DNA of 64,000 bases from Candidatus Omnitrophota bacterium. Its GTDB lineage: Bacteria > Omnitrophota > Gorgyraeia > Zapsychrales > Fredricksoniimonadaceae. Positions 1 through 64,000 of the stretch are shown here, in pieces (the stretch's first letter is position 1; every line of letters begins with the position of its first letter). The notes beneath the pieces were generated by a model. That model was not told the origin of the DNA, made no database searches, and saw only the letters and a list, made by a program, of their open reading frames with translations. The stretch spans positions 16,699 through 80,698 of the forward strand of contig JBAXRK010000011.1 of the NCBI GenBank assembly GCA_037131245.1, in the 5' to 3' direction. The position numbers were made by a program, and so were the translations under genes.

Positions 1-185
1 GGGTGATAATGCAAAAAATTGTAATACTCCTTATACGTGGCATGCCCGCGCTTGAGCCGGCGGTCATAAAGCGAACTGATGAGGGAATGGTCGTGGCTGT
101 TGTCAAAATAAAGGCCCGTCTCCGCGATCAGGAATTCCTGGAACAGGCGAAAATCATCCTCTGACAACTGTTCAACTTTGGTCAT
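1..185 (-). CDS. cheR: Chemotaxis methyltransferase CheR, N-terminal fragment (gene runs off the window start)
   Basis: Not in the ORF track. Minus-strand translation from ATG 185-183 gives MTKVEQLSEDDFRLFQEFLIAETGLYFDNSHDHSLISSLYDRRLKRGHATYKEYYNFLHYH..., which fits the CheR N-terminal helical domain. There is an ATGA overlap with the cheW stop (182-184). Confidence 0.6.
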   Translation of the reverse strand, partial: MTKVEQLSEDDFRLFQEFLIAETGLYFDNSHDHSLISSLYDRRLKRGHATYKEYYNFLHYH

Positions 186-667
186 GTCTTTATTCCGGAC
201 AAACGGGCCAATTCTTCACGGGTCACGATCTTTTCCAGGTCCAGCAGGGTGATCACGCTTTCGCCCACGCGCGCCAGGCCCGACACATACCGCCCCCGGT
301 CCTGTAAAGCGAAGATCTCGGGCGCCGGCTGAATCACGGCAGCCGGGATCATGAGCACTTCACTCACGCTGTCAACGATAAGGCCGATGATCATCGCGTT
401 GACCTTACAAATGATCACCCGCTCTTTCGATCCGGTGTCATTGGCCTTAAGCCCGAACCTTTTCCTTAAGGACGCCACCACCAGCACGCTTTTACGCACA
501 TAGATCACCCCTTCAATAAAATCCGGGGCATGCACCAGCGGCTTGATCTCCTGGACCTTAAGCACTTCCCTGACGCAGCCAATGGGAAAAGCCATCTTCT
601 CGCCTTGCAGGCTGAACACCAGGAACTGGCGCTCGTCTTTTTTCTCGGTCGTTATGTTTCCCATCAT
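182..667 (-). CDS. cheW: Chemotaxis coupling protein CheW
   Basis: ORF 182..739 has a single CheW-like domain (QFLVFSLQGEKMAFPIGCVREVL...GLIVDSVSEVL). I trimmed the start to the ATG pair at 667/664, 4 nt after the cheB stop. The longer ORF would overlap cheB. Confidence 0.85.
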   Translation of the reverse strand: MMGNITTEKKDERQFLVFSLQGEKMAFPIGCVREVLKVQEIKPLVHAPDFIEGVIYVRKSVLVVASLRKRFGLKANDTGSKERVIICKVNAMIIGLIVDSVSEVLMIPAAVIQPAPEIFALQDRGRYVSGLARVGESVITLLDLEKIVTREELARLSGIKT

Positions 668-671
668 AGCT

Positions 672-1739
672 TTACGCCCCCTTGCCCGCCATCTTGACGA
701 TCTCGGCTGCGATATCGCCCAACGGGCTAACGCGATCAATGCACCCCAGGTCGATCGCTTCCTTCGGCATGCCGAAGACCACGCAACTCGCCTGATCCTG
801 CGCGATGGTCCGCCCGCCGCGCGCCTTAACCTCTTTCATCCCCCGGGCGCCGTCCTTGCCCATGCCGGTCAAGATCACCGCGATAGCGCTCTCGCCGTAC
901 GCGCGGGCCACCGATTCCAACAAGCAACTGGCGGAAGGCTTATGCCCGTCGTAAAGCGGTTCGTCCGATAGCAGCAGCGTCCCCTGCGCGCTCACCCGCA
1001 TCTGCAGGTCGCAGGGCGCCAGGTAAACCACACCCGGCTCGATCGCCTCGCCCTGCTGGCCGATGCGGACATTGAACCGGCATTCTCCCCGAAGCCAATG
1101 GGCGAACTGCTCGAGAAAGCCGCTGGTAATGTGCTGAACGATCACGATGCCGTAAGGCAGGTCATGCGGCAGCGCCTTAAGAACCGTCAGGATCGCCATC
1201 GGCCCGCCGGTCGACGCCACGATGGCCAGAAGCCTCTCGGACGCTTTCAGCAGCGTGGTTCCCGTCGCCTGGTCATCCGCCATCATGGCCGCCCGGCCTT
1301 CCATCTTGGCCAGCATATGATGCACCACCTTGATACGGCTAAGCAGCTTGATGCTGTCAATGAACTTGCGGCCCAGGACCTCGTTGGTCGCGATCTCACT
1401 GATATCAATAAGATCCAACGCCCCGTAGGAAACGGCCCGGAACATGCGCTCGACCCCGTCAGATTGAACAGCGGCGGAAGCGATCAGGATGGGTGTCGGG
1501 CAATGCGCCATGATCTGCTTGGTCGCCTCGTAACCGTCCATGATCGGCATGTGGATATCCATGGTAATGATATCCGGCTTAAGGCTCATGGCGAGCTCCA
1601 CGGCCTCTTTACCGTTGTGGGCGGTCGCGACCACCTTGATGCCCGGGTCTGACCCCAGGAGGGTCGCGATGACCCGCGCGATGACCGGCGAGTCTTCAGC
1701 GATAAGGACTTTAACTATTTTCCTGACTTCCATATCCAT
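672..1739 (-). CDS. cheB: Protein-glutamate methylesterase CheB (receiver + methylesterase)
   Basis: 355 aa. N-terminal receiver (VLIAEDSPV...DIITMDIHMPIMDG) followed by the CheB catalytic domain (VASTGGP, LTGMGKDG, QDQASCVVFGMP). Confidence 0.9.
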   Translation of the reverse strand: MDMEVRKIVKVLIAEDSPVIARVIATLLGSDPGIKVVATAHNGKEAVELAMSLKPDIITMDIHMPIMDGYEATKQIMAHCPTPILIASAAVQSDGVERMFRAVSYGALDLIDISEIATNEVLGRKFIDSIKLLSRIKVVHHMLAKMEGRAAMMADDQATGTTLLKASERLLAIVASTGGPMAILTVLKALPHDLPYGIVIVQHITSGFLEQFAHWLRGECRFNVRIGQQGEAIEPGVVYLAPCDLQMRVSAQGTLLLSDEPLYDGHKPSASCLLESVARAYGESAIAVILTGMGKDGARGMKEVKARGGRTIAQDQASCVVFGMPKEAIDLGCIDRVSPLGDIAAEIVKMAGKGA

Positions 1740-1748
1740 TCGATCGCC

Positions 1749-3974
1749 CTAACCTATCAACCTTTTGATCGAATCGAGCAAGGCCGACTGATCAAAAGAT
1801 GTTTTAACGATATACGCCGATGCGCCCACATCGATGCCGTGCTTTTTGTGTTCTTCCTTGTCGAGGGCCGTCACCAGGATGAAGGGGATATCGCTATGCT
1901 CGGTGCTTTTCTTGATGCGCTCGCAAAGCTCGAAGCCGGTCATGCGCGGCATCTCGACATCGGAAACCACCAGGTCATACTTGGTGCGGGTCACACGCTC
2001 CCAACCGTCCAAACCGTCAACGGCGGTATCGACCGAATAACCGATCGACTCAATAAGATGCTTCACCAACTCGCGGGTGGAGAAAGCGTCGTCACAGACC
2101 AGGATCTTCTTGCCCGCCGCCTTACTCTTAAGGGAGGGGCCCTTGCCCGGACGCCGCGACATGGCCGCCGGGTGCCCGAGGCAACTGCTCTGCAGCAGGT
2201 CATCGACGTCGAGCACAACCACCACTTCCCCGGTCCACAGGACGGTGGCGCCGCTGACATTCTTCACTTTTCCCAAATGAGCGCCAAGACCCTTGATGAA
2301 CACTTCTTCCTCGCCGACGATCTGATCGACCACGAAACCGACCTTCTTCTCCAGGGAAGACACCACGACCACCGGCAGGCCCTTGGCTACCTTGGTTTTC
2401 TTCTCTTCCTCCTCCTGTGAAAGCGACGGCAGGGTGAGAGTCTCGCTCAGGCGCGCCAGGGGCAACGTCTGCCCGCGCACATTAACGGCCATGCGCCCTT
2501 CCATGGTCACCACATCAGCAACGCTCACGGTCAGGCTTTCGGTAATAGACGTAACGGGAATAGCGCATAAAAGGTCGCGGGCCCGCACCAGCAAGACCTG
2601 AATGATGGCAATGGTGAGCGGCAGGATCAGGGTAAAAACAGTCCCCTTGCCCGGCGTCGACTCAAGCAGGACCTTGCCCTTAAGGCCCTCAATATCCCGC
2701 CGGACAATATCGAGCCCGATCCCGCGGCCGGAAATATCGGTAATAATGGGGCTGGTGGAAAAACCGTTCATGAAGATCAGGTTGATGATCTCTTTCTCGC
2801 TCATCTTTTTAACTTCTTCTTCAGCGAGCAGGCCTTTGCGCACCACCGACTCCTTGATGCGCTCGGGGTCGATGCCCTGGCCGTCATCACTGATCTTGAT
2901 GACCACCGCGCCGGCTTCGTGATAGGCGGAAATAGTGATATTTCCCGTCGGCAACTTCCCGGCGGCTTTTCTTTTGTCGGCCGCTTCCAACCCATGGTCA
3001 ACAGCATTGCGCAGGATATGCATCAGCGGCGACTTGAGGCCCTCGAGGACTTTCTTGTCGAGCTCGGTATCGCCGCCCTCGATGACCAGGTTGATCTCCT
3101 TGCCTTTTTCCCGCGCGATATCACGCGCCATCCGGGGCAGGCCCTCGAGAATGGTCGAAATAGGGAGCATCCGCAGTTCTTTCATATTCGACTGCAGCTC
3201 ATCGATGACCGGATTAAGGTGGAACGCCTCGACCGTGAAACTTTCCCACAGGTCGGAGGAGACTTCTTTTAACTTCTGCGCCTGCGCGCTGCAGCGGCTG
3301 AGCAGCTTATGAACCTCCTCGCGCCGGTCGGCATTGTCCCTGAGCGTCTCATCGATGGTGGCCAGGATCCCCTGAAGGTCCTTGGAAAGCTGGCTCATTT
3401 TCTTGGCGCGGGAGATCTTGGCCGACGAATTCATCTTGTTGATGACCATCTCCCCGATCAGGTTAAGCAGCTTGTTCACCCGGCTGAGCGGCACGCGCAC
3501 ATATTCCCCCGCCACATCCGCGTTCTTTGCCGCCGGCTCCGACTTGACAGCCGTCTCAACAGTAGGCGCTTTAACGACGTCAACGATCGTACCCGCGGGC
3601 TGGCATTCATCCAGGTCCCGGCAAGCCCCGGTAACATCGATATCAGCTTTTTCCCCCTTGGCCACTTTTTCCAGCACCAGCTTTACCAGGTCGATGCCCT
3701 TAAAGATCCGGTCGGCCATCAGCGGCGTGAACGCCAGCTGGCGGTTACAGACCTTTTCAAAAATATTCTCGATGCGATGCGTGACATCCTGGATCTCCTT
3801 GAACCCGAACACCCGCGCGGCACCTTTAAGCGTATGCGCCACCCGGTTGAGCTCTTTGGCCAGCTCCATATTCGCCGGGGACTTCTCAAGCTCGACCAGG
3901 CCTTTTTCCAGGCTGACGACATATTCGCCGGCCTCGGCCCGGAACATCGCGATGAACTCGTCTTTCTGAGACAT
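1749..3974 (-). CDS. cheA: Chemotaxis histidine kinase CheA with fused C-terminal receiver (CheA-REC)
   Basis: 741 aa. Hpt domain with HTLKGAARVFGF, then HATPase motifs (NAVDHGLE, DDGQGID, GRGIGLD) and a CheW-like P5 domain. A canonical receiver follows (ILVCDDAFS...LVVSDVEMP...LVTA...IVKTSF). No obvious P2 domain. Confidence 0.9.
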   Translation of the reverse strand: MSQKDEFIAMFRAEAGEYVVSLEKGLVELEKSPANMELAKELNRVAHTLKGAARVFGFKEIQDVTHRIENIFEKVCNRQLAFTPLMADRIFKGIDLVKLVLEKVAKGEKADIDVTGACRDLDECQPAGTIVDVVKAPTVETAVKSEPAAKNADVAGEYVRVPLSRVNKLLNLIGEMVINKMNSSAKISRAKKMSQLSKDLQGILATIDETLRDNADRREEVHKLLSRCSAQAQKLKEVSSDLWESFTVEAFHLNPVIDELQSNMKELRMLPISTILEGLPRMARDIAREKGKEINLVIEGGDTELDKKVLEGLKSPLMHILRNAVDHGLEAADKRKAAGKLPTGNITISAYHEAGAVVIKISDDGQGIDPERIKESVVRKGLLAEEEVKKMSEKEIINLIFMNGFSTSPIITDISGRGIGLDIVRRDIEGLKGKVLLESTPGKGTVFTLILPLTIAIIQVLLVRARDLLCAIPVTSITESLTVSVADVVTMEGRMAVNVRGQTLPLARLSETLTLPSLSQEEEEKKTKVAKGLPVVVVSSLEKKVGFVVDQIVGEEEVFIKGLGAHLGKVKNVSGATVLWTGEVVVVLDVDDLLQSSCLGHPAAMSRRPGKGPSLKSKAAGKKILVCDDAFSTRELVKHLIESIGYSVDTAVDGLDGWERVTRTKYDLVVSDVEMPRMTGFELCERIKKSTEHSDIPFILVTALDKEEHKKHGIDVGASAYIVKTSFDQSALLDSIKRLIG

Positions 3975-3994
3975 AAGGAACGCTCCGTGAACAA

Positions 3995-5491
3995 TTATCC
4001 GAGCTTGACCTTTTCGGTGGCCGCCTTGAGCTTTTTAGCCAGCTCGCTCAGCGCCCCGGCGGATACAGCCGCCTGCTTGGTCGCTACCGCGAACTGCCGC
4101 GTTACGGTATTGATATTCTGCATCGCCTGCACCGTCTGTTCAGATGCCGAACGCTGCTGCTGGGTGGCGATCGAGATCTCTTTCGCCGACCCGGCGGTCT
4201 CCTGGATCATCTCCACCCCGCGAGCGACCCACTTGAGCGAATCCTCAATACCCATGACGGTCGCGTTAACCTCGGCCTGGATCTCCATGATCAGCTGGCG
4301 GATCTCTTCCGTTGACTCCGATGAGCGCTCGGCGAGCTTGCGCACTTCCTGCGCCACCACCGCGAACCCCTTGCCCGCCTCGCCGGCGCGCGCCGCTTCG
4401 ATCGCGGCATTTAGCGCCAGCATGTTGGTTTGGCCGGCGATCTCGTCAATTAATGTCGTAATGTTCCCGATGGACTGCGACTTTTCGCCAAGCGCCATGA
4501 TCTTCTTGGCGGTGCCGTCCACCCGGATATTGATCTCCTGCATCCCCACCATGGTCCGTTCGGCCGTCCGGGCCACATTCTCGGCGTTCTGCGCGATCAT
4601 GGACGCGGTCGCCGCCAGCTCTTTGACCGTTGTTGAGGCCTGATTGACGGCGGAAGCCTGTTCGGAAGCGCCGGCCACCTGGTCCTGGGAAGAAGCGCAC
4701 ATCTCACCCGACGATGTATTGATCTGCTCCCCCGCTTCCCGAATCTGGACAATAAGGGAAGAAAGATTATCGGCCAGACCATTGAACATCACGCCCAACC
4801 GGCCAATCTCATCACGCAGGTCAATATCCCCCTGAACGATACGACTGCTGAAATCCCCCTGGCCCAGCCGGTCGATCGTGACGCTCATCCGCTCCAAAGG
4901 CCGCATGATGAACCGGCTGAAAATATAATAGAGCGCTCCCAACACGAAAATAATAAAGATAAGCTGAATAAGGCCCATGCTGAGCAGGTCCTGGAACACC
5001 TCGCCCAGATCGGCCTGGGACAAGATGGTCATGCCGAGTGCCGCCATCGGCACCCCTTCCGAAACTCCCGTGTGGCAGGTCAGGCATTGTTTCTCGGCGA
5101 TGATCGGCGAAATAGAATGGACTGCCGCCGAATGATTAATGGTCAGTTCCTGGCTGGCTTCTTTGCCGGTCAAGAGCACCTGCTGTTCCAGGACATCCCG
5201 GGGCGAAGCTCCGGGCTTGACCCCCAATTCCTTTTCCAGCGCTTCCGACCGGATGACCCGTACTTCGTTGACCGCCTTAATGCCGCGGACCTTCCCCAGA
5301 TAATTATCCAGAACCGCCTGCTGGCCGGACAGCATCAAGCCCCCGACGGATTCCCGGATAACGCCGGCCAGGACGGACACGTCGCGCGTGGACTGACGGA
5401 CGGACGACCGGAACAAGGCAAACTGCACCCATCCCATCCCGATAAGCAGGATAACGAGCGTGGAGAGCAAGAACTTCGTTCTTATTTTCAT
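3995..5491 (-). CDS. Methyl-accepting chemotaxis protein with a periplasmic CxxCH (putative heme-c) sensor domain
   Basis: 498 aa. Order is TM, ~150-aa periplasmic domain containing CLTCH (5072..5086), TM, HAMP, then an MCP signalling domain ([30 protein letters not shown]). ATGA overlap with the upstream MCP. Confidence 0.85.
4001..4693 (-). repeat. MCP signalling-module paralogous repeat, copy 1 of 4 (693 nt)
   Basis: A 231-codon block, collinear without gaps with the blocks at 5539..6231, 10067..10759 and 12078..12770. It shares long identical nucleotide runs such as agcttgcgcacttcctgcgccaccaccgcgaa. Confidence 0.8.
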
Positions 5492-6954
5492 GCCTTTCCT
5501 CCCGCAGCACGCTCTGAGCTCCCGGCCACCTGATCATTAAGCTTGAAGCCGGCGATCGCTGTTTTTAATTTGCCTGCCAGATCGGTGAGCGCCGCGGCGG
5601 ACGCCGCCGCCTGCTTGGTCGATATCGTGAACTGCCGGGTCACCCCGTTGATGTTCTGCATGGCCTGTACCGTCTGGTCGGAGGCGGTCCGCTGCTGCTG
5701 GGTCGCGATGGATATCTCTTTGGCCGACCCCGCGGTCTCGCGGATCATCTCCATGCCGCGCGCCACCCACTTAAGCGAATCCTCGATGCCCATCACCGTC
5801 GCGTTGGTCTCGGCCTGGATCTCGGTGATCAGCTGGCGGATCTCTTCCGTCGATTCCGATGAGCGCTCAGCCAGCTTGCGCACTTCCTGAGCCACCACCG
5901 CGAAGCCCCGCCCCGCTTCACCGGCCCGCGCCGCTTCGATAGCGGCATTAAGCGCCAGCAGATTGGTCTGCGCCGCGATGCCGTCGATCAGTTTCGTGAT
6001 GTTCCCGATAGATTGCGATTTCTCGCCGAGCGCCATGATCTTCTTGGCGGTCGCGTCCACCCGGATATTGATCTCCTGCATCCCGGCCATCGTCCGCTCA
6101 GCCGTGCGCGCCACATTCTCGGCATTCTGCGCGATCTGGGACGCGGTGGCGGCCAACTCCTTGACGGTCGTAGAAGCTTCATTCACTGCCGACGCCTGCT
6201 CGGTCGCGCCCGTCACCTGATCCTGAGACGAGGCTTGGATCTGGGAGGCCGCCGCGTCGATCGCGAGCGATCCTTTTTTAACCTGCAGGACCAGCCCCGC
6301 GATCTTGCCTATAAAAACATTGAACCATTTGGCCACGTCCCCGATCTCGTCCTTGCCGCCGTCGTCCATGCGGCGCGTAAGGTCCCCTTCGCCCGCCTGT
6401 AGATTTTTGATCATCCCGGCCAAAGGCACCTTGATGATCCGGTTAACGATAAATCCGACCAGCAGGAAGATCACCAGATTGATCACGATCAGCCGGATAA
6501 TGGCCGTCTCCATCATCAGGGAGATCTTTTGATGAAGCGGGCCGTCATCGCGGTATAAAAAGATCTTCCCCAGATCCTGGTTCTTCGAACCATAAAGGAT
6601 ATTGGACTTTTTATCAGGCTCCGGCCGGGGGAATTCCTTGATCTTGACCGGCGCGCCTTTAAGGTCCTTGGCCATCCCGGCAATGATCTCGCCTTTAGGA
6701 TCCACGACCAGGACCGCCTGAACGCCTTTATCGAACAACTGCACTTCAAGCAGTTTTTCGATCTGGTAGATCGTGAAATCATACACCGCCTGTGGCAGGA
6801 GCATGGCCAGCCGCTGCATCATCGCCGTGTACCCTGCCTCGCGATCCTCAACCAGCGCCCGGCGTTCCATACTGACGTTTACCAGCTCGAAAGCGCTGAT
6901 CACCAGCGTGACCGCGGCCAAGATACTGAAAACCAGTTTTTTCTGAATTGACAT
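5488..6954 (-). CDS. Methyl-accepting chemotaxis protein (small periplasmic domain of unknown type)
   Basis: ORF 5488..6987, trimmed to ATG 6954 ([15 protein letters not shown]...) which has AAGGA 7 nt upstream. Two TM helices, HAMP and a conserved MCP signalling domain. Confidence 0.85.
5539..6231 (-). repeat. MCP signalling-module paralogous repeat, copy 2 of 4
   Basis: Same 231-codon block; see copy 1. Confidence 0.8.
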
Positions 6955-6967
6955 AACCACATCCTTG

Positions 6968-7774
6968 TTATTTCGTTGCCGGCGCATTCGCGACAGCCGG
7001 TGCCCAGTCCGCTATTTTATACCTGGCCAGGATCTCGGCCAATTTACCTGATCCCCGCAATGCCGCGATGCCATCCGCCCATACCTTCATCATCTTCTGC
7101 GTGCGTTCCCGGGAAACAGGAGAGAAAGCGATATAGATCGCCTGCTCTTCATTGACCTTGCCGGCCGGCGTGAGCGCGTCCTCAGGTAAGACCTGTTCCT
7201 TAAGCGCGTTGGCGATCACATGATCGTTCTCGACGATCACGTCCACCCGGCCGGCCAGCAGTTTCTGGATGTTGAACGCCAGGGCTTTTTCACCGGAAGA
7301 TTTTTGCACATCCGGCAGTTCGCCGATACCGATATACGCGTCGACCGGGCCTTCATCATAAGAATAGCCCTGGACAACGCCGAGCCTTCTGCCGGCCAGG
7401 GAACTGACCTGGTTGAAAACCCAGGGATCCCCCTTTTTGACAAAAAATAAATTCTGAATGGTCCCGATGGGCTGCTCCGGAAAAATGCAACGCGGACAGT
7501 CTGAATGCCCGGCGCCGACGATCGCGTCGATCTTGCCGGCCTGCACCTCTTCCACGTCGCGCGTCCAGGCGTGCGACTGATAATCGACGGTATAACCCGC
7601 CGGTTCGAATATCGCCTTAAGGACCTCAATACAATAACCCTGGCGCGCGCTCTGGGCATCCCCCGTGTAGGGCATCCAGGGATCGGCCGCGACGGTAATG
7701 GTCTCCGCCGCCGCCAGCCTCATGAGCGATAGAAAAAGCATGAACAGAACAAAAACGCCCATTGATCTTTTCAT
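6968..7774 (-). CDS. Periplasmic solute-binding protein, family 3 (SBP_bac_3-like), no cognate transporter nearby
   Basis: Signal peptide [23 protein letters not shown], then [13 protein letters not shown]...[11 protein letters not shown]...[10 protein letters not shown], typical of family-3 SBPs. Start is at 7774 (AGGA 5 nt upstream) or 7780. Confidence 0.7.
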
Positions 7775-7783
7775 GACCATCCT

Positions 7784-8896
7784 TTACTGTTGGGGAAACT
7801 TCTCCAGCGCTTTCGACCCGTCAACAACCTCTTCAATAAAATCTTTTCCCGTCAGGTCAATACCCAATGCCTGCGCCCGCAGCTTATTGGAGATGATCTT
7901 GCCGCGGGACGGCGAGATGACCGCGATATCGCCGGGGGCTTTTTTCTGATGCAGGATCATGTCCGCCATCCGGCCGGCTTCGTAGCCCTGCTTGTAGCCG
8001 GCATCATCCGCGGTGACCAACATACCTTCTTTAACGAACTGCTCCTCCGGCACGGCTTCCGGCTTTTTAATATTCGCCAGGTACCACGCGCCGACTTTAA
8101 GAGAATCCACAGAACTGCCTTCCTCATCCTTAAGGGTCGAATGGTTCACCACAAAGAACGCGTCCACCTTGCCCGCCAGCTCCTGCGCGCGGGTTTTCCA
8201 TTCCGCAAAAGAATCTGTCGCCACCCGGTCAACGAGCGTCAGCGGCACCTTGCCGCCTTCCGCGAGCAAGGCGATCGCCCCGGATTTCGCCCGGCCGGTC
8301 TCGGAATCATCCGACAGGATCGCGAAGGTCTTGACAGACGGCACCAGTTTCAACAGATTCTCCAGGCACTCTTTATAGTAGCCCGACTGATAAACACCGG
8401 TCACATTGCGCCCGGGATGCTCGAGGCTGTCCAGGTAACCATAGCGCATCGGGTAAAGATCGACGCCCCAGAACACCACCGGCGTGGGTGTGTTGACCAG
8501 CCGCGCGCCCACAAAATTGACCGCGTTGTCATCACCCAGGAAAACCAGGTCAGGCTTGAATTCCTTGACCAGATCCGTTACCGCGGCCGCGGAGGCCTTG
8601 ATCTCGTCTTTCTTGGACTTGCGCTTGGTGTCCATCCACGCCTTCTTGATGATCACGGTATCCGTCTCGATACGGTCATCTTTGGTGAACTCCTCCACCT
8701 GCTGGTCGGTGTCCAGGAACTTGAAATCTTTGAAGGCGGCGCAAAGACCCTTGTTGGTCTCCTGCGACCAGAGATATTCCCGGTGATAACTGCTCACCAC
8801 CAGGATCTTGAGCTTATCAGCCGCGGCCCGGGCAGGCAGCGCCACACCCGACACAAACACCGTCAACATCACCAGGAAACAAAAGATCTTTTTCAT
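7784..8896 (-). CDS. Periplasmic binding protein, ABC_sub_bind (PF04392-like) family, orphan
   Basis: ORF 7784..8974, trimmed to ATG 8896 (MKKIFCFLVMLTVFVSGVALPARA signal peptide, GGAGG upstream). Motifs [28 protein letters not shown] and [15 protein letters not shown] fit the PF04392 pattern. It is a paralogue of the next gene. Confidence 0.65.
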   Translation of the reverse strand: MKKIFCFLVMLTVFVSGVALPARAAADKLKILVVSSYHREYLWSQETNKGLCAAFKDFKFLDTDQQVEEFTKDDRIETDTVIIKKAWMDTKRKSKKDEIKASAAAVTDLVKEFKPDLVFLGDDNAVNFVGARLVNTPTPVVFWGVDLYPMRYGYLDSLEHPGRNVTGVYQSGYYKECLENLLKLVPSVKTFAILSDDSETGRAKSGAIALLAEGGKVPLTLVDRVATDSFAEWKTRAQELAGKVDAFFVVNHSTLKDEEGSSVDSLKVGAWYLANIKKPEAVPEEQFVKEGMLVTADDAGYKQGYEAGRMADMILHQKKAPGDIAVISPSRGKIISNKLRAQALGIDLTGKDFIEEVVDGSKALEKFPQQ

Positions 8897-8921
8897 GCGC
8901 TCCCCTCCAGTATAAGCTTCG

Positions 8922-10034
8922 TTACGGTTGCGGAAATTTCTCCAGGGCCTTCGACCCGTCAACCAACTCTTCAATGAAATCCTTACCCGTCAAGTCCAGA
9001 CCCAGGGCCTTCGCCCGCAGCTTATTGGCCATGATCGGCCCGCGGCTGGGCGTGATGACCTCGATCCCTGCCGGGCTCTTCTTCTGATGCAACACCAGGT
9101 CGGCCATTCTGCCCGCTTCATAACCCTGCTTGTAACCGGAATCATCCGCGCCGATCAGCAAGCCCTCCTGCACCAAATGCCCTTCCGCGACCGCTTCCGG
9201 TTTTTTAATGTTCGTCAGATACCAGGCACCGACCTCCAGCATGTCCACCGGCTTGCCCGCGTCATCCTTCAGCGTCCCGATATTGACGATAAAGAACGCG
9301 TCCACCTTGGCCTGAAGTTCCAGCGCGCGCGCTTTCCAATCCGTAAAGGAATTAGTGACCACCTCATCCACCAACTGCAGCGGCAACTGCCCCTGGGCGG
9401 CCTGCTTGTCGAGGGCCTTCACCTTGGCCCGGCCGGTCTCGGACTCATCCGACAAAATAGCGAAGGTCTTGATCGCGGGATAAATTTTTTTAAGGCTCTC
9501 GAGGCCTTCTTTGTAATAACCGGACTTGTAAACGCCCGTCATATTATGCCCGGGATGCTCGTAATTCTCGATATAACCGTATTTCATGGGATTTACCGCG
9601 ACGCCCCAGAAAATGACCGGCGTGGGTGTATTGATCAACTTGGCCCCCACGTAATTGACCGCGTTGTCATTGCCCAGCAAGACCAGGTCAGGCTTGAAAG
9701 CGGCGATCTCGGCCTCGACCGCCGTTGTCGCGGCGAGGATATCCTCTTTCTTCGACTTCTTTTTCGTGTCCATCCAAAGTTTCTTGATCACGGCATTCGA
9801 TGATTCCACCGCGTCATTCTTCGTAAAGTCAGCGATCTGCTGATCGTTCTCCAAGAATTTCATTTCTTTGAACGCCGCGCAAAGGCCCTTGTTAGTCTCC
9901 TGCGACCAGATATAATCACGACTGTAACTGCTCACCACCAAAAGGCGCTGTTTGGCGGTTGCCGCATGGACCGCCGTCACCACTCCCGACACGCCGAACA
10001 ATACCATAGCCATCCCGACCCTTAACAATCTCAT
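8922..10034 (-). CDS. Periplasmic binding protein, ABC_sub_bind (PF04392-like) family, orphan (tandem paralogue)
   Basis: 370 aa with a signal peptide. Collinear with 7784..8896 over its full length (e.g. [30 protein letters not shown] vs [32 protein letters not shown]). ATGA overlap with the upstream MCP stop. Confidence 0.65.
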
Positions 10035-12052
10035 ACAACTCCCTTGAGCTCTTCGCTCTCTTCTTCCAACTTGAATTCCGAGATCGCCGCCTTGAGCTCC
10101 AGCGAAAGCTCGGCCAATGCCAGCGCGGATTGCGCCGCCTCTTTGGTGGACGCCGCGAACTGACGCGTCACGTCATTAATGCTCTGCATCGCCTGCACCG
10201 TCTGATCGGAGGCCGTGCGCTGCTGTAAAGTGGCAATGGATATTTCCTTGGCCGCCCCCGCCGTGTCGCGGATGAGGTCAACGCCTTTGGCCACCCACTT
10301 GAGCGAATCCTCAATACCCATGACCGTCGAATTGGTTTCGGCCTGGATCTCCAGGATGAGCTGGCGGATCTCCTCGGTGGATTCCGACGAACGCTCGGCC
10401 AGCTTGCGCACTTCCTGCGCCACCACCGCGAAACCACGGCCCGCGTCGCCGGCGCGCGCCGCTTCGATCGCCGCGTTAAGCGCCAGCATGTTCGTCTGCC
10501 CCGCGATATCGTCGATCAACTGGGTGATATTGCCGATTGACTGCGATTTCTCCGCGAGCAGCATGATCTGCTTGGCGGTCTTGTCCACGCGCGTGCTGAC
10601 TTCCTGCATGCCCGCCATGGCCCGTTCCGCGGCCGCGGCCACATTGCCGGCATTCTGCGCGATCTGGGAGGCTGTCATCGCCAGCTCTTTGGCTGTCACC
10701 GACGCTTCATTGACCGCCGACGCCTGCGCGGCGGCGCCCGCGGACTGCGCCTGCGTCGCCTCGCTGATATGCCCCGCCGATAAATTGATCCCGAAACTGG
10801 CATTGCGGATCTGGAAGATCATCCGCCGCAAATTGCCGATCAGGTCATTATACGCGCTCGAAAGCTGACTGAGCTCGTTGTGGCCGTGATCATGAGCGAT
10901 CGATTGGGTCAGGTCGCCTTTGGCGATAACGTTGATATTCCGGGCCAGCGCCTTGAGCGGACGAGTGATCACCAGCATTACCAGGAAGCCGGCCGCCAAA
11001 GCCAGCAGGCAGACGACAAGCGACATCCATTCAATGCGTTTAAGCCCGTCCGTAAAATCGCCCTGATAAGCGCTCGCCGCGATGGTCCACTTCAGAGCCG
11101 GAAAATACGTATAGCCGGCGGCTTTCACCTGGATATCCGCCTCACCGGGATTTTTCCACGGATAGGCGATGATCGCGGCCTTACCCGGGCCCATCAGCGT
11201 GGCATTGCCGACCATCTGCTGAATAAAATGATCGCCCCGCTCATCCCTGGCTTCCCAAAGGTTCTCCCCGTCGCGCTGGCGCTGGAACGACAGGACATAT
11301 TCCCCGGTCTCGCTCAGGATAAAAACATACCCTTTTTTCCCGACGACGATCCGGGAAAGGGCATCGAACAGGGGCGCAAAGACCTCTTTCTGGTCGACGC
11401 CGACAAAAAGCGCGCCCACCACCTTGCCGTCCTTGTCCTTTAACGGTTCATAGGCGGTCATGAACTTCCGGCCCATCACCAGGGCGTCGCCGAAATAGTT
11501 CCGGCCTGTCGTGACCGCCTGATAGACCGGGGAATCCGACGGAATATAAGTATTGACCGCTCTTTCGCCTTTATCAGTCATCACATTCGTGGCGATGCGC
11601 AGCATCCCGCCCGGGATCAACTGGAACACGGTCGAAGCGCCCCCGGACATTCCCTTGACCCGGTCAACGGCTTCGTACTGAGCGGCAACCTTCTCGCCGC
11701 CGATCTTCAGCGCCGGCAGGGACACATCCCGGCGCAAGCGGGTGACCTGGTCGATCGCGGTGACCGTGGCCGTGTCGGACTCATCCACGCTCACCTCGCG
11801 CCCGGCAATCACCACGGCGTCGGCGATATGCAGGTCCGACCTTAACTTGCCGATCACCAGTTCGTAATAAGCCGAAACGCTTTCCGCCAGGATCAGGGAC
11901 TGTTTGCCCAGCCTTTCGCCGATATCGGCATTCACCTGCCCCTTGATAACGTGGTAGCTGAGGCCCGACAAGGTAATGATCGGGGCCATAACCAGCAGGA
12001 ATCCTGCCGACAGCAATTGCGTCCTGATACTGATATTCTTCAGCTTGACCAA
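10031..12052 (-). CDS. Methyl-accepting chemotaxis protein with a large Cache-type periplasmic domain
   Basis: 673 aa with a TTG start at 12052. The ~300-aa periplasmic region ([53 protein letters not shown]) looks like Cache_3-Cache_2/dCache. HAMP and an MCP signalling domain follow. Confidence 0.8.
10067..10759 (-). repeat. MCP signalling-module paralogous repeat, copy 3 of 4
   Basis: Same 231-codon block; see copy 1. Confidence 0.8.
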
Positions 12053-12056
12053 ATCC

Positions 12057-13628
12057 CTACCCCTTTTTCTCTTCGTCGAGCTTGAACCCGCCGATCGCCG
12101 TTTTCAATTTTTGCGATAGGTCGCTGAGCGCGGCAGCCGCCACCGCCGCCTGCTTGGTGGAGACCGCGAACTGCTTGGTCACCGTATTGATGTTCTGCAT
12201 CGCCTGCACCGTCTGATCGGAGGCCGTGCGCTGCTGCTGGGTGGCGATCGAAATTTCTTTCGCCGACATGGCCGTTTCGCGGATCATCTCGACCCCTTTG
12301 GCCACCCACTGGAGCGAATCCTCAATGCCCATGACCGTGGCCTTGGTCTCGGCCTGGATCTCGCCGATGAGCTGGCGGATCTCTTCCGTGGAATTCGATG
12401 AGCGCTCCGCCAGCTTGCGCACTTCCTGCGCCACCACCGCGAAACCGCGCCCGGCATCCCCCGCCCGCGCCGCTTCAATGGCGGCGTTGAGCGCCAGCAA
12501 ATTCGTTTGTTCGGCAATATCGTCAATAAGGGCGGTAATATTGCCGATCGCCTTCGACTTGTCGCCCAGCGCCATGATCTTCTTGGCGGTCGCGTCCACT
12601 TTGGCATTGACCTCCATCATCCCCTCCACCGTCCGCTCAGCCGTATGCGCCACATTCTCGGCGTTCTGCGCGATCTGGAAAGCGGTCGCCGCCAGCTCCT
12701 TGACGGTCGTGGACGCTTCGTTCACCGCGGAAGCCTGCTCGGTCGCGCCGGACGCCTGTTCATTGGTGGACGCGCTGATCTGGCGCGCGGAGGACGCTAT
12801 TTCCATCCCCGCCCAGTGGATCTGGACAATGATCCCCTTCAAGCCGCCCAGCAATTTATTGAACGCGATCGCCAGGTCACCCACCTCATCATCACTGACC
12901 ACCGGGACCGACGCATTAAGGTTCCCGGCCGAACCAGCCAGCTCATTGGTCTTGTCCACCACCGCCCGGACCGACTTCACCACACCGCCGGTCACAAGAA
13001 AGATAACGCCCAGGCCCGCGCCGAAAGCACCCAGCAGGACCAGCACGGCCGACGAATCAAGCCTCACCTGCTCGGATTCATTCTGCGCCAGCAGGATCTT
13101 GGTATTGTTCAAATTGTTAGAAATAATAACGTCAAGCGTACCGACGAGCGAACGGTCCTTGCCTTTAAGAAGCGCATCCGCCCCTTTGGCGTTCCCCTGA
13201 GGATCGGATAAATAAATTTTGATCCCCTCCTCATAATCTTTGGCCAGCTGAGCGTGCAAACCTTCGAACTTAAGCAATTGCTTCTGGTTTTCCTCGCTTC
13301 TTAATTTGTATTGACTGGCCTGAAGCTCTTCGACCGCGGCCTTTACCTTAAGGTCATACTTCTCCAGCTCCTCTTTACTGACTTTTAGCTCTTCCGGGTC
13401 CGTTCCCCGGATCAGAATATTCTTCCACGCCCGGTGTTGCGCGCTAAAATCATTCTCCAGGTCGGAAATGATCTTGACCTGTTCGAGCCGACGTTGGGCG
13501 ATGTCCTGCAAATGATCAAACATCAAATGATAAGTAAATACGATATAAACCCCGAACCCGGCCGCCAGCAGAAAAGACCCGCCGACACCCAAGCCCAATT
13601 TTCTTCCCAGCGTCATCCTCATCTTCAT
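12057..13628 (-). CDS. Methyl-accepting chemotaxis protein with a helical (4HB-like) periplasmic domain
   Basis: 523 aa. TM, ~160-aa helical periplasmic region, TM, HAMP, then an MCP signalling domain that is near-identical to the other three MCPs. Confidence 0.8.
12078..12770 (-). repeat. MCP signalling-module paralogous repeat, copy 4 of 4
   Basis: Same 231-codon block; see copy 1. Confidence 0.8.
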
Positions 13629-14140
13629 ACACTGCCCCCCTCGCGCGTCTCTCCCCCGATACGAAAGATCTTCTCGACCTTAAGGATGCCGATAAATTTG
13701 CGCCCCACATGCACCGCGCCCGTCAGGTATTCCGCTTTCTCGGGCGCGATGGTCGCCAGCGCCGGTGAAATGCCGGAAACCGGCACCTCCTGCGGTTCGG
13801 TCACTTCGTCGACCAAGAGCGCGGTTTCAAAGTTCCCGAAGCTCACCACCACCAGGCGCGAATGCTCGGTGAGTTCCTCCGGCGGCAGGCCGAACACCTT
13901 CTTGAGGTCCGTCACCGACAGGATATTGCCCCTTAAATTGAAAATGCCGGCGATATGCTCCGGGCTCGACGGCAAGTAAAAAAGCTTCTCGAAATTGACC
14001 ACCTCGCGGACCTCGGTGATCTCGACCCCGTACCATTCATTGGCCAACCGGAAAACCACCAGGTTGCGCGTATTCTCGTGGGCCTCTTTTTTGCCATAAA
14101 AATCTTCTTCGTAAAGCGTCAGATCCCGGGCTTCTTCCAT
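13625..14140 (-). CDS. cheW: Chemotaxis coupling protein CheW (second copy)
   Basis: ORF 13625..14179, trimmed to ATG 14140 ([12 protein letters not shown]...) which has AGGAGG upstream. CheW-like domain ([22 protein letters not shown]...[13 protein letters not shown]). 1-nt overlap (TGATG) with the upstream receiver gene. Confidence 0.85.
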
Positions 14141-14511
14141 CAGAACCCTCCTCCTAAAATTTGCCGCAGCGTCACACACAGATCTTCAACGTCAACGGCG
14201 ATATCCAGAAAGCCCTGCGCGCCCGTCTGAGCGATGACCCGGTCGAGGGAATCCTTGTCGAGCGATGAAATGTAGTACACCGGTGTTTTGGCGGTGCGGG
14301 GATCGGCTTTCACCGTCCGGCAGATCACGTCCCCGTTGACATCCGGCAGATTATAATCAAGCAGCAGGATATTGTAGTCACCGGTAGCCGCTTTGGTGAT
14401 GCCCTCTTGCCCGGTCTCGACGGTATCAACGCTGAAACCGCCGGCCTCCAGGCCGCGCTTAAGCATTTTATTGATGATCGGCGTATCGTTAACGATCAGG
14501 ATCCTGTTCAC
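14140..14511 (-). CDS. Single-domain response-regulator receiver (CheY-like, atypical)
   Basis: 123 aa with a GTG start (GTGA overlap with the HK-like stop). The phospho-acceptor context LLLDYNLPDVNG is present. The acidic pair reads ND and the position of the conserved Lys reads Ile (GFLDIAV), by eye alignment to CheY. Confidence 0.75.
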   Translation of the reverse strand: MNRILIVNDTPIINKMLKRGLEAGGFSVDTVETGQEGITKAATGDYNILLLDYNLPDVNGDVICRTVKADPRTAKTPVYYISSLDKDSLDRVIAQTGAQGFLDIAVDVEDLCVTLRQILGGGF

Positions 14512-15257
14512 GCGGCTACCTCCTTAATGACGGCCGGGAAGATCGCTTTGAACGAACTGCCCGCTTCAGCCGTATTCTGCAACTCCAGCCGCCCATTCTG
14601 GGCTTCGATCACTTTCTGGCAAGCCGTCAGGCGGAAGCTTTCCCCCGCGCCCGGCACATTGGCCGTGATCTCCAAAATGGACTCCCGGCCTTCGGCACCG
14701 GCGTAGGTCTTAAGGATGATCTGCTTCGGCCCTTTTTCCAGGCGCTCCACGATACGGCGGGCCTGGTCGAGCAGGCTGAGGACCGTCTGTTCGAGACGAA
14801 TCCCGTCGGCCATAATAAAAGGAAGGCCGGCCGCGAAATCCTCCTTGAGCTCGATCTTGTGATTTTTATACTGCTGGCCCACAAATTGCAAGGCGCTTTG
14901 TACGATCGCGTTAAGGTCCTCGCGCTCCAGGGGAGCTCCCTGCTTAGGTCGGGAGAGCACGCGCATGTGGTTGATGACCTCCGAGAGCTTGTTCATCTGG
15001 GTGACGATCTCGGGCAGGTCTTTCGCCGCGTCCTCGGCGTTGAAGCGGCCTTTCTTGATATCATGCAGGATCCCCTGGCAGATGATCTTGGTAACGTTAA
15101 GCGGCTGATTAAGCTCATGGGCGATGGCCGACGTCATTTCCGCCAGCAGGGCCATGTTCTCAAGTTCAATAAGCCGGTCGGTCACCCGGATAAGATCGGC
15201 CCTTGTCCTGGCCAGCGCGGCACTGACTTCTTGCAATGAAATATCACCGGATGCCAT
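14508..15257 (-). CDS. Sensor-less histidine-kinase-like protein (HisKA intact, ATP-binding motifs degenerate)
   Basis: 249 aa with no TM or sensor domain. The H-box AIAHELNQPL is intact. The N-box position reads SLLDQA, the G1 position reads TANVPGAG, and no GxGLGL G2 box is visible. Confidence 0.7.
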   Translation of the reverse strand: MASGDISLQEVSAALARTRADLIRVTDRLIELENMALLAEMTSAIAHELNQPLNVTKIICQGILHDIKKGRFNAEDAAKDLPEIVTQMNKLSEVINHMRVLSRPKQGAPLEREDLNAIVQSALQFVGQQYKNHKIELKEDFAAGLPFIMADGIRLEQTVLSLLDQARRIVERLEKGPKQIILKTYAGAEGRESILEITANVPGAGESFRLTACQKVIEAQNGRLELQNTAEAGSSFKAIFPAVIKEVAA

Positions 15258-15465
15258 TTAGATTGTCCTCAAAAAAGTTTGATTTATGGAAAAAATGGGG
15301 GGGGAAGAAAGAAAAGAATCCAGCGTTAAGGAACAGAAGGTCATTATCGTTCACTTTCATGCTTGTTCTTTAAAACTATATATTAAAGGTATTTATGAGT
15401 GATTACTTTATAGGAAAAGGGGCGGTTATTCAAGTAAATATTTCCGGGAATGAGGAAAAAAGAGG
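15258..15465 (-). promoter_or_regulatory. AT-rich upstream region / 5' leader of the chemosensory operon
   Basis: Part of the largest non-coding gap in the window (246 bp). GAGGA lies 8 nt upstream of ATG 15257. It contains a G8 (C8 on the coding strand) tract at 15297..15304. I found no confident -35/-10 pair. Confidence 0.35.
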
Positions 15466-15500
15466 AAAAAAAAGGGGGGCAGGATGGCCCACCCCCTGCT
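15466..15500 (-). terminator. Putative intrinsic terminator after the peroxiredoxin gene
   Basis: The minus strand just after the stop (15504) reads AGCAGGGGGTGGGCCATCCTGCCCCCCTTTTTTTT. This is a GC-rich stem (GCAGG/CCTGC or G5/C5) followed by T8. Confidence 0.55.
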
Positions 15501-15503
15501 TGA

Positions 15504-16088
15504 TCACTTGCCGAAAAACTCTTCCAGGCCCTTCTGATTGGCCTTCATGGACTTCTCGCCCTGCTTCCAGTTAGCCGGGCAAACTTCACCATGCGCCTCG
15601 AAATACTGCAGCGCGTCAACCATGCGCAGGGCTTCATCGACGCTGCGGCCAAGCGGCAGGTCATTAACGACCTGATGGCGCACCACACCCTGCTTGTCGA
15701 TGAGGAACAAGCCGCGATAGGCGATACCCCGGCCCTCAACGAGCACGTCGTAATCGCGGGCAATGGTCTTGTTAAGATCGGAGACGATCGGATAATTAAC
15801 GCCTTCAATACCGCCCTTGGCCTTGGGCGTACGCAACCAGGCCAGGTGGCTGAACGCGGAATCCACGCTCACGCCGACCACTTCCACCCCGCGCTTCTTG
15901 AAATCCTCCAACCGGTCCGAAAAAGCGTGCAGCTCGGTGGGGCACACGAACGTGAAATCCAGCGGATAAAAGAACAGCACCACGTGCTTGCCCTTTAATG
16001 AGGAAAGCTTGAACCCATCGATCACCTTGTCCTGCTGCACCGCGGCGGCGGTGAAATCCGGCGCCTGTTTTCCTACGAGTACTGACAT
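15504..16088 (-). CDS. Typical 2-Cys peroxiredoxin (AhpC/Prx1 family)
   Basis: 194 aa. Peroxidatic motif FTFVCPTE and resolving Cys in GEVCPANW. GGAGG-type RBS upstream. Confidence 0.9.
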   Translation of the reverse strand: MSVLVGKQAPDFTAAAVQQDKVIDGFKLSSLKGKHVVLFFYPLDFTFVCPTELHAFSDRLEDFKKRGVEVVGVSVDSAFSHLAWLRTPKAKGGIEGVNYPIVSDLNKTIARDYDVLVEGRGIAYRGLFLIDKQGVVRHQVVNDLPLGRSVDEALRMVDALQYFEAHGEVCPANWKQGEKSMKANQKGLEEFFGK

Positions 16089-16195
16089 ATTCTTCCTCCG
16101 AATGTTTAAATGTGTGGAGCGATCCCTTCGCCCATTAATGCCTGTTGGTCGATGAACCCCTTGCCTGATTACAAGAATTTGATTATCATGAGCCC

Positions 16196-19063
16196 ATGGT
16201 CAAAAAAATACTGCTCACGCTCGCTATCCTCGCCGTGCTCATCAGCGCGGGGCTCTACTATGTGAACAAGGTGCTCTTGCCGGTCCAGGTCCGGGGGATG
16301 ATCCTCAAAGCCGCCGGAGACGCCCTGGGCCGTAAGGTTACCTTCGACACCCTGCAATACAGCATGCTGCGCGGCTTTATCATCAATGATATCACGGTCT
16401 ACAGCAAAGAGAACCCCGATGAAGTTTTCATCCATTGCGACAATGCATCGGCCCAGGTCCTCTTCCCGGCCCTGCTCCAAAAAAAGATCATCCTGCCTTC
16501 GGTTCGGATCGACAACCTGGCCGTGCGCGTGGTGCGCCTTAATGCCAATGCCTGGAATTTTTCCGACCTGATAGCGCCCAAGCCCGCGGTTCCCGGCGCG
16601 GCGCCGGCAACACCCGCGGCAGCGGCCGATAAACCCATGGACATCGTCATCAGCGGGCTTTCGGTCAATAATGCCCGCGTGAAACTTGTTGACCTGGTCG
16701 GCGACGACGCCTTCGTGGAAATGATCGAGCCGGTCAATATCCGCGGGTCCCTGGACCTGTCGGGCAGTGTTCACTTGACCGGTGACATCAAGATCCCTTC
16801 CACAAAAGGGGCTATCACATTTAACGTTCATGCCGGTTTAAAAAAGATCAACGTCAAAGCTGAAGTCGGCCTGGAAAATATCATTACCGAAAAATACCTG
16901 CGCTTCGCCCCGGAAGGCATCGCTATTCCGGTGAAGAGCCTTACCGTCGCAAAAACCAACGCTACTGTATTCTATGAACCGGACAATATCTCGGTCTCAG
17001 GCAGCGCTGTGCTTAGTAACATTAACGCCGAACCGGCCCCGGGCCTGAAAGCCCGCGGCACGCTGACGCTCGACAAAATTTCCCTGACGGTCAAAAAAGA
17101 CGCCATCGACTTCCAGGGCGCGGCCGGCCTGCAGGATGCCGCCCTCGAACTTGCCGACGGGCAGAAGGTCCAGGCCGATATCACCCTCACCCAGTTCAAC
17201 GCGGTCAAGACTGGAGCGGACATGTCGGCCAAGGCGGATATCGCGGTCAAAAATGTCATCGCGCAGATGTCCGGCGGCATATCCGTCAAATCAGCGCTGA
17301 GCGCCCCCGCTACGGCTCTTACCTTAAAACAAGGCACGCTGGAAGTGACAGCTCACCCGACGTTCAGCCTGCTGAGCGCCGCCTTGCCCCAGGGCATGAG
17401 CTTCACCGGAACGCCCGCGCTGGGCATTCATGCCATGCTCCCGCCCGCCGGGCAGGGCAACCTCAGCTACGACGGGACCATTCAGCTTAAAGATGGCGCC
17501 TTCAAAGGCCTGCCGACCATCGGCGATATTAGCGACATCCGCGGCACCATCGCTCTCGTGACCGACAAAGCCACGCTGAGCGATCTTTCTTTTTCTGCCC
17601 TGGGAACCCCGGTGGCGGTCAGCGGCGCGGTCGATCATTTTGCCGATCCGATCCTGAATATTCAGGCCGAAGCGACTGGCATAGACCTGGCGATCATTGA
17701 AAAAGTCGTGCCCCAGATCATGAAAGACAATGCCCTTTCCATCACCGGCAAGGCCGACATTGTCGCCAGCGCCTCCGGACCGGTCAAGACCATCCAGAAT
17801 AAAGGCCTCAAAGCCACCATCAGCCTGAAAGAGGCCAATGTCAGCAGCGACAAGCTCAAGCAGGCACTGAAAAATATCAACGGCACGCTCACCTACGCGC
17901 CCCCGAAACTCGCCTGGAAAAACCTGTCCGGTGAATTCCAGGACAAAACTTATACCCTCGACGGCTTCATGGAAGACTTCGAAACCCCGCTCATCGCGAC
18001 CAGCCTCAAGGCCGAGAACATGAGCGTGGACGCCCAGGTGAAAAAGAAAAATGATGTCCTGAACATCGAATCTTTCCATGGCACCTGGTTCGATTCATCG
18101 GTGAGCGCGACCGGCAAAATCTTCCTGCCGGCCGGCAAAGCTCCTACCGTCGATATCACAGCGACCGGCAAAACGTCGCTGCGCGATATCCCCAAGATCA
18201 TGCCTAACCTGGCCAAGCAAGTGGAGCCGCTCAAACTCGCCGGGGTCCTCAAGATCAACGCCCATGTTAAAGGCAACCCGGCCGATTGGCAGCACCTGGA
18301 ATCTACCATCACTATTGGAAGTGATGTGCTTAACGTCATGGGCTACGAAGCTGACACTATTACCATTGACGCTACCCAGAAAGACGGCGAACTGCGGCCG
18401 CTGGAGATCAAGGCGAAGGTTTACGACGGCGACCTGGGCGTGATCGGGAGTGTGGACCTGGTAAAGCCGGGCTTTCCTTTTGACGCCACTTACAAACTTG
18501 ACGGCACCAACCTGGAAAAGCTCAAGCGCGATACGCCGCTTAAGAACCAGCAGCTGTCGGGCGCTTTATCGGTGGAAGGCGACATGAAAGGCACGCCCAG
18601 CGACCTGCGCAGCCTGGCCGGCAAAGCCATTGTTCAGATCAAGGACGGGTACCTGTGGGACATTGAAATGCTCTCCAAAGTGCTCAGCATCCTCTCGTCA
18701 TCGTTCCAGGGCGGGAGCATTGTTATTCGCGACGCCAATGCAACATTCAATGTAAGCGGCGGTAAAGTGGAAACCAATAACCTGACCCTTTCCAGCCAGA
18801 CGGTATCGCTCATCGGCGAAGGCTGGGTGGATATGCTCGACCAAAGCGTGGACCTTAATATCACGCCCCGGCTGGAAACGCCGCAAACACCCGGCGGCGG
18901 CACCGACCTGATGGCCCTCATTAATCCCACCCAGGGGTTGGTCAACATTCACGTGACAGGCACGCTCACCAAGCCCAAGATCGACCACAATATCACGGCA
19001 CCGACGGTCATCAAGAAAACGCTGCAGAATACGGTAGGCGGATTATTAAAGCTGTTTGAATAG
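16196..19063 (+). CDS. AsmA/TamB-like large envelope protein
   Basis: 955 aa. N-terminal membrane anchor (ILLTLAILAVLISAGLYYV) followed by a long beta-rich, repeat-like region. The AsmA-like N-terminus (LLPVQVRGMILKAAGDALGRKVTFDTLQYSMLRGFIINDITV) and the C-terminal part fit the family. Confidence 0.6.
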   Translation: MVKKILLTLAILAVLISAGLYYVNKVLLPVQVRGMILKAAGDALGRKVTFDTLQYSMLRGFIINDITVYSKENPDEVFIHCDNASAQVLFPALLQKKIILPSVRIDNLAVRVVRLNANAWNFSDLIAPKPAVPGAAPATPAAAADKPMDIVISGLSVNNARVKLVDLVGDDAFVEMIEPVNIRGSLDLSGSVHLTGDIKIPSTKGAITFNVHAGLKKINVKAEVGLENIITEKYLRFAPEGIAIPVKSLTVAKTNATVFYEPDNISVSGSAVLSNINAEPAPGLKARGTLTLDKISLTVKKDAIDFQGAAGLQDAALELADGQKVQADITLTQFNAVKTGADMSAKADIAVKNVIAQMSGGISVKSALSAPATALTLKQGTLEVTAHPTFSLLSAALPQGMSFTGTPALGIHAMLPPAGQGNLSYDGTIQLKDGAFKGLPTIGDISDIRGTIALVTDKATLSDLSFSALGTPVAVSGAVDHFADPILNIQAEATGIDLAIIEKVVPQIMKDNALSITGKADIVASASGPVKTIQNKGLKATISLKEANVSSDKLKQALKNINGTLTYAPPKLAWKNLSGEFQDKTYTLDGFMEDFETPLIATSLKAENMSVDAQVKKKNDVLNIESFHGTWFDSSVSATGKIFLPAGKAPTVDITATGKTSLRDIPKIMPNLAKQVEPLKLAGVLKINAHVKGNPADWQHLESTITIGSDVLNVMGYEADTITIDATQKDGELRPLEIKAKVYDGDLGVIGSVDLVKPGFPFDATYKLDGTNLEKLKRDTPLKNQQLSGALSVEGDMKGTPSDLRSLAGKAIVQIKDGYLWDIEMLSKVLSILSSSFQGGSIVIRDANATFNVSGGKVETNNLTLSSQTVSLIGEGWVDMLDQSVDLNITPRLETPQTPGGGTDLMALINPTQGLVNIHVTGTLTKPKIDHNITAPTVIKKTLQNTVGGLLKLFE

Positions 19064-21790
19064 AGCGACGGCGGAGCTGCCACCCAGCGGTGAGATGCCG
19101 GTAATGACTGGTGAAAGGCCCGGCGCGTTCTCGTAAGCTTCAAGTTCCAGGGTCGAATAAGAAGAACCCTCTTCCTGGCCGCCTTCAATGTCGAGTGCCA
19201 CGCGGTCGATAGAAAAATCCACGCCGCCAACCTTTGCCGCACCTTCAGCGGGATCAACCGGAAAATGATCGATGATCTTCTCAAGTTGCGCCAGGCGCAC
19301 TAACTGCCGGGAAATGCCATCGCGCGCGTACCGAAAAGCAGGCCCTTTTAACTCCTTGAGCACTCCCCAAAGACCATCCATGACCTGATGACATTCTGAT
19401 AACCCCGCTCCCCGTCGCAGCGCGCGCTGCCGGGCCGGTGAAGTGCGGATCTCTTGAGGTGACGGCCAATAGGCCTGCTCGATCAACGCCGCGCGCTGTA
19501 ACAGGCCCGCCAGAGGCACCGAGCGAGCCTCTCCCAATGGCGCTAACGAATAAAGAACGATCTCCCGCCCGCGCTCACTTTGAACCCACTCCGCCAGGTA
19601 ACCGGACGGCGCCGCCCGGCCGAAAGCCGACAGGCCCCTGAGGGTCGAATGCGCCACCTCCCCGCCGTTATCCGTCACCGCCTGTACTATCTTTGTTGTC
19701 TCCTGATGTTGCACATTCCAAACCAGGATCCTTTCATACGGCCGGGCGATCATCTGGAAAAGCGCCGTAAAATACCCCTGCCCCGCTATCCTGGTCATTT
19801 CTGTGTTCACATAGCTCAGGATGAGGCTATTCTCCCGATCGCCCTCAAAAACGCGCAAGACCTCCCACCCGTCCACCATCACCGCCAGGCTTTTTCTCCC
19901 CGGAAAATTTTCCTGGCCTTCAAAATCATGGTCCGCCGGTTCATACCGCGCGCGCATCGGAACATTACCCGGCCCCATGAACACGAACTGCCTGACCTGC
20001 GCCTCCGTCCCCATCTCCCTGAAGTGCCGCGCCGTATCAAGCGCCTCATCCATCCCGATATTTTGAGCCGCATCCACTTTACGGGCTTCCAAGGTAAATC
20101 CGGCCACCGCGATCTGCTGTGGATCTTCTGCCAAAGGCGCCCTCTTCTGCCAAACCCGGCGCAGCGCCTCAACGCCTGATGAAGAAGCACCCTCCCGCAT
20201 CGCCAGGCCCTCAAAACCCGCCTGATCAAGCAAATGACCCATCAATGTCTTTTGTAAAACCCTGGAGAGTGAAATAGTCCCCGGCCCGGAAGCCTCTTGC
20301 TCAACGATCAACAGGTCTTTTCCCTGATCATCTCGGAAAAATAACTGGCCCTGCGTTCCCAGGGAACAGCGCTCGGCCAACAAGACCCTCGTCTCCGAAT
20401 TACTGACCCCCTCAACCAAAGCGCCTCCGGCATCAAGCGCATTGTACAACGCCCGATAGATCGCTTTACCCAAATGACGCTTCCTCAGAGACTCCGGCAG
20501 GAAGATCGCGACCCCCGCGATGCGGCGGGCCTGCTGATCATAGCGGAAAAAAACCATCCGGTTAAAGCGTGTGCCATCGCGGCGGCGGATCAACTCCATC
20601 CCGAAATACTTCCCGGAATTCTTCATCGGGATCACCTGGACTTCATAAACCTCGCCCTGGCTATCCACGATCTCCCGGCCCAGGAACCGTTGAACCACAG
20701 GATCAACGCCGGATTTCCAAGGTGACAGAAGAACATTGAGTTTTAAGAAGCCAGGACCGGCAAAGCTAAATTTACCGCTGTCACCTTTCTCGGACGTTAC
20801 TTCAAGCGCCTGTGACATATCGCCCGACCAACCTCCCGTGAAATACCGCCGGGGAATAAGCTCGCCGGTCGAGGGGTCTGTTTCTTCTCGGATCAGGTCG
20901 GCCGCTCCCGAGCGAAAGGCCTGAACATACGCCTCCCAGATCTTCTCCGGCGTCTGGTCTCCCGGGCCCGTGCGTTGCAACCCCGCTACCTTGCTCCGAT
21001 CCGTGAAGACCCGGGCCAAGCCGCTGTGCGTAACCTGGCGCTTGTACCAGGCTGCCAGGATCAGCGAATAATAAACCTGCCGCAACGGCGCGAACGCCGT
21101 GCCCTCATTGATCTCCTGCTCCAGCGCCGGGATCACCACGTCGCGCAGGATCGCCGATGTACCATCGACACTACCCGGCTGGCCATGATGTTCTTCTTCG
21201 GTCATCACTTTCATCCTGGCGGCCGTGATCCAGGCCGTCGGCCCATCGACGCTCACGCCTTCGCGCACGGCAGCGACACCCGGAACGATCCATACCCGGC
21301 TGAAAACATCTACCGGAATATCGGCCGAGCCGTATCGCGCGCTGGCCTGCTGATACACCCTCGCCCAGAACTTCTTGCCCAACTCATGATCCGGATGCAA
21401 CAAGCCGGCCACTTGCCGTTTTAATTGCAGATCGGATTCAAGCAACTCGCGCCCCATTCTTGTTGACCCGAACGTCTCCGGAATAATGCGGCCTTTTTCA
21501 TTGGGTGAAAGATTGACCCACAAGTCTTTTTCGGGAACAGTGAGCGCGGTAAGAAAATAGCGGATCAGGCTGTCTGACGGTGTTTTAATATTCCCGGCCT
21601 GCGCGCCGGGGTCGAGGATAAAATCAAAACGGAAAGGGTCGTTACGATAAACGTTGATGCCTTTAAGAAGAGGCGGTGTGGCCGACACCGCAGCCACTCC
21701 TTGAGCATAGGCCTTACCATCGACCGTCAGCAAAACGATGGCCAGAAGGCCGGCCAGGATCCTGTGAAAAGTCCGAGTCCAAAATCTCAA
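19046..21790 (-). CDS. Large exported protein of unknown function with a conserved C-terminal module
   Basis: 914 aa with a TTG start (AGGA 6 nt upstream). Signal peptide ...LLTVDGKAYA/QG. Two internal segments carry GNAT motif-A-like strings (RHLGKA, RIAGQG). The C-terminal 60 aa are shared with ORF 63130... Confidence 0.5.
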   Translation of the reverse strand: MRFWTRTFHRILAGLLAIVLLTVDGKAYAQGVAAVSATPPLLKGINVYRNDPFRFDFILDPGAQAGNIKTPSDSLIRYFLTALTVPEKDLWVNLSPNEKGRIIPETFGSTRMGRELLESDLQLKRQVAGLLHPDHELGKKFWARVYQQASARYGSADIPVDVFSRVWIVPGVAAVREGVSVDGPTAWITAARMKVMTEEEHHGQPGSVDGTSAILRDVVIPALEQEINEGTAFAPLRQVYYSLILAAWYKRQVTHSGLARVFTDRSKVAGLQRTGPGDQTPEKIWEAYVQAFRSGAADLIREETDPSTGELIPRRYFTGGWSGDMSQALEVTSEKGDSGKFSFAGPGFLKLNVLLSPWKSGVDPVVQRFLGREIVDSQGEVYEVQVIPMKNSGKYFGMELIRRRDGTRFNRMVFFRYDQQARRIAGVAIFLPESLRKRHLGKAIYRALYNALDAGGALVEGVSNSETRVLLAERCSLGTQGQLFFRDDQGKDLLIVEQEASGPGTISLSRVLQKTLMGHLLDQAGFEGLAMREGASSSGVEALRRVWQKRAPLAEDPQQIAVAGFTLEARKVDAAQNIGMDEALDTARHFREMGTEAQVRQFVFMGPGNVPMRARYEPADHDFEGQENFPGRKSLAVMVDGWEVLRVFEGDRENSLILSYVNTEMTRIAGQGYFTALFQMIARPYERILVWNVQHQETTKIVQAVTDNGGEVAHSTLRGLSAFGRAAPSGYLAEWVQSERGREIVLYSLAPLGEARSVPLAGLLQRAALIEQAYWPSPQEIRTSPARQRALRRGAGLSECHQVMDGLWGVLKELKGPAFRYARDGISRQLVRLAQLEKIIDHFPVDPAEGAAKVGGVDFSIDRVALDIEGGQEEGSSYSTLELEAYENAPGLSPVITGISPLGGSSAVALFKQL

Positions 21791-21855
21791 TGGTTATCCT
21801 TTATTTAGCAAGACGCCCCGCCTGCCCTGAAAGATAACATATATTCTTTATATGT

Positions 21856-21875
21856 GCCACCCGGGTAAGGGTGGC
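21856..21875 (-). other. Perfect GC hairpin abutting the stop codon of the pilin-DUF1566 gene
   Basis: GCCACCC-GGGTAA-GGGTGGC (7-bp stem, 6-nt loop) ends 1 nt from the TAA at 21876..21878. No T-run follows. An AT palindrome, ACATATA-N5-TATATGT, sits directly adjacent at 21837..21855. Confidence 0.6.
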
Positions 21876-22673
21876 TTACGGGCTGCGGACGCAACGCACG
21901 CTGTAGGTGTGGTTCTTGCCGTTACTAACCTGGGCGCCATTACTGAAGAACTGGATCCAGGCGTTAACATTACCATTGAAATCCGTCGACGACCAAAAAC
22001 CAGAGCCAGACCCAATTCCCAATGCGACCCGATTTACATACAAGACAGAATTTAGTTCACTCTTTGAAGGCAAATGCCAGTCGGCACCCTTGGCAGCACA
22101 AGTAGCTGCGGCCGTGGCCCAGTTCATTGTACCCTCATCAGCAGGCGTCGTCCGGTACCCCGGGCCGGCGTAGAGCGTTCCGTCACTACATACGGTTCCT
22201 ATAGCCGGTGACAGGTCACAAGGATCGGGAACGATCAGGCTGGCGCAAGTACCGATATTCTTGGCGCAAGCACCCGCTGTTGTTTCAACGCACACCGGGT
22301 CTGCGGCGCTCCCATCCAGAAGCACGCACGCCTTAAACGAATTGTCGTCTGCCGTCGCCAGGCACTCCACCCCGTCACAGCCGTACACCGCCCCCTGCGG
22401 CACAATAGAGAGCGTCCGCGTCCCATTAATGCTGTTTATTTCGCTTGTCGTGCACGCGGTGCTCACCGCGCAGGCAAAAGCCGGGTTACCATTCACCACC
22501 CGGAGCCGGTTGGCATCCCTGATGATCGTCAGATTGGCGATCGCGTCCCTGGACCTTGAACGCTGGATCGATTTATTAAATGAGGGAATGCCAAAACTCG
22601 CGATCAGGCCGATGATCACCATGACCACGACCAGTTCCACCATCGTAAATGCCGAGCAATACTTCTTGATCAT
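21876..22673 (-). CDS. Prepilin-type N-terminal methylation-motif protein with a C-terminal DUF1566 (Lcl-C/C-type-lectin-fold-like) domain
   Basis: 265 aa. N-terminus MIKKYCSAFTMVELVVVMVIIGLIA is a class III signal-like sequence with Ala at -1. C-terminus is GTVCSDGTLYAGPGYRTT...WHLPSKSELNSV...FWSST...VRCVRSP. Confidence 0.7.
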   Translation of the reverse strand: MIKKYCSAFTMVELVVVMVIIGLIASFGIPSFNKSIQRSRSRDAIANLTIIRDANRLRVVNGNPAFACAVSTACTTSEINSINGTRTLSIVPQGAVYGCDGVECLATADDNSFKACVLLDGSAADPVCVETTAGACAKNIGTCASLIVPDPCDLSPAIGTVCSDGTLYAGPGYRTTPADEGTMNWATAAATCAAKGADWHLPSKSELNSVLYVNRVALGIGSGSGFWSSTDFNGNVNAWIQFFSNGAQVSNGKNHTYSVRCVRSP

Positions 22674-22695
22674 AAATAGTGTGTACGCATATTAT

Positions 22696-23592
22696 TTAAG
22701 GGCTGCGGACGCAACGGACAGTGAAAAGGTATGCCTTAGTGGTAACGATGTTGTGGTTGCCATCATAGGAAATCAGGAAAAAGGCCTTTGTATTATCATT
22801 ATTGAACTCTGTCGACGACGCATACCAACGGTACTGAAATCCCCCAATTGAGTGCGCAGGCGGAGGATCAGGACATACCATACCGTTAAAATCAAAATTT
22901 GCGCAATACGTGTTGCTATGCACCCAAAGCACATCGTAAAGCTCACTCACCGTTGGCAAACGCCACCCTGCGCCCTTGTTTAAACAGAATTGCTTGGCTG
23001 CTGCCCAATCCATCACCCCTTCATCCGCTGCCGTTGTCCTGTAGCCGGGGCCCGCATAGACGGTTCCATCATCACAAACCGTTCCATAATCCGGTGTTCC
23101 ATCGCAGGGATCGGAAGGCGCCGGAGCGCTTGCCGCGGCAGCGCCGAAGGAGCCATTGGTCACCGCGGTATCGTCGCCGCTGACCGTTACCGTGCCTTCA
23201 GATGTGATCGTCATGGATCCGCTGATCCCATCCACTCCGACCGTGCCGATCGAATAGAACCTCCCGCTTTTGGTATAAAGATAATCACTGCCACTGAAAG
23301 GGTCCAGCAACGGCGCATCGATCATCGGCGGAGTCGCGCCAACAAGGTCCGTACTAATATTGGAAGGCAAAGCATTGGAATGGAATGTGCGATAAGACTC
23401 TACCGCCGCCTGAAGGGTTTTGAGCTCCCGCTGGGCTTTGGTGATATTCATCTGCGCCATCAACCCCTTGATCCGCGGGATCGAAATGCCGATCAACACG
23501 GCCACGACCACAACAACCATCATGATCTCAAGGATCGTGAACCCCCGCGACCTCAATCTAAACCCGTTTTTTGAGAAGATAGTCCGCATCAT
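22696..23592 (-). CDS. GspG-like pseudopilin with a C-terminal DUF1566 (Lcl-C-like) domain
   Basis: 298 aa. Canonical prepilin motif SRG/FTILEIMMVVVVVAVLIG, then a GspG-like body (LLDPF...SGDDTAVTNG). C-terminus is GTVCDDGTVYAGPGYRTT...WRLPTVSELYDV...YASST...VRCVRSP. Confidence 0.75.
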   Translation of the reverse strand: MMRTIFSKNGFRLRSRGFTILEIMMVVVVVAVLIGISIPRIKGLMAQMNITKAQRELKTLQAAVESYRTFHSNALPSNISTDLVGATPPMIDAPLLDPFSGSDYLYTKSGRFYSIGTVGVDGISGSMTITSEGTVTVSGDDTAVTNGSFGAAAASAPAPSDPCDGTPDYGTVCDDGTVYAGPGYRTTAADEGVMDWAAAKQFCLNKGAGWRLPTVSELYDVLWVHSNTYCANFDFNGMVCPDPPPAHSIGGFQYRWYASSTEFNNDNTKAFFLISYDGNHNIVTTKAYLFTVRCVRSP

Positions 23593-23595
23593 TTC

Positions 23596-24783
23596 TCACT
23601 TTAATTTCAGGACCAACTGGTCAACATTCTGCCATGGAATAGCTGTAACACGTTCCGATAACCGCATCTTCCTGGGGCAACGACAAACAACAACGCCATC
23701 CGATGCCTGGGGGTACTCCTTCAGGAATGTTTCCAGATGTCGGCAATCAGACGGCGAGGGTGCATCGGTCCACTTAACTTCAACGGGCAAATAGCGCCCA
23801 TTTTCTTCCAGAACCCAATCAACTTCCGGACCATCCGGGTCACGCCAAAAATGTAACTGCGCCCTCCGCTGTTGAAGGCGAGAACAGCGCAACAATTCAA
23901 GCCCAACAAAATGTTCTAACCAAAGCCCCCATGTTTCTCGCGCCGGACGAACCCCTTCCCTGGCAGCGAGACGACGAACACCCAGATCAAAAAATAAATA
24001 CTTGGGGGAACGAGTGAGTTTCTTTCGGGTCTTGCTTTTTGTCAGCGGATCAATACGTTCAGCAATAAGGCAGTCCTGAAGAATATTGTAATACCCCGCT
24101 ATTGTCGTATGCGCGACGCCGATCTCCTGGGAAAGTTTCTGCGTATTAACGATCTGCCCCGACTCAGCCGCCGCCAGTTCCAGAAATCTGGCGAACGCTC
24201 CAAGATTCCGCACAATAGCTTCCGCCCGAACCTCTTCCTCCAAATAGGTCGTTACATAAGAAGCAAGATCGGTTTCACGGTCAGCCGCATTTTTGCAAGC
24301 CAGAATTCCAGGCAAAGCACCATAAAGCAGGCGGCTTTCCAAATTGTCCGCTTCGGCTTCTGCGAGAACGAACGGATCAAGTCGCAAAGCAACGATCCGC
24401 CCCGGAAGAAGGTTGGTCGTAGCGCCCTGTTTAAGTTTTCTGGCGGATGATCCTGTCAATATAAAAGACGCCTGTCCACGATCAACTAGATCCTGAATCA
24501 CATCAAGGATCTTGGGGACTTTCTGAACCTCATCAATAAAGACTACCGGAAGGGTCTTTGATCCCTTTTCCTTTAACGCTTCTACTTCCCCGGTCAAAAG
24601 TCCAGGATCCCTCTCATAACGCTGACGTACATCCGGCCGAACCAATGACAAATAAAGATCCCGCTTGATCCGATCAAGCATCGTGGTCTTGCCCGTTTGC
24701 CTGGGACCAAGCAGAAGAACGCTCTTCCCCCGGGCCAGTGCTTTCCTAACCTGCTCTTCTTGAAGCCGTTTCTGGTATTCCAT
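23596..24783 (-). CDS. AAA-family ATPase with a DUF4143-type C-terminal domain
   Basis: ORF 23596..24843 (TTG), trimmed to ATG 24783 (MEYQKRLQEEQ...). Walker A is LLLGPRQTGKTT and Walker B-like is VVFIDEVQ. The C-terminal region (DPDGPEVDWVLE...YLPVEVKW) is typical of the AAA_14/DUF4143 architecture. Confidence 0.75.
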   Translation of the reverse strand: MEYQKRLQEEQVRKALARGKSVLLLGPRQTGKTTMLDRIKRDLYLSLVRPDVRQRYERDPGLLTGEVEALKEKGSKTLPVVFIDEVQKVPKILDVIQDLVDRGQASFILTGSSARKLKQGATTNLLPGRIVALRLDPFVLAEAEADNLESRLLYGALPGILACKNAADRETDLASYVTTYLEEEVRAEAIVRNLGAFARFLELAAAESGQIVNTQKLSQEIGVAHTTIAGYYNILQDCLIAERIDPLTKSKTRKKLTRSPKYLFFDLGVRRLAAREGVRPARETWGLWLEHFVGLELLRCSRLQQRRAQLHFWRDPDGPEVDWVLEENGRYLPVEVKWTDAPSPSDCRHLETFLKEYPQASDGVVVCRCPRKMRLSERVTAIPWQNVDQLVLKLK

Positions 24784-24790
24784 AGGCTCA

Positions 24791-24819
24791 ATATTCGCCG
24801 AAATATGAGTGTTCGTCAA
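24791..24819 (-). promoter_or_regulatory. Putative sigma70-type promoter, apparently leaderless, for the AAA ATPase gene
   Basis: The minus strand reads TTGACG (24819..24814), a 17-nt spacer, then GAATAT (24796..24791). The ATG at 24783 lies only 7 nt downstream of the -10 element. Confidence 0.3.
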
Positions 24820-24883
24820 CAATATTCTTTTCCAAGTTAACAATGCCTCGGGATCGAAATACCGATCAACGTGGCCAGGCTGG

Positions 24884-25492
24884 TCAGCAATCCTTTGTCG
24901 CCAGATAACGTTCCAGCAATTTCAGGAACTGCCGCAACGCGTTCGCCCGATGGCTGATGGTCTGCTTGAAAGAAAGGGGCAACTCGCCAAAAGTCTTCCC
25001 CTCGGATGGTATGATAAAAAGCGGATCGTAACCAAAACCATGGTCACCGCGCGGGCCGGAAGCGATCACCCCTTCGCAGGAACCTTCCACGACATCAATA
25101 AGCCGATCTTTATCGGCCAAAGCGATCGCCGAACGGTAACGCGCGGTGCGCTTGGGCTGCGGGACACCATCGAGCTCGCGCAACAGCTTGGCATTGTTCT
25201 TCAGGTCATCAGCATCCTCTCCGGCATAACGCGCGGAAAAAACACCCGGACGGCCACCCAGCGCGTCGACCTCAAGGCCGGAATCCTCGCCCATCACCAC
25301 CCCGCCTGTATGCTGGGCAATAACCACGGCTTTTTTGGCGGCATTCGCGCGAAAGGTCAGCCCGTCCTCAACGATCTCCGGCATGGGCCCTAAATCCAAC
25401 AGCGAAATGACCTTGATATCAAAAGGCGCCAGCAAGTCCGCGATCTCGCGGACCTTGCCCTTGTTCTTTGTAGCTACCAGCAACTCTTTCAT
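24884..25492 (-). CDS. rdgB: Non-canonical purine NTP pyrophosphatase (RdgB/HAM1 family)
   Basis: 202 aa. [14 protein letters not shown]...[16 protein letters not shown](F)SARYAG...FGYDPLF...SHRANAL. ATGA overlap with rph. Confidence 0.9.
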
Positions 25493-26196
25493 TTAAGCGC
25501 CTTGTTCTGAATGATGAACAATTCCTTGATGCCCTTCTCCGCCAGCTTGAGCATGGCGTCCATCTGCTTCTTGGAGAAAGCCTTGCCCTCGGCTGTCCCC
25601 TGGACCTCCACGAAGTCGCCGCTATCGACCATGACAATATTCATGTCGACTTCCGCTTTGGAATCTTCGTGATAATTTAAGTCAAGCACCGGCTTCCCCT
25701 CAGAGATCCCCACGCTGATCGCCGCGATCTGCCGCGTGATCGGCCACTGTAGCAATAGGCCGTCTTTCTTGATCTTCTTAAGCGCCAGGACCAACGCGAT
25801 ATAGCCACCGGTGATCGAGGCTGTACGTGTGCCGCCATCGCCCTGGATGACATCGCAATCGATCTTGACCGTGCGCTCGCCGAGCTTCTTCATATCGACC
25901 ACCGCCCGGAGCGAACGGCCCACCAGGCGCTGGATCTCTTGCGTTCGCCCGGAAGCGCCTTTCTCGCGGCTGATGCGCTGAGTACAAGAGCGGGGCAGCA
26001 TTCCGTATTCGGCCGTGACCCAACCCTGCCCCTTGCCTTTAAGAAAAGGCGGCACGCTCTCTTCCACCGAGGCGGAACAAACAACCTTGGTATCGCCGAA
26101 AGCGATGATGCACGAGCCCTCGGCGTGTTTCAAATAATTCTTCTGGACCGTGATCTTCCGTAATTCATCGGCTTTACGCCCGTCGACTCTTTTCAT
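25489..26196 (-). CDS. rph: Ribonuclease PH
   Basis: 235 aa. [11 protein letters not shown]...[15 protein letters not shown]...[15 protein letters not shown]...[18 protein letters not shown]. Confidence 0.92.
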
Positions 26197-26591
26197 TTTC
26201 TCTTTCCCTTATATTCGGCTTCCACGGTGGTGTAGATACCACCGCGGGGATTCATCGCGACACTGACCTTCATCCAGCGCGGCTTGCAGGCCTTCACCAG
26301 GTCATCGAGCAACTTGTTCACCAGATGCTCATGAAAGATCCCGACCTCACGATAAAACATCGTGTACATTTTAAGCGACTTGAGCTCCAGGCAATCTTTT
26401 CCCGGGCGGTAGTCTACCTTGATCACCGCGAAATCCGGCAACCCCGTCTTCGGGCAAATACAGGTGAATTCCGGGATCTCCAAATGGATCACATAATCGC
26501 GGTCGGCGTACTGGTTCTCCCAAACTTCGATAAGCGGCGTTTTAAGCTGCCGGATCTTTTTCTGCAGGCCTTCATAAGAACTGATATCCAT
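26193..26591 (-). CDS. queF: NADPH-dependent 7-cyano-7-deazaguanine reductase (type I QueF)
   Basis: 132 aa. [36 protein letters not shown] is the QueF active-site motif. AGGAGG RBS upstream. Confidence 0.9.
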
Positions 26592-26600
26592 CTGCCCTCC

Positions 26601-27296
26601 TTACCTGATATCCATGAATTTATGCATCTGCGGGATGATGCGCACGTCCGTCAGATAATTAAGCGCGTACTGCTGGAACTCGCGGCATTTGCGCATGACG
26701 CCTTTATCAATATCAAAGAAATTCGGCTGCAGGAAAAGCGGCATGGCGGGATCGCCCTTGGAGATCATCTCGACCGCGCGAATAACATCCTCGATGGTTG
26801 TGCCCGTCGTGATCACGGTCTTAATGAACACATCCTTGCCCCAGGCCACCCGCAGGAACTCCACATGCTCGTCCCAATAACCCGGGCAGCCGGTGGAACT
26901 CGGTAATTTGATATCCATGGAAACAATGTCCACATCCTCGATCACTTCTTTAAGGGCTTCCGGCAGCGTGCCGTTCGTCTCCAGGAAGACCGGCACCTTG
27001 TAGATCTGAAGGACCGGAAAGATCTCTTTAAGAAAATCCTTCTGCACCAGCGGCTCCCCGCCGGTAAAACAAACCGAATGGCTACCGCGATAAACTTTTT
27101 CGATCTCACTCCAGACTTCCAGCGGCTCCATGACCGCCACGCCCGGCGCGTCGGCTTTCTGCGCGTGGGTCGTATCGCACCAGGAGCAGTTCAAGTTACA
27201 CCCCGCCAAGCGCACAAATACCTGCGGCGTGCCGCAATACTTGCCCTCACCCTGGACGGAATCGAAGATCTCGATGATCTTGCCTTTAACGGCCAT
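26601..27296 (-). CDS. queE: 7-carboxy-7-deazaguanine synthase (radical SAM)
   Basis: ORF 26601..27308 (TTG). ATG 27296 gives MAVKGKIIEIFDSVQGEGKYCGTPQVFVRLAGCNLNCSWCDT. It overlaps the queC stop by 11 nt. Confidence 0.85.
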   Translation of the reverse strand: MAVKGKIIEIFDSVQGEGKYCGTPQVFVRLAGCNLNCSWCDTTHAQKADAPGVAVMEPLEVWSEIEKVYRGSHSVCFTGGEPLVQKDFLKEIFPVLQIYKVPVFLETNGTLPEALKEVIEDVDIVSMDIKLPSSTGCPGYWDEHVEFLRVAWGKDVFIKTVITTGTTIEDVIRAVEMISKGDPAMPLFLQPNFFDIDKGVMRKCREFQQYALNYLTDVRIIPQMHKFMDIR

Positions 27297-27933
27297 ACAC
27301 TTCCTCAAACCCTTTTGCTCTTAACCGGCAGCTATCGCACACCCCGCAGGCCCTGGCGCCACCCTGGTAACACGACCAGGTCTTATCATAAGGCACGCCC
27401 AGCTTAAGCCCCAGGCGGATGATCTGCGCCTTGCTCATCCGGATCAAAGGCGTTTCAATGCTGATCGCGTGATGCTCAACACCGGCCTTGAGCCCCGCGT
27501 CCAACGCTTTCTGAAAAGCCTTGAAGAATGACGGACGGCAGTCGGGATACCCGGAATAATCGAGCGCGTTAGCGCCGATGAAGATCGTCCGCGCGCCGGA
27601 AGCTTCCGCGAAAGACGCGGCAAAACTCACGAAAATAATATTGCGCGCCGGCACATAGGTCGACGGAATAATACCCTTCTTGACGCCCCGCACCGGAACG
27701 TGGGTCTTGGTATCGAGCAGCGAGGAGCCTTTCCAGGGCAAGCTGATCTTGACCACTTCCAGCCGCACACCGGCGGCTTTGGCCACCGCGCGGGCCGCGT
27801 GGATCTCTTTCTTATGCCGCTGGCCGTAATCAAAGACCAGCGCGCGCGCCTCGTAACCTTTATCCAGCGCGTAATACAAGGTCGTCGCGGAATCCAGCCC
27901 GCCGGAAAGCAATACAATGCATCTTTTACTCAT
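27286..27933 (-). CDS. queC: 7-cyano-7-deazaguanine synthase
   Basis: 215 aa. VLLSGGLDS PP-loop and a C-terminal Zn-Cys cluster, CYQGGARACGVCDSCRLR. Confidence 0.92.
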   Translation of the reverse strand: MSKRCIVLLSGGLDSATTLYYALDKGYEARALVFDYGQRHKKEIHAARAVAKAAGVRLEVVKISLPWKGSSLLDTKTHVPVRGVKKGIIPSTYVPARNIIFVSFAASFAEASGARTIFIGANALDYSGYPDCRPSFFKAFQKALDAGLKAGVEHHAISIETPLIRMSKAQIIRLGLKLGVPYDKTWSCYQGGARACGVCDSCRLRAKGFEEVYGR

Positions 27934-28288
27934 AATAAACCACGTCTGCCTTTTCGGATTCCCACACCCGCACCTTCACCAGCCGCACCGGCGCGATGAG
28001 CGGCTTGTACTCATCGTAAATATATTTCGCCAGATTCTCCGCCGTCGGATTATTGGCCTTGAAAAAATCCAGGTCATTAAGGCAGGCATGGTCGAGCCGG
28101 GAAAGGATGGCTTTCAAATGTTTCTTCATCTCAACGAAATCCGCCATCACGCCAATACCGCTCAACGTGCCACCCGCCACCGTGACCGCCACTTTCCAGG
28201 TATGGCCATGCAGGTTCTTACACTGGCCGTCGTAATCGCGCAAGAAATGCGCGGAAGAAAAATCACTGCGTACCGTGAGTTCAAACAT
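27926..28288 (-). CDS. queD: 6-carboxy-5,6,7,8-tetrahydropterin synthase
   Basis: 120 aa. FSSAHFLRDYDGQCKNLHGHTW...ENLAKYIY, the PTPS/QueD family pattern. Overlaps queC (8 nt) and murI (8 nt). Confidence 0.9.
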   Translation of the reverse strand: MFELTVRSDFSSAHFLRDYDGQCKNLHGHTWKVAVTVAGGTLSGIGVMADFVEMKKHLKAILSRLDHACLNDLDFFKANNPTAENLAKYIYDEYKPLIAPVRLVKVRVWESEKADVVYYE

Positions 28289-29108
28289 GGTCCACCCTCC
28301 TTACATGCGTCAGGTCATGGCCCAGGAAACGCTTGGCCAGCGTGCGAAAATGTTCCGGCTCATCCGAAACGAGAAATTCATGCCGCGGCGCGCGCCTGGC
28401 CTGGCGCGACAAACCCCTCGCCTCCAGCAGCGCCTTGACCTCCCGCGCCGTTTCAGTGGCGGAATCCACCAGCGTCACGTTCTTACCCATCACTTTCTGA
28501 ATGACCGACCGGAGCAAAGGATAATGCGTGCACCCGAGGATCAGCGTGTCCACGCCCTCCCGCCGCACGGGAGCCAGGTATTCCTCCGCCACGCTTTCCG
28601 TCACTTTACCGTCGATCCAACCCTCTTCCACCAGGGGCACGAACAAAGGGCAGGGGCGGGATACCACCTGGGCTTTAGGCCGCAGCTTTTGAATGGTGGC
28701 GGCATACTTGCCGCTGGCTATCGTCGACTGCGTCGCGATAACGCCAATGCGCCCGCTTTTGGAAACCTCAACAGCCCGGCGCGAACCGGGCTCAATAACG
28801 CCGATGACCGGCACCGCGTATTCCTTGCGGATAATCCCCAGGGCCCAACTGGTGGACGTATTGCAGGCGATCACCACCACCTTCACCCCGTATTTCAAAA
28901 GGACATTCATATTATCCTTCGAGAAACGGATAACGGACTCTTTGGATTTCGTTCCGTAGGGGACGCGCGCCGTATCGCCGAAATACACGATCTGCTCATT
29001 AGGCAGAAGGCGCGTGATCTCCTGGGCCACCGTCAGCCCCCCGATACCGGAGTCAAAAACGCCGATCGGGCTATTGAACGCCGCTGACTGATCAAATGCC
29101 TGAGGCAT
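28281..29108 (-). CDS. murI: Glutamate racemase
   Basis: ORF to 29114 (TTG); ATG at 29108. Motifs GVFDSGIGGLTV, IACNTS and LGCTHYPLL. Confidence 0.9.
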   Translation of the reverse strand: MPQAFDQSAAFNSPIGVFDSGIGGLTVAQEITRLLPNEQIVYFGDTARVPYGTKSKESVIRFSKDNMNVLLKYGVKVVVIACNTSTSWALGIIRKEYAVPVIGVIEPGSRRAVEVSKSGRIGVIATQSTIASGKYAATIQKLRPKAQVVSRPCPLFVPLVEEGWIDGKVTESVAEEYLAPVRREGVDTLILGCTHYPLLRSVIQKVMGKNVTLVDSATETAREVKALLEARGLSRQARRAPRHEFLVSDEPEHFRTLAKRFLGHDLTHVRRVDHV

Positions 29109-30129
29109 AAACAAACCTTAATACACTTTTAGTAATGGATTCCGCCAGCCGCTGGCGGAAGGCGCTGTCTTTAAGCAAAGCGGCCTCTTTCGGATTCGTC
29201 ACGAAACCTACTTCTACCAGCACGGCCGGAATAAGCGTATTGCGCAGGACAAAGAACCGCTCCGGCTTGCTGCCCCGGCTCTGGCGCGGCACCGCCTGGG
29301 AAAGGCCCCTGGCCACGGCGTCCGATAAACCCGGTGACACCGACCGTTTATAGGAATAAAGCATATCGGTAACAATGTCCCTCAAATCCGGAATATCACT
29401 GCGCATGTTATAAAGGCTGCATATCTTTTTTTCATTGGCTTTGCGCTGATCTTCCGTCCGGTCATCACGGCTTAACGTGCCGGCATAATAGGCCTCGATC
29501 CCGTTAGCGCCGCGCGTCTTGTTGGCATTGGCGTGGATGCTGATGAACAGGTCAACATCCGGCTGGCTGGCGATCGCCGTACGGTCGGCCAGCGTGACAA
29601 AATCCTCGGTGTCGCGCGTCATCACCACGGTCACGCCGGACTCCTCGAAACTTTTCTTTACCCGACGGGCAATATCAAGGACAACGTCCTTCTCCTTCAA
29701 GCCCGCCACCCCGATCGCGCCAGGGTCTTTACCGCCATGCCCGGCATCGACCACCACTTTCTTGAGCCGCCCCGACTGGATCCCCCGCACATAATCCTCC
29801 TGGGGCTGGGACGAAGGGCCGAACACCGCCCGTTCGAAATCCGGCGGCAGCATAACAGCGCCGCGCTTGCGGTAGAGCGGCGCGCTAAGCGCGATGCGGT
29901 CCTTGCCGACCAGGACCATATCGCTGCCGACCAGGCCCTGGACCTTCTTATCCAGATAGAACATGGTGATCGTCTGCGAAATAGAGTCCCAGCGGCATTC
30001 AATATTGTATTTGCGGCATAATTCCTGCGCCGATACATCGCCCATCGGCCTGGGCAAGCCCGGCTTGGGAACGCTGGCGCAACCGGCAACCAGAAATAAA
30101 CAGAATAATAAGATCAGGGGCCTGGCCAT
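29092..30129 (-). CDS. N-acetylmuramoyl-L-alanine amidase (Amidase_3, lipoprotein)
   Basis: ORF trimmed to ATG 30129 (MARPLILLFCLFLVAGC lipobox). Catalytic domain VVVDAGHGGKDPGAIG...FISIHANA...PAVLVEVGFVTNP. Confidence 0.85.
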   Translation of the reverse strand: MARPLILLFCLFLVAGCASVPKPGLPRPMGDVSAQELCRKYNIECRWDSISQTITMFYLDKKVQGLVGSDMVLVGKDRIALSAPLYRKRGAVMLPPDFERAVFGPSSQPQEDYVRGIQSGRLKKVVVDAGHGGKDPGAIGVAGLKEKDVVLDIARRVKKSFEESGVTVVMTRDTEDFVTLADRTAIASQPDVDLFISIHANANKTRGANGIEAYYAGTLSRDDRTEDQRKANEKKICSLYNMRSDIPDLRDIVTDMLYSYKRSVSPGLSDAVARGLSQAVPRQSRGSKPERFFVLRNTLIPAVLVEVGFVTNPKEAALLKDSAFRQRLAESITKSVLRFVYASGI

Positions 30130-30130
30130 G

Positions 30131-31300
30131 TTATTTTTCCGCCTCCGTCGCCGGGGTCTCAATATCGGGCGCCACCACCTTGGGCGTCAGCATAACCACA
30201 AATTCCTCGCGGCGCATCGAACTATTGTGATAACGGAACGCAAAGCCCAGCAACGGCAGGTCGCCGATGAGCGGGATCTTGCGCTGGGTCAGAACCTGTT
30301 CCGTGGCAATAAGCCCGCCGATAATGATCGACCCGCCTTCCAGCGAACGCACCGTGATGCTGTGCGCTTTGCGCCCCTGGGCCGGCAGGGCCTTGGCCGC
30401 GTGCGCGTCGATCTGCGTCTTAAGCGTCCCGTCCACATCCACCTGGGGTTTGATCCGAAATTCAACCGCCACCCCTTCCGAGGGAGCCGGCTCGGCCGCC
30501 CCTGGAACGACCTCCTCAAGCGTCACGTCCGGCTCGTCAAGATGCACCACCATCTTTACCTCACTGTCGGACATGACCGGCACGTCCGTCACCGGATATT
30601 CCTTGACGATCCCGACGGTGTCAAGCGCCTCGATCAGCGGAATAAAATCGGCCCCTTCGATCGTGCCGATGCTAAGCGATTCGCCCCGGTCTTTTCCTCC
30701 CAGGAAAACACCCTTGCCTTCCAGCTTAAAATTCTGATGGTCTGCCACGATACCCGACCAGTCAACCCCGTCCAAGTGCTCGTCATCAAGCACCACATGC
30801 ACCAGTTTAGCCTCCAGGATGATCTTGCGGCCCCGCGGGTCAAGCGCTTCAACCGCCTTGCGCACCTTTTCCACCACCAGCGGTGTGTCCGTGACCCTGA
30901 TCTTGTTGGCTTTCATATCCGCGTTGATCGTGCCAATACTCTGGGTCAACAAAGAGCGCACATTATCGAGGACCTCATTAGCCCGGCTGAACTTGAGCGG
31001 GATCTCAACCGTTACCGTCTGGATATCCATCTGGCGGATAAGCGCTTCCATGGCCTTGATCCGATCAGGGGTGTCCATCAAGACAACGCTCTGGGCTTCT
31101 TCATTGGCAATAACCTTGCCCTCGGGTCCCTTGATCTGCGTGAGCACCGTGGCCACATCGTAAACCTGGGCAAAATTCACTTTGATGATCTTAACGGCCT
31201 GATCGGCCGGGGCCGAGACGGCCGGGGCCTGGGCCTGAACCTGGGCCGCGGCTAGCAAAAGACCAGCACACATTATAATACTTAAATATAGCTTCTTCAT
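30131..31300 (-). CDS. Compact secretin-family outer-membrane channel (GspD/PilQ-like)
   Basis: About 389 aa from ATG 31300 (MKKLYLSIIMCAGLLLAAAQVQAQA). Two Secretin_N-like repeats are followed by a secretin C-domain ending IPLIGDLPLLGFAFRYHNSSMRREEFVVMLTPKVV. Confidence 0.7.
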   Translation of the reverse strand: MKKLYLSIIMCAGLLLAAAQVQAQAPAVSAPADQAVKIIKVNFAQVYDVATVLTQIKGPEGKVIANEEAQSVVLMDTPDRIKAMEALIRQMDIQTVTVEIPLKFSRANEVLDNVRSLLTQSIGTINADMKANKIRVTDTPLVVEKVRKAVEALDPRGRKIILEAKLVHVVLDDEHLDGVDWSGIVADHQNFKLEGKGVFLGGKDRGESLSIGTIEGADFIPLIEALDTVGIVKEYPVTDVPVMSDSEVKMVVHLDEPDVTLEEVVPGAAEPAPSEGVAVEFRIKPQVDVDGTLKTQIDAHAAKALPAQGRKAHSITVRSLEGGSIIIGGLIATEQVLTQRKIPLIGDLPLLGFAFRYHNSSMRREEFVVMLTPKVVAPDIETPATEAEK

Positions 31301-31345
31301 GGTAGACACATTGTTATTAAAGAGGGCGGGGCTGTCAACCTCTAT

Positions 31346-33094
31346 TCAAACTCTCAGGAACTGCCGGTCCAGAAAGGAAGTTTTCAGCTCAATGAACACC
31401 GGCCGGCCATGAGGACAGGTAAAGGGATCGGCACAAGCCAGTAACCGCTTGAGCTGCTCGCGCGCCTCGTCCCCATGCATGTTCTCACCCGTCATGACCG
31501 AAGCGCGGCAAGCCCGCCGCGCGAGAATATCCTTGTTGGCCAACCCTTTGACCTCATCGGCGATCAGGGAACGAAAAGCGGCTTCCGGCGCTTTGATCAA
31601 CCGGGGATAAGCCTGCAGCGCTACCGCGCCCTCCCCCATCAGCGCCGATTCAAAACCCAACCCGTCAAGCTGCTCTTTCACGCTCTCCCACAACAGGATC
31701 TCGCGGGGCGCCAAGCGGACCACGATAGGCGTGAGCAGGCGCTCCACTTCCATTTTCCCCGATGCCATCTGCGCCGAAAAGAGCTCGAACATGATGCGCT
31801 CCTGGGCGGCATGCTGGTCGACCGCGAACAAGCCGTCACCCTCCTCAAAAAGATGGTACTTGCGGATAAACGTCCCGATGAACCGCGCGCGTGATAAACG
31901 ATCTTTAAGCGTATCATCGCGTTTCGCCGCGACCTGCTCCGTGAACGAAAAGAAATCAGGCGCAGGCGATGCCGCGGACCGCGGCCCGGGGCTAAAAACC
32001 ATGCGCTCCGGCGGAAAACCTGCCGGCTCCGGAGCCACGCCCGGCTCAAACGAAAAAATATCGGCCTTCACTTCCTTCGGCCCGCCCCGGGTCATCAGGG
32101 CCTGCTCAACCGACCGGCGGATCATGCTGCCGACGCGGCCTTCATCCTTGATGCGCACTTCCCGCTTGGCCGGATGGATGTTCACGTCCACTTCGGACGG
32201 CGGGATCTCCAGGAAAAAAACAAAGAAGGGATTAAGCCCCTCAGGCATGATCAGCCGGTAAACATCATTTAAATGGAACAGCAAACCTTTCGACTGGACA
32301 GGACGGCCGTTGACGAACACGAACTGCAGGTCACGCCGGGGCCTGGCAATATTGATATCGCCGAGCAAGGCACTGATCGTGATGTCACCCTGGGTCACGC
32401 GGTCGAGCGTGATGATATGCTCCGCCTTCAAGGCCAGCGCCCGGGCAGCGCGCGGCGCGCCGGTTTCTTCAGGAGGCAGGTCGTAAACCCCGCGGCCATT
32501 GTGCGTCAGAATAAAATGTTTGTCCGGATAGAGCAGCGCGTAAGGCAAGAACACCTGCGCCGTCTGATCAAACTCCGTCGTATCAGATTTAAGGAATTTT
32601 TTACGGGCCGGCGTATTGAAAAATATTTCTTCAACCTTGATATCCGTTCCGGACGAAGGCATGGCCGCCGGGACGGGCGCCTGCTTTTCTCCCCCGCGCA
32701 CCTTGACCTCCCAGGCATCATTGGCACCGGCCGCGCGGCTTTTAAGCGTCAGCTCCGCCACCGAAGAAACGGAATACAAAGCCTCGCCACGAAAGCCCAG
32801 TGAAAGAATACTGTCCAGGTCCTCATTGGTACGGATCTTGCTGGTGGCATGGCGGGCAAATAAACTGTCGAGATCCTCCCGCGCGATGCCCGAGCCATTA
32901 TCCCGGATCTGGATCAATTGCTTCCCGCCACCCGTCAAGTGAACCTCGATCCGCGTCGCCCCGGCATCCAGGCTATTCTCCATCAGCTCCTTGACCACGG
33001 AAGCCGGGCGGTCCACCACCTCACCAGCGGCGATCTTGGCAATGACATCAGCGGGCAGAAGGCGGACTTTAGGCATATTTCCTTTTAAGCTCAT
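31346..33094 (-). CDS. mutL: DNA mismatch repair protein MutL
   Basis: 582 aa. GHKL ATPase N-terminus (IAAGEVVDRPASVVKELMENSLDAGA...GFRGEAL) and a MutL C-terminal dimerisation domain. Confidence 0.92.
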   Translation of the reverse strand: MSLKGNMPKVRLLPADVIAKIAAGEVVDRPASVVKELMENSLDAGATRIEVHLTGGGKQLIQIRDNGSGIAREDLDSLFARHATSKIRTNEDLDSILSLGFRGEALYSVSSVAELTLKSRAAGANDAWEVKVRGGEKQAPVPAAMPSSGTDIKVEEIFFNTPARKKFLKSDTTEFDQTAQVFLPYALLYPDKHFILTHNGRGVYDLPPEETGAPRAARALALKAEHIITLDRVTQGDITISALLGDINIARPRRDLQFVFVNGRPVQSKGLLFHLNDVYRLIMPEGLNPFFVFFLEIPPSEVDVNIHPAKREVRIKDEGRVGSMIRRSVEQALMTRGGPKEVKADIFSFEPGVAPEPAGFPPERMVFSPGPRSAASPAPDFFSFTEQVAAKRDDTLKDRLSRARFIGTFIRKYHLFEEGDGLFAVDQHAAQERIMFELFSAQMASGKMEVERLLTPIVVRLAPREILLWESVKEQLDGLGFESALMGEGAVALQAYPRLIKAPEAAFRSLIADEVKGLANKDILARRACRASVMTGENMHGDEAREQLKRLLACADPFTCPHGRPVFIELKTSFLDRQFLRV

Positions 33095-35609
33095 TGAGTT
33101 TCGATAGCGCCTGCAAGGGCGTCAGATTTTCAATATCGAGCGCGGCCACTTCCTGGCGGAGCTCGTCTTTGTCGGGTTCGACGGGCGCCTTAAAAAGATC
33201 CGGGCCGGCGCCGCGTTCCGGCGACTGGGCCTTTTCCAGCTCAGCTAAGATCGTATTCGCGCGTGTCACCACGCGCCCCGGCATGCCGGCGAGCTTGGCC
33301 ACGTAAATGCCGTAGCTGTCATCGGAGGCGCCGGGCACGATCTGATGGAGAAAGATCACCTTATCTTCCCATTCACGCACCAGGACATTATAATTCTTAA
33401 CACCCGGCAGTTGATCCGACAGGCGCGTCAGTTCATGGAAATGCGTGGCAAAGAACACCCGCGCTTTCTTGCTATGCAAATGCTCAACCAGCGCCCAGGC
33501 CAGGGCCAGACCGTCATAGGTCGATGTGCCGCGGCCGATCTCGTCTAAAATGATCAGGCTGCGGGGGGTCAGATTATTGACAATATCCGCCGCTTCGGTC
33601 ATCTCGACCATGAAGGTGCTCTGCCCTTTACTGATCTCGTCGTGAGCGCCGATGCGGGTAAAGATCTTATCGACCACGCCGATGCGCGCCGACTTGGCCG
33701 GCACAAAACTGCCCATTTGCGCCATCACCGCCAAAAGCGCGTTCTGGCGGATATAGGTGGATTTACCCGCCATGTTGGGGCCTGTCAATATGACCAAATG
33801 GGTATCGGCGCCCAGCCGGGTATCGTTCGGAATAAAGTCGCCGCCCAGAAGCCCCTCCACCACCGGATGACGCCCGGCTTCAATGACCAGCTCGTTACCG
33901 TCCGTCAACTTGGGCCGGACATAACCCTGACGCAACGCCACCGTGGCCAGCGAAACCAGCACATCGACACTCGCGACCTCCCGGCAGTAACGATGCACAT
34001 CGCTCATCAGGTCAAGAATATCACGCGCCAGGCCGCCCATGATCTCGGCTTCCAGCTTCAGCACTTTTTCCTGGGCGGTAAGGATCTTGACCTCGTATTC
34101 CTTGAGCACCGGCGTGATGAACCGCTCGCCGTTAACCAGCGTTTGTTTGCGCTGATAATCCGCCGGTACCGACTTCAAATTAGCATTGGTGATCTCGATG
34201 TAATAGCCGAAGACCCGGTTGAACCCGACCTTCAGCGAATTAATGCCACTGCGGCGCACTTCCTGCGCCTGATAATCCTGCAGCCATTCCAGGCCGTTAT
34301 CCTGCATGTTTTTAAGTTCATCAAGCTCGGCATTGTACCCTTTGCGGATGACCTTGCCCTCGTTCTTGGCCAGCGGCATGTCGGGATTGATGGCCGCCGT
34401 TAATGTCTCACAGAGGCCGGGAACGTCATGCAACGCAAGAAGCTCATTCGCGGCCGATGCTGAGGCAAGCGCCGCGGCCAGGCCCGGCGCGCGAGCAAGC
34501 GCGTTGCGGATCACCAGAAAATCCTTCGGTTGGGCGCAGCCGCAACTAAGGCGCGATAAACTTTTCTCGAGATCGGGCATGTCCTTGAGCCAATGGCCGC
34601 CAAGTTCCGCATGCAGGGCGGGATCATTCTTCAATGATGCAACAGCGTCCAGGCGTTGGTCGATGAGCGTCACGGCTTTTAACGGATGGTACAACCAGGA
34701 CCGGAATAACCGCCGCCCCATCGGCGTGACCGTGCAGTCGAGGGCCTTGAGCAGGCTTTCGAGCTCCAGGCCATAATGCGCGGCCGGTGAAATGAAGACA
34801 TGGCCGATATCATTATACAAAGAGATCCGGTCAAGATGCCTGATCGGCGTTTTGTTCATGTCGCGCAAATACTCCACCAGCGCGCCGGCAGCGGCCTGGG
34901 CCTGAGTAAGCGGTTCGATGCCAAAACCGCGCAGGCTCTGCACGGCAAAATGCTCCAGGAGGACCTTGCGGCCGCGCTCCGGCTCAAAGGACCAGCCGCG
35001 AAAAGCCGACATGGTCACCCCCTTAAGCCGCAGCATCGGATGAGCCAGCAACTTCTTAACTTCGGCCTCTTTATTCTCGGGATAAACACATTCATTGAGC
35101 GGGATCTTGGAAAGGACTTCCAGGACCTGATGCTCACTGACAAATTCATTGGCCTGGATCGCGCCGGTAGCGGTATCGGTGAACGCGATGCCGATCGCTT
35201 TGGGGCCCGGCGCCAGCGTCAGCAAGAAACGCGCTTCGGCGCCTTCATCGAGAAAAGTCCCGGCGGAAATGACCCGGATGACCTCACGGCGGACAATGCC
35301 CTTGGCGGTCGAAGGATCTTCCGTTTGTTCACAGATCGCCACTTTGCGCCCGGCGCGCACCAGGCGGCTGATGTAATTATCGGCGGAATGATACGGGATA
35401 CCGCACATCGGCACCTTGCCGGCGCCGTCGCTGCCGCGGGAGGTCAAAACCAGCTCGAGAATGCGTGAAGCATCCCGGGCATCTTCGTAGAACATTTCGT
35501 AGAAATCACCCAAACGGAAGAATAGGATGCAATCTTGATGGGCGGATTTCGCCTCGGCGTATTGCCGCAGCATGGGCGTGGAGGAACCGGCATTATCCAT
35601 AGCGCGCAT
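33069..35609 (-). CDS. mutS: DNA mismatch repair protein MutS
   Basis: 846 aa. TPMLRQY...FFRLGDFYEMF mismatch-binding N-terminus, Walker A ILTGPNMAGKST and STFMVEM. 26-nt overlap with mutL. Confidence 0.95.
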   Translation of the reverse strand: MRAMDNAGSSTPMLRQYAEAKSAHQDCILFFRLGDFYEMFYEDARDASRILELVLTSRGSDGAGKVPMCGIPYHSADNYISRLVRAGRKVAICEQTEDPSTAKGIVRREVIRVISAGTFLDEGAEARFLLTLAPGPKAIGIAFTDTATGAIQANEFVSEHQVLEVLSKIPLNECVYPENKEAEVKKLLAHPMLRLKGVTMSAFRGWSFEPERGRKVLLEHFAVQSLRGFGIEPLTQAQAAAGALVEYLRDMNKTPIRHLDRISLYNDIGHVFISPAAHYGLELESLLKALDCTVTPMGRRLFRSWLYHPLKAVTLIDQRLDAVASLKNDPALHAELGGHWLKDMPDLEKSLSRLSCGCAQPKDFLVIRNALARAPGLAAALASASAANELLALHDVPGLCETLTAAINPDMPLAKNEGKVIRKGYNAELDELKNMQDNGLEWLQDYQAQEVRRSGINSLKVGFNRVFGYYIEITNANLKSVPADYQRKQTLVNGERFITPVLKEYEVKILTAQEKVLKLEAEIMGGLARDILDLMSDVHRYCREVASVDVLVSLATVALRQGYVRPKLTDGNELVIEAGRHPVVEGLLGGDFIPNDTRLGADTHLVILTGPNMAGKSTYIRQNALLAVMAQMGSFVPAKSARIGVVDKIFTRIGAHDEISKGQSTFMVEMTEAADIVNNLTPRSLIILDEIGRGTSTYDGLALAWALVEHLHSKKARVFFATHFHELTRLSDQLPGVKNYNVLVREWEDKVIFLHQIVPGASDDSYGIYVAKLAGMPGRVVTRANTILAELEKAQSPERGAGPDLFKAPVEPDKDELRQEVAALDIENLTPLQALSKLNELKRKYA

Positions 35610-35633
35610 TATACAAGAAAACAGCGGCTGTCA

Positions 35634-36698
35634 CTATTTTTTAGGAAGCCACGTGAACCGGTCAAAGGCGGGATCATCCTGGGCCTTTCGCAAGTCATCA
35701 TACGAAGGTGAACCTGCCAATGGGTAATAAGGCGGATCATCAAATGAGATGAACGCGGCATTGCGGGCATTAGGATCGGCCAGCACATGGGTAAAATACC
35801 ACGACCAGAAATTGTTCATCGGCGCTTTTTCCTGATCGTGCCCGCCTTCGGCCTGGCCCCAGATCTTTCCTGTCCGGGCCGCCGCGCCGGCCAGCTTGGC
35901 GTAACGGAGGGCGTAATCATCAAACACCGCCGTTTTGTCGTAGAGCGACAAGCCAAGGATATCAACGTGATCATTGCCTGGATAGCGCCCGGCATCGGCC
36001 TCACCGACCTCACAGCCGGCGGTCGCTGTTGAATTAAGGACCGGCTCATATAGATACAGCGCGTTATGCACGCCCTTTGCTTTGAAATATTCGACCAGAT
36101 CGCGGAACAAAGCCCGATACTGTTCTTGAGTCGCATTCGCCGTACCGTACCAGAACCAGCCGCAATCGCCTTCAAAGAACGGAATAAAAACCACCGGGAT
36201 CCCCCGGGACTGCAGATCCTTAAGTACCACCACATAGCCATCGAGCACCGACAGCCAGCGCTCGCGATCCGCCCCGCCGGGAAGCACCCGCGTCACAGGG
36301 TCGCCCGTCACATTCCACAGGCCGTAATACGTTCCGTCAAAATCTTTGCCCGTAGCCGCCGAGGAAACATTCGGGAACCCCGGGCGTATAAAAATGATCG
36401 TCGCGCCATTTTTCCATTTCGAAATGACTTTATCACGCTCCTTATTACTGCCCCAGAAATCAATGTAACGGCCATCCCAGCCCCCGCCGGTCACATAAAA
36501 GGTATTGATCAAGGGTTGCTTTAGTGTCGAGGGAAATTGCGGCACGCCCTGCTGCCAGTACGCCCCCATCAGGATCTCATGGCCCTGCGCGGCTTCCAGC
36601 CTATGGGCGATGGCCTGGGCTTGCGCATTAAGGTCCGGGTCAACGTACGCGAAGGCCGGGGCACAGATCAAAATAAAAGCCAACACCGTTTTCTTCAT
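35634..36698 (-). CDS. Exported GH26-like glycoside hydrolase family protein
   Basis: Trimmed to ATG 36698 (MKKTVLAFILICAPAFA). IPFFEGDCGWFWYG resembles the GH26 HEMNGxWFWWG acid/base motif. A second Glu sits in the context IWGQAEGG. Confidence 0.5.
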   Translation of the reverse strand: MKKTVLAFILICAPAFAYVDPDLNAQAQAIAHRLEAAQGHEILMGAYWQQGVPQFPSTLKQPLINTFYVTGGGWDGRYIDFWGSNKERDKVISKWKNGATIIFIRPGFPNVSSAATGKDFDGTYYGLWNVTGDPVTRVLPGGADRERWLSVLDGYVVVLKDLQSRGIPVVFIPFFEGDCGWFWYGTANATQEQYRALFRDLVEYFKAKGVHNALYLYEPVLNSTATAGCEVGEADAGRYPGNDHVDILGLSLYDKTAVFDDYALRYAKLAGAAARTGKIWGQAEGGHDQEKAPMNNFWSWYFTHVLADPNARNAAFISFDDPPYYPLAGSPSYDDLRKAQDDPAFDRFTWLPKK

Positions 36699-36709
36699 AG
36701 GAAAGCCGA

Positions 36710-37093
36710 TCAATCCCAAACAGCCCGGGAATAGTGTTCGAGGATCGATTTATCCCGGGTCAACAGTGGCGCCTCAGCGGCGGACGCCTGGGCCACGATC
36801 AACCGGTCAAAAGGATCGCGCGTCCAGGATAATACGACCGCTGCCAGCGCGATATCCGTGAACGCGGCTTGACATAAGGCAAGATCCAGATCCTGCTTCA
36901 TCTCCCTCAGGAAGCGCTCCGGCTTGATGTCAACCTTGCCAGCCTCCCTCAGGAACTGGATCTCCAACAGGACCATGGGCGAAATAACCAGCGACGACGC
37001 CTCCAAACGTCGGCGGGCCCGGGCCGGGAAGCGGTCAACCTCGCCGGCATAAAGCCAGACAGCGGCATGCGTGTCTAAATAAAGGGTTTCCAT
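36710..37093 (-). CDS. vapC: PIN-domain toxin (VapC-like)
   Basis: ATG 37093 gives METLYLDTHAAVWLYAG...MVLLEIQFL...RDPFDRLIVAQA. Conserved acidic residues (D, E, D) are in PIN spacing. It overlaps the 3' end of the antitoxin gene. Confidence 0.75.
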   Translation of the reverse strand: METLYLDTHAAVWLYAGEVDRFPARARRRLEASSLVISPMVLLEIQFLREAGKVDIKPERFLREMKQDLDLALCQAAFTDIALAAVVLSWTRDPFDRLIVAQASAAEAPLLTRDKSILEHYSRAVWD

Positions 37094-37302
37094 TTTCCAG
37101 ACCAATCCTGATGCACCAGTTCTTCGGGATCACCCATGATCACGTTGCGCTTCTTAAGGGAAGCCAGGCGCGGCTTCTGCTCCGGGGGAACGACCAAAAA
37201 CGTTTTACCCTTACGGGTGATCTTGACCGGTGTTCCCGTCTGCAATGCCCGGTCAAAAACACGATAAAGATCTTTTCTAAATTGCGTTGCCGTCATGACC
37301 AT
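37075..37302 (-). CDS. Phd/YefM-type antitoxin
   Basis: 75 aa. MVMTATQFRKDLYRVFDRALQTGTPVKITRKGKTFLVVP is typical of a Phd/YefM N-terminus. Strong RBS GAGGTGGAGG upstream. Confidence 0.7.
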   Translation of the reverse strand: MVMTATQFRKDLYRVFDRALQTGTPVKITRKGKTFLVVPPEQKPRLASLKKRNVIMGDPEELVHQDWSGKWKPFI

Positions 37303-37333
37303 AGAATAACCTCCACCTCAAGCATAAAGCGTA

Positions 37334-37366
37334 AAACGTACGCTGTCAATATTATAAACGTACGCT
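37334..37366 (-). promoter_or_regulatory. Putative TA operator: two direct copies of AAACGTACGCT
   Basis: Copies lie at 37334..37344 and 37356..37366, 22 nt apart centre to centre. Each contains the palindrome CGTACG. On the minus strand they flank a TATAAT hexamer 32-64 nt upstream of the antitoxin ATG. Confidence 0.5.
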
Positions 37367-37391
37367 TCTTGTTCCCGCTGCACCGACCGCC

Positions 37392-37421
37392 TTGACATGC
37401 CATCAAAATCAGTGTTATACT
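37392..37421 (+). promoter_or_regulatory. Putative sigma70 promoter of the coiled-coil/pseudopilin operon
   Basis: TTGACA (37392..37397), an 18-nt spacer, then TATACT (37416..37421), about 30 nt upstream of ATG 37452 (GAGGGA RBS). Confidence 0.5.
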
Positions 37422-37451
37422 TCGCTTCACTATAAACCCGAGGGAAAATTT

Positions 37452-38333
37452 ATGTTCAACCGCTCTTTTGGCCTTCTGATCATTTCTGTTCTTTTACTCC
37501 CTGTGACATCTTTTGCTGCCATCGAAAAAGCACTGCCCCTGACAGATGTGGATATCAAAGCCATGAACATCAAGGACCTGACTGTCAGAGAAAGCACCCT
37601 CTGGGGGCTTGAAATATACCGTAAGGGAGAATACGTCGAGGCGGTCAAGGTTTTCCAGAGCATCCTGCGCAAAGACTGCACGAACCGGCTGGCCCAGTAC
37701 CACCTGCAAAAGATCATGCAAAAAGGCCCTGACTTTGCTTTCCTTAAAGACTACCTTAACAAACTGCCCTGCGAAAAATACAACTTCAGCGAGGAAGATT
37801 TCCTGCCGGCCTCCTTTTATATGGAGAAAGATACCGACTTGATGCTGCAACAGCTTGAGGCCTACAACAAACGCTACATCACCAACAAAGCCGAACTGAC
37901 GGCGAAGATCGCCGAATACAAGATCCTGGCCGAAAGGCTGGAACAGCAAGTCACGGACATGACCCGCGCGCTGGAAGCGAATAAAAAAATGGGCGCGGAC
38001 GCGGTTGCGGAACTCAAACAGAAACTCGACCTGGCCAACAAGGACGCCAAACAAACGGCCGATCAGGTGGGCACCTTAAAAAAGAAATTGGCCGAAGAAG
38101 CTGCCCGGGCGCAGGAAGCCAGAGAGGCCGCCGTCACCGTGACCACGGCCGTGGTCAAAGCGCAAACCGTCACGGCGGTGCCGCAAGAACCGTCCGCCGC
38201 GGAAGAATTAACCACCCTTCAGGCCAAGTTCGCCGACATCCAAAAACGCCTGTTAAGGATCGAAGGCGCTGTGATCGAAAAGAACAATCAGATCCAAAAC
38301 ATCCGGAAAGACCTGGACGCTGTCAAACAATAG
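37452..38333 (+). CDS. Secreted coiled-coil protein (TPR-like head plus long coiled coil)
   Basis: ORF 37392.., trimmed to ATG 37452 (MFNRSFGLLIISVLLLPVTSFAA signal peptide). A heptad-rich K/E/A/Q tail follows. No recognisable enzymatic motif. Confidence 0.5.
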   Translation: MFNRSFGLLIISVLLLPVTSFAAIEKALPLTDVDIKAMNIKDLTVRESTLWGLEIYRKGEYVEAVKVFQSILRKDCTNRLAQYHLQKIMQKGPDFAFLKDYLNKLPCEKYNFSEEDFLPASFYMEKDTDLMLQQLEAYNKRYITNKAELTAKIAEYKILAERLEQQVTDMTRALEANKKMGADAVAELKQKLDLANKDAKQTADQVGTLKKKLAEEAARAQEAREAAVTVTTAVVKAQTVTAVPQEPSAAEELTTLQAKFADIQKRLLRIEGAVIEKNNQIQNIRKDLDAVKQ

Positions 38334-38341
38334 GGAGCCTT

Positions 38342-40432
38342 ATGCGTAATGCTTTTGTCACCCCCCGCCGCTTTTTTGTCTTATGCGCCCTGATCATCAG
38401 CAGCGCTGTCAGTTCGACAGCTTTCTGCCAGGCCTATACCGGGCAGGTGGCTTTCCTTGAAGAATATGCTACCCGGCTCTACGTCCGTGGCGATATCGAC
38501 GCGGCCAAAAAGGAATTCGAGCGTATTGCCCGGCTTGAACCCAAGAACGCCACGGCCGCCAAATATCTCGGCCTCATCACCCAGAAATCCGGCCAGACGG
38601 CCACCGGCGCTGGCACGGGCTTCAGCCGTATCGACGCCGCCATCAACGATATCACCTCCCTGAAAACCAACATCGCCCGCTATGAAACCGGCACCCGCGA
38701 CCTGGAATACCTGATCCGCAACCTGATCACCGAGAACGACGCGCTCTACGCCATGTTATATACCCGCTCGCGGGAACTCGGCGAATTGCGCGCCAAATTC
38801 AGCGGCACCGTTTACGCGGGGCCGTTCGATGAACTGATGAAAAGCCTGCCCCCCGACCGGGTGCCGCAGCATCTGCATCAGTCCAATGAATTACTGAAAC
38901 TCACCCGGGAATTCCCGGAATCCGCCGTCAACAGCCAGGCGGAAGAAGTCCAGCTCCTGGTCGCGCAAGTAGCCGCCGGTAAACAGGCCCTGGCCGCTGG
39001 AACCAAAACCGACGCGTTAAATGCCGCTATCACCGACAAGCGCTCGATCCTGGTTGAACAACAGCTGGCCCTCATCGACAAGCGCGACAACCTGGCCGTG
39101 CTTAAAGACAACCTCACCAAGATGAACGCCACGCTTAAAGACATCGACAATTACTATCAATCGATCAAGGCCGACCTTTCCACTAAGAATTTTACTGACC
39201 AGAAACAGTTCGCCGACCTGATGAACGACTACACCGTCAAGATCAAGGAATGTGACGCCCTGCGGGCGCGGGTTGACGCGACAGACAAAACCCTGGCCAA
39301 GCCGGCCAATGTCCTGATCACCCAGAACACTTCCCTGACCGATCTAAGCGCGGCGCTGACCGCCAAAGACCGGGAGATCGCGGATTACAAATCGCTGCTT
39401 GCCGCCAAAACCATGATCATCGACAAACAAAATGCCGATCTGGCTTTCACCGGCACGTCACTCGATAAAGCAGGCAGCAAACTTACAGCCATCGAGAATC
39501 TTCTAAAACAAAACGATGCCGATCTGGCCGACCTCCAGGCCGGCGTTGCCCGGATGCGCGTTCTGGTAGAAACAAAGAAGCCCGTACTTTCTCCTGTGCC
39601 GTCACCTGTTCCTGCTGCGGCAGCTCAGACCGTCAACACCACGGAAATGAAAGACGCGGCCGCGCAAAAGGATTATCAGGTCCAGGACCTCAAAACGGCC
39701 ATCACCTCTTACGCGGCCCAGTTGGCCGACGCGCAAGTTCAGCTGACTGACGCCAGGGCACAGATCACCGCCCTTAAAGATGAGAATGGTGCCTTAATGA
39801 ACGCTAACGGCGAAAGGGCCGCTTTCTGCGGCACGCTTAACGCCCGGCTGACAGAGCTGGCGGGAAAAACCTCCGACAAAACCAACGCGCTGCTGGCTGA
39901 AAAAGAAACCGCTCTATCGCTCTCTGCCCGGCTTGAGAAAATTGAAGGCCAGCTGACGGAAACCCGCGCCGGCCTGGCCGCCAGGGACCGTGAATTAGCT
40001 GACACTCAAACACGCCTGCGCGCGCGCGAAGCCGACTTGAGCAAGTTTGAAGCCGCTGCGCTGAAAACCGAACGCGAACTGCTCGACCAGAAAGCGGAGA
40101 ATACCGCCGCCCCCGCTGAAAACCAGATCCTGCATGAAACGCTCGCCGCCAAAGAAGCCGCCAGCAAGAACACCGCGCAAAATCTCTGCCTGGACATCCA
40201 GGAAAAAGACGAGCAATTAAAGGCCATGCAACAAGAATTATCCGAGAAAAACACCGTTATCGCGGAAGCGGGGCGTCAAAGCAAAAAACTGCAGGAAAAA
40301 CTGGCGATCATTGAAGCCAAGCAAGACGCCATCAAAGGCGTGATCCAGAAAAGGGATATGGAATTCCTGAAGATGGAAGCCGAGCGGGATGCCCTGGTTG
40401 CGCAAATGCAGAAGCTGCAGCCCAAACCATGA
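38342..40432 (+). CDS. Secreted large coiled-coil protein (TPR-like head plus ~600-aa coiled coil)
   Basis: 696 aa. Signal-like N-terminus ...CALIISSAVSSTAFCQA and a TPR-like segment (YVRGDIDAAKKEFERIARLEPKNATAAKYLG). The rest is heptad-rich A/L/K/E/D/T sequence. Confidence 0.5.
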   Translation: MRNAFVTPRRFFVLCALIISSAVSSTAFCQAYTGQVAFLEEYATRLYVRGDIDAAKKEFERIARLEPKNATAAKYLGLITQKSGQTATGAGTGFSRIDAAINDITSLKTNIARYETGTRDLEYLIRNLITENDALYAMLYTRSRELGELRAKFSGTVYAGPFDELMKSLPPDRVPQHLHQSNELLKLTREFPESAVNSQAEEVQLLVAQVAAGKQALAAGTKTDALNAAITDKRSILVEQQLALIDKRDNLAVLKDNLTKMNATLKDIDNYYQSIKADLSTKNFTDQKQFADLMNDYTVKIKECDALRARVDATDKTLAKPANVLITQNTSLTDLSAALTAKDREIADYKSLLAAKTMIIDKQNADLAFTGTSLDKAGSKLTAIENLLKQNDADLADLQAGVARMRVLVETKKPVLSPVPSPVPAAAAQTVNTTEMKDAAAQKDYQVQDLKTAITSYAAQLADAQVQLTDARAQITALKDENGALMNANGERAAFCGTLNARLTELAGKTSDKTNALLAEKETALSLSARLEKIEGQLTETRAGLAARDRELADTQTRLRAREADLSKFEAAALKTERELLDQKAENTAAPAENQILHETLAAKEAASKNTAQNLCLDIQEKDEQLKAMQQELSEKNTVIAEAGRQSKKLQEKLAIIEAKQDAIKGVIQKRDMEFLKMEAERDALVAQMQKLQPKP

Positions 40433-41652
40433 AAAAAAACGGCCTGACGATCCTGGAGATCATCGTCGTTATTGTTGTCATCGGTATCGTCACCGCGATC
40501 GCCATCCCACGGATAAAAGGGATGCAAGCCTCCGCTCATATCGAAAAAGTCCGCCGCGACCTTAAAACGATCCAATCAGCCATTGAAGCTTATCGCACGT
40601 TCCACCACAACGCCCTTCCGGCCAACATCACCACAGCCCTGACCAACAGCGTCCCGCAAATCCTTCCTTCAACACTGCCGGACCCGTTCGCCGCGAATGG
40701 CACCGATACCTATCAATATGAAAAAACATCCGACGATAAATACTACGCCCTTTACTCGCTCGGTCCCGACAAAGCGGTCGCCACCGCGGCCATCCTGACC
40801 ACCGGCGCGGTCCCAACGTCCGGTGATGATATCCTGATCACCAATGGGGCCGCGAGCGCGCTCGATACAGCCACGGATACCGCTAACTGCGGCACGATCG
40901 GAACCTCCTGCGGCCAGGCCCAAAGTTGCGCCGGAGGCGTTTGTCTTTCCCCTGCTCCGGGATCGATCGCCGATCACAATGCCTGCGACACGAACGCCGA
41001 CTGCGCGTCGGGAGCGTGCGCCGGAAGCCCGAAAGCCTGCCTGCCCGCCGGAGAAACGGTCAATGGAGATCCCTGCACCCTAAACACCGATTGCCTAAGC
41101 GGCGCCTGCTGCGGCGGCATCTGCACAAATACAAGCAGCAATGCCAATAATTGCGCTACCTGCGGGAACGCGTGTAACTTGGGCCCATGCTGCAACGCTA
41201 TTTGTGTAGGCACTTCCAACAAGAATAATTGCGGAGGCTGCGGTATTATCTGCCCAGGCAATCAGATTTGCGAATATGCCACCTGCCACGCGCCCTGCTC
41301 CAGTGGCGAAGTCTATTCCAGCCTGTCCTACACCTGTGTGAACCTAAACCTGGACCCCCAGAATTGCGGAACCCTCGGCTTTACCTGCGGAAACAATCAA
41401 ATTTGTGCCAATGGAATATGCCTGGGGTATCCCGGGGCGCTCTGCGCTAACAATGAAGAGTGCATCACCACCTATTGTGACGGAAATATTTGCACCGATG
41501 GATCAGATTTGTCCGGATGTGCCAATAACGCCTCCTGTGTGCACGGCTTCTGCGCCTCCATGCATGTGTGCACTAACCGCTCAAACGGGAATCCCTGCGG
41601 AGTCAACGCTGACTGCGTCAGCAATACCTGCTCAGGCGGGACTTGCTCCTAA
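40429..41652 (+). CDS. GspG-like pseudopilin with a 42-cysteine C-terminal repeat domain
   Basis: 407 aa with an ATGA overlap with the upstream gene. Prepilin motif KKNG/LTILEIIVVIVVIGIV and a GspG-like body (LPDPF...YALYSLGPDK...SGDDILITNG). From 40888 onward there are 9 short Cys-rich modules. Confidence 0.75.
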   Translation: MKKNGLTILEIIVVIVVIGIVTAIAIPRIKGMQASAHIEKVRRDLKTIQSAIEAYRTFHHNALPANITTALTNSVPQILPSTLPDPFAANGTDTYQYEKTSDDKYYALYSLGPDKAVATAAILTTGAVPTSGDDILITNGAASALDTATDTANCGTIGTSCGQAQSCAGGVCLSPAPGSIADHNACDTNADCASGACAGSPKACLPAGETVNGDPCTLNTDCLSGACCGGICTNTSSNANNCATCGNACNLGPCCNAICVGTSNKNNCGGCGIICPGNQICEYATCHAPCSSGEVYSSLSYTCVNLNLDPQNCGTLGFTCGNNQICANGICLGYPGALCANNEECITTYCDGNICTDGSDLSGCANNASCVHGFCASMHVCTNRSNGNPCGVNADCVSNTCSGGTCS

Positions 41653-41670
41653 GGTCGCCGGGAAGACAGC

Positions 41671-43062
41671 TCATTTGCCAATACAAAAGCCGGCGAAGAT
41701 CCGGTCGATCGCGTCAGTATCAATGTTCCGTCCGGTGATCGCGTCCAGCCGGTTCACCGCGGCCTTGATCCCTTCAGAAACGATCTCGAGCGGCGCCTTG
41801 TTCCTCAAGGCCTCCAGGGACTGCCGCAGCGCTTGCGCCGCCAGTCCAAGCGCCTCAACATGGCGCACGTTCGTCACCAATAAACCATTCGCGTCGGGCA
41901 CGCCTCCTTTGACAGCCAGGGAAGCCAATAACTCTTCGAGCTGATCGAGCCCGGCCCGGCTAAGCGCCGAAACTTCCACCACCGGACGGCCGGACGCCAG
42001 CGCCGCGATATTGTTCACGCCACCTGTTGGCAGGTCGCATTTATTAAGCACGATGACCGCGCGTGCCGAAGACGTGCGTGAAAGCAAATCGAGGTCCGCC
42101 GCTTCCAACGGCCGCGAACGGTCAAGCACCAGGATCACCATATCCGCCGCCGCGATCGACGCGTGGCTGCGGCGCACCGCCTCTTCTTCGATCTTATTGC
42201 GGGGTTCGAGGATACCGGCCGTATCGACCAGATTCACCGGGATCCCTTTGATGTTGGCACTTTCTTCCAACGTATCGCGCGTTGTGCCGGCCATATCGGT
42301 CACAATGGCCCGCTGATGTTTCAGGAGCGCGTTAAGCAGTGACGACTTACCGGCGTTCGGCTTGCCGCAAATGACCATCCGGATGCCCTGCCGCAAAACC
42401 ATGCCGCCATCAGCGGTGGCCAGCAAACGGTCCAGGCGCTTCTGGATGGCGACGATATTGTCCGCCGCTCCGGCGAACTGGCCCTGATCCGTGTCATCAT
42501 CAGGAAAATTCAGAAAAGCTTCCAGGCCTGCATAGACCGTCATCAGCCTATCGCGGATCGCGTTCAGTTCCGCCGATAATTCGCCACCCAGCTGATGGCT
42601 GGCCGCGCGCAGCGCGCTTTCCGTGCGCGCTGTAACCATATCCTGTACCGCTTCCGCCTGGGTCAGATCGATGCGGCCGTTCAAGAAAGCCCGCCTGGTA
42701 AACTCGCCGGGTTCCGCCAGGCGCGCCCCGTTCTTCAGGCAAAGTTCGAGCGCCACCCGCGCGGCAATAGCGCCACCATGGGTATGGATCTCGGCCACAT
42801 CCTCTGCCGTAAAACTGTGCGGCGCGCGCATCACCACAGCCAGAGATTCATCGACCTGCTTTCCGGCCAGATCCTTCACCCAGCCATAATGCATGACATT
42901 TGCTTTCCATCCCTGTGGCTCGCCGGCAGACTTGGCCGCAAAAACCTTACTTAGGACTTCGACGCTGCTCTTTCCACTCAAGCGCACAATAGCCACGCCA
43001 CCCGCTCCGGCGGCCGTGGCGATCGCGGCGATAGTGTCATCTAATCCCTTATACTGATACAT
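41671..43062 (-). CDS. mnmE: tRNA modification GTPase MnmE (TrmE)
   Basis: 463 aa. TIAAIATAAGAGGVAIVRLSG N-terminus, G-domain (GKPNAGKSSLLNAL, DTAG, NKCD) and the C-terminal CIGK motif. Confidence 0.93.
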   Translation of the reverse strand: MYQYKGLDDTIAAIATAAGAGGVAIVRLSGKSSVEVLSKVFAAKSAGEPQGWKANVMHYGWVKDLAGKQVDESLAVVMRAPHSFTAEDVAEIHTHGGAIAARVALELCLKNGARLAEPGEFTRRAFLNGRIDLTQAEAVQDMVTARTESALRAASHQLGGELSAELNAIRDRLMTVYAGLEAFLNFPDDDTDQGQFAGAADNIVAIQKRLDRLLATADGGMVLRQGIRMVICGKPNAGKSSLLNALLKHQRAIVTDMAGTTRDTLEESANIKGIPVNLVDTAGILEPRNKIEEEAVRRSHASIAAADMVILVLDRSRPLEAADLDLLSRTSSARAVIVLNKCDLPTGGVNNIAALASGRPVVEVSALSRAGLDQLEELLASLAVKGGVPDANGLLVTNVRHVEALGLAAQALRQSLEALRNKAPLEIVSEGIKAAVNRLDAITGRNIDTDAIDRIFAGFCIGK

Positions 43063-43076
43063 ATAAGCACCTTACA

Positions 43077-44537
43077 TTATGGAAAATCATACAAGTATAC
43101 CGAAGCCCCTTGCGTTTTGAAGGCCCGCAACTGTTTCCCCATCAGGTTCAACTCCTTTAGAAAAGCAGCCTCCTCCGATTTACTCGAGTGCGAAAAAAGG
43201 ACCCATACCCTTTTCTTTCCCGGAAACCTGGCAAGATCGCTCCTTAAGAATGCCCTATCAGGAATATCCTTAAACCAGCCACCCACCAGGCATCGTTCGG
43301 AGCGAAATTCCTCCGGCTCATAATATTGAAAAGCCGGCACAGACCAGAAATACAAATAAATATTATCCTCTGGCAGGCGATTCGTTTTCCAATATTGGAT
43401 CGCTCCCTTGATCTCTTCTTTTCGGATCGGCGCCTTCATTAATGCCGCAGACTGGCCAACCGGAACAACCAGCAAGGCAGCCGCAACCATCACACCCGCC
43501 AGCCTTCCCCATCCCCTGCCCTGAAAAAAGAAAACGCCTTCCGCCATGACCATCAGGACGACCGGCAGAATGAATAAAAGATAACGGCCGGTCAAAGGAT
43601 AATAATCCAACGCGGCAGCTGCCAATAACAATAACAATGGCGCCAGTAGATGCGCAAGGCGCCTGGAACATGTGATCGCCAACCCCACGCATCCAGAAAG
43701 AAATGCAACGGCACCGCCGATCCACATCCATCCCAGACCGACGACGCGTGAAAAAAAATCCTGAAGCGTTCTTGCAAACCAGGATATACGGCCGATCTCA
43801 GGAATAAAATACTCACGCCAGAAATCAATGAAATGATCCTGATTAGGATGCGCGCGCAAACACAGCGACCAAAGCCATACACCCGCCAATATCCAGACAG
43901 AGCCAATAACGATCAGGGAAGCGGCCCTATCCCGCTCTTTACGGACAACCCCATGAACACATTCAATGATCATCGATCCCGACAAAATAAAAACCGCCGT
44001 CACCGAGCACCAGATCATCAAGGCACCGCAAAAACCGTAAACGTATGCCCGCGATCGCGTCCAGGCCCCGTCCTGCATGCGCCTGACCAGTAGCAAGGCC
44101 ATCAAAGACACCAGCACATCTGTGGAATACTGCTTAAGCACCGACGCATAGTCGATCATCATCGGACATAGGGCAAAGAAAGCCACAGCCAACGGGATCG
44201 CACGGCGGGAAATCAATAGTAAAGCAACCCGGTAGAACAAAAAAAGAGCCCCTATCCCGGATAATAACGGGACAAGCCGCAACACGTTCTCACCATACCC
44301 GAACCAGACACCCACGGACTTTTCCAGAAACAAGAAACCTGGCGGAGCGAAGCTATTGTCAAAAGGCAGAAACAAAGTCTGAAATGATGCATTGATGATA
44401 TGAAGCGCCAGACGGGCTTCATCAAGCCCCATGGAGCGACCGCATGAAAACTGCCTCAAACGCAACAGAACACCAACAACAAGAAAAAAAGCCGTCACAA
44501 GCTCCGGCCACTTCCGGGTTTTAAGAGCGGAAAACAC
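43077..44537 (-). CDS. Polytopic GT-C-type glycosyltransferase-like membrane protein (GT39/ArnT-like)
   Basis: 486 aa with a GTG start (GGAGG 6 nt upstream). About 10 or more hydrophobic helices, a first-loop DE motif (GLDEARLAL) and a soluble C-terminal domain. Confidence 0.45.
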   Translation of the reverse strand: MFSALKTRKWPELVTAFFLVVGVLLRLRQFSCGRSMGLDEARLALHIINASFQTLFLPFDNSFAPPGFLFLEKSVGVWFGYGENVLRLVPLLSGIGALFLFYRVALLLISRRAIPLAVAFFALCPMMIDYASVLKQYSTDVLVSLMALLLVRRMQDGAWTRSRAYVYGFCGALMIWCSVTAVFILSGSMIIECVHGVVRKERDRAASLIVIGSVWILAGVWLWSLCLRAHPNQDHFIDFWREYFIPEIGRISWFARTLQDFFSRVVGLGWMWIGGAVAFLSGCVGLAITCSRRLAHLLAPLLLLLAAAALDYYPLTGRYLLFILPVVLMVMAEGVFFFQGRGWGRLAGVMVAAALLVVPVGQSAALMKAPIRKEEIKGAIQYWKTNRLPEDNIYLYFWSVPAFQYYEPEEFRSERCLVGGWFKDIPDRAFLRSDLARFPGKKRVWVLFSHSSKSEEAAFLKELNLMGKQLRAFKTQGASVYLYDFP

Positions 44538-45858
44538 GTGTTGCCTCCGCCGCTACAAAAACCGAACCGCAAACAAGTACCAGGCCGTCTCGCCCGGCCT
44601 GCGACCGCGCCTCTTGAAGGGCTTCCGCGACATTCGCGGACACCATGGCCGGCAAGCCGGGAAATAACCCCGCGCCGGCCAGCTGTTGCGGATCGCTCGC
44701 GCGAGAATGCGGCGACTTTGTAAAGATCACGCGCTCCACAACCGGTGCTAAAGCCCGGGCCATGCCGGCCGTATCCTTATCCGTGCTTGACCCGAAAACC
44801 AGGGTCACCCGGCGTCCGGGAAAAACCTCTGCCACCGTTTGGGCCAACGCGGCGGCCGACTCAACCGTGTGCGCGCAATCCACGACCACGAACGGATCCC
44901 GGCTGACGATCTCAAAACGTGCCGGCCAGCAAGCCTCCTTAACCCCGCGCGCCACGGCTTCTTCACTTAGCGCCAGGCTGAAAACTTCCAGGTCTTCAGC
45001 CATGGCGATAGCCATCGCCGCATTGGCCGCCTGATGGCGCCCGATCAAAGAGGTAGAAAGATCCCTATACGAACGGCGCCCTTCAACAGAAAAAACAGCT
45101 CCATCAATATCCTGTGACTTGACCGTTACGGCAATGTCCCGTCCTATCACGGAAGGGCTTATACCGAATTCCCGGCAACGTGCTTCAATAACCCCCATCG
45201 CGCCGGGCGCTTGAGGCGCCACCACGACAGACTGTGAATCTTCCTTAATGATCGCCGCTTTCTCCGCCGCGATCAATTCCAATGTGCCGCCAAGGATCAC
45301 CGTATGCTCCAGGCCGATAGGCGTGATGCCGCACACGCTTGTTTCAAAATAATTGGTGGCGTCCAGCCGCCCGCCCAGGCCGGTCTCAAGGACCACCAGC
45401 CTGACCTTCTGCCGCGCAAAGTAAACGACCGCCAATGCCGTCAGCAATTCGTAATACGTAATGTCCGTGCCCGATCCGCGAAGCGCATCGATCTCCCCCT
45501 GATGGCTGCGCAGGAGCTCATCAAGATCTTCTTGCGGGATCATGCCCTCGAACGGGCCGGCAGGTTGAACGTCAGGAGCCAGAACACGGATGCGTTCACG
45601 AACAGAATATAAATGGGGGGAGGTATAAAGCCCTACCCGGTACCCGGCCGCCCGAACAATGGACGCCAGGAACGCCGCTGTCGAGCCTTTGCCTTTAGAC
45701 CCGGCGATATGCGCGAAGCGCAACTTGCTTTCCGGATGACGGAAGATCCTCAACAACGGGATCATCCGATCGATAGAAAAAGACGAAACCCCGGCCTGGT
45801 CGAGCCGGGGTTCCCAATTCGTAAAACTGTTCAAATAAGCTTCGCTGTCAAATGACAT
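44521..45858 (-). CDS. folC: Folylpolyglutamate synthase / dihydrofolate synthase
   Basis: 445 aa. P-loop HIAGSKGKGST, then a Mur-ligase middle and C-terminal domains. Confidence 0.88.
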   Translation of the reverse strand: MSFDSEAYLNSFTNWEPRLDQAGVSSFSIDRMIPLLRIFRHPESKLRFAHIAGSKGKGSTAAFLASIVRAAGYRVGLYTSPHLYSVRERIRVLAPDVQPAGPFEGMIPQEDLDELLRSHQGEIDALRGSGTDITYYELLTALAVVYFARQKVRLVVLETGLGGRLDATNYFETSVCGITPIGLEHTVILGGTLELIAAEKAAIIKEDSQSVVVAPQAPGAMGVIEARCREFGISPSVIGRDIAVTVKSQDIDGAVFSVEGRRSYRDLSTSLIGRHQAANAAMAIAMAEDLEVFSLALSEEAVARGVKEACWPARFEIVSRDPFVVVDCAHTVESAAALAQTVAEVFPGRRVTLVFGSSTDKDTAGMARALAPVVERVIFTKSPHSRASDPQQLAGAGLFPGLPAMVSANVAEALQEARSQAGRDGLVLVCGSVFVAAEATRVFRS

Positions 45859-45870
45859 CGCTGGCGCCTG

Positions 45871-47427
45871 TCAATGCCGAAAATGCCGCACGCCCGTCAT
45901 GGCCATGGCCACCTTGCGCTTGTCGGCTTCGGTGATCACTTCCTGGTCGGCGATAGAACCGCCGGTCTGAATAATAGCTTTTACCCCGGCTTTGGCGGCA
46001 AAGGTCACCGTATCGGCTTTCGGCAAAAACGCGTCCGACGACAGGCAGGCGCCTTTCGCCAGCTTGCCGGCACGCGCGATAGCCAGTTTGGCGCTGTCCA
46101 CGCGCGAGGTCTGCCCCATCCCGATACCGACGGTTTTCGTCCCTTTGGTAAGCACGATGGCGTTGGATTTCACATACTTGACCACTTTCCAGCCGAACAA
46201 CAGCGACTCGACCTGAGCTTTGGTCAATTTAGCCTTGGTGACGAGCTTAAGTTCTTCCGGTTTTAATTCACGCGTATCCGCGCCCTGAAGTAAAAGGCCG
46301 CCGGGTACTTTCTTGAAATCAAAACGATCCTTCGCGTAATCTTCAACGGCCAGCTCCATCAGGCGCACGTTCTTCTTCTGCGCCAGAAGTTCGAAAGCCT
46401 CTTTGTCGAAACCGGGGGCGATCACGCATTCCATGAAACCACTCTTGGCGATCGCGGCCGCTGTCTTTTTATCAACCGTCCGGTTAAGGCCGATGATACC
46501 GCCGAAGGCCGACAATTTATCGCACGCCCAGGCATTGGTGTACGCCTTAGCAAGGTTTGCGTCCTCGGCAACTCCGCAGGGATTATTATGCTTGATGACC
46601 ACGGCCGCCGGTTTGGCGAACGCGTAGGAGATATCGACCGCCGCGAAAAGGTCGAGGATATTATTGAAGGAAAGCTCTTTACCATGCAACTGCTTCATTT
46701 TGGCCAGAGCCTTAACGGCATCGGCATCACGGTAGAACGCCGCCGGCTGATGTGGATTCTCGCCATAACGAAGGTCCTGCACCTTAACAAAATTCAACCC
46801 GACCTGGGCCGGCATCTCGGTGAACGCATCCGACGTAAAACGGCGCCCCAGGAACTGCGCGATGGCGCGGTCGTAAGCGGAGGTGCGCTCAAAAACTTCC
46901 ACAGCTAAATTAAAAAGGAGGGTGTCCGGCAAAATACCGCTATTGGTCTCGAGCTCTTTAAGGACATCCTTATAACGCTCGGGATTGCAGATGACCGCGA
47001 CGCTTTTGTAATTCTTGGCGCCCGACCGGAGCATGGACGGCCCGCCGATATCGATATTCTCGATCGCTTCAGCAAGGTCCACGTTCTTCTTGGCCGTGAC
47101 TTTTTCAAAAGGGTAAAGATTGACCACCACCATGTCGATCAGCCCGATGCCGTGCTCGGCGACGGTTTCCATGTGCTCGGGATTATCGCGCAGGGCAAGT
47201 AACCCGCCATGGACCTTGGGATGAAGGGTCTTCACGCGGCCGTCAAGCATTTCAGGGAATCCGGTATGTTCGGAAACATCCTTCACCGTAAACCCGGCAT
47301 CACGCAGCATTTTAGCCGTGCCGCCGGTGGAAAGGATCTCGACATTGAACTTGGCCAGCCCTTTGACCAGGTCGATGAGGCCGGTTTTATCCGAAACACT
47401 AATAAGCGCGCGCTTGACTTTGATCAT
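45871..47427 (-). CDS. purH: Bifunctional AICAR transformylase / IMP cyclohydrolase
   Basis: 518 aa. MGS-like N-terminus (KRALISVSDKTGL...LSTGGTAK) and an AICARFT domain ending ...GVRHFRH. Confidence 0.95.
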   Translation of the reverse strand: MIKVKRALISVSDKTGLIDLVKGLAKFNVEILSTGGTAKMLRDAGFTVKDVSEHTGFPEMLDGRVKTLHPKVHGGLLALRDNPEHMETVAEHGIGLIDMVVVNLYPFEKVTAKKNVDLAEAIENIDIGGPSMLRSGAKNYKSVAVICNPERYKDVLKELETNSGILPDTLLFNLAVEVFERTSAYDRAIAQFLGRRFTSDAFTEMPAQVGLNFVKVQDLRYGENPHQPAAFYRDADAVKALAKMKQLHGKELSFNNILDLFAAVDISYAFAKPAAVVIKHNNPCGVAEDANLAKAYTNAWACDKLSAFGGIIGLNRTVDKKTAAAIAKSGFMECVIAPGFDKEAFELLAQKKNVRLMELAVEDYAKDRFDFKKVPGGLLLQGADTRELKPEELKLVTKAKLTKAQVESLLFGWKVVKYVKSNAIVLTKGTKTVGIGMGQTSRVDSAKLAIARAGKLAKGACLSSDAFLPKADTVTFAAKAGVKAIIQTGGSIADQEVITEADKRKVAMAMTGVRHFRH

Positions 47428-47467
47428 AAAGAGTCCTTATTAATAGTGGAGCTTTCCCGAAAAGATC

Positions 47468-47532
47468 GGGCCCTTTAGCTTCGGCATATGATCGTCTGAA
47501 CTCGCATCCGATCATATACCGAAGCCGGGCCC
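47468..47532 (-). terminator. Long imperfect hairpin between rpsU and purH (putative terminator/attenuator)
   Basis: Arms at 47468..47494 and 47509..47532 pair as GGGCCC + GCTTCGG + ATATGATCG. That is about 22 bp with one internal loop and one mismatch, and a 14-nt loop. On the minus strand it is followed by GATCTTTTC. Confidence 0.45.
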
Positions 47533-47542
47533 GCTCATGACA

Positions 47543-47710
47543 TTACCGCATGGTAATTTTGCCGCCTTTTTTGCGTTTAAGCTCAGAAGGCTTCGAATAA
47601 AACCGGCGTTCCTTCAGCTCGACGAGAAAACCTTCGCGCTGGCAAAGCTTCTTGAAAGTCCTCAGGGCTTTCTCGAAACTGTTGCGGTCCGACACTTTAA
47701 CTTCGACCAT
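47543..47710 (-). CDS. rpsU: 30S ribosomal protein S21
   Basis: 55-aa ORF below the ORF-track cutoff. It reads MVEVKVSDRNSFEKALRTFKKLCQREGFLVELKERRFYSKPSELKRKKGGKITMR, with ATG at 47710 and TAA at 47543..47545. This is a classic S21 sequence pattern. Confidence 0.9.
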   Translation of the reverse strand: MVEVKVSDRNSFEKALRTFKKLCQREGFLVELKERRFYSKPSELKRKKGGKITMR

Positions 47711-47730
47711 AAAATGAATTCACCCGCCTC

Positions 47731-48033
47731 TCACAATGCCGCCGCACCGTCTTCACCGGTGCGAATGCGGATTAAATTTTCCAAATTCAATATCGCGATC
47801 TTACCATCCCCCATCTTTCCGGTGACGGCATGACTGCGGATCAATTCGACGATCGTCTCAGCCTGGAACTCATCGGCAAAGATCTCGATCTTATGCTTGG
47901 CCTGCAAACCGCCCCGGCCAAGGCCGAAACCCTGCACTTCATAAGACGTCATCCCGCCTATCCCCGAGCGTTCCAAGGCTTTATACACTTCCTCAAACTT
48001 CTCTTTGCGGATGACCGCTTCGATCTTGACCAT
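47731..48033 (-). CDS. PII (GlnB-like) family signal protein with a truncated T-loop
   Basis: 100 aa. MVKIEAVIRKEKFEEV..., B-loop TGKMGDGKIAI and C-terminus IRIRTGE. The T-loop region GFGLGRGGLQAKHKIEIF is about 12 residues shorter than in GlnB and has no Tyr51 equivalent. Confidence 0.8.
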   Translation of the reverse strand: MVKIEAVIRKEKFEEVYKALERSGIGGMTSYEVQGFGLGRGGLQAKHKIEIFADEFQAETIVELIRSHAVTGKMGDGKIAILNLENLIRIRTGEDGAAAL

Positions 48034-48090
48034 AAACCACGCCTTTTAAGCCTCAGGGAGCGCTAATAGTAACACGGGCTAAAATACCCG

Positions 48091-49359
48091 TCAAGTCCGC
48101 AGGAACACCAGGAAGAACACCATCAGCAGCGTCAAAAGAATGACCGCGCCGACCGTCAGCCAGGCGATGATATTGAAGATCCGAGAATTCGTAAAATCAC
48201 CCATGATCCGCTTGTCATTGATCAGCTTGAGCATAAAGATCAGAATGACCGGCAGCAAAATGCCGTTGCCCACCTGCGAAAAATACATCATGCCGAGCAA
48301 AGGAAAGTTCGGGATCAGAACGACCACGCTCCCGATAATGATCATGGCTGTATAAAGGCCGAAGAACTGGGGCGCCTCTTCAAAACGCCGGTCAATACCG
48401 GCATCCCAGCCCATCCCCTCACAAATTGAATATGAGGTTGAAAGCGGCAGGATCGCGGCCGCGAACATGGACGCGACAAAAAGGCCGATGGCAAACAGCC
48501 ACGTCGCGTGGATCCCGGCGAAAGGTTCAAGGGCCAACGCCGCGTCCTTGGCGGAAGCAATAGGGATCCCTGCCTGATGAATGGTCGCCGCGCAAGCCAT
48601 GGTAATAAAGAAAGCCACGACCACCGCCATGCTGCAGCCGATGATCACATCCAGGCGAACCATCCGGTAATCCTCCGGCGCGATCCCTTTTTCCACCACC
48701 GAGGATTGCTGGTAGAACTGCATCCACGGCGCGATCGTCGTGCCCACAACACCCACCAGCATCACGATATAAGGCAGGGTCCACTTCACGTGCGGCCACA
48801 CCGTCTGATGCGCCACTTCATGCCAGTCGGGCTTGGCCATGATCCCGGAGATCAAATACGACACATAAAAAATACACGCGAACAGAAAGATCCGCTCCAC
48901 GACCTTATACGTGCCGCGCATAATGAGCGCCCAAGCCAGAAAGGCCGTGACCGGCACCGAAATATATTTGCTGACACCGAAGATCTCCATGCTCGCCGCG
49001 ATACCGGAGAACTCGGCCATCACGTTGGCCAGATTGACGAAAAGCAGCGTCAACATCAGATAAAACGTGATCTTGACCCCGAAATTCTCGCGGATCAAAT
49101 CCGCCAGGCCCTTACCCGTCGCCACCGCCATGCGCGAGCACATTTCCTGGACCACAATAAGGGACAGCGTGATCGGGATGAGTGACCAGAACAACGTATA
49201 GCCGAACTGCGCGCCGGCCAGCGAATAGGTCGTGATGCCGCCCGCGTCATTGTCCACATTAGCCGTAATGATCCCCGGCCCCATGATCGACAGGAACAGA
49301 AGGATCTGGACCATCCGCGGATGCTGCTTGATCTTGTCCCACCAGGTGAACTTGAGCAT
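48091..49359 (-). CDS. NRAMP/SLC11-family transporter with a non-canonical (NRMT-like, putative Mg2+) binding site
   Basis: 422 aa, about 11 TM helices. GPGIITANVDNDAGGITTYSLAGAQFGY aligns without gaps to the MntH GPG...DPGN...GAQFGY stretch, giving DAGG in place of DPGN. TM6 reads GTTIAPW in place of GAxxMPH. Confidence 0.75.
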   Translation of the reverse strand: MLKFTWWDKIKQHPRMVQILLFLSIMGPGIITANVDNDAGGITTYSLAGAQFGYTLFWSLIPITLSLIVVQEMCSRMAVATGKGLADLIRENFGVKITFYLMLTLLFVNLANVMAEFSGIAASMEIFGVSKYISVPVTAFLAWALIMRGTYKVVERIFLFACIFYVSYLISGIMAKPDWHEVAHQTVWPHVKWTLPYIVMLVGVVGTTIAPWMQFYQQSSVVEKGIAPEDYRMVRLDVIIGCSMAVVVAFFITMACAATIHQAGIPIASAKDAALALEPFAGIHATWLFAIGLFVASMFAAAILPLSTSYSICEGMGWDAGIDRRFEEAPQFFGLYTAMIIIGSVVVLIPNFPLLGMMYFSQVGNGILLPVILIFMLKLINDKRIMGDFTNSRIFNIIAWLTVGAVILLTLLMVFFLVFLRT

Positions 49360-49360
49360 A

Positions 49361-50656
49361 TCAGATCTGATCCTTGTATTTACCCCAGGCGAGCGTGATA
49401 AGCTCTTCCATCACGTCGTCCACCGTGATCGACCCCATCAGGACACCGTTCTGGTCGAGCACGGGAATCGCCGAATATTTATATTGCTCGAGCAGGAGAG
49501 CCACCTCTTCCATGCCGTCATCCGTCCGCACGAACACCTTGTGCGGATGGCAAACCTCCAGGACCGACTTCTCCGGCGGTTCATTGATGAACCGATGGAT
49601 CGTGGTCGTCCCCATAAAATTATAGAATTCATCCACCACGTAGATCGTGGTGATGCTCGCCATCGATTCGGCCGCGCCCTTGATCTTGGCCCAGGCATCC
49701 GCCACCGTCGCTTCCTTGCGCAACCAAAGGTACTCGGTCGCCATCAGACCACCGGCTGAGTCCTTGCGAAAACCCAAGAGCGTCCGCAGTCGCCGCGACG
49801 ACTGGCTTTCCATCAGGCGCAGCAGATGGTGCATCCGGTCCTTCGGGAGGCTCATTAAAAAGTCAGCGGCTTCATCGGAGGGGATCTGGCTGATGAGCTG
49901 GGCTGATTCGCCCTCATCAAGCTGGTCGATCAAGCCCAGCTTGTCGGCCGGCGCCATATCGGCGAACATTTTGCGCTGCACATCCGCAGCAAGCGAACGG
50001 TAAAGGGTAGCCTGCTCGAAGACGTCAAGGTCGCCCATGATCTCGGCGAGCACGGTCGGCGGCAGCTTGGCCAGTTTGGCACGGGCCACATCGAGCTTGA
50101 GCACGTTCTTTTTGCTGCCGAGGGTGAGGACCTGCGAACTCTTCCAGGAAATAAGCTCTTCGGCGGAAAGATAATCGGCTTTCGGCCGGAACAGGCGGAC
50201 CAAAGCGTCGATGAACCATTCCCATTCCAGCCGGCGCACCAGCCCGCGCAGTCCAACGTCCACGTGGGCCACGTGGTACTGATTATCGACCCGCAGCAAA
50301 TGAACATCATTGACGCGCTCGACCTTGCGGTTCTCAACATCCACGATCTGCTGATCGAGGACGTCGCGGCGCAGGGCGAATTCAAAATCCGGCTTCCGGG
50401 AAGAAAAGGCAATAGCCGCGGCGGGGCATTTAAGATATACCGACCTTCCATCGATCTTCTGGAATTCCGACATCGCCACTTCGGCGTACACCGGCGCCAA
50501 AAGGCCGCGACGGATCAGCAAGCCCTTGGCCTTGGGATAAATATCATTGTTGAGCGTCATCGTAAAGTCTTCAAAACCGCCCAGCGCAACGCCGTCGCTG
50601 GAAACGACCCGCAGACCCAACAATTCAGATAAATAGATGAAAAATTGATCGGCCAT
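49361..50656 (-). CDS. Cytosolic PRC-barrel + MgtE_N + CBS-pair protein (MgtE sensor part without a membrane domain)
   Basis: 431 aa with no hydrophobic helices. PRC-like N-terminus (LSELLGLRVVSSDGVALGGFEDF), then an MgtE_N region (LAKLPPTVLAEIMGDLD...EAADFLMSLPKD), then two CBS motifs up to the stop. The stop is 1 nt before the NRAMP ATG. Confidence 0.75.
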   Translation of the reverse strand: MADQFFIYLSELLGLRVVSSDGVALGGFEDFTMTLNNDIYPKAKGLLIRRGLLAPVYAEVAMSEFQKIDGRSVYLKCPAAAIAFSSRKPDFEFALRRDVLDQQIVDVENRKVERVNDVHLLRVDNQYHVAHVDVGLRGLVRRLEWEWFIDALVRLFRPKADYLSAEELISWKSSQVLTLGSKKNVLKLDVARAKLAKLPPTVLAEIMGDLDVFEQATLYRSLAADVQRKMFADMAPADKLGLIDQLDEGESAQLISQIPSDEAADFLMSLPKDRMHHLLRLMESQSSRRLRTLLGFRKDSAGGLMATEYLWLRKEATVADAWAKIKGAAESMASITTIYVVDEFYNFMGTTTIHRFINEPPEKSVLEVCHPHKVFVRTDDGMEEVALLLEQYKYSAIPVLDQNGVLMGSITVDDVMEELITLAWGKYKDQI

Positions 50657-50660
50657 ATGA

Positions 50661-51320
50661 TTAACGCTTTTGAGTAACCCCGACCCGGCCGCACACGCCG
50701 GCTACCGGGCACTCCGAGCACTTCGGCGATACGGGACGGCAAACATTCTGACCCCACAACACCAAGAGCGCATTATAGTCTTTCCAGAATTCAACCGGTA
50801 ATTTTTTTCGCAGGGCCTGCTCGGTTGCATCAGGCGAAGCGGTCTTCACAAAGCCAAGGCGGTTGGAAATGCGGTGGACATGCGTATCCACACAGACACC
50901 GGGCTTGTTAAAGCCCTCGACCACCACCAGATTGGCCGTTTTACGCCCGACGCCTTTGAGCGTCAACAACTCATCGATCGTGTCGGGTACCTGCCCGTTA
51001 AAGCGCTCCATCAGGTCGCGGGAAATATGAAGGATATTGCGCGCCTTGGTGTGATAAAACCCCACCGGGTAGATCGCTTTCTCTATCACAGGAACGGTCA
51101 ACTTTAACATGGCTTGCGGAGAGTCGGCAAGGTGAAATAATCTTTCCGAAGCCGGTAGTGTCGTAGAATCTTTCGTGCGCAAACTAAGCAGACAGGATAC
51201 AAGCACCAGATACGGCGACTTCCAGCGTTTGCCGACGAGCGTGACCGACGGGTCGGGCAGGTGCTTCACCCCCGCACGGATCGCTTCGACCACGCTGGGG
51301 ATCGTCCTAACGGAAACCAT
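50661..51320 (-). CDS. nth: Endonuclease III (DNA glycosylase/AP lyase)
   Basis: 219 aa. HhH-GPD motif (LLTLKGVGRKTANLVV, VDTHV) and a 4Fe-4S Cys cluster, CRPVSPKCSECPVAGVC. Confidence 0.9.
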   Translation of the reverse strand: MVSVRTIPSVVEAIRAGVKHLPDPSVTLVGKRWKSPYLVLVSCLLSLRTKDSTTLPASERLFHLADSPQAMLKLTVPVIEKAIYPVGFYHTKARNILHISRDLMERFNGQVPDTIDELLTLKGVGRKTANLVVVEGFNKPGVCVDTHVHRISNRLGFVKTASPDATEQALRKKLPVEFWKDYNALLVLWGQNVCRPVSPKCSECPVAGVCGRVGVTQKR

Positions 51321-51321
51321 G

Positions 51322-52302
51322 TTAAAACGTGTATCCTAGATCGACCATCAGGTCATGGTCGTCACGCCAGTTCTTGCGGGATTTCACGAAGAGCTCAAGG
51401 AAGACCTTGGTCTCAAGGAGGGCTTCAAGGTCCGCGCGGGCAAGGCTGCCCACCTGCTTGACCATCGACCCGCGGTTACCGATGACGATCTCTTTCTGCG
51501 TCTGGCGCTCCACAATGATCGCGGCGCGGATATAGGTGGTCTTGCCCTTGGCCGGGCGCATTTCCTCCACCTCGACCGCGATGGCGTGCGGCAGTTCCTG
51601 GCGGGTCAGAAGAAAAAGTTTTTCACGGATAATATCAGCCACCACCTGCTTGCGGGGGACATCGGTCACGATATCGGCTCCGTACAGCATCGGGCCTTCG
51701 GGTAAAAAGGAAAAGACCGATGACAACAGCTGGTCGGTCTGAATGCCGTCGCGCCCCGAAAGCGGCAGCAAAATAAAGTCTTTCATCTCGGCGATCGGCT
51801 GCCCGCGCTCCTGCTCCCAAAGCTCGACATATTCGGGAATATGCTTCCCCTTAAGGTCGATCTTGTTGAGGGCCATGATGACCGGCACTTTTTCGTTCTT
51901 CAAACGGGAAACGATACGGCGTTCTTCCTCCCCCACGCGCTCGGAGGAATCAACCACATAAATAATGCAGTCCACGCCTTCGATCGAATTCACGCAGGCC
52001 TGGTTCATATAGCGGTCGAGATGGTCGCGGCCGATGTGCCAGCCCGGGGTGTCGATAAAAATAACCTGCCCGCGCTCGTCGGTATAGATCCCGCGGATCA
52101 TTTTGCGGGTTGTCTGAGGGATGTCGGAAACAATAGAGATCTTCTCGCCTACAAGATAATTGAGCAGCGTAGACTTGCCCGTGTTCGGCCGGCCGATGAT
52201 CGACGCGAAGCCGCACTTGAGCATAGGCTTCTTGGCCGCTACTTTCTTCGGCGCTTTCTTGGCCGGCTTCTTTTCCGCTTTTTCCTTCTTAGCTACTGCC
52301 AT
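51322..52302 (-). CDS. era: GTPase Era with a Lys/Ala-rich N-terminal extension
   Basis: 326 aa. GRPNTGKSTL, DTPG and NKID G-motifs plus a C-terminal KH domain. It is preceded by MAVAKKEKAEKKPAKKAPKKVAAKKP. The ATG at 52302 has AGAGG 4-5 nt upstream. Confidence 0.88.
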   Translation of the reverse strand: MAVAKKEKAEKKPAKKAPKKVAAKKPMLKCGFASIIGRPNTGKSTLLNYLVGEKISIVSDIPQTTRKMIRGIYTDERGQVIFIDTPGWHIGRDHLDRYMNQACVNSIEGVDCIIYVVDSSERVGEEERRIVSRLKNEKVPVIMALNKIDLKGKHIPEYVELWEQERGQPIAEMKDFILLPLSGRDGIQTDQLLSSVFSFLPEGPMLYGADIVTDVPRKQVVADIIREKLFLLTRQELPHAIAVEVEEMRPAKGKTTYIRAAIIVERQTQKEIVIGNRGSMVKQVGSLARADLEALLETKVFLELFVKSRKNWRDDHDLMVDLGYTF

Positions 52303-52564
52303 CGGGCCTCTTTCGGTATTTCATGACGGCGATCGCCACGCCGGAAAACAGGACAAAATTGATACCACTAAAAACCCGCAGCACCCGGTCGGTCGTAATG
52401 AACGCCCAGGGCACCATCAGCAGCATGCAGGTCCACACCCCCCATAACCACCAAAGGGAAAGATCGTCGGACGACTTGCGCCGGATGATCTGGACGATCA
52501 GCGGGATATTCCACAGCGGCATGACCACGGAGGCGACCAGCGCCAACGCTTCAACAGGATGCAT
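52289..52564 (-). CDS. Small 3-TM PQ-loop/SemiSWEET-like membrane protein
   Basis: ORF to 52576 (GTG); ATG 52564 gives MHPVEALALVASVVMPLWNIPLIVQIIRRKSSDDLSLWW... Three hydrophobic helices. NIPLIVQIIRRKSSDDLS resembles the PQ-loop motif (PQ replaced by PL). Confidence 0.4.
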   Translation of the reverse strand: MHPVEALALVASVVMPLWNIPLIVQIIRRKSSDDLSLWWLWGVWTCMLLMVPWAFITTDRVLRVFSGINFVLFSGVAIAVMKYRKRPDGSS

Positions 52565-52565
52565 G

Positions 52566-53468
52566 TTAGAAAGCACAGAAAGCCTGATATTCTTTAAGGC
52601 GTTTGTCCACTTCCTTCATCGATAACGGCGCGGTCTTACCCATGCCGAACCCTTCAACATTGAACGAAGCCAGGACGGTGCCGTAAACGACCGCCTTGCG
52701 CAGGGTCTTCTGGTCGACCTTGCGGGACTTGGCCAGATAGCCGAACAGCCCGCCGGCGAACGTATCGCCCGCGCCGGTCGGATCCACGACCTTAAGCACC
52801 GGATACGCCGGATAAGCGAATTGGAAATCTCCACCATAAACATAAACCCCGTGCTCGCCCTTCTTGATGACCACGATCCGCGGCCCCATCGCGCGGATCA
52901 CCCGCGCCGCCGCTACCGCATTGCGCTCACAGGTCAGCATCTTGGCTTCAGCGTCATTGAGGACCATCAGGTCGACTTTCTTCATCAGGCGCTTGAGGTC
53001 GCGCAGCGCGGTATTGATCCACAGGTTCATCGTGTCGAGCCCCACGAACTCGGGCTTCGCCACCATCGACAATAATTTCTCTTGCACGATCGGCGCCAGG
53101 TTCGCCAGGAACACATGGGTCATCTTCTTATGATGATCCGTGATCTGCGGCGTGTAATCGGCCAGCACGCCGAGCTCCGTCGCGTGCGTGATCGCGCTGT
53201 TAAGGTCTTCGGGCTTGTATTCACCCGTCCAGCGGAAGGTCTTGCCATCAGCGACCGTGAGGCCCGCGATATTGATCCCCTTGCGCTTAAGGAAATCCAG
53301 ATGCATCTTGGGGAAATCCTTCCCCACGATCCCCACCACATGGACATCGTCGAAAAGCCGGGCGCTCATGGAAAAATGCGCCGCGCTCCCCCCGAGCATG
53401 TTCTTTTTTACGCCCGAGGGCGTTTTTACATTATCCAGTGCTACTGTTCCCAGCGCGATAAAAGCCAT
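52566..53468 (-). CDS. PfkB-family carbohydrate kinase
   Basis: 300 aa. N-terminal GG motif (MLGGSAAH) and the C-terminal signature DPTGAGDTFAGGLFGYL. Confidence 0.85.
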   Translation of the reverse strand: MAFIALGTVALDNVKTPSGVKKNMLGGSAAHFSMSARLFDDVHVVGIVGKDFPKMHLDFLKRKGINIAGLTVADGKTFRWTGEYKPEDLNSAITHATELGVLADYTPQITDHHKKMTHVFLANLAPIVQEKLLSMVAKPEFVGLDTMNLWINTALRDLKRLMKKVDLMVLNDAEAKMLTCERNAVAAARVIRAMGPRIVVIKKGEHGVYVYGGDFQFAYPAYPVLKVVDPTGAGDTFAGGLFGYLAKSRKVDQKTLRKAVVYGTVLASFNVEGFGMGKTAPLSMKEVDKRLKEYQAFCAF

Positions 53469-53470
53469 TG

Positions 53471-53890
53471 TTATTCTCCTATGATCTTGATCAAGACGCG
53501 CTTGCGGCGCCGTCCGTCAAATTCCCCGTAAAAGATCTGCTCCCAGGGCCCGAAATCAAGCTTGCCGGCGGTCACCGCCACCGTCACGCTGCGGCCCAGC
53601 ACTTCCCGCTTCAAATGGGCGTCCGCGTTATCTTCGCCGGTGTCGTTATGCCGGTATTGCGCGGTGGGCGCATGGGGCGCCAACTGCTCAAGCCAGCGCT
53701 CCAGGTCCTGATGCAGGCCGCCCTCGTCATCATTGATGAAAACGCTGGCCGAAATATGCATGGCGTTCACCAGGCAAAGCCCTTCGCGGATCCCGCTTTT
53801 CTTAAGCGCCCCGTCAACCTGCCGGGTAATATTGATAAAAGCCCGGCGCGACGGCACCTCGAACCAAAGTTCTTCACGATAATGTTTCAT
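53471..53890 (-). CDS. yjbQ: YjbQ/UPF0047-family protein (secondary thiamine-phosphate synthase family)
   Basis: ORF trimmed to ATG 53890 (ATGA overlap with the upstream stop). [25 protein letters not shown]...[20 protein letters not shown]...[10 protein letters not shown]...[16 protein letters not shown]. Confidence 0.8.
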
Positions 53891-54270
53891 ACGCCGTCCC
53901 CTTGAAACGAACGGCACTCGCTCAGGCGCGCCATGAATTCGCCGTCCGCCCGCAAATTGGCCAGGTCGGCATCTTCCAGCAAATGCTGCCACTCATCATA
54001 ACCGAACTCGATCGCCCGCAACATGGCCTGCCGCGCCGCGGGAATGGCACCAAGCAATGAATAGCTGCATGCCAGGTTATAAAGCACAACAGGATCTTCC
54101 GGTCGAAGCACGGCCAGTTTTTGATCGACCGCCAGCCCTTTATCGTAAAAACCCTCTTTGGTGTAAAGATCGCCCAGGCAGACCAGCGCTTCAACAAAAC
54201 CGGGCGCGCGCTCCAGCACCTTTTCGTAAAAAGAGATCTCGAACGCCGCGTTCCTATCTTTTTTTGCCAT
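53887..54270 (-). CDS. Small TPR-repeat protein
   Basis: Trimmed to ATG 54270 ([48 protein letters not shown]...[13 protein letters not shown]). There are 2-3 TPR-like units. Confidence 0.6.
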
Positions 54271-55420
54271 GGCGCGCCTTAAGGTAAACGCCGATGCGGC
54301 TGACCGCCTCGCGAAGATTGTCGTAACTTGACGCGTAGGAAATGCGCACATGGTCGCCGCATTGGGAGCCGAAAGCGCCGCCCGGCACCAGCGCCACCTT
54401 CTGCTGCTCCAGGAGGTCTTTCGCGAAATCGATCGAGCTCATCTTGAGGCTTTTGATCGAGGGGAAAGCGTAAAAAGCGCCCTGCGGCATATGGCAGTCA
54501 AGCCCCAGTTCATTAAGCGACGCCACAATAAAGTTCCGGCGGCGATTATACTCTTTTTTCATCGCCAGCACGTCGGGACGGCCGTGATTGACCGCTTCGC
54601 GGCCGGCCATTTGGCTGGTGATCGACGCGCACATCACCTGATACTGATGGATCTTGGTCATGGCCGCCAGGATCTTTTCATTGCCCGCGGCCCAGCCCAG
54701 GCGCCAGCCGGTCATGGCGTAAGATTTCGAGAAACCGTTAAGATAGATCACCCGCTCCTTCATGTCCGGCAGGGTGGCGAAAGGCGTATGGTCGAAATCG
54801 TAGGTAAGCTCATCGTAGATCTCGTCGGACAGGACGATCATGTCGCGTTTCTTCGCCACTTTCGCCAGCGCCAGCAATTCAGAACGCGTGTAAGAAGTGC
54901 CGGTCGGGTTACAGGGATAATTCAACAGAAAAGCCTTGGTCCCTTTTTGCCAGCATTTCTCCAGCTTCTCGGGCGTGACCTTAAAACCGTCTTCTTCCGT
55001 CGTAATGAGCGGCACCGGCACGCCGCCCGCCAGTTTCACCAGCGGCGCGTACGCCACAAAGCACGGCTCATGGATGATCACCTTCTCACCGGGCTCCAGG
55101 AGCGCGCGGCAGGCCAGGTCGAGCGCTTCACTGCCGCCGACCGTGATGAGCAACTCATTGTCCCAATGATAATCCAGCCCGTAACGGTGCTTGAGCGACG
55201 CGCAAATGTCCTTGCGCAGCTCCGGCATCCCCTTGTTCGAGGTATAGGACGTATAGCCCTGCTCGAGGGAGTAAATAGCTTTCTCGCGGATATGCCAGGG
55301 GGTCACGAAATCCGGCTCGCCGACACCCAGCGAGACCACATCCTTCATCCCCATGACCAGGTCGAAAAAGGCGCGGATCCCCGACGGCGGGAGGTCATTG
55401 ACAAGTTTAGCAACGTACAT
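54254..55420 (-). CDS. Class I/II pyridoxal-phosphate-dependent aminotransferase (aspartate/aromatic type)
   Basis: 388 aa. LGVGEPDF..., NPTGTSY, and the PLP-Lys context NGFSKSYAMTGWRLGW. Confidence 0.85.
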   Translation of the reverse strand: MYVAKLVNDLPPSGIRAFFDLVMGMKDVVSLGVGEPDFVTPWHIREKAIYSLEQGYTSYTSNKGMPELRKDICASLKHRYGLDYHWDNELLITVGGSEALDLACRALLEPGEKVIIHEPCFVAYAPLVKLAGGVPVPLITTEEDGFKVTPEKLEKCWQKGTKAFLLNYPCNPTGTSYTRSELLALAKVAKKRDMIVLSDEIYDELTYDFDHTPFATLPDMKERVIYLNGFSKSYAMTGWRLGWAAGNEKILAAMTKIHQYQVMCASITSQMAGREAVNHGRPDVLAMKKEYNRRRNFIVASLNELGLDCHMPQGAFYAFPSIKSLKMSSIDFAKDLLEQQKVALVPGGAFGSQCGDHVRISYASSYDNLREAVSRIGVYLKARHGKKR

Positions 55421-55432
55421 AAATCCTTTTAC

Positions 55433-55918
55433 CTAGTAGCTTATATTGAGTCTCTTCGACCGGGCAGGCTGCTTGAAGATCTTGCCTTCTTCCTTGTACT
55501 TCTTCAGAAGAAAATGCGTGGTCGTCTGGCGGACATTCTCCATCGGCGACAGCTTGGAGGAAACGAACTCCGCGACCGTCTGGATGCTCTTCCCCTCGAC
55601 GATCAGGAGCAGGTCGTAACTGCCCGACACCAGGTAGCAGCTAGAGACCTCGGTGAAGCTGTAAATGCGCTCGGCGACAGCGTCGAACCCGACGTCCTTC
55701 TGGGGCGTGATGCTCACCTCGATGAGGGCCCGGACCGGCGCGGAAAGCCCTTCCGCCAGCTCGGGATTGACCACCGCCTTGTACTGGACGATGGTGCCGT
55801 CCTCTTCATACTTTTTGATCGCCTTTTTGACCGCCGCCACCGGCTTCTTCACCATCTTGGCAATATCTTCCGCCGGAGTACGCGCGTCATTGATCAGGAT
55901 ATCGAGTATCTCGTCCAT
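55433..55918 (-). CDS. Lrp/AsnC-family transcriptional regulator
   Basis: 161 aa. N-terminal HTH (ILDILINDARTPAEDIAKMVKKP) and a C-terminal RAM/AsnC_trans_reg-like domain (VRALIEVSITPQK...CYLVSGSYDLLLIVEG). Confidence 0.8.
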   Translation of the reverse strand: MDEILDILINDARTPAEDIAKMVKKPVAAVKKAIKKYEEDGTIVQYKAVVNPELAEGLSAPVRALIEVSITPQKDVGFDAVAERIYSFTEVSSCYLVSGSYDLLLIVEGKSIQTVAEFVSSKLSPMENVRQTTTHFLLKKYKEEGKIFKQPARSKRLNISY

Positions 55919-55927
55919 ATATTCCTT

Positions 55928-56980
55928 TTAATCCTTATGCTGATTGCGGTTTTTATAACGGGTCATTGAATTCATCCGGTATTCCAACACCGCGATATTC
56001 TCGCGCACATTGCCCATCTGTTCCTCAAGGCGCTTGTTCTCCGCCTCTAGATCCTTGGTCTGCCGTCCCAAAGCCTCACGATCGACCGCGCTCGCCTTAA
56101 TGTCGGCATCCCGTTCCTCTTTTTTAGACTGGGCGGCTGCCAGGCGCGTTTCCAGCGCCATTTTCCGCGCGGCCAGGTCACCGGACTTTTTGGCTTCCGG
56201 CGCCATTCCCGCCTTATTCTTCGCCTCCACCGCGGCATCGACCTGCTTGAGCAGGTCGCCGCGCTTAACCATCAACGGCGTGAGCTCGTCCTTCAATTTA
56301 GCGTTTTCAGCCACCAGCTGGCTGGCATCCTTTAAAAAAGGGCGGTCAACACTTTTAAGATCGGCGATCTTTTTGCTCACATAGTCGATCTGCCCCTTCT
56401 GGGACTCCACCTGATCCTTCAGCGCGGCAATGCTTTGTTTAAGCGTGCCCAGCGTGGAAACGGCACGCGCGCCGCGGTCCATCAGCAATGATTTCTTTTC
56501 GATCTCCAGCTCCTGCGCCTTAAGCCGGCGCAGGTCAAGCTTGCTGTCCACCGCCTTCAGGCGCGCCTGCGCCGCGTCGGCGGCCAGCTTCGCTTCCCGC
56601 ACATCTTTTCCCGCCTGCGTGAGTTTCTGTTTTTCCGGGCTGGAAGAAACCGGCGTATTGATCACGGCACGGCGCTCGGCGATATCAGCTTCGATCTGAG
56701 CGTTCTTTTTTTGCTGGGCCGCCAGGTCGGACTCAAAAGAATCCAGCCGGGCCGATAATGACTGATATTCCGACGTCAGTTTCCGGTTCGCTTCGACCAG
56801 GACGGACGTGGCCTGTTCAATGTCGCCCAATGACGAACGCCAACGGGGCGCCTCCCCACCTTCGGACATACGGTCAAGCGCCGCACTGACCGCCGCATCG
56901 TTATCTGGCGTCGAAGCCCAAACCGGCGCAGCCGCCAGCAGGGAGATCAGTAACAATAAGATTTTTACCATAAAAGACAT
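55928..56980 (-). CDS. Secreted coiled-coil protein
   Basis: ORF to 57013 (TTG); ATG 56980 gives the signal peptide MSFMVKILLLLISLLAAAPVWAS. The rest is heptad-rich A/K/E/L/Q sequence with no catalytic motif. Confidence 0.5.
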   Translation of the reverse strand: MSFMVKILLLLISLLAAAPVWASTPDNDAAVSAALDRMSEGGEAPRWRSSLGDIEQATSVLVEANRKLTSEYQSLSARLDSFESDLAAQQKKNAQIEADIAERRAVINTPVSSSPEKQKLTQAGKDVREAKLAADAAQARLKAVDSKLDLRRLKAQELEIEKKSLLMDRGARAVSTLGTLKQSIAALKDQVESQKGQIDYVSKKIADLKSVDRPFLKDASQLVAENAKLKDELTPLMVKRGDLLKQVDAAVEAKNKAGMAPEAKKSGDLAARKMALETRLAAAQSKKEERDADIKASAVDREALGRQTKDLEAENKRLEEQMGNVRENIAVLEYRMNSMTRYKNRNQHKD

Positions 56981-57003
56981 TATAGTGATAATCGGAAAAG
57001 GCT

Positions 57004-57771
57004 TCAAGGACAAATCCCCAAACCTCGGCTGAACAGCCTGATGGGGATCATGCCGATAAGAGAATTCGTCAACCAGGCCGCGCGGGCTGCTTGCAAGTCT
57101 TTGATAAAAAGCTGGCGCCGGGACACCTTTAACCCCACCCTGCGAGCTAGCGCGATGATCCGCCGGCGCGTCAGGCCGTCAAAAGTCCCGAAACCGGCCG
57201 GAGTAATGACCAGCGCCCGGTCGGTCAAAACCAGCAGATTGGTGCGGCTGCCGTCGATGATCTGGCCGTAAGGATCTACCAATAGCGTTTCAAAACACTG
57301 CCGTCGCCGCGCCGCCTCAAAAGCCCCGCGATAAACCGTGTACTCAAGGGATTTAAACATGCCGTCGGTTTTGCTGAATTCTTTCCGCGTCACCATCAAA
57401 TGGACACGGACCCCTTGCGCGTATTCCTTCCGGGATGGCGGCACATACGCCCCCGGTACCAGCGCCCAACGCGCGCGCGCACCATCCTGCCAGACCATCA
57501 CGCGCAGGCGCCCGGCGCCCGGCGCCTGCTCGAGCAGCGCGGTCACCGCTTTTTCCATCACACGAAATGTCCAGGGCGCTTGGAGTGAACACGCTTTAAG
57601 CCCCCGGCTTAAACGCAGGTAATGCGCGCGCAGATCTCCCACCCTGCCGCCGAAAACCCCTAGTGTCTCAAAAACACCGGTCAAGCGGCGGACACCGGGA
57701 GACAGCCGATGCAGCAGCGCCTCATCCGCTTTCACCCATCCGCCATCAAGGATGATCCACGTCCGGGTCAT
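57004..57771 (-). CDS. pabC: Class IV aminotransferase-fold protein, probable aminodeoxychorismate lyase
   Basis: 255 aa with fold-type IV pattern (FKSLEY...ETLLVDPYGQIIDGSRTNLLVL...ITP). ATGA-coupled to the upstream pabB-like gene. Confidence 0.65.
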   Translation of the reverse strand: MTRTWIILDGGWVKADEALLHRLSPGVRRLTGVFETLGVFGGRVGDLRAHYLRLSRGLKACSLQAPWTFRVMEKAVTALLEQAPGAGRLRVMVWQDGARARWALVPGAYVPPSRKEYAQGVRVHLMVTRKEFSKTDGMFKSLEYTVYRGAFEAARRRQCFETLLVDPYGQIIDGSRTNLLVLTDRALVITPAGFGTFDGLTRRRIIALARRVGLKVSRRQLFIKDLQAARAAWLTNSLIGMIPIRLFSRGLGICP

Positions 57772-59039
57772 AACGCGTTGATCATCCCTTCCGCTTTAAG
57801 CGTCGTTTCATGGAACTCGCTGGCCGGATCGGAATCCGCCACGATCCCGCCGCCCGCTGAAAAATGCGCGCCGCGCCGGTCAAGCAGGATCGTGCGGATG
57901 AGCATATTAAGCTTCATGTCACCGCCAGAGGAAATATACCCCAGTGCCCCCGTATAATATCCCCGACGTGATAACTCCAGGTCATCAATGGCCCGCATCG
58001 CGCGATGCTTGGGGCAGCCGGTAACCGACCCGCCGGGAAAAGCCGCCTCGATCAGGTCGAAAGCGTCGCGGCCCGACGCTAAACGCCCTTGCACGCATGA
58101 GACAGCCTGGAACACGCTACGGTACGCCTCGATACGCCGCAACGATTGCACCTTCACCGATCCCGTTCGGCACACTTTGCCGAGGTCATTGCGCAGCAGG
58201 TCCGTTACCATCAGCAACTCGGCTTTTTCTTTATCACTGCTCTCCAGTTCCAGGAGAAAACGCGCATCGGCCACGGCATCCTGGCCGCGCGGGCGAGTAC
58301 CTTTCATCGGACGCGTCACCACGCCGCCGTCCTTAAGCTCAAGGAATGCCTCCGGCGAAGCGCTAAAAACCTTCAGGTCACCCGCGTCCCAATACGCCCC
58401 GTAAGGCACGGGTGACAAAGCGCGCAACCGCTGATACAGCCCGATCTCCTCAACGGAAGAAAGGCATAAAGGCGCGTCAAAGCGCCGGGAACAGTTGATC
58501 TCGTAGATCTCGCCCGACCTGATCAATGCCAGGGCTTTTTTAACCATGCCAACGTAAGAGGCCTCATCCTGGTCGGAAACAGGCGCAATCGAGGGGTATG
58601 CTGCGGTATCGGCAGGAACGTCCGTCGCCTTAAGAGCTTCCTGCAACATTTTTCCAGCCGGTGAATCACGATGCCCCCCAAGTGTTACCCGGCCATCCAG
58701 CGTATTAAACGCCAGCACAGCTTCATATTGTCCAAAAGAGAAAAGCGGCAGGCCGGGGCGGGTTTCGGGATGGCGCGACGCAATACCTTCCATCAAAAGG
58801 CCCAGGTCATAGCTAAGCGCGCCCATCAAACCGGAAGAAAAGGGCACATCGCCCGACCGGGGCCGATGCAGCAGCTGCCGCGCCTCGTCCCGAAAAGCCT
58901 GCCAGTCCTCGAGCGTAGAACCGCTCCATGTCCGCCGGGGCAGGACCCCGCCATACGACCAGCCGCTTCCGTCGGAAGAATCAAGGAGGAAAAGACCCGG
59001 CTGGCCAGCCAGGGCATGCATCACGGCAAGGGGGTTCAA
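57768..59039 (-). CDS. pabB: Chorismate-utilising enzyme, probable aminodeoxychorismate synthase component I
   Basis: 423 aa (TTG at 59039, or ATG at 59021). C-terminal chorismate-binding motifs FPGGSVTGCPKHRAM...RGYYTGALGYIS...IRT...GGGIVADSDP. Confidence 0.7.
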   Translation of the reverse strand: MNPLAVMHALAGQPGLFLLDSSDGSGWSYGGVLPRRTWSGSTLEDWQAFRDEARQLLHRPRSGDVPFSSGLMGALSYDLGLLMEGIASRHPETRPGLPLFSFGQYEAVLAFNTLDGRVTLGGHRDSPAGKMLQEALKATDVPADTAAYPSIAPVSDQDEASYVGMVKKALALIRSGEIYEINCSRRFDAPLCLSSVEEIGLYQRLRALSPVPYGAYWDAGDLKVFSASPEAFLELKDGGVVTRPMKGTRPRGQDAVADARFLLELESSDKEKAELLMVTDLLRNDLGKVCRTGSVKVQSLRRIEAYRSVFQAVSCVQGRLASGRDAFDLIEAAFPGGSVTGCPKHRAMRAIDDLELSRRGYYTGALGYISSGGDMKLNMLIRTILLDRRGAHFSAGGGIVADSDPASEFHETTLKAEGMINAL

Positions 59040-59659
59040 AAAAATGAATCCTGGGAGGCGTTGTTAAGCTTGAATGAAGGCTTCTCGACCCCGAATTTTG
59101 ACACCAGCATCTTGAGGTCGTAAATATGATGATCTTCGGCCATTGAGAGCAATCGCTGAAAAACCGCCACGGTGATCTCAACGTCGGCTTCCGCGCGGTG
59201 CGCGATGCCAACCTTGACCCCCAGGGAATTCGCCAGCGAGCCCAGCCGGTAACTTGAAAGATAGGGCAGAAAAGCCTTGGCCATCTTGATGGTGTCGATC
59301 ACGGGCGTCGCGTCATAAAGCTTCCGCCCGCCGAGCGCCAGCTCATAAGCCAGGAACTTGATATCAAAGCTGGCATTGTGCGCCACCAGGCAGGCATGGG
59401 ACGAAAGCTCGATCATGCGCGGCAGCACTTCCGCGGCCGACGGCGCCCCCAGCACCATGTCTTCCGTGATGCCGTTAATATCCTGCGCGCCCGGCGCCAG
59501 CGGCCGTCCGGGGTTGATCAGGGAAACAAGGCGGTCCACCGGCAAGCCGTTCTTCAACCGTAACGCGGCAAGCTCAATGATCCGGTCGCCTTCCGTCACG
59601 GAAAGGCCGGTCGTTTCCACGTCGAATACCACGTATTCTGCCTCTAGGGCTTTAAACAT
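59036..59659 (-). CDS. DEDDh 3'-5' exonuclease (DnaQ/epsilon-like)
   Basis: ATG 59659 gives MFKALEAEYVVFDVETTGL (ExoI). AHNASFD (ExoII) and HRAEADV (ExoIII) follow. Confidence 0.8.
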   Translation of the reverse strand: MFKALEAEYVVFDVETTGLSVTEGDRIIELAALRLKNGLPVDRLVSLINPGRPLAPGAQDINGITEDMVLGAPSAAEVLPRMIELSSHACLVAHNASFDIKFLAYELALGGRKLYDATPVIDTIKMAKAFLPYLSSYRLGSLANSLGVKVGIAHRAEADVEITVAVFQRLLSMAEDHHIYDLKMLVSKFGVEKPSFKLNNASQDSFF

Positions 59660-61044
59660 ATCGCGTAAACTTTCTCCAGAAAAGCAGGGCGCCACGAGCG
59701 CTTCGCGCGGGCCACGCCCGGCATCCCGAAATCATCCATGGCATTAATATACTTGAACGACGCCAACTCGGCGTCGGCGCAGAATTCACGAAAAATAAAC
59801 GACGGCAAGCCTTTGAATTCCGGCGCCGTCACTTCAAGCGCCACACAAAACGTATCGGCATTGAGCTCATACCCGAAGGTATATCCCGCCGGGCGGCCAG
59901 CCACCTCAACGACGCGCCCGATAAGGCCCAGCTCAGCGGCGGAGGCGATCATCCGCCGATGCACCGGGCGGTTCTCCACCAGCATCGCGCGGTAGATGCC
60001 ATCTTCATATGAAGCGCGGCGCTTGTCAAGCCAGCGGTCAAAAAGATCATGGCAGGCCGCCGTGTCCTGCGGGCGAAAAGCCCTGAAAACCGGCTGATGC
60101 TTCCTGACAAAAGCGTTGATATCAGAACGTTTGGAGCGATAATCATTGCCGGCCAGCGACGCGAGGCGGGCGCGCTCGTAATAATATTCCTCGCCCTGCA
60201 CATGGTCGCGGTAGCGTGTGTTATCGAAAGCGGCAAGTTCCCCCTGGGACACGCCCTCGATCCGCGCCGCGTTATTCTTCATGTGCCGGAACACCTCTTC
60301 CACCGCTTGAGCGCTGATCGACGCTCCCAACGGCGGGCAATAAAGAAATTCGGCCGCCCCCTGCCGGGCATAGACCAGGCCATTCCCATCGGCTTCTTCA
60401 ATATGAAAATCAAAAAGATCGCTCCAGGCGACCAGGCTTACCAGCGACCTCGATGAGAGTGGGGCGCGGCGGCGAGCGAACCAGCCGTCAAGTTCCGGTT
60501 TACGGGCTAGGAGAGCGGCGGCGCCGTCAATGAACGGAATATCGGACACAAACTCAACCTCGTCTTTAAAAACACTGTAATCAGGATACGAGGCATTGGC
60601 CGCTTTTAACAAAGAGCTATTGTCCGGCAAAAGAAAGAAGGCCTTAAGCGCGGCGACGTACGGCTCCCACTCCGGCGAGCGGCGTTTTTCCCGCACATAA
60701 GGACAGGCGCTGTGAACGTACAACCGGAGCCGCCCGTTCTCGGCTGAAAGCAGGAACGGATACACCGCGCATTCAAAAGGCCGCGCGTCATAGATCCGGC
60801 AATGATGGCTCTGCGGATCAAGGCAACGGCAGGCATGACGTCCACCGGAAAACGGGACCGTCAGCAACCGCCCGCCGAAAGACACCCCCGGTACCCTTTT
60901 TTCCAGCGCTATCTCTTCCTCCACCATCAGCCGCGCGCACCAGGCATCGTCCGGCTCAGCCGGAGCCAGCGCATCGCCGCTAAAAATACAGCACCCGCGG
61001 CACTTCAGGCAGAAATCGGAAGGGACCAGCTGGGACAGGTTCAT
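59644..61044 (-). CDS. Fusion protein: YkgJ-type CxxCxxCC cysteine-cluster domain + DUF2156 (MprF C-terminal, aminoacyl-tRNA transferase-like) domain
   Basis: 466 aa. The N-terminus has CLKCRGCC ... CRCLDPQSHHCRIYDARPFECAVYPF (PF03692 pattern). The C-terminal ~290 aa (SLVAWSDLFDF...EYYYERARLASLAGNDYRSKRSDINAFVRKH...) fits the DUF2156/LPG_synthase_C pattern by eye. Confidence 0.5.
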   Translation of the reverse strand: MNLSQLVPSDFCLKCRGCCIFSGDALAPAEPDDAWCARLMVEEEIALEKRVPGVSFGGRLLTVPFSGGRHACRCLDPQSHHCRIYDARPFECAVYPFLLSAENGRLRLYVHSACPYVREKRRSPEWEPYVAALKAFFLLPDNSSLLKAANASYPDYSVFKDEVEFVSDIPFIDGAAALLARKPELDGWFARRRAPLSSRSLVSLVAWSDLFDFHIEEADGNGLVYARQGAAEFLYCPPLGASISAQAVEEVFRHMKNNAARIEGVSQGELAAFDNTRYRDHVQGEEYYYERARLASLAGNDYRSKRSDINAFVRKHQPVFRAFRPQDTAACHDLFDRWLDKRRASYEDGIYRAMLVENRPVHRRMIASAAELGLIGRVVEVAGRPAGYTFGYELNADTFCVALEVTAPEFKGLPSFIFREFCADAELASFKYINAMDDFGMPGVARAKRSWRPAFLEKVYAICLKP

Positions 61045-61442
61045 TTCACCGTACTGCCAAGCACCAGGTCGGCGCGGTCAGGCGAAAGAAGGGATACCCC
61101 GGCCTCATCGGACGCGGCCAGGATCATGCCCTGCGACTCGACGCCGCGGATCACCGCCGGAGCCAGATTCGCGATGAGCGCCACGCGGCGGCCCACCAGC
61201 TGTTCAGGCGTATACGAACGGCGAATGCCGGCTACCACCTGACGGACCTCGGTGCCAATATCAACCTTCAGCACGAAAAGCTTGTCGGCGTTCGGGTGCA
61301 AAGAGGCTTCTTTGACCTGGGCGACCACAATGCGGAACTTCTTGAAATCGTCGATCGTAACCAGCACCTCGGCGGGTTTAACGGCAACGGGCACGACCGG
61401 CGGAACAACAACATTTTCAATGATCTTTTGTTCTTCTGACAT
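61041..61442 (-). CDS. tRNA-binding domain protein (CsaA/Trbp111/MetRS-C-like OB fold)
   Basis: 133 aa. IVVAQVKEASLHPNADKLFVLKVDIGTEVRQVVAGIRRSYTPEQLVGRRVALIANLAPAVIRGVESQGMILAA. ATGA overlap with the downstream gene. Confidence 0.85.
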   Translation of the reverse strand: MSEEQKIIENVVVPPVVPVAVKPAEVLVTIDDFKKFRIVVAQVKEASLHPNADKLFVLKVDIGTEVRQVVAGIRRSYTPEQLVGRRVALIANLAPAVIRGVESQGMILAASDEAGVSLLSPDRADLVLGSTVK

Positions 61443-61493
61443 AATGTACCTTTCTGTTATGCCGGAATTATACTACAATGCCTCACATAAACA

Positions 61494-63116
61494 ATGAACA
61501 AAACACCAGCAACCTCCAACGCCTCAACCATCTGCCTGTGGCTCACCTTCGCCATCGGGATCTTTTTCCTTTATCCTTCCATCGACACGTATAATTTTCT
61601 GGCGACCGGCGATCACGGCCGCGACTTTTACGCGTTCGAGCGTACCCTGCACGGGGACGTTCCTTATCAGGACTACTGGTGGGTCTATGGGCCGATCATG
61701 CCCTATTATTACGCTGTAGCCGACTTTGTTCTAGGCGTCAATATGGTCAGCATCCTCTCGGCCAAAGCCCTGCTCACGCTTGTGTCGGGCCTTTTTATTT
61801 TCCTGACCCTCGAAACGCTTTCAGGCGGTTTCTGCGCTTTGGCTGGCGCGGCCTGGTTCTTCGCCTTTGGCCGCGACTTCTTCTTTACCTTCAACCATGC
61901 CGGCGGTATTGCCTGCATCGCGGTGCTGATGTACTGCGTGGCACGCTACATCGCCACCCGCCATGACGACTGGCTGTGGACGGGGCTGGTAACGGCTTTT
62001 ATCCTGGCCATGGTCAAGGTCAATTTCGGTATCGTTGCTATTCCGGTGGTTTTGCTGACAGCTTTTCTGGCCGACCGGTCTTATGACGTTCCCTTCACCC
62101 CCAAAAAGAAATTCTTTTATCTTTTCGGCGGCCTGATCCTGCCCTTGATCATCGCCATGGTTTACGCACTGTTCCTCCGGGGCCTTACCTGGCTGGAGAT
62201 CCGCCAATGCATGCCTTACTCGAACGCCGACCAGCCCATGAATACCCTGCCCTGGCTCGCGCTGGGCGATTACCTGACCTTTCTTAAAACGCGCTTCCTG
62301 AAACTGGGCGTGGATTACGCTTTCGGTATGCTGGTGATCTGTTCGATCATTGCTTCGCTCCAGGTCCTGCGGTCAAATAAACTTGAAACGTCGCAGCAAA
62401 AAGCTTATGGGCTGACCCTCGTTATCTTCGGGATCTATATCGTCCTGAACTTTCATGAATTCCTTAAAAGCGGGGTGATGTACCGCAGCATCTGGGCCCA
62501 GCCGGTGATGATCGTGTGGATGTTCACGGTGATCGCGCTCGGCCTAAGCCAGTTCGGGCGGCCCACGCGGATCATCATCATGCTCCTGCCCTTGACGCTC
62601 GCTGCCGGGCAAATGCGGCTGTTATACAATGAAACCGCCCGGCTGCATAACACCGACCATTACCTGACGCATCCCCGGGCCAAGGTCTTCATCCGTAATG
62701 ATAGCGACTGGATCACCACGGTGGAAGACACGGCAAAGTTCATTGATGAGAACATCCCGAAGAATGAAACCTTTTTGGCCCTGCCTTATGACCCGATCTA
62801 TTATTACCTGACCGGCCGGGCGTCACCGTCGCGGATGCTGATATTCTTCAACCATATCAATATTTCACCGGAACAGGAACGGCAAGTCATCCGGGAGATC
62901 AATGCCGCGCGCGTCAATTACATCGTTATTTCCAGCCGCATCCACAGCCAGGAACCCGGCAATGGATCTTTTGGTGACACCTACTGCCCCACGCTCGCCC
63001 GTTACATTACCGACCGCTTCGACCCCGTCGCCAAATTCGGCAACTGGACGGACGAATCTTTCTGGGCCGCCCATCACGGGACCATGGTCATGAAACGCAA
63101 AGATATCCTGAGATAA
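61494..63116 (+). CDS. Polytopic membrane protein of unknown function (possibly GT-C-like) with a soluble C-terminal domain
   Basis: 540 aa, about 11-12 hydrophobic helices over the first ~370 aa, then a hydrophilic C-terminal ~170 aa. No motif I can name with confidence. Confidence 0.35.
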   Translation: MNKTPATSNASTICLWLTFAIGIFFLYPSIDTYNFLATGDHGRDFYAFERTLHGDVPYQDYWWVYGPIMPYYYAVADFVLGVNMVSILSAKALLTLVSGLFIFLTLETLSGGFCALAGAAWFFAFGRDFFFTFNHAGGIACIAVLMYCVARYIATRHDDWLWTGLVTAFILAMVKVNFGIVAIPVVLLTAFLADRSYDVPFTPKKKFFYLFGGLILPLIIAMVYALFLRGLTWLEIRQCMPYSNADQPMNTLPWLALGDYLTFLKTRFLKLGVDYAFGMLVICSIIASLQVLRSNKLETSQQKAYGLTLVIFGIYIVLNFHEFLKSGVMYRSIWAQPVMIVWMFTVIALGLSQFGRPTRIIIMLLPLTLAAGQMRLLYNETARLHNTDHYLTHPRAKVFIRNDSDWITTVEDTAKFIDENIPKNETFLALPYDPIYYYLTGRASPSRMLIFFNHINISPEQERQVIREINAARVNYIVISSRIHSQEPGNGSFGDTYCPTLARYITDRFDPVAKFGNWTDESFWAAHHGTMVMKRKDILR

Positions 63117-63129
63117 ATTCCGGCAAGGC

Positions 63130-64000
63130 CTACGATTTGAAAAGGACCGCCCCGCCAGCGGGCGCGATATCAAGGATGACCGGCACCAGGCCGTCGATCC
63201 GGATATTCTCCAGGTTCTGCTGGCTGACCGGCAGCGGCACACCGTTACCGTCGCGCTTGATCTGCAGGTCAAGGTTGGCCCGGGCGAAGTCGATACCACC
63301 GTATGAGGCCGCGTCGGTTGTTCCGGGCTTCACTGCCGGCTGAGTATCAGCCATGGCCGAAGAAACCATCTTTTCTATCTCGTTGACATCACCCCTGACC
63401 TGGCGATAGTTCAAACTCTGATGCATCACATTCAATTCACGGAACAGAAAAATGTGATGAGCCCCTTCCGCAGCGCCTTGATTATCATAAGGATCCTCAC
63501 GGACGAACTTTTCAAGATTTTCGACAGGGATAGTTACCTGCATCACGACCACCTCATCATCATCGCGTAAAGTCTGGCCATCGATACCGGCCGGTTGTAC
63601 CCCGTAATGAACTGCGTCCTTCCAGCTTGTTGAGAACATAGGACCCCGACCATCAGAGCGCCCGTAATAGGGCTGAACCGCCGCCCCCTTAGCAACACGG
63701 ATACCCCGGTACAGAACAACCTCCTTTTGCCCCGCCCAGGATTTTCTTAAACCATCCAGTGTGTCCTTTGCCGGCTGTCCATCATCTCCCAGCAACATCA
63801 AAGGCTGGGGGGCCTGGTTATCTGCTGTGTTATATAATGCCGAGGGCTCAACGACTGATTGCCATTTCGCACCCTCTGCATTATCTGGAGCGGCGTTGGC
63901 ATTTTTATACATGCCCTGAAAAGCCGCAATATCAATCGACATAAACTTTTGTCCATTAATACCAGCATAGGGAGCCGCGCCAAACTCAACAGTATCCCGC
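63130..64000 (-). CDS. Hypothetical protein, probably 5'-truncated by the window edge, carrying the same C-terminal module as ORF 19046..21790
   Basis: The ORF track gives 63130..63942. However, the 19 in-frame codons from 63943 to 63999 contain no stop (…RDTVEFGAAPYAGINGQKF-MSIDIAAF…) and there is no SD before ATG 63942. C-terminus is GGIDF-x31-GLVPVI..IAPAGG..LFKS. Confidence 0.5.
   Translation of the reverse strand, partial: RDTVEFGAAPYAGINGQKFMSIDIAAFQGMYKNANAAPDNAEGAKWQSVVEPSALYNTADNQAPQPLMLLGDDGQPAKDTLDGLRKSWAGQKEVVLYRGIRVAKGAAVQPYYGRSDGRGPMFSTSWKDAVHYGVQPAGIDGQTLRDDDEVVVMQVTIPVENLEKFVREDPYDNQGAAEGAHHIFLFRELNVMHQSLNYRQVRGDVNEIEKMVSSAMADTQPAVKPGTTDAASYGGIDFARANLDLQIKRDGNGVPLPVSQQNLENIRIDGLVPVILDIAPAGGAVLFKS

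Follow-up and report, generated by a model that had tools for sequence, protein, structure and literature searches.

A 13-gene che operon on the minus strand of an Omnitrophota contig encloses three genes for periplasmic binding proteins (SBPs), predicted to be secreted, between two pairs of MCP genes. The most probable interpretation, to which we give a probability of about 0.65 on the basis of sequence comparisons, is that the three SBPs serve as transporter-independent periplasmic co-receptors of the chemosensory pathway, with the small-domain MCP as the most likely docking receptor. According to this model, the SBPs would be co-transcribed with four paralogous MCPs, a CheA-REC protein, CheB, and two CheW proteins, and exported by means of Sec signal peptides. 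Each would take up a small ligand in the cleft between its lobes and dock on the periplasmic sensor of one of the MCPs encoded in the operon, shifting the activity of CheA. The minimal PAS/PDC-like sensor of the small-domain MCP (~126 aa) may be a platform shared by both SBP classes, as Trg is for RBP and GBP in E. coli. The response could be motility or another output of the pathway.

Composition of the che operon

The features of the locus are listed below in the order of transcription. Coordinates refer to the window, that is, the whole 64-kb stretch of DNA analyzed.

15475..15496, minus strand: terminator-like hairpin of the preceding peroxiredoxin-like gene (nine-pair stem with 7 GC pairs, then a T run)
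14508..15257, minus strand: small, soluble HisKA-type kinase-like protein, operon gene 1 (Pfam HisKA)
14140..14511, minus strand: single-domain response regulator (Pfam Response_reg)
13625..14179, minus strand: first CheW (Pfam CheW, 4.7e-33)
12057..13628, minus strand: MCP with a 4HB-like sensor (Pfam MCPsignal and HAMP, weak 4HB_MCP_1 match)
10031..12052, minus strand: Cache_3-Cache_2 MCP (Pfam Cache_3-Cache_2, 1e-69; HAMP; MCPsignal)
8922..10034, minus strand: SBP-A, PF04392 subfamily, 370 aa (Pfam ABC_sub_bind, 51.2 bits)
7784..8896, minus strand: SBP-B, paralog of SBP-A, 370 aa (Pfam ABC_sub_bind, 64.1 bits)
6968..7780, minus strand: SBP3, SBP_bac_3 type, 270 aa (Pfam SBP_bac_3, 37.8 bits)
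5488..6954, minus strand: small-domain MCP (Pfam HAMP and MCPsignal only, sensor unannotated)
3995..5491, minus strand: MCP with a periplasmic c-type-haem sensor, CXXCH motif (Pfam Mcp40H-20_sensor)
1749..3974, minus strand: CheA fused to a C-terminal receiver domain (translation)
672..1739, minus strand: CheB methylesterase (translation; orthologs have Response_reg and CheB_methylest)
182..667, minus strand: second CheW, start likely MMGNITT (translation)

The position of the three binding-protein genes between MCP pairs, described in the earlier note, is borne out by the Pfam identities and the coordinates. The hairpin at 15475..15496 forms the upstream boundary of the operon, and no strong internal terminator was found within it. 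The ATGA overlap reported at 10031..10034 is indeed present, the stop codon that ends the preceding MCP gene overlapping the ATG of SBP-A; the other spacers in the SBP block are 25, 3, and 13 nt, the last of these separating SBP3 from the small-domain MCP within the same operon. SBP-B starts at ATG 8896, which is preceded by the ribosome-binding site GGAGGGGAG, and not at the TTG of the longer ORF. The small-domain MCP starts at ATG 6954 and has an AAGGA ribosome-binding site.

Several of the remaining genes have counterparts in related Omnitrophota che clusters, referred to here by locus number. Orthologs of the 4HB-like MCP occur in L001, L017, and L088; those of the CheA-receiver fusion in L001 and L088 contain Hpt, HATPase_c, CheW, and Response_reg domains; and the L088 ortholog of the kinase-like protein additionally has HATPase_c. 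PDB matches of the haem-sensor MCP are the Geobacter domains 3B47 and 3B42, both of them haem sensors. In the relatives, a 161-aa CheW is followed by a CheR-TPR gene; the receiver domain is carried here by CheA, and TPR repeats are carried by CheR in the relatives. No flagellar genes were noticed within the window.

Both SBP-A and SBP-B score above the Pfam cut-off for PF04392 (ABC_sub_bind, 25.9 bits), and SBP3 is above that for PF00497 (SBP_bac_3, 26.4 bits). All three N-termini have an n-h-c organization with AxA-type sites (VHA/A, ARA/A, and AAA/E, read by eye from the translations) and resemble signal peptides, in agreement with the earlier annotation; in the SBP AF2 model, a low-confidence N-terminal helix precedes the folded domain. 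SBP-A, which is 100% identical to a protein from one Omnitrophota MAG, is modeled by AF2 with a pLDDT of 92 as a two-lobe type I periplasmic-binding-protein fold. Its closest Foldseek matches are CD0873, 3LFT, and 3LKV (E-values of 1e-18 to 2e-16 and target-normalized TM-scores of 0.80-0.84 for 6HNJ, 3LFT, and 3LKV), and the receptor-dedicated SBPs TorT, LuxP, and XylFII are also among the matches. SBP-A and SBP-B are 64% identical across 369 aa. A recent tandem duplication is ruled out by this level of identity and by the closest relative of SBP-A, which is not SBP-B but a protein from another lineage (placement from a rough neighbor-joining tree).

For SBP3, the best PDB sequence match is 3H7M, a binding-protein-like sensor domain of a kinase. 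When SBP3 is aligned by phmmer with 3TQL, an arginine-binding protein, its Arg in ..sdcpRc.. and its Asp in ..ivenD.. align with R and D of the target; by analogy with HisJ/LAO-type proteins, they may be the residues holding the alpha-carboxylate and alpha-amino groups of an amino acid. Distant relatives of SBP3 adjoin receptors, GGDEF-EAL in one locus and a hybrid kinase in another, and one relative has no receptor neighbor.

The PF04392 subfamily and its usual receptor

SBP-A and SBP-B are members of a PF04392 subfamily, sharing more than 45% identity with it and retaining all 41 positions, many of them aromatic, that are invariant in 39 aligned members. This subfamily is coupled to receptors almost everywhere. 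It spans many phyla and normally forms a two-gene cassette, in which the SBP gene comes first and is followed by the gene for a receptor with a dCache-like sensor of ~280 aa. This conserved domain is encoded within 600 nt downstream of 69 of the 78 evaluable subfamily genes (80 species genomes). It is only weakly dCache_1-like, is flanked by two transmembrane segments, and belongs to receptors with histidine kinase, GGDEF/EAL, or MCP outputs, never to a transporter.

The immediate gene neighborhoods agree with this pattern. Across 57 loci, the downstream gene contains HAMP (42), HisKA (37), CHASE (8), GGDEF (8), EAL (5), or MCPsignal (2), and in none of them a transporter domain. The gene immediately upstream, available for 45 loci, often encodes a further SBP, SBP_bac_1 (17) or SBP_bac_8 (6); no ABC_tran or BPD_transp occurs among the 25 listed of the 40 families matching these upstream genes. 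Individual loci that were inspected show, among other contexts, CHASE-PAS-HK, HAMP-PAS-HK, and, in a Planctomycetia MAG, CheA-CheW-SBP-MCP. We found no literature linking PF04392/ABC_sub_bind to receptors or signaling, and nothing specific on SBP genes inside bacterial che clusters.

The Omnitrophota che clade belongs to the nine exceptions to the 69-of-78 rule. A profile of the partner domain does not match the MCPs of the window (hmmsearch E >= 0.16, hhalign probability below 1%), and neither search supports the suggestion that the small sensor arose by truncation of the partner domain. The absence of detectable homology between the small-domain MCP sensor and the canonical partner is a point against our preferred explanation, because the PF04392 proteins would then need a newly acquired docking partner. 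The che-embedded PF04392 proteins are monophyletic, forming one Omnitrophota clade whose sister group consists of CHASE-kinase-coupled Omnitrophota copies. The arrangement may have originated when one Omnitrophota lineage moved a PF04392 SBP gene into its che operon and duplicated it. A more elaborate scenario can be offered only tentatively: the subfamily and its cognate ~280-aa domain might constitute an undescribed two-protein sensor cassette that is present in at least ten phyla, responds to one conserved signal, and feeds kinase, c-di-GMP, or chemotaxis outputs. The che operon of one Omnitrophota lineage would have captured the SBP, duplicated it, and re-targeted it to the minimal PAS-like sensor of an MCP. 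This sensor would have lost small-molecule binding of its own and would offer a general docking site to two classes of SBP that are unrelated to each other.

Candidate docking receptors and alternative roles

The small-domain MCP adjoins an SBP gene or a block of SBP genes (SBP_bac_3, PF04392, or both) in each of the related che clusters. The adjacency of SBP and MCP genes, whose absence elsewhere would have spoken against the reading in the earlier note, is conserved across related Omnitrophota che clusters. SBP3 is followed directly by the small-domain MCP in the window, in L009/L092, in L088, and probably in one further related locus, and a PF04392 gene abuts this MCP in L001 and L017; these supporting loci, which come from MAGs, are few and not all independent, an identical protein being encoded in both L009 and L092, and L017 may be rearranged or chimeric. 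Since the arrangement is conserved in four independent related lineages, it is not due to chance. Chance adjacency or miscalled ORFs are likewise ruled out by the Pfam scores, the orthologs with 50-76% identity, and the conserved synteny.

The small-domain MCP has transmembrane segments at residues 7-25 and 152-170 and is organized as TM1, a periplasmic minimal PAS/PDC-like domain of ~126 aa, TM2, HAMP, and the MCP signaling domain. The AF2 model of the sensor (pLDDT >90) begins with a long and a short helix, continues with five strands, of which strands 2 and 3 have no helices between them, and ends with a further helix. No Pfam Cache model matched it. Neither a word-index homolog search with the sensor nor two metagenome scans for it or a relative yielded matches; 47 distant homologs were detected. 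In a PDB fold search with the full-length model, the matches are dominated by the cytoplasmic coiled coil.

Two MCPs, this one and the Cache MCP, had been put forward as partners of the SBPs. The first is the likeliest docking partner, because its adjacency to SBP genes is conserved and neither the Cache MCP nor the ATGA coupling is. An alternative that we regard as unlikely keeps the co-receptor role and lets SBP-A and SBP-B signal through the upstream Cache_3-Cache_2 MCP, with only SBP3 acting through the small-domain MCP. It is favored by the ATGA overlap joining the Cache MCP and SBP-A genes, and the 310-aa Cache sensor shares its layout and size class with the canonical ~280-aa dCache-like partner. 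Moreover, the Cache MCP gene and the two PF04392 genes look as if inserted together into a core consisting of the 4HB-like MCP, SBP3, and the small-domain MCP. However, a full ortholog of the Cache sensor is found in no related locus, the only trace being a 160-aa fragment in L088, and the PF04392 genes of L001 and L017 adjoin the small-domain MCP instead. In the closest relative, L092, a spacer of ~95 nt with hairpins takes the place of the overlap, and the tail of the upstream MCP resembles those of the 4HB-like and small-domain MCPs. Finally, neither sequence nor profile comparison shows any similarity between the Cache sensor and the canonical partner domain, and the SBP gene, which in the cassette precedes its receptor, would here follow it.

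Less probable still is that the SBPs are ordinary dual-function transport proteins of the MBP/RBP kind, with ABC genes elsewhere in the genome and co-regulation as the only reason for their location in the che operon. Both Pfam families are named for ABC transport, the genome was inspected over 64 kb only, and the solved PF04392 relatives bind amino acids: S. pneumoniae 3LFT was obtained with L-Trp, C. difficile CD0873 with Tyr, and V. cholerae 3LKV with Phe, the first two being described as components of ABC-type transport (PMC10443332). These transport-type proteins share the Pfam family and the type I fold with SBP-A and are its best structural matches. However, the identity is only 16-20%, with sequence matches limited to residues ~102-353 of 370, and the subfamily has ~50 extra residues, among them a conserved C-terminal tail and, at 64-87, an additional helix and strands. 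Subfamily genes are also linked to receptors and not to transporters. The 57 downstream and 45 upstream neighbors of the SBP gene, from many phyla, are receptors or further SBPs and include no ABC component, on the upstream side among the 25 of 40 families listed; the few ABC-ATPase-like ORFs in the 10-kb flanks of subfamily loci are not adjacent to the SBP gene.

The window itself had been described as free of ABC transporter genes. For the ATPase this holds by both motif and homology: no ORF of the 64 kb contains Walker A plus LSGGQ, and eight genuine ABC ATPases from other loci gave no match at E<=0.01 against 455 six-frame segments. For the permease, the search was not exhaustive. Membrane and NTPase candidates encoded in the window comprise Nramp, MgtE-N/CBS, an Era-like GTPase, AAA_14, and others of this kind. 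Within this scope, cognate ABC genes, which would have counted against the reading in the earlier note, were found neither in the window nor directly upstream or downstream of subfamily members elsewhere.

It is very improbable that the SBPs are periplasmic modulators which are attached to an MCP sensor at all times or which signal the state of a macromolecule or of the envelope, in the manner of LapG on LapD. In favor of this reading, the small-domain MCP model lacks the helices that usually close the PDC ligand pocket, its sole sensor-type fold match is the protein-binding LapD-type periplasmic domain 4U64 (weak, E 0.011), and ligand-free LuxP and TorT remain associated with their kinases (PMC8050422). 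Against it, the complete two-lobe fold is retained, the Arg and Asp of SBP3 align with putative amino-acid-contacting residues of the arginine-binding protein, and the invariance of 41 residues across phyla would suit a conserved small ligand if these residues line the cleft.

Comparison with known systems

Comparative data favor the co-receptor model, and with it the dedicated sensor-adaptor role suggested in the earlier note for all three SBPs. To our knowledge, the bacterial SBPs known to serve chemoreceptors have all been borrowed from transporters; the locus described here is a bacterial case of SBP genes built into a che operon. Beyond the locus, the data point to receptor dedication of an entire PF04392 subfamily present in many phyla, whose highly conserved residues suggest one specific signal, and the locus provides concrete, clonable SBP/sensor pairs for ligand screens. 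The small, rare sensor domain, for which there is no Pfam model, may specialize in docking binding proteins. Activation of receptors by SBPs is thought to be widespread, and few systems have been characterized (PMC8050422). Since the mechanism is already known in principle, the main value of these observations lies in annotation and ligand discovery.

The description of such an arrangement as unusual was overstated, because transporter-independent SBPs encoded beside MCP genes are known from Halobacterium, namely BasB-BasT and CosB-CosT (PMC8050422, PMC7289035). BasB and CosB of Halobacterium salinarum are reported to serve detection exclusively, with no role in transport (PMC8050422; PMC7289035). 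As in basB-basT and cosB-cosT, SBP genes of ABC-type families lie here directly beside MCP genes. The Halobacterium systems differ in being archaeal, with lipid-anchored Peripla_BP_6/OpuAC SBPs, one SBP per MCP, and dCache-like sensors, whereas the present locus is bacterial and has three soluble SBPs of the PF04392 and SBP_bac_3 families, whose likely partner is a minimal single PAS-like sensor.

The proposed docking of a ligand-loaded SBP on an MCP sensor is the same as in the E. coli pairs MBP-Tar, RBP/GBP-Trg, DppA-Tap, and LsrB-Tsr, and Trg provides an example of a single MCP serving several SBPs. The E. coli SBPs, however, also feed ABC transporters and are encoded with the transporter and not with chemoreceptor genes (PMC8050422), and the MCP sensors are four-helix bundles. 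In AibA/AibB-TlpB of Helicobacter pylori and in AioX-AioS, SBPs act through a single Cache/PAS-like periplasmic domain (PMC8050422); the genes of AibA and AibB, however, accompany transporter genes, and AioS is a kinase.

The location of an SBP gene beside a receptor gene and outside a transporter cluster is shared with LuxP-LuxQ, TorT-TorS, XylFII-LytS, and NspS-MbaA. The partner sensors are mostly dCache-like, matching the canonical PF04392 cassette, while TorS is HBM-like and LytS TarH-like. The SBPs of these systems come from other families, Peripla_BP_1, Peripla_BP_4, and SBP_bac_8, and PF04392 is absent from the signaling SBPs tabulated in a review of the field (PMC8050422).

The chemosensory operon and its binding-protein block

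The minus strand of the window holds a tightly packed chemosensory operon, located downstream of a terminator-like hairpin (15496-15475).

Genes of the operon, from the first to the last in the window
Gene 1, 14508..15257, minus: small soluble HisKA-type kinase-like protein; only HisKA passes in Pfam
Gene 2, 14140..14511, minus: single-domain response regulator
Gene 3, 13625..14179, minus: CheW
Gene 4, 12057..13628, minus: MCP with a 4HB-like sensor
Gene 5, 10031..12052, minus: MCP with a Cache_3-Cache_2 sensor (Cache MCP)
Gene 6, 8922..10034, minus: SBP-A; Pfam PF04392, above threshold
Gene 7, 7784..8896, minus: SBP-B; Pfam PF04392, above threshold
Gene 8, 6968..7780, minus: SBP3; Pfam SBP_bac_3, above threshold
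Gene 9, 5488..6954, minus: MCP with a small unannotated sensor (small MCP)
Gene 10, 3995..5491, minus: MCP with a c-haem sensor (haem MCP); Pfam Mcp40H-20_sensor
Gene 11, 1749..3974, minus: CheA fused to a receiver (CheA-REC)
Gene 12, 672..1739, minus: CheB
Gene 13, 182..667, minus: second CheW

In related clusters, a CheR-TPR gene comes next, and all of them are headed by the pair of a small HisKA protein and a response regulator. The earlier note placed three secreted-type SBP genes between two pairs of MCPs, and the Pfam matches, signal-peptide-like N-termini (read from the translations) and junctions confirm this arrangement. The sequence bears out the ATGA overlap at 10031..10034, and the remaining junctions of the SBP block are 25, 3, and 13 nt. 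SBP-A and SBP-B are 64% identical, and SBP-A matches a protein of a Candidatus Omnitrophota MAG at 100% identity. The ATG of SBP-B at 8896 has a strong ribosome-binding site, and hence the 396-aa ORF starting from TTG is too long.

The HAMP-plus-signalling modules of the four MCPs (3995..6954 and 10031..13628) share 60-74% identity at the protein level and 79-83% at the DNA level, and the sensor domains of these MCPs are unrelated. The sensors comprise residues 26-151 in the small MCP, 32-344 in the Cache MCP, 32-193 in the 4HB-like MCP, and 27-168 in the haem MCP. By sequence, the four look like a paralogous set made by sensor-domain swapping. The haem MCP (3995..5491, minus) carries a periplasmic CXXCH and matches the haem-c PAS-like sensors of Geobacter MCPs (PDB 3B47 and 3B42); thus, the array that includes the SBP-linked MCPs also has a sensor of the redox or gas type. 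Elsewhere in the window (21876..23592 and 40429..41652), several ORFs have prepilin-type N-terminal motifs, e.g., ..FTMVELVVVMVIIG.. and ..GLTILEIIVVIVVIG..; they may be genes for pseudopilins or type IV pilins in the vicinity of the che operon.

Receptor linkage of the PF04392 subfamily

Homologues of the PF04392 proteins with 46-76% identity are spread over Omnitrophota, Planctomycetota, Elusimicrobia, Desulfobacterota, Magnetococcales, Burkholderiales, Gammaproteobacteria, Acidobacteriota, Latescibacterota, and further groups. The subfamily comprises at least 277 loci. In precomputed Pfam contexts, the subfamily gene lies directly 5' of large CHASE-PAS-HisKA or HAMP-PAS-HisKA receptors. Six-frame profile analysis of 80 species genomes yielded 78 SBP copies with enough downstream sequence; in 69 of them, the same strand encodes, at most 600 nt downstream, a protein with one conserved periplasmic partner domain of ~280 aa, enclosed by two TM segments, as counted with a profile built from these same downstream proteins. 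This domain is weakly dCache_1-like, under the Pfam threshold. The gaps between SBP and receptor genes are typically ~0-35 nt, with some overlaps.

Pfam domains of the immediate downstream genes (n=57) were HAMP (42), HisKA (37), HATPase_c (33), Response_reg (23), CHASE (8), GGDEF (8), EAL (5), and MCPsignal (2). The two MCPsignal cases come from a Planctomycetia MAG (CheB ... CheA-CheW-SBP-MCP) and an Acidobacteriota MAG. Canonical pairs include an SBP with an MCP sensor in L033 and L022 and an SBP with a kinase sensor in L005. The upstream gene, considered in 45 loci (L005, L006, L031, L040, L042, and L065 among them), matched SBP_bac_1 in 17 and SBP_bac_8 in 6, counts that may overlap. A second SBP upstream is so frequent that cassettes of multiple SBPs and a receptor are normal for this subfamily, and many of its receptors seem to work with two unrelated SBPs. 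Two loci have another binding protein after the PF04392 gene: a lipobox-bearing, weakly NMT1-like protein in L001 (11218..12261; 20.3 bits, cut-off 20.5) and a PstS-like PBP_like_2 protein in L059 of Magnetococcales (11154..12179).

The candidate partner receptor

On comparative evidence we favour, with a probability of about 0.65, a reading in which the three SBPs serve as dedicated co-receptors. They would bind ligand in the periplasm and then dock on an MCP of the operon, most likely the small MCP as a shared platform; docking would modulate CheA-REC, with adaptation via CheB and CheR. SBP export, ligand binding, docking, and pathway output are all steps that we infer. The output may be flagella or something else, given the CheA-receiver and CheR-TPR fusions.

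The canonical partner domain has no homology to any of the four MCP sensors of the window, and thus the gene neighbourhood in Omnitrophota che clusters is the best guide to the partner.

Gene order around the SBP genes in the window and in related loci
Window: MCP-4HB, MCP-Cache, PF04392, PF04392, SBP3, small MCP, haem MCP
L092 and L009 (one lineage, identical protein in both; MCP tail only in L092, haem MCP only in L009): MCP tail, PF04392, PF04392, SBP3b, SBP3, small MCP, haem MCP
L001: ... SBP3', MCP, small MCP, PF04392, NMT1-like SBP, MCP, CheA
L017: PF04392, small MCP (4 nt apart); pair convergent with the remaining cluster
L088: MCP-4HB, Cache fragment, MCP, OprB-like porin, SBP3, small MCP, dCache_3 MCP, CheA; no PF04392
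Further related locus (annotation only, no DNA): MCP-4HB, SBP3, 478-aa MCP (probably the small MCP), haem MCP, CheA; no PF04392

In every locus, the small MCP adjoins an SBP gene of either class or directly follows a block with both. The SBP/MCP adjacency of the window, surveyed in related che clusters, recurs in four independent lineages, on which each of the adjacencies rests; all loci are from MAGs, and L017 may be rearranged or chimeric. Of the two partners suggested in the earlier note, conservation supports the small MCP, which adjoins SBPs in related loci, and not the Cache MCP, which has no full orthologue there. The Cache MCP is the gene joined to SBP-A by the ATGA overlap, but in the closest relative, L092, whose SBP is 76% identical, the tail of the upstream MCP resembles the 4HB and small-MCP type and a ~95-nt hairpin-holding spacer intervenes, which makes the coupling window-specific. 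We consider the Cache MCP an unlikely partner of the PF04392 proteins. The spacer (L092 70..165) contains two GC-rich hairpin-forming stretches (GGGGCCGGCCCC.., GGGCGGCC..GGCCGCCC) where the window has ATGA. In L088, an OprB-like porin gene (5716..6954) lies inside the che cluster directly 5' of the SBP3 and small-MCP pair, a placement hinting that entry across the outer membrane may be coupled to the sensor.

The che-embedded PF04392 proteins form one clade, sister to CHASE-kinase-coupled Omnitrophota copies in a rough neighbour-joining tree, which fits a single capture by the che operon and an old duplication afterwards. In the most economical history, SBP3 and the small MCP would be the ancestral che pairing, the PF04392 genes would have been added later, and the Cache MCP would be an addition confined to the lineage of the window.

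The periplasmic part of the small MCP (~126 aa) lies between TM segments 7-25 and 152-170, and no sensor domain is detected in this MCP by Pfam. Its AF2 model (24 distant homologues, pLDDT above 90) starts at the N-terminus with a long helix and then a short one, followed by five beta strands and, at the C-terminal end, a helix continuing into TM2. Judging from the secondary-structure string, this would be a minimal PAS/PDC-type fold without the usual helices between strands 2 and 3. The sole sensor-type fold match is weak (E 0.011), to the protein-binding LapD-type periplasmic domain 4U64. Pfam has no model of this sensor (residues 1-170), and it is rare: a set of 1.84 billion proteins contains 47 representatives at E<=1e-3, most of which are ~500 aa long; ten homologues examined comprised eight MCPs and two kinases.

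Transport, ligands, and known systems

Next in weight after the Cache MCP as partner is a dual function of the SBPs that includes transport, in which case their transporter would be encoded elsewhere in the genome. The lack of an ABC ATPase in the window, remarked upon previously, was borne out: no ORF of the 64-kb window carries Walker A plus LSGGQ, phmmer with eight genuine ABC ATPases as queries gave zero matches in its 455 six-frame segments, and its candidate membrane and NTPase proteins were assigned to other families. Around the PF04392 subfamily, no transporter domain is found by Pfam among the 57 immediate downstream genes, and the 25 families listed, out of 40 that upstream genes matched in the 45 loci, include neither ABC_tran nor BPD_transp. 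SBP3 orthologues (44-58% identical) are all from che clusters of similar kind. Among relatives at 36-42%, one lies beside a HAMP-PAS-GGDEF-EAL receptor and one beside a hybrid kinase, surrounded by signalling genes; a distant relative lies beside an unrelated membrane protein. ABC genes adjoin none of the SBP3 orthologues and relatives considered, and we regard dual-function transport as improbable.

The top PDB sequence match of SBP3 is 3H7M, a binding-protein-like kinase sensor domain. In alignment with the arginine-binding protein 3TQL, SBP3 keeps one Arg and one Asp, at positions that presumably hold the ligand carboxylate and amino groups in HisJ/LAO-type proteins; an amino-acid-like ligand is possible. 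For the PF04392 subfamily, 41 positions, many aromatic, are invariant across 39 aligned members, and SBP-A and SBP-B keep all of them, a pattern pointing to a single conserved ligand. Besides aromatic amino acids, quaternary amines, polyamines, and sugars are conceivable ligands, a guess based on the abundance of aromatic and acidic residues among the invariant ones. The AF2 model of SBP-A (pLDDT 92) has a type I binding-protein fold closest to the PF04392 structures 3LFT, CD0873, and 3LKV (16-20% identity), which bind Trp, Tyr, and Phe, respectively (PMC10443332); the sensor-kinase-dedicated SBPs TorT, LuxP, and XylFII are lower in the list of fold matches. The last alternative, that the SBPs are ligand-independent modulators, is very improbable.

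The principle of SBP-mediated receptor signalling is already established. MBP, RBP, GBP, DppA, and LsrB of E. coli act via Tar, Trg, Tap, and Tsr, but there the SBP genes sit with transporter genes. Halobacterium salinarum has basB and cosB directly 5' of basT and cosT, and BasB and CosB are reported to function in detection alone (PMC8050422 section 3; PMC7289035). The genes of the SBPs LuxP, TorT, XylFII, and NspS accompany genes of kinases or c-di-GMP enzymes. PF04392 is missing from the table of signalling SBPs in a review (PMC8050422), and our literature search found nothing tying this family to receptors. What is new here is PF04392 as a candidate signalling SBP family, the placement of three SBPs of two families in a bacterial che operon, and the minimal sensor as their conserved neighbour.
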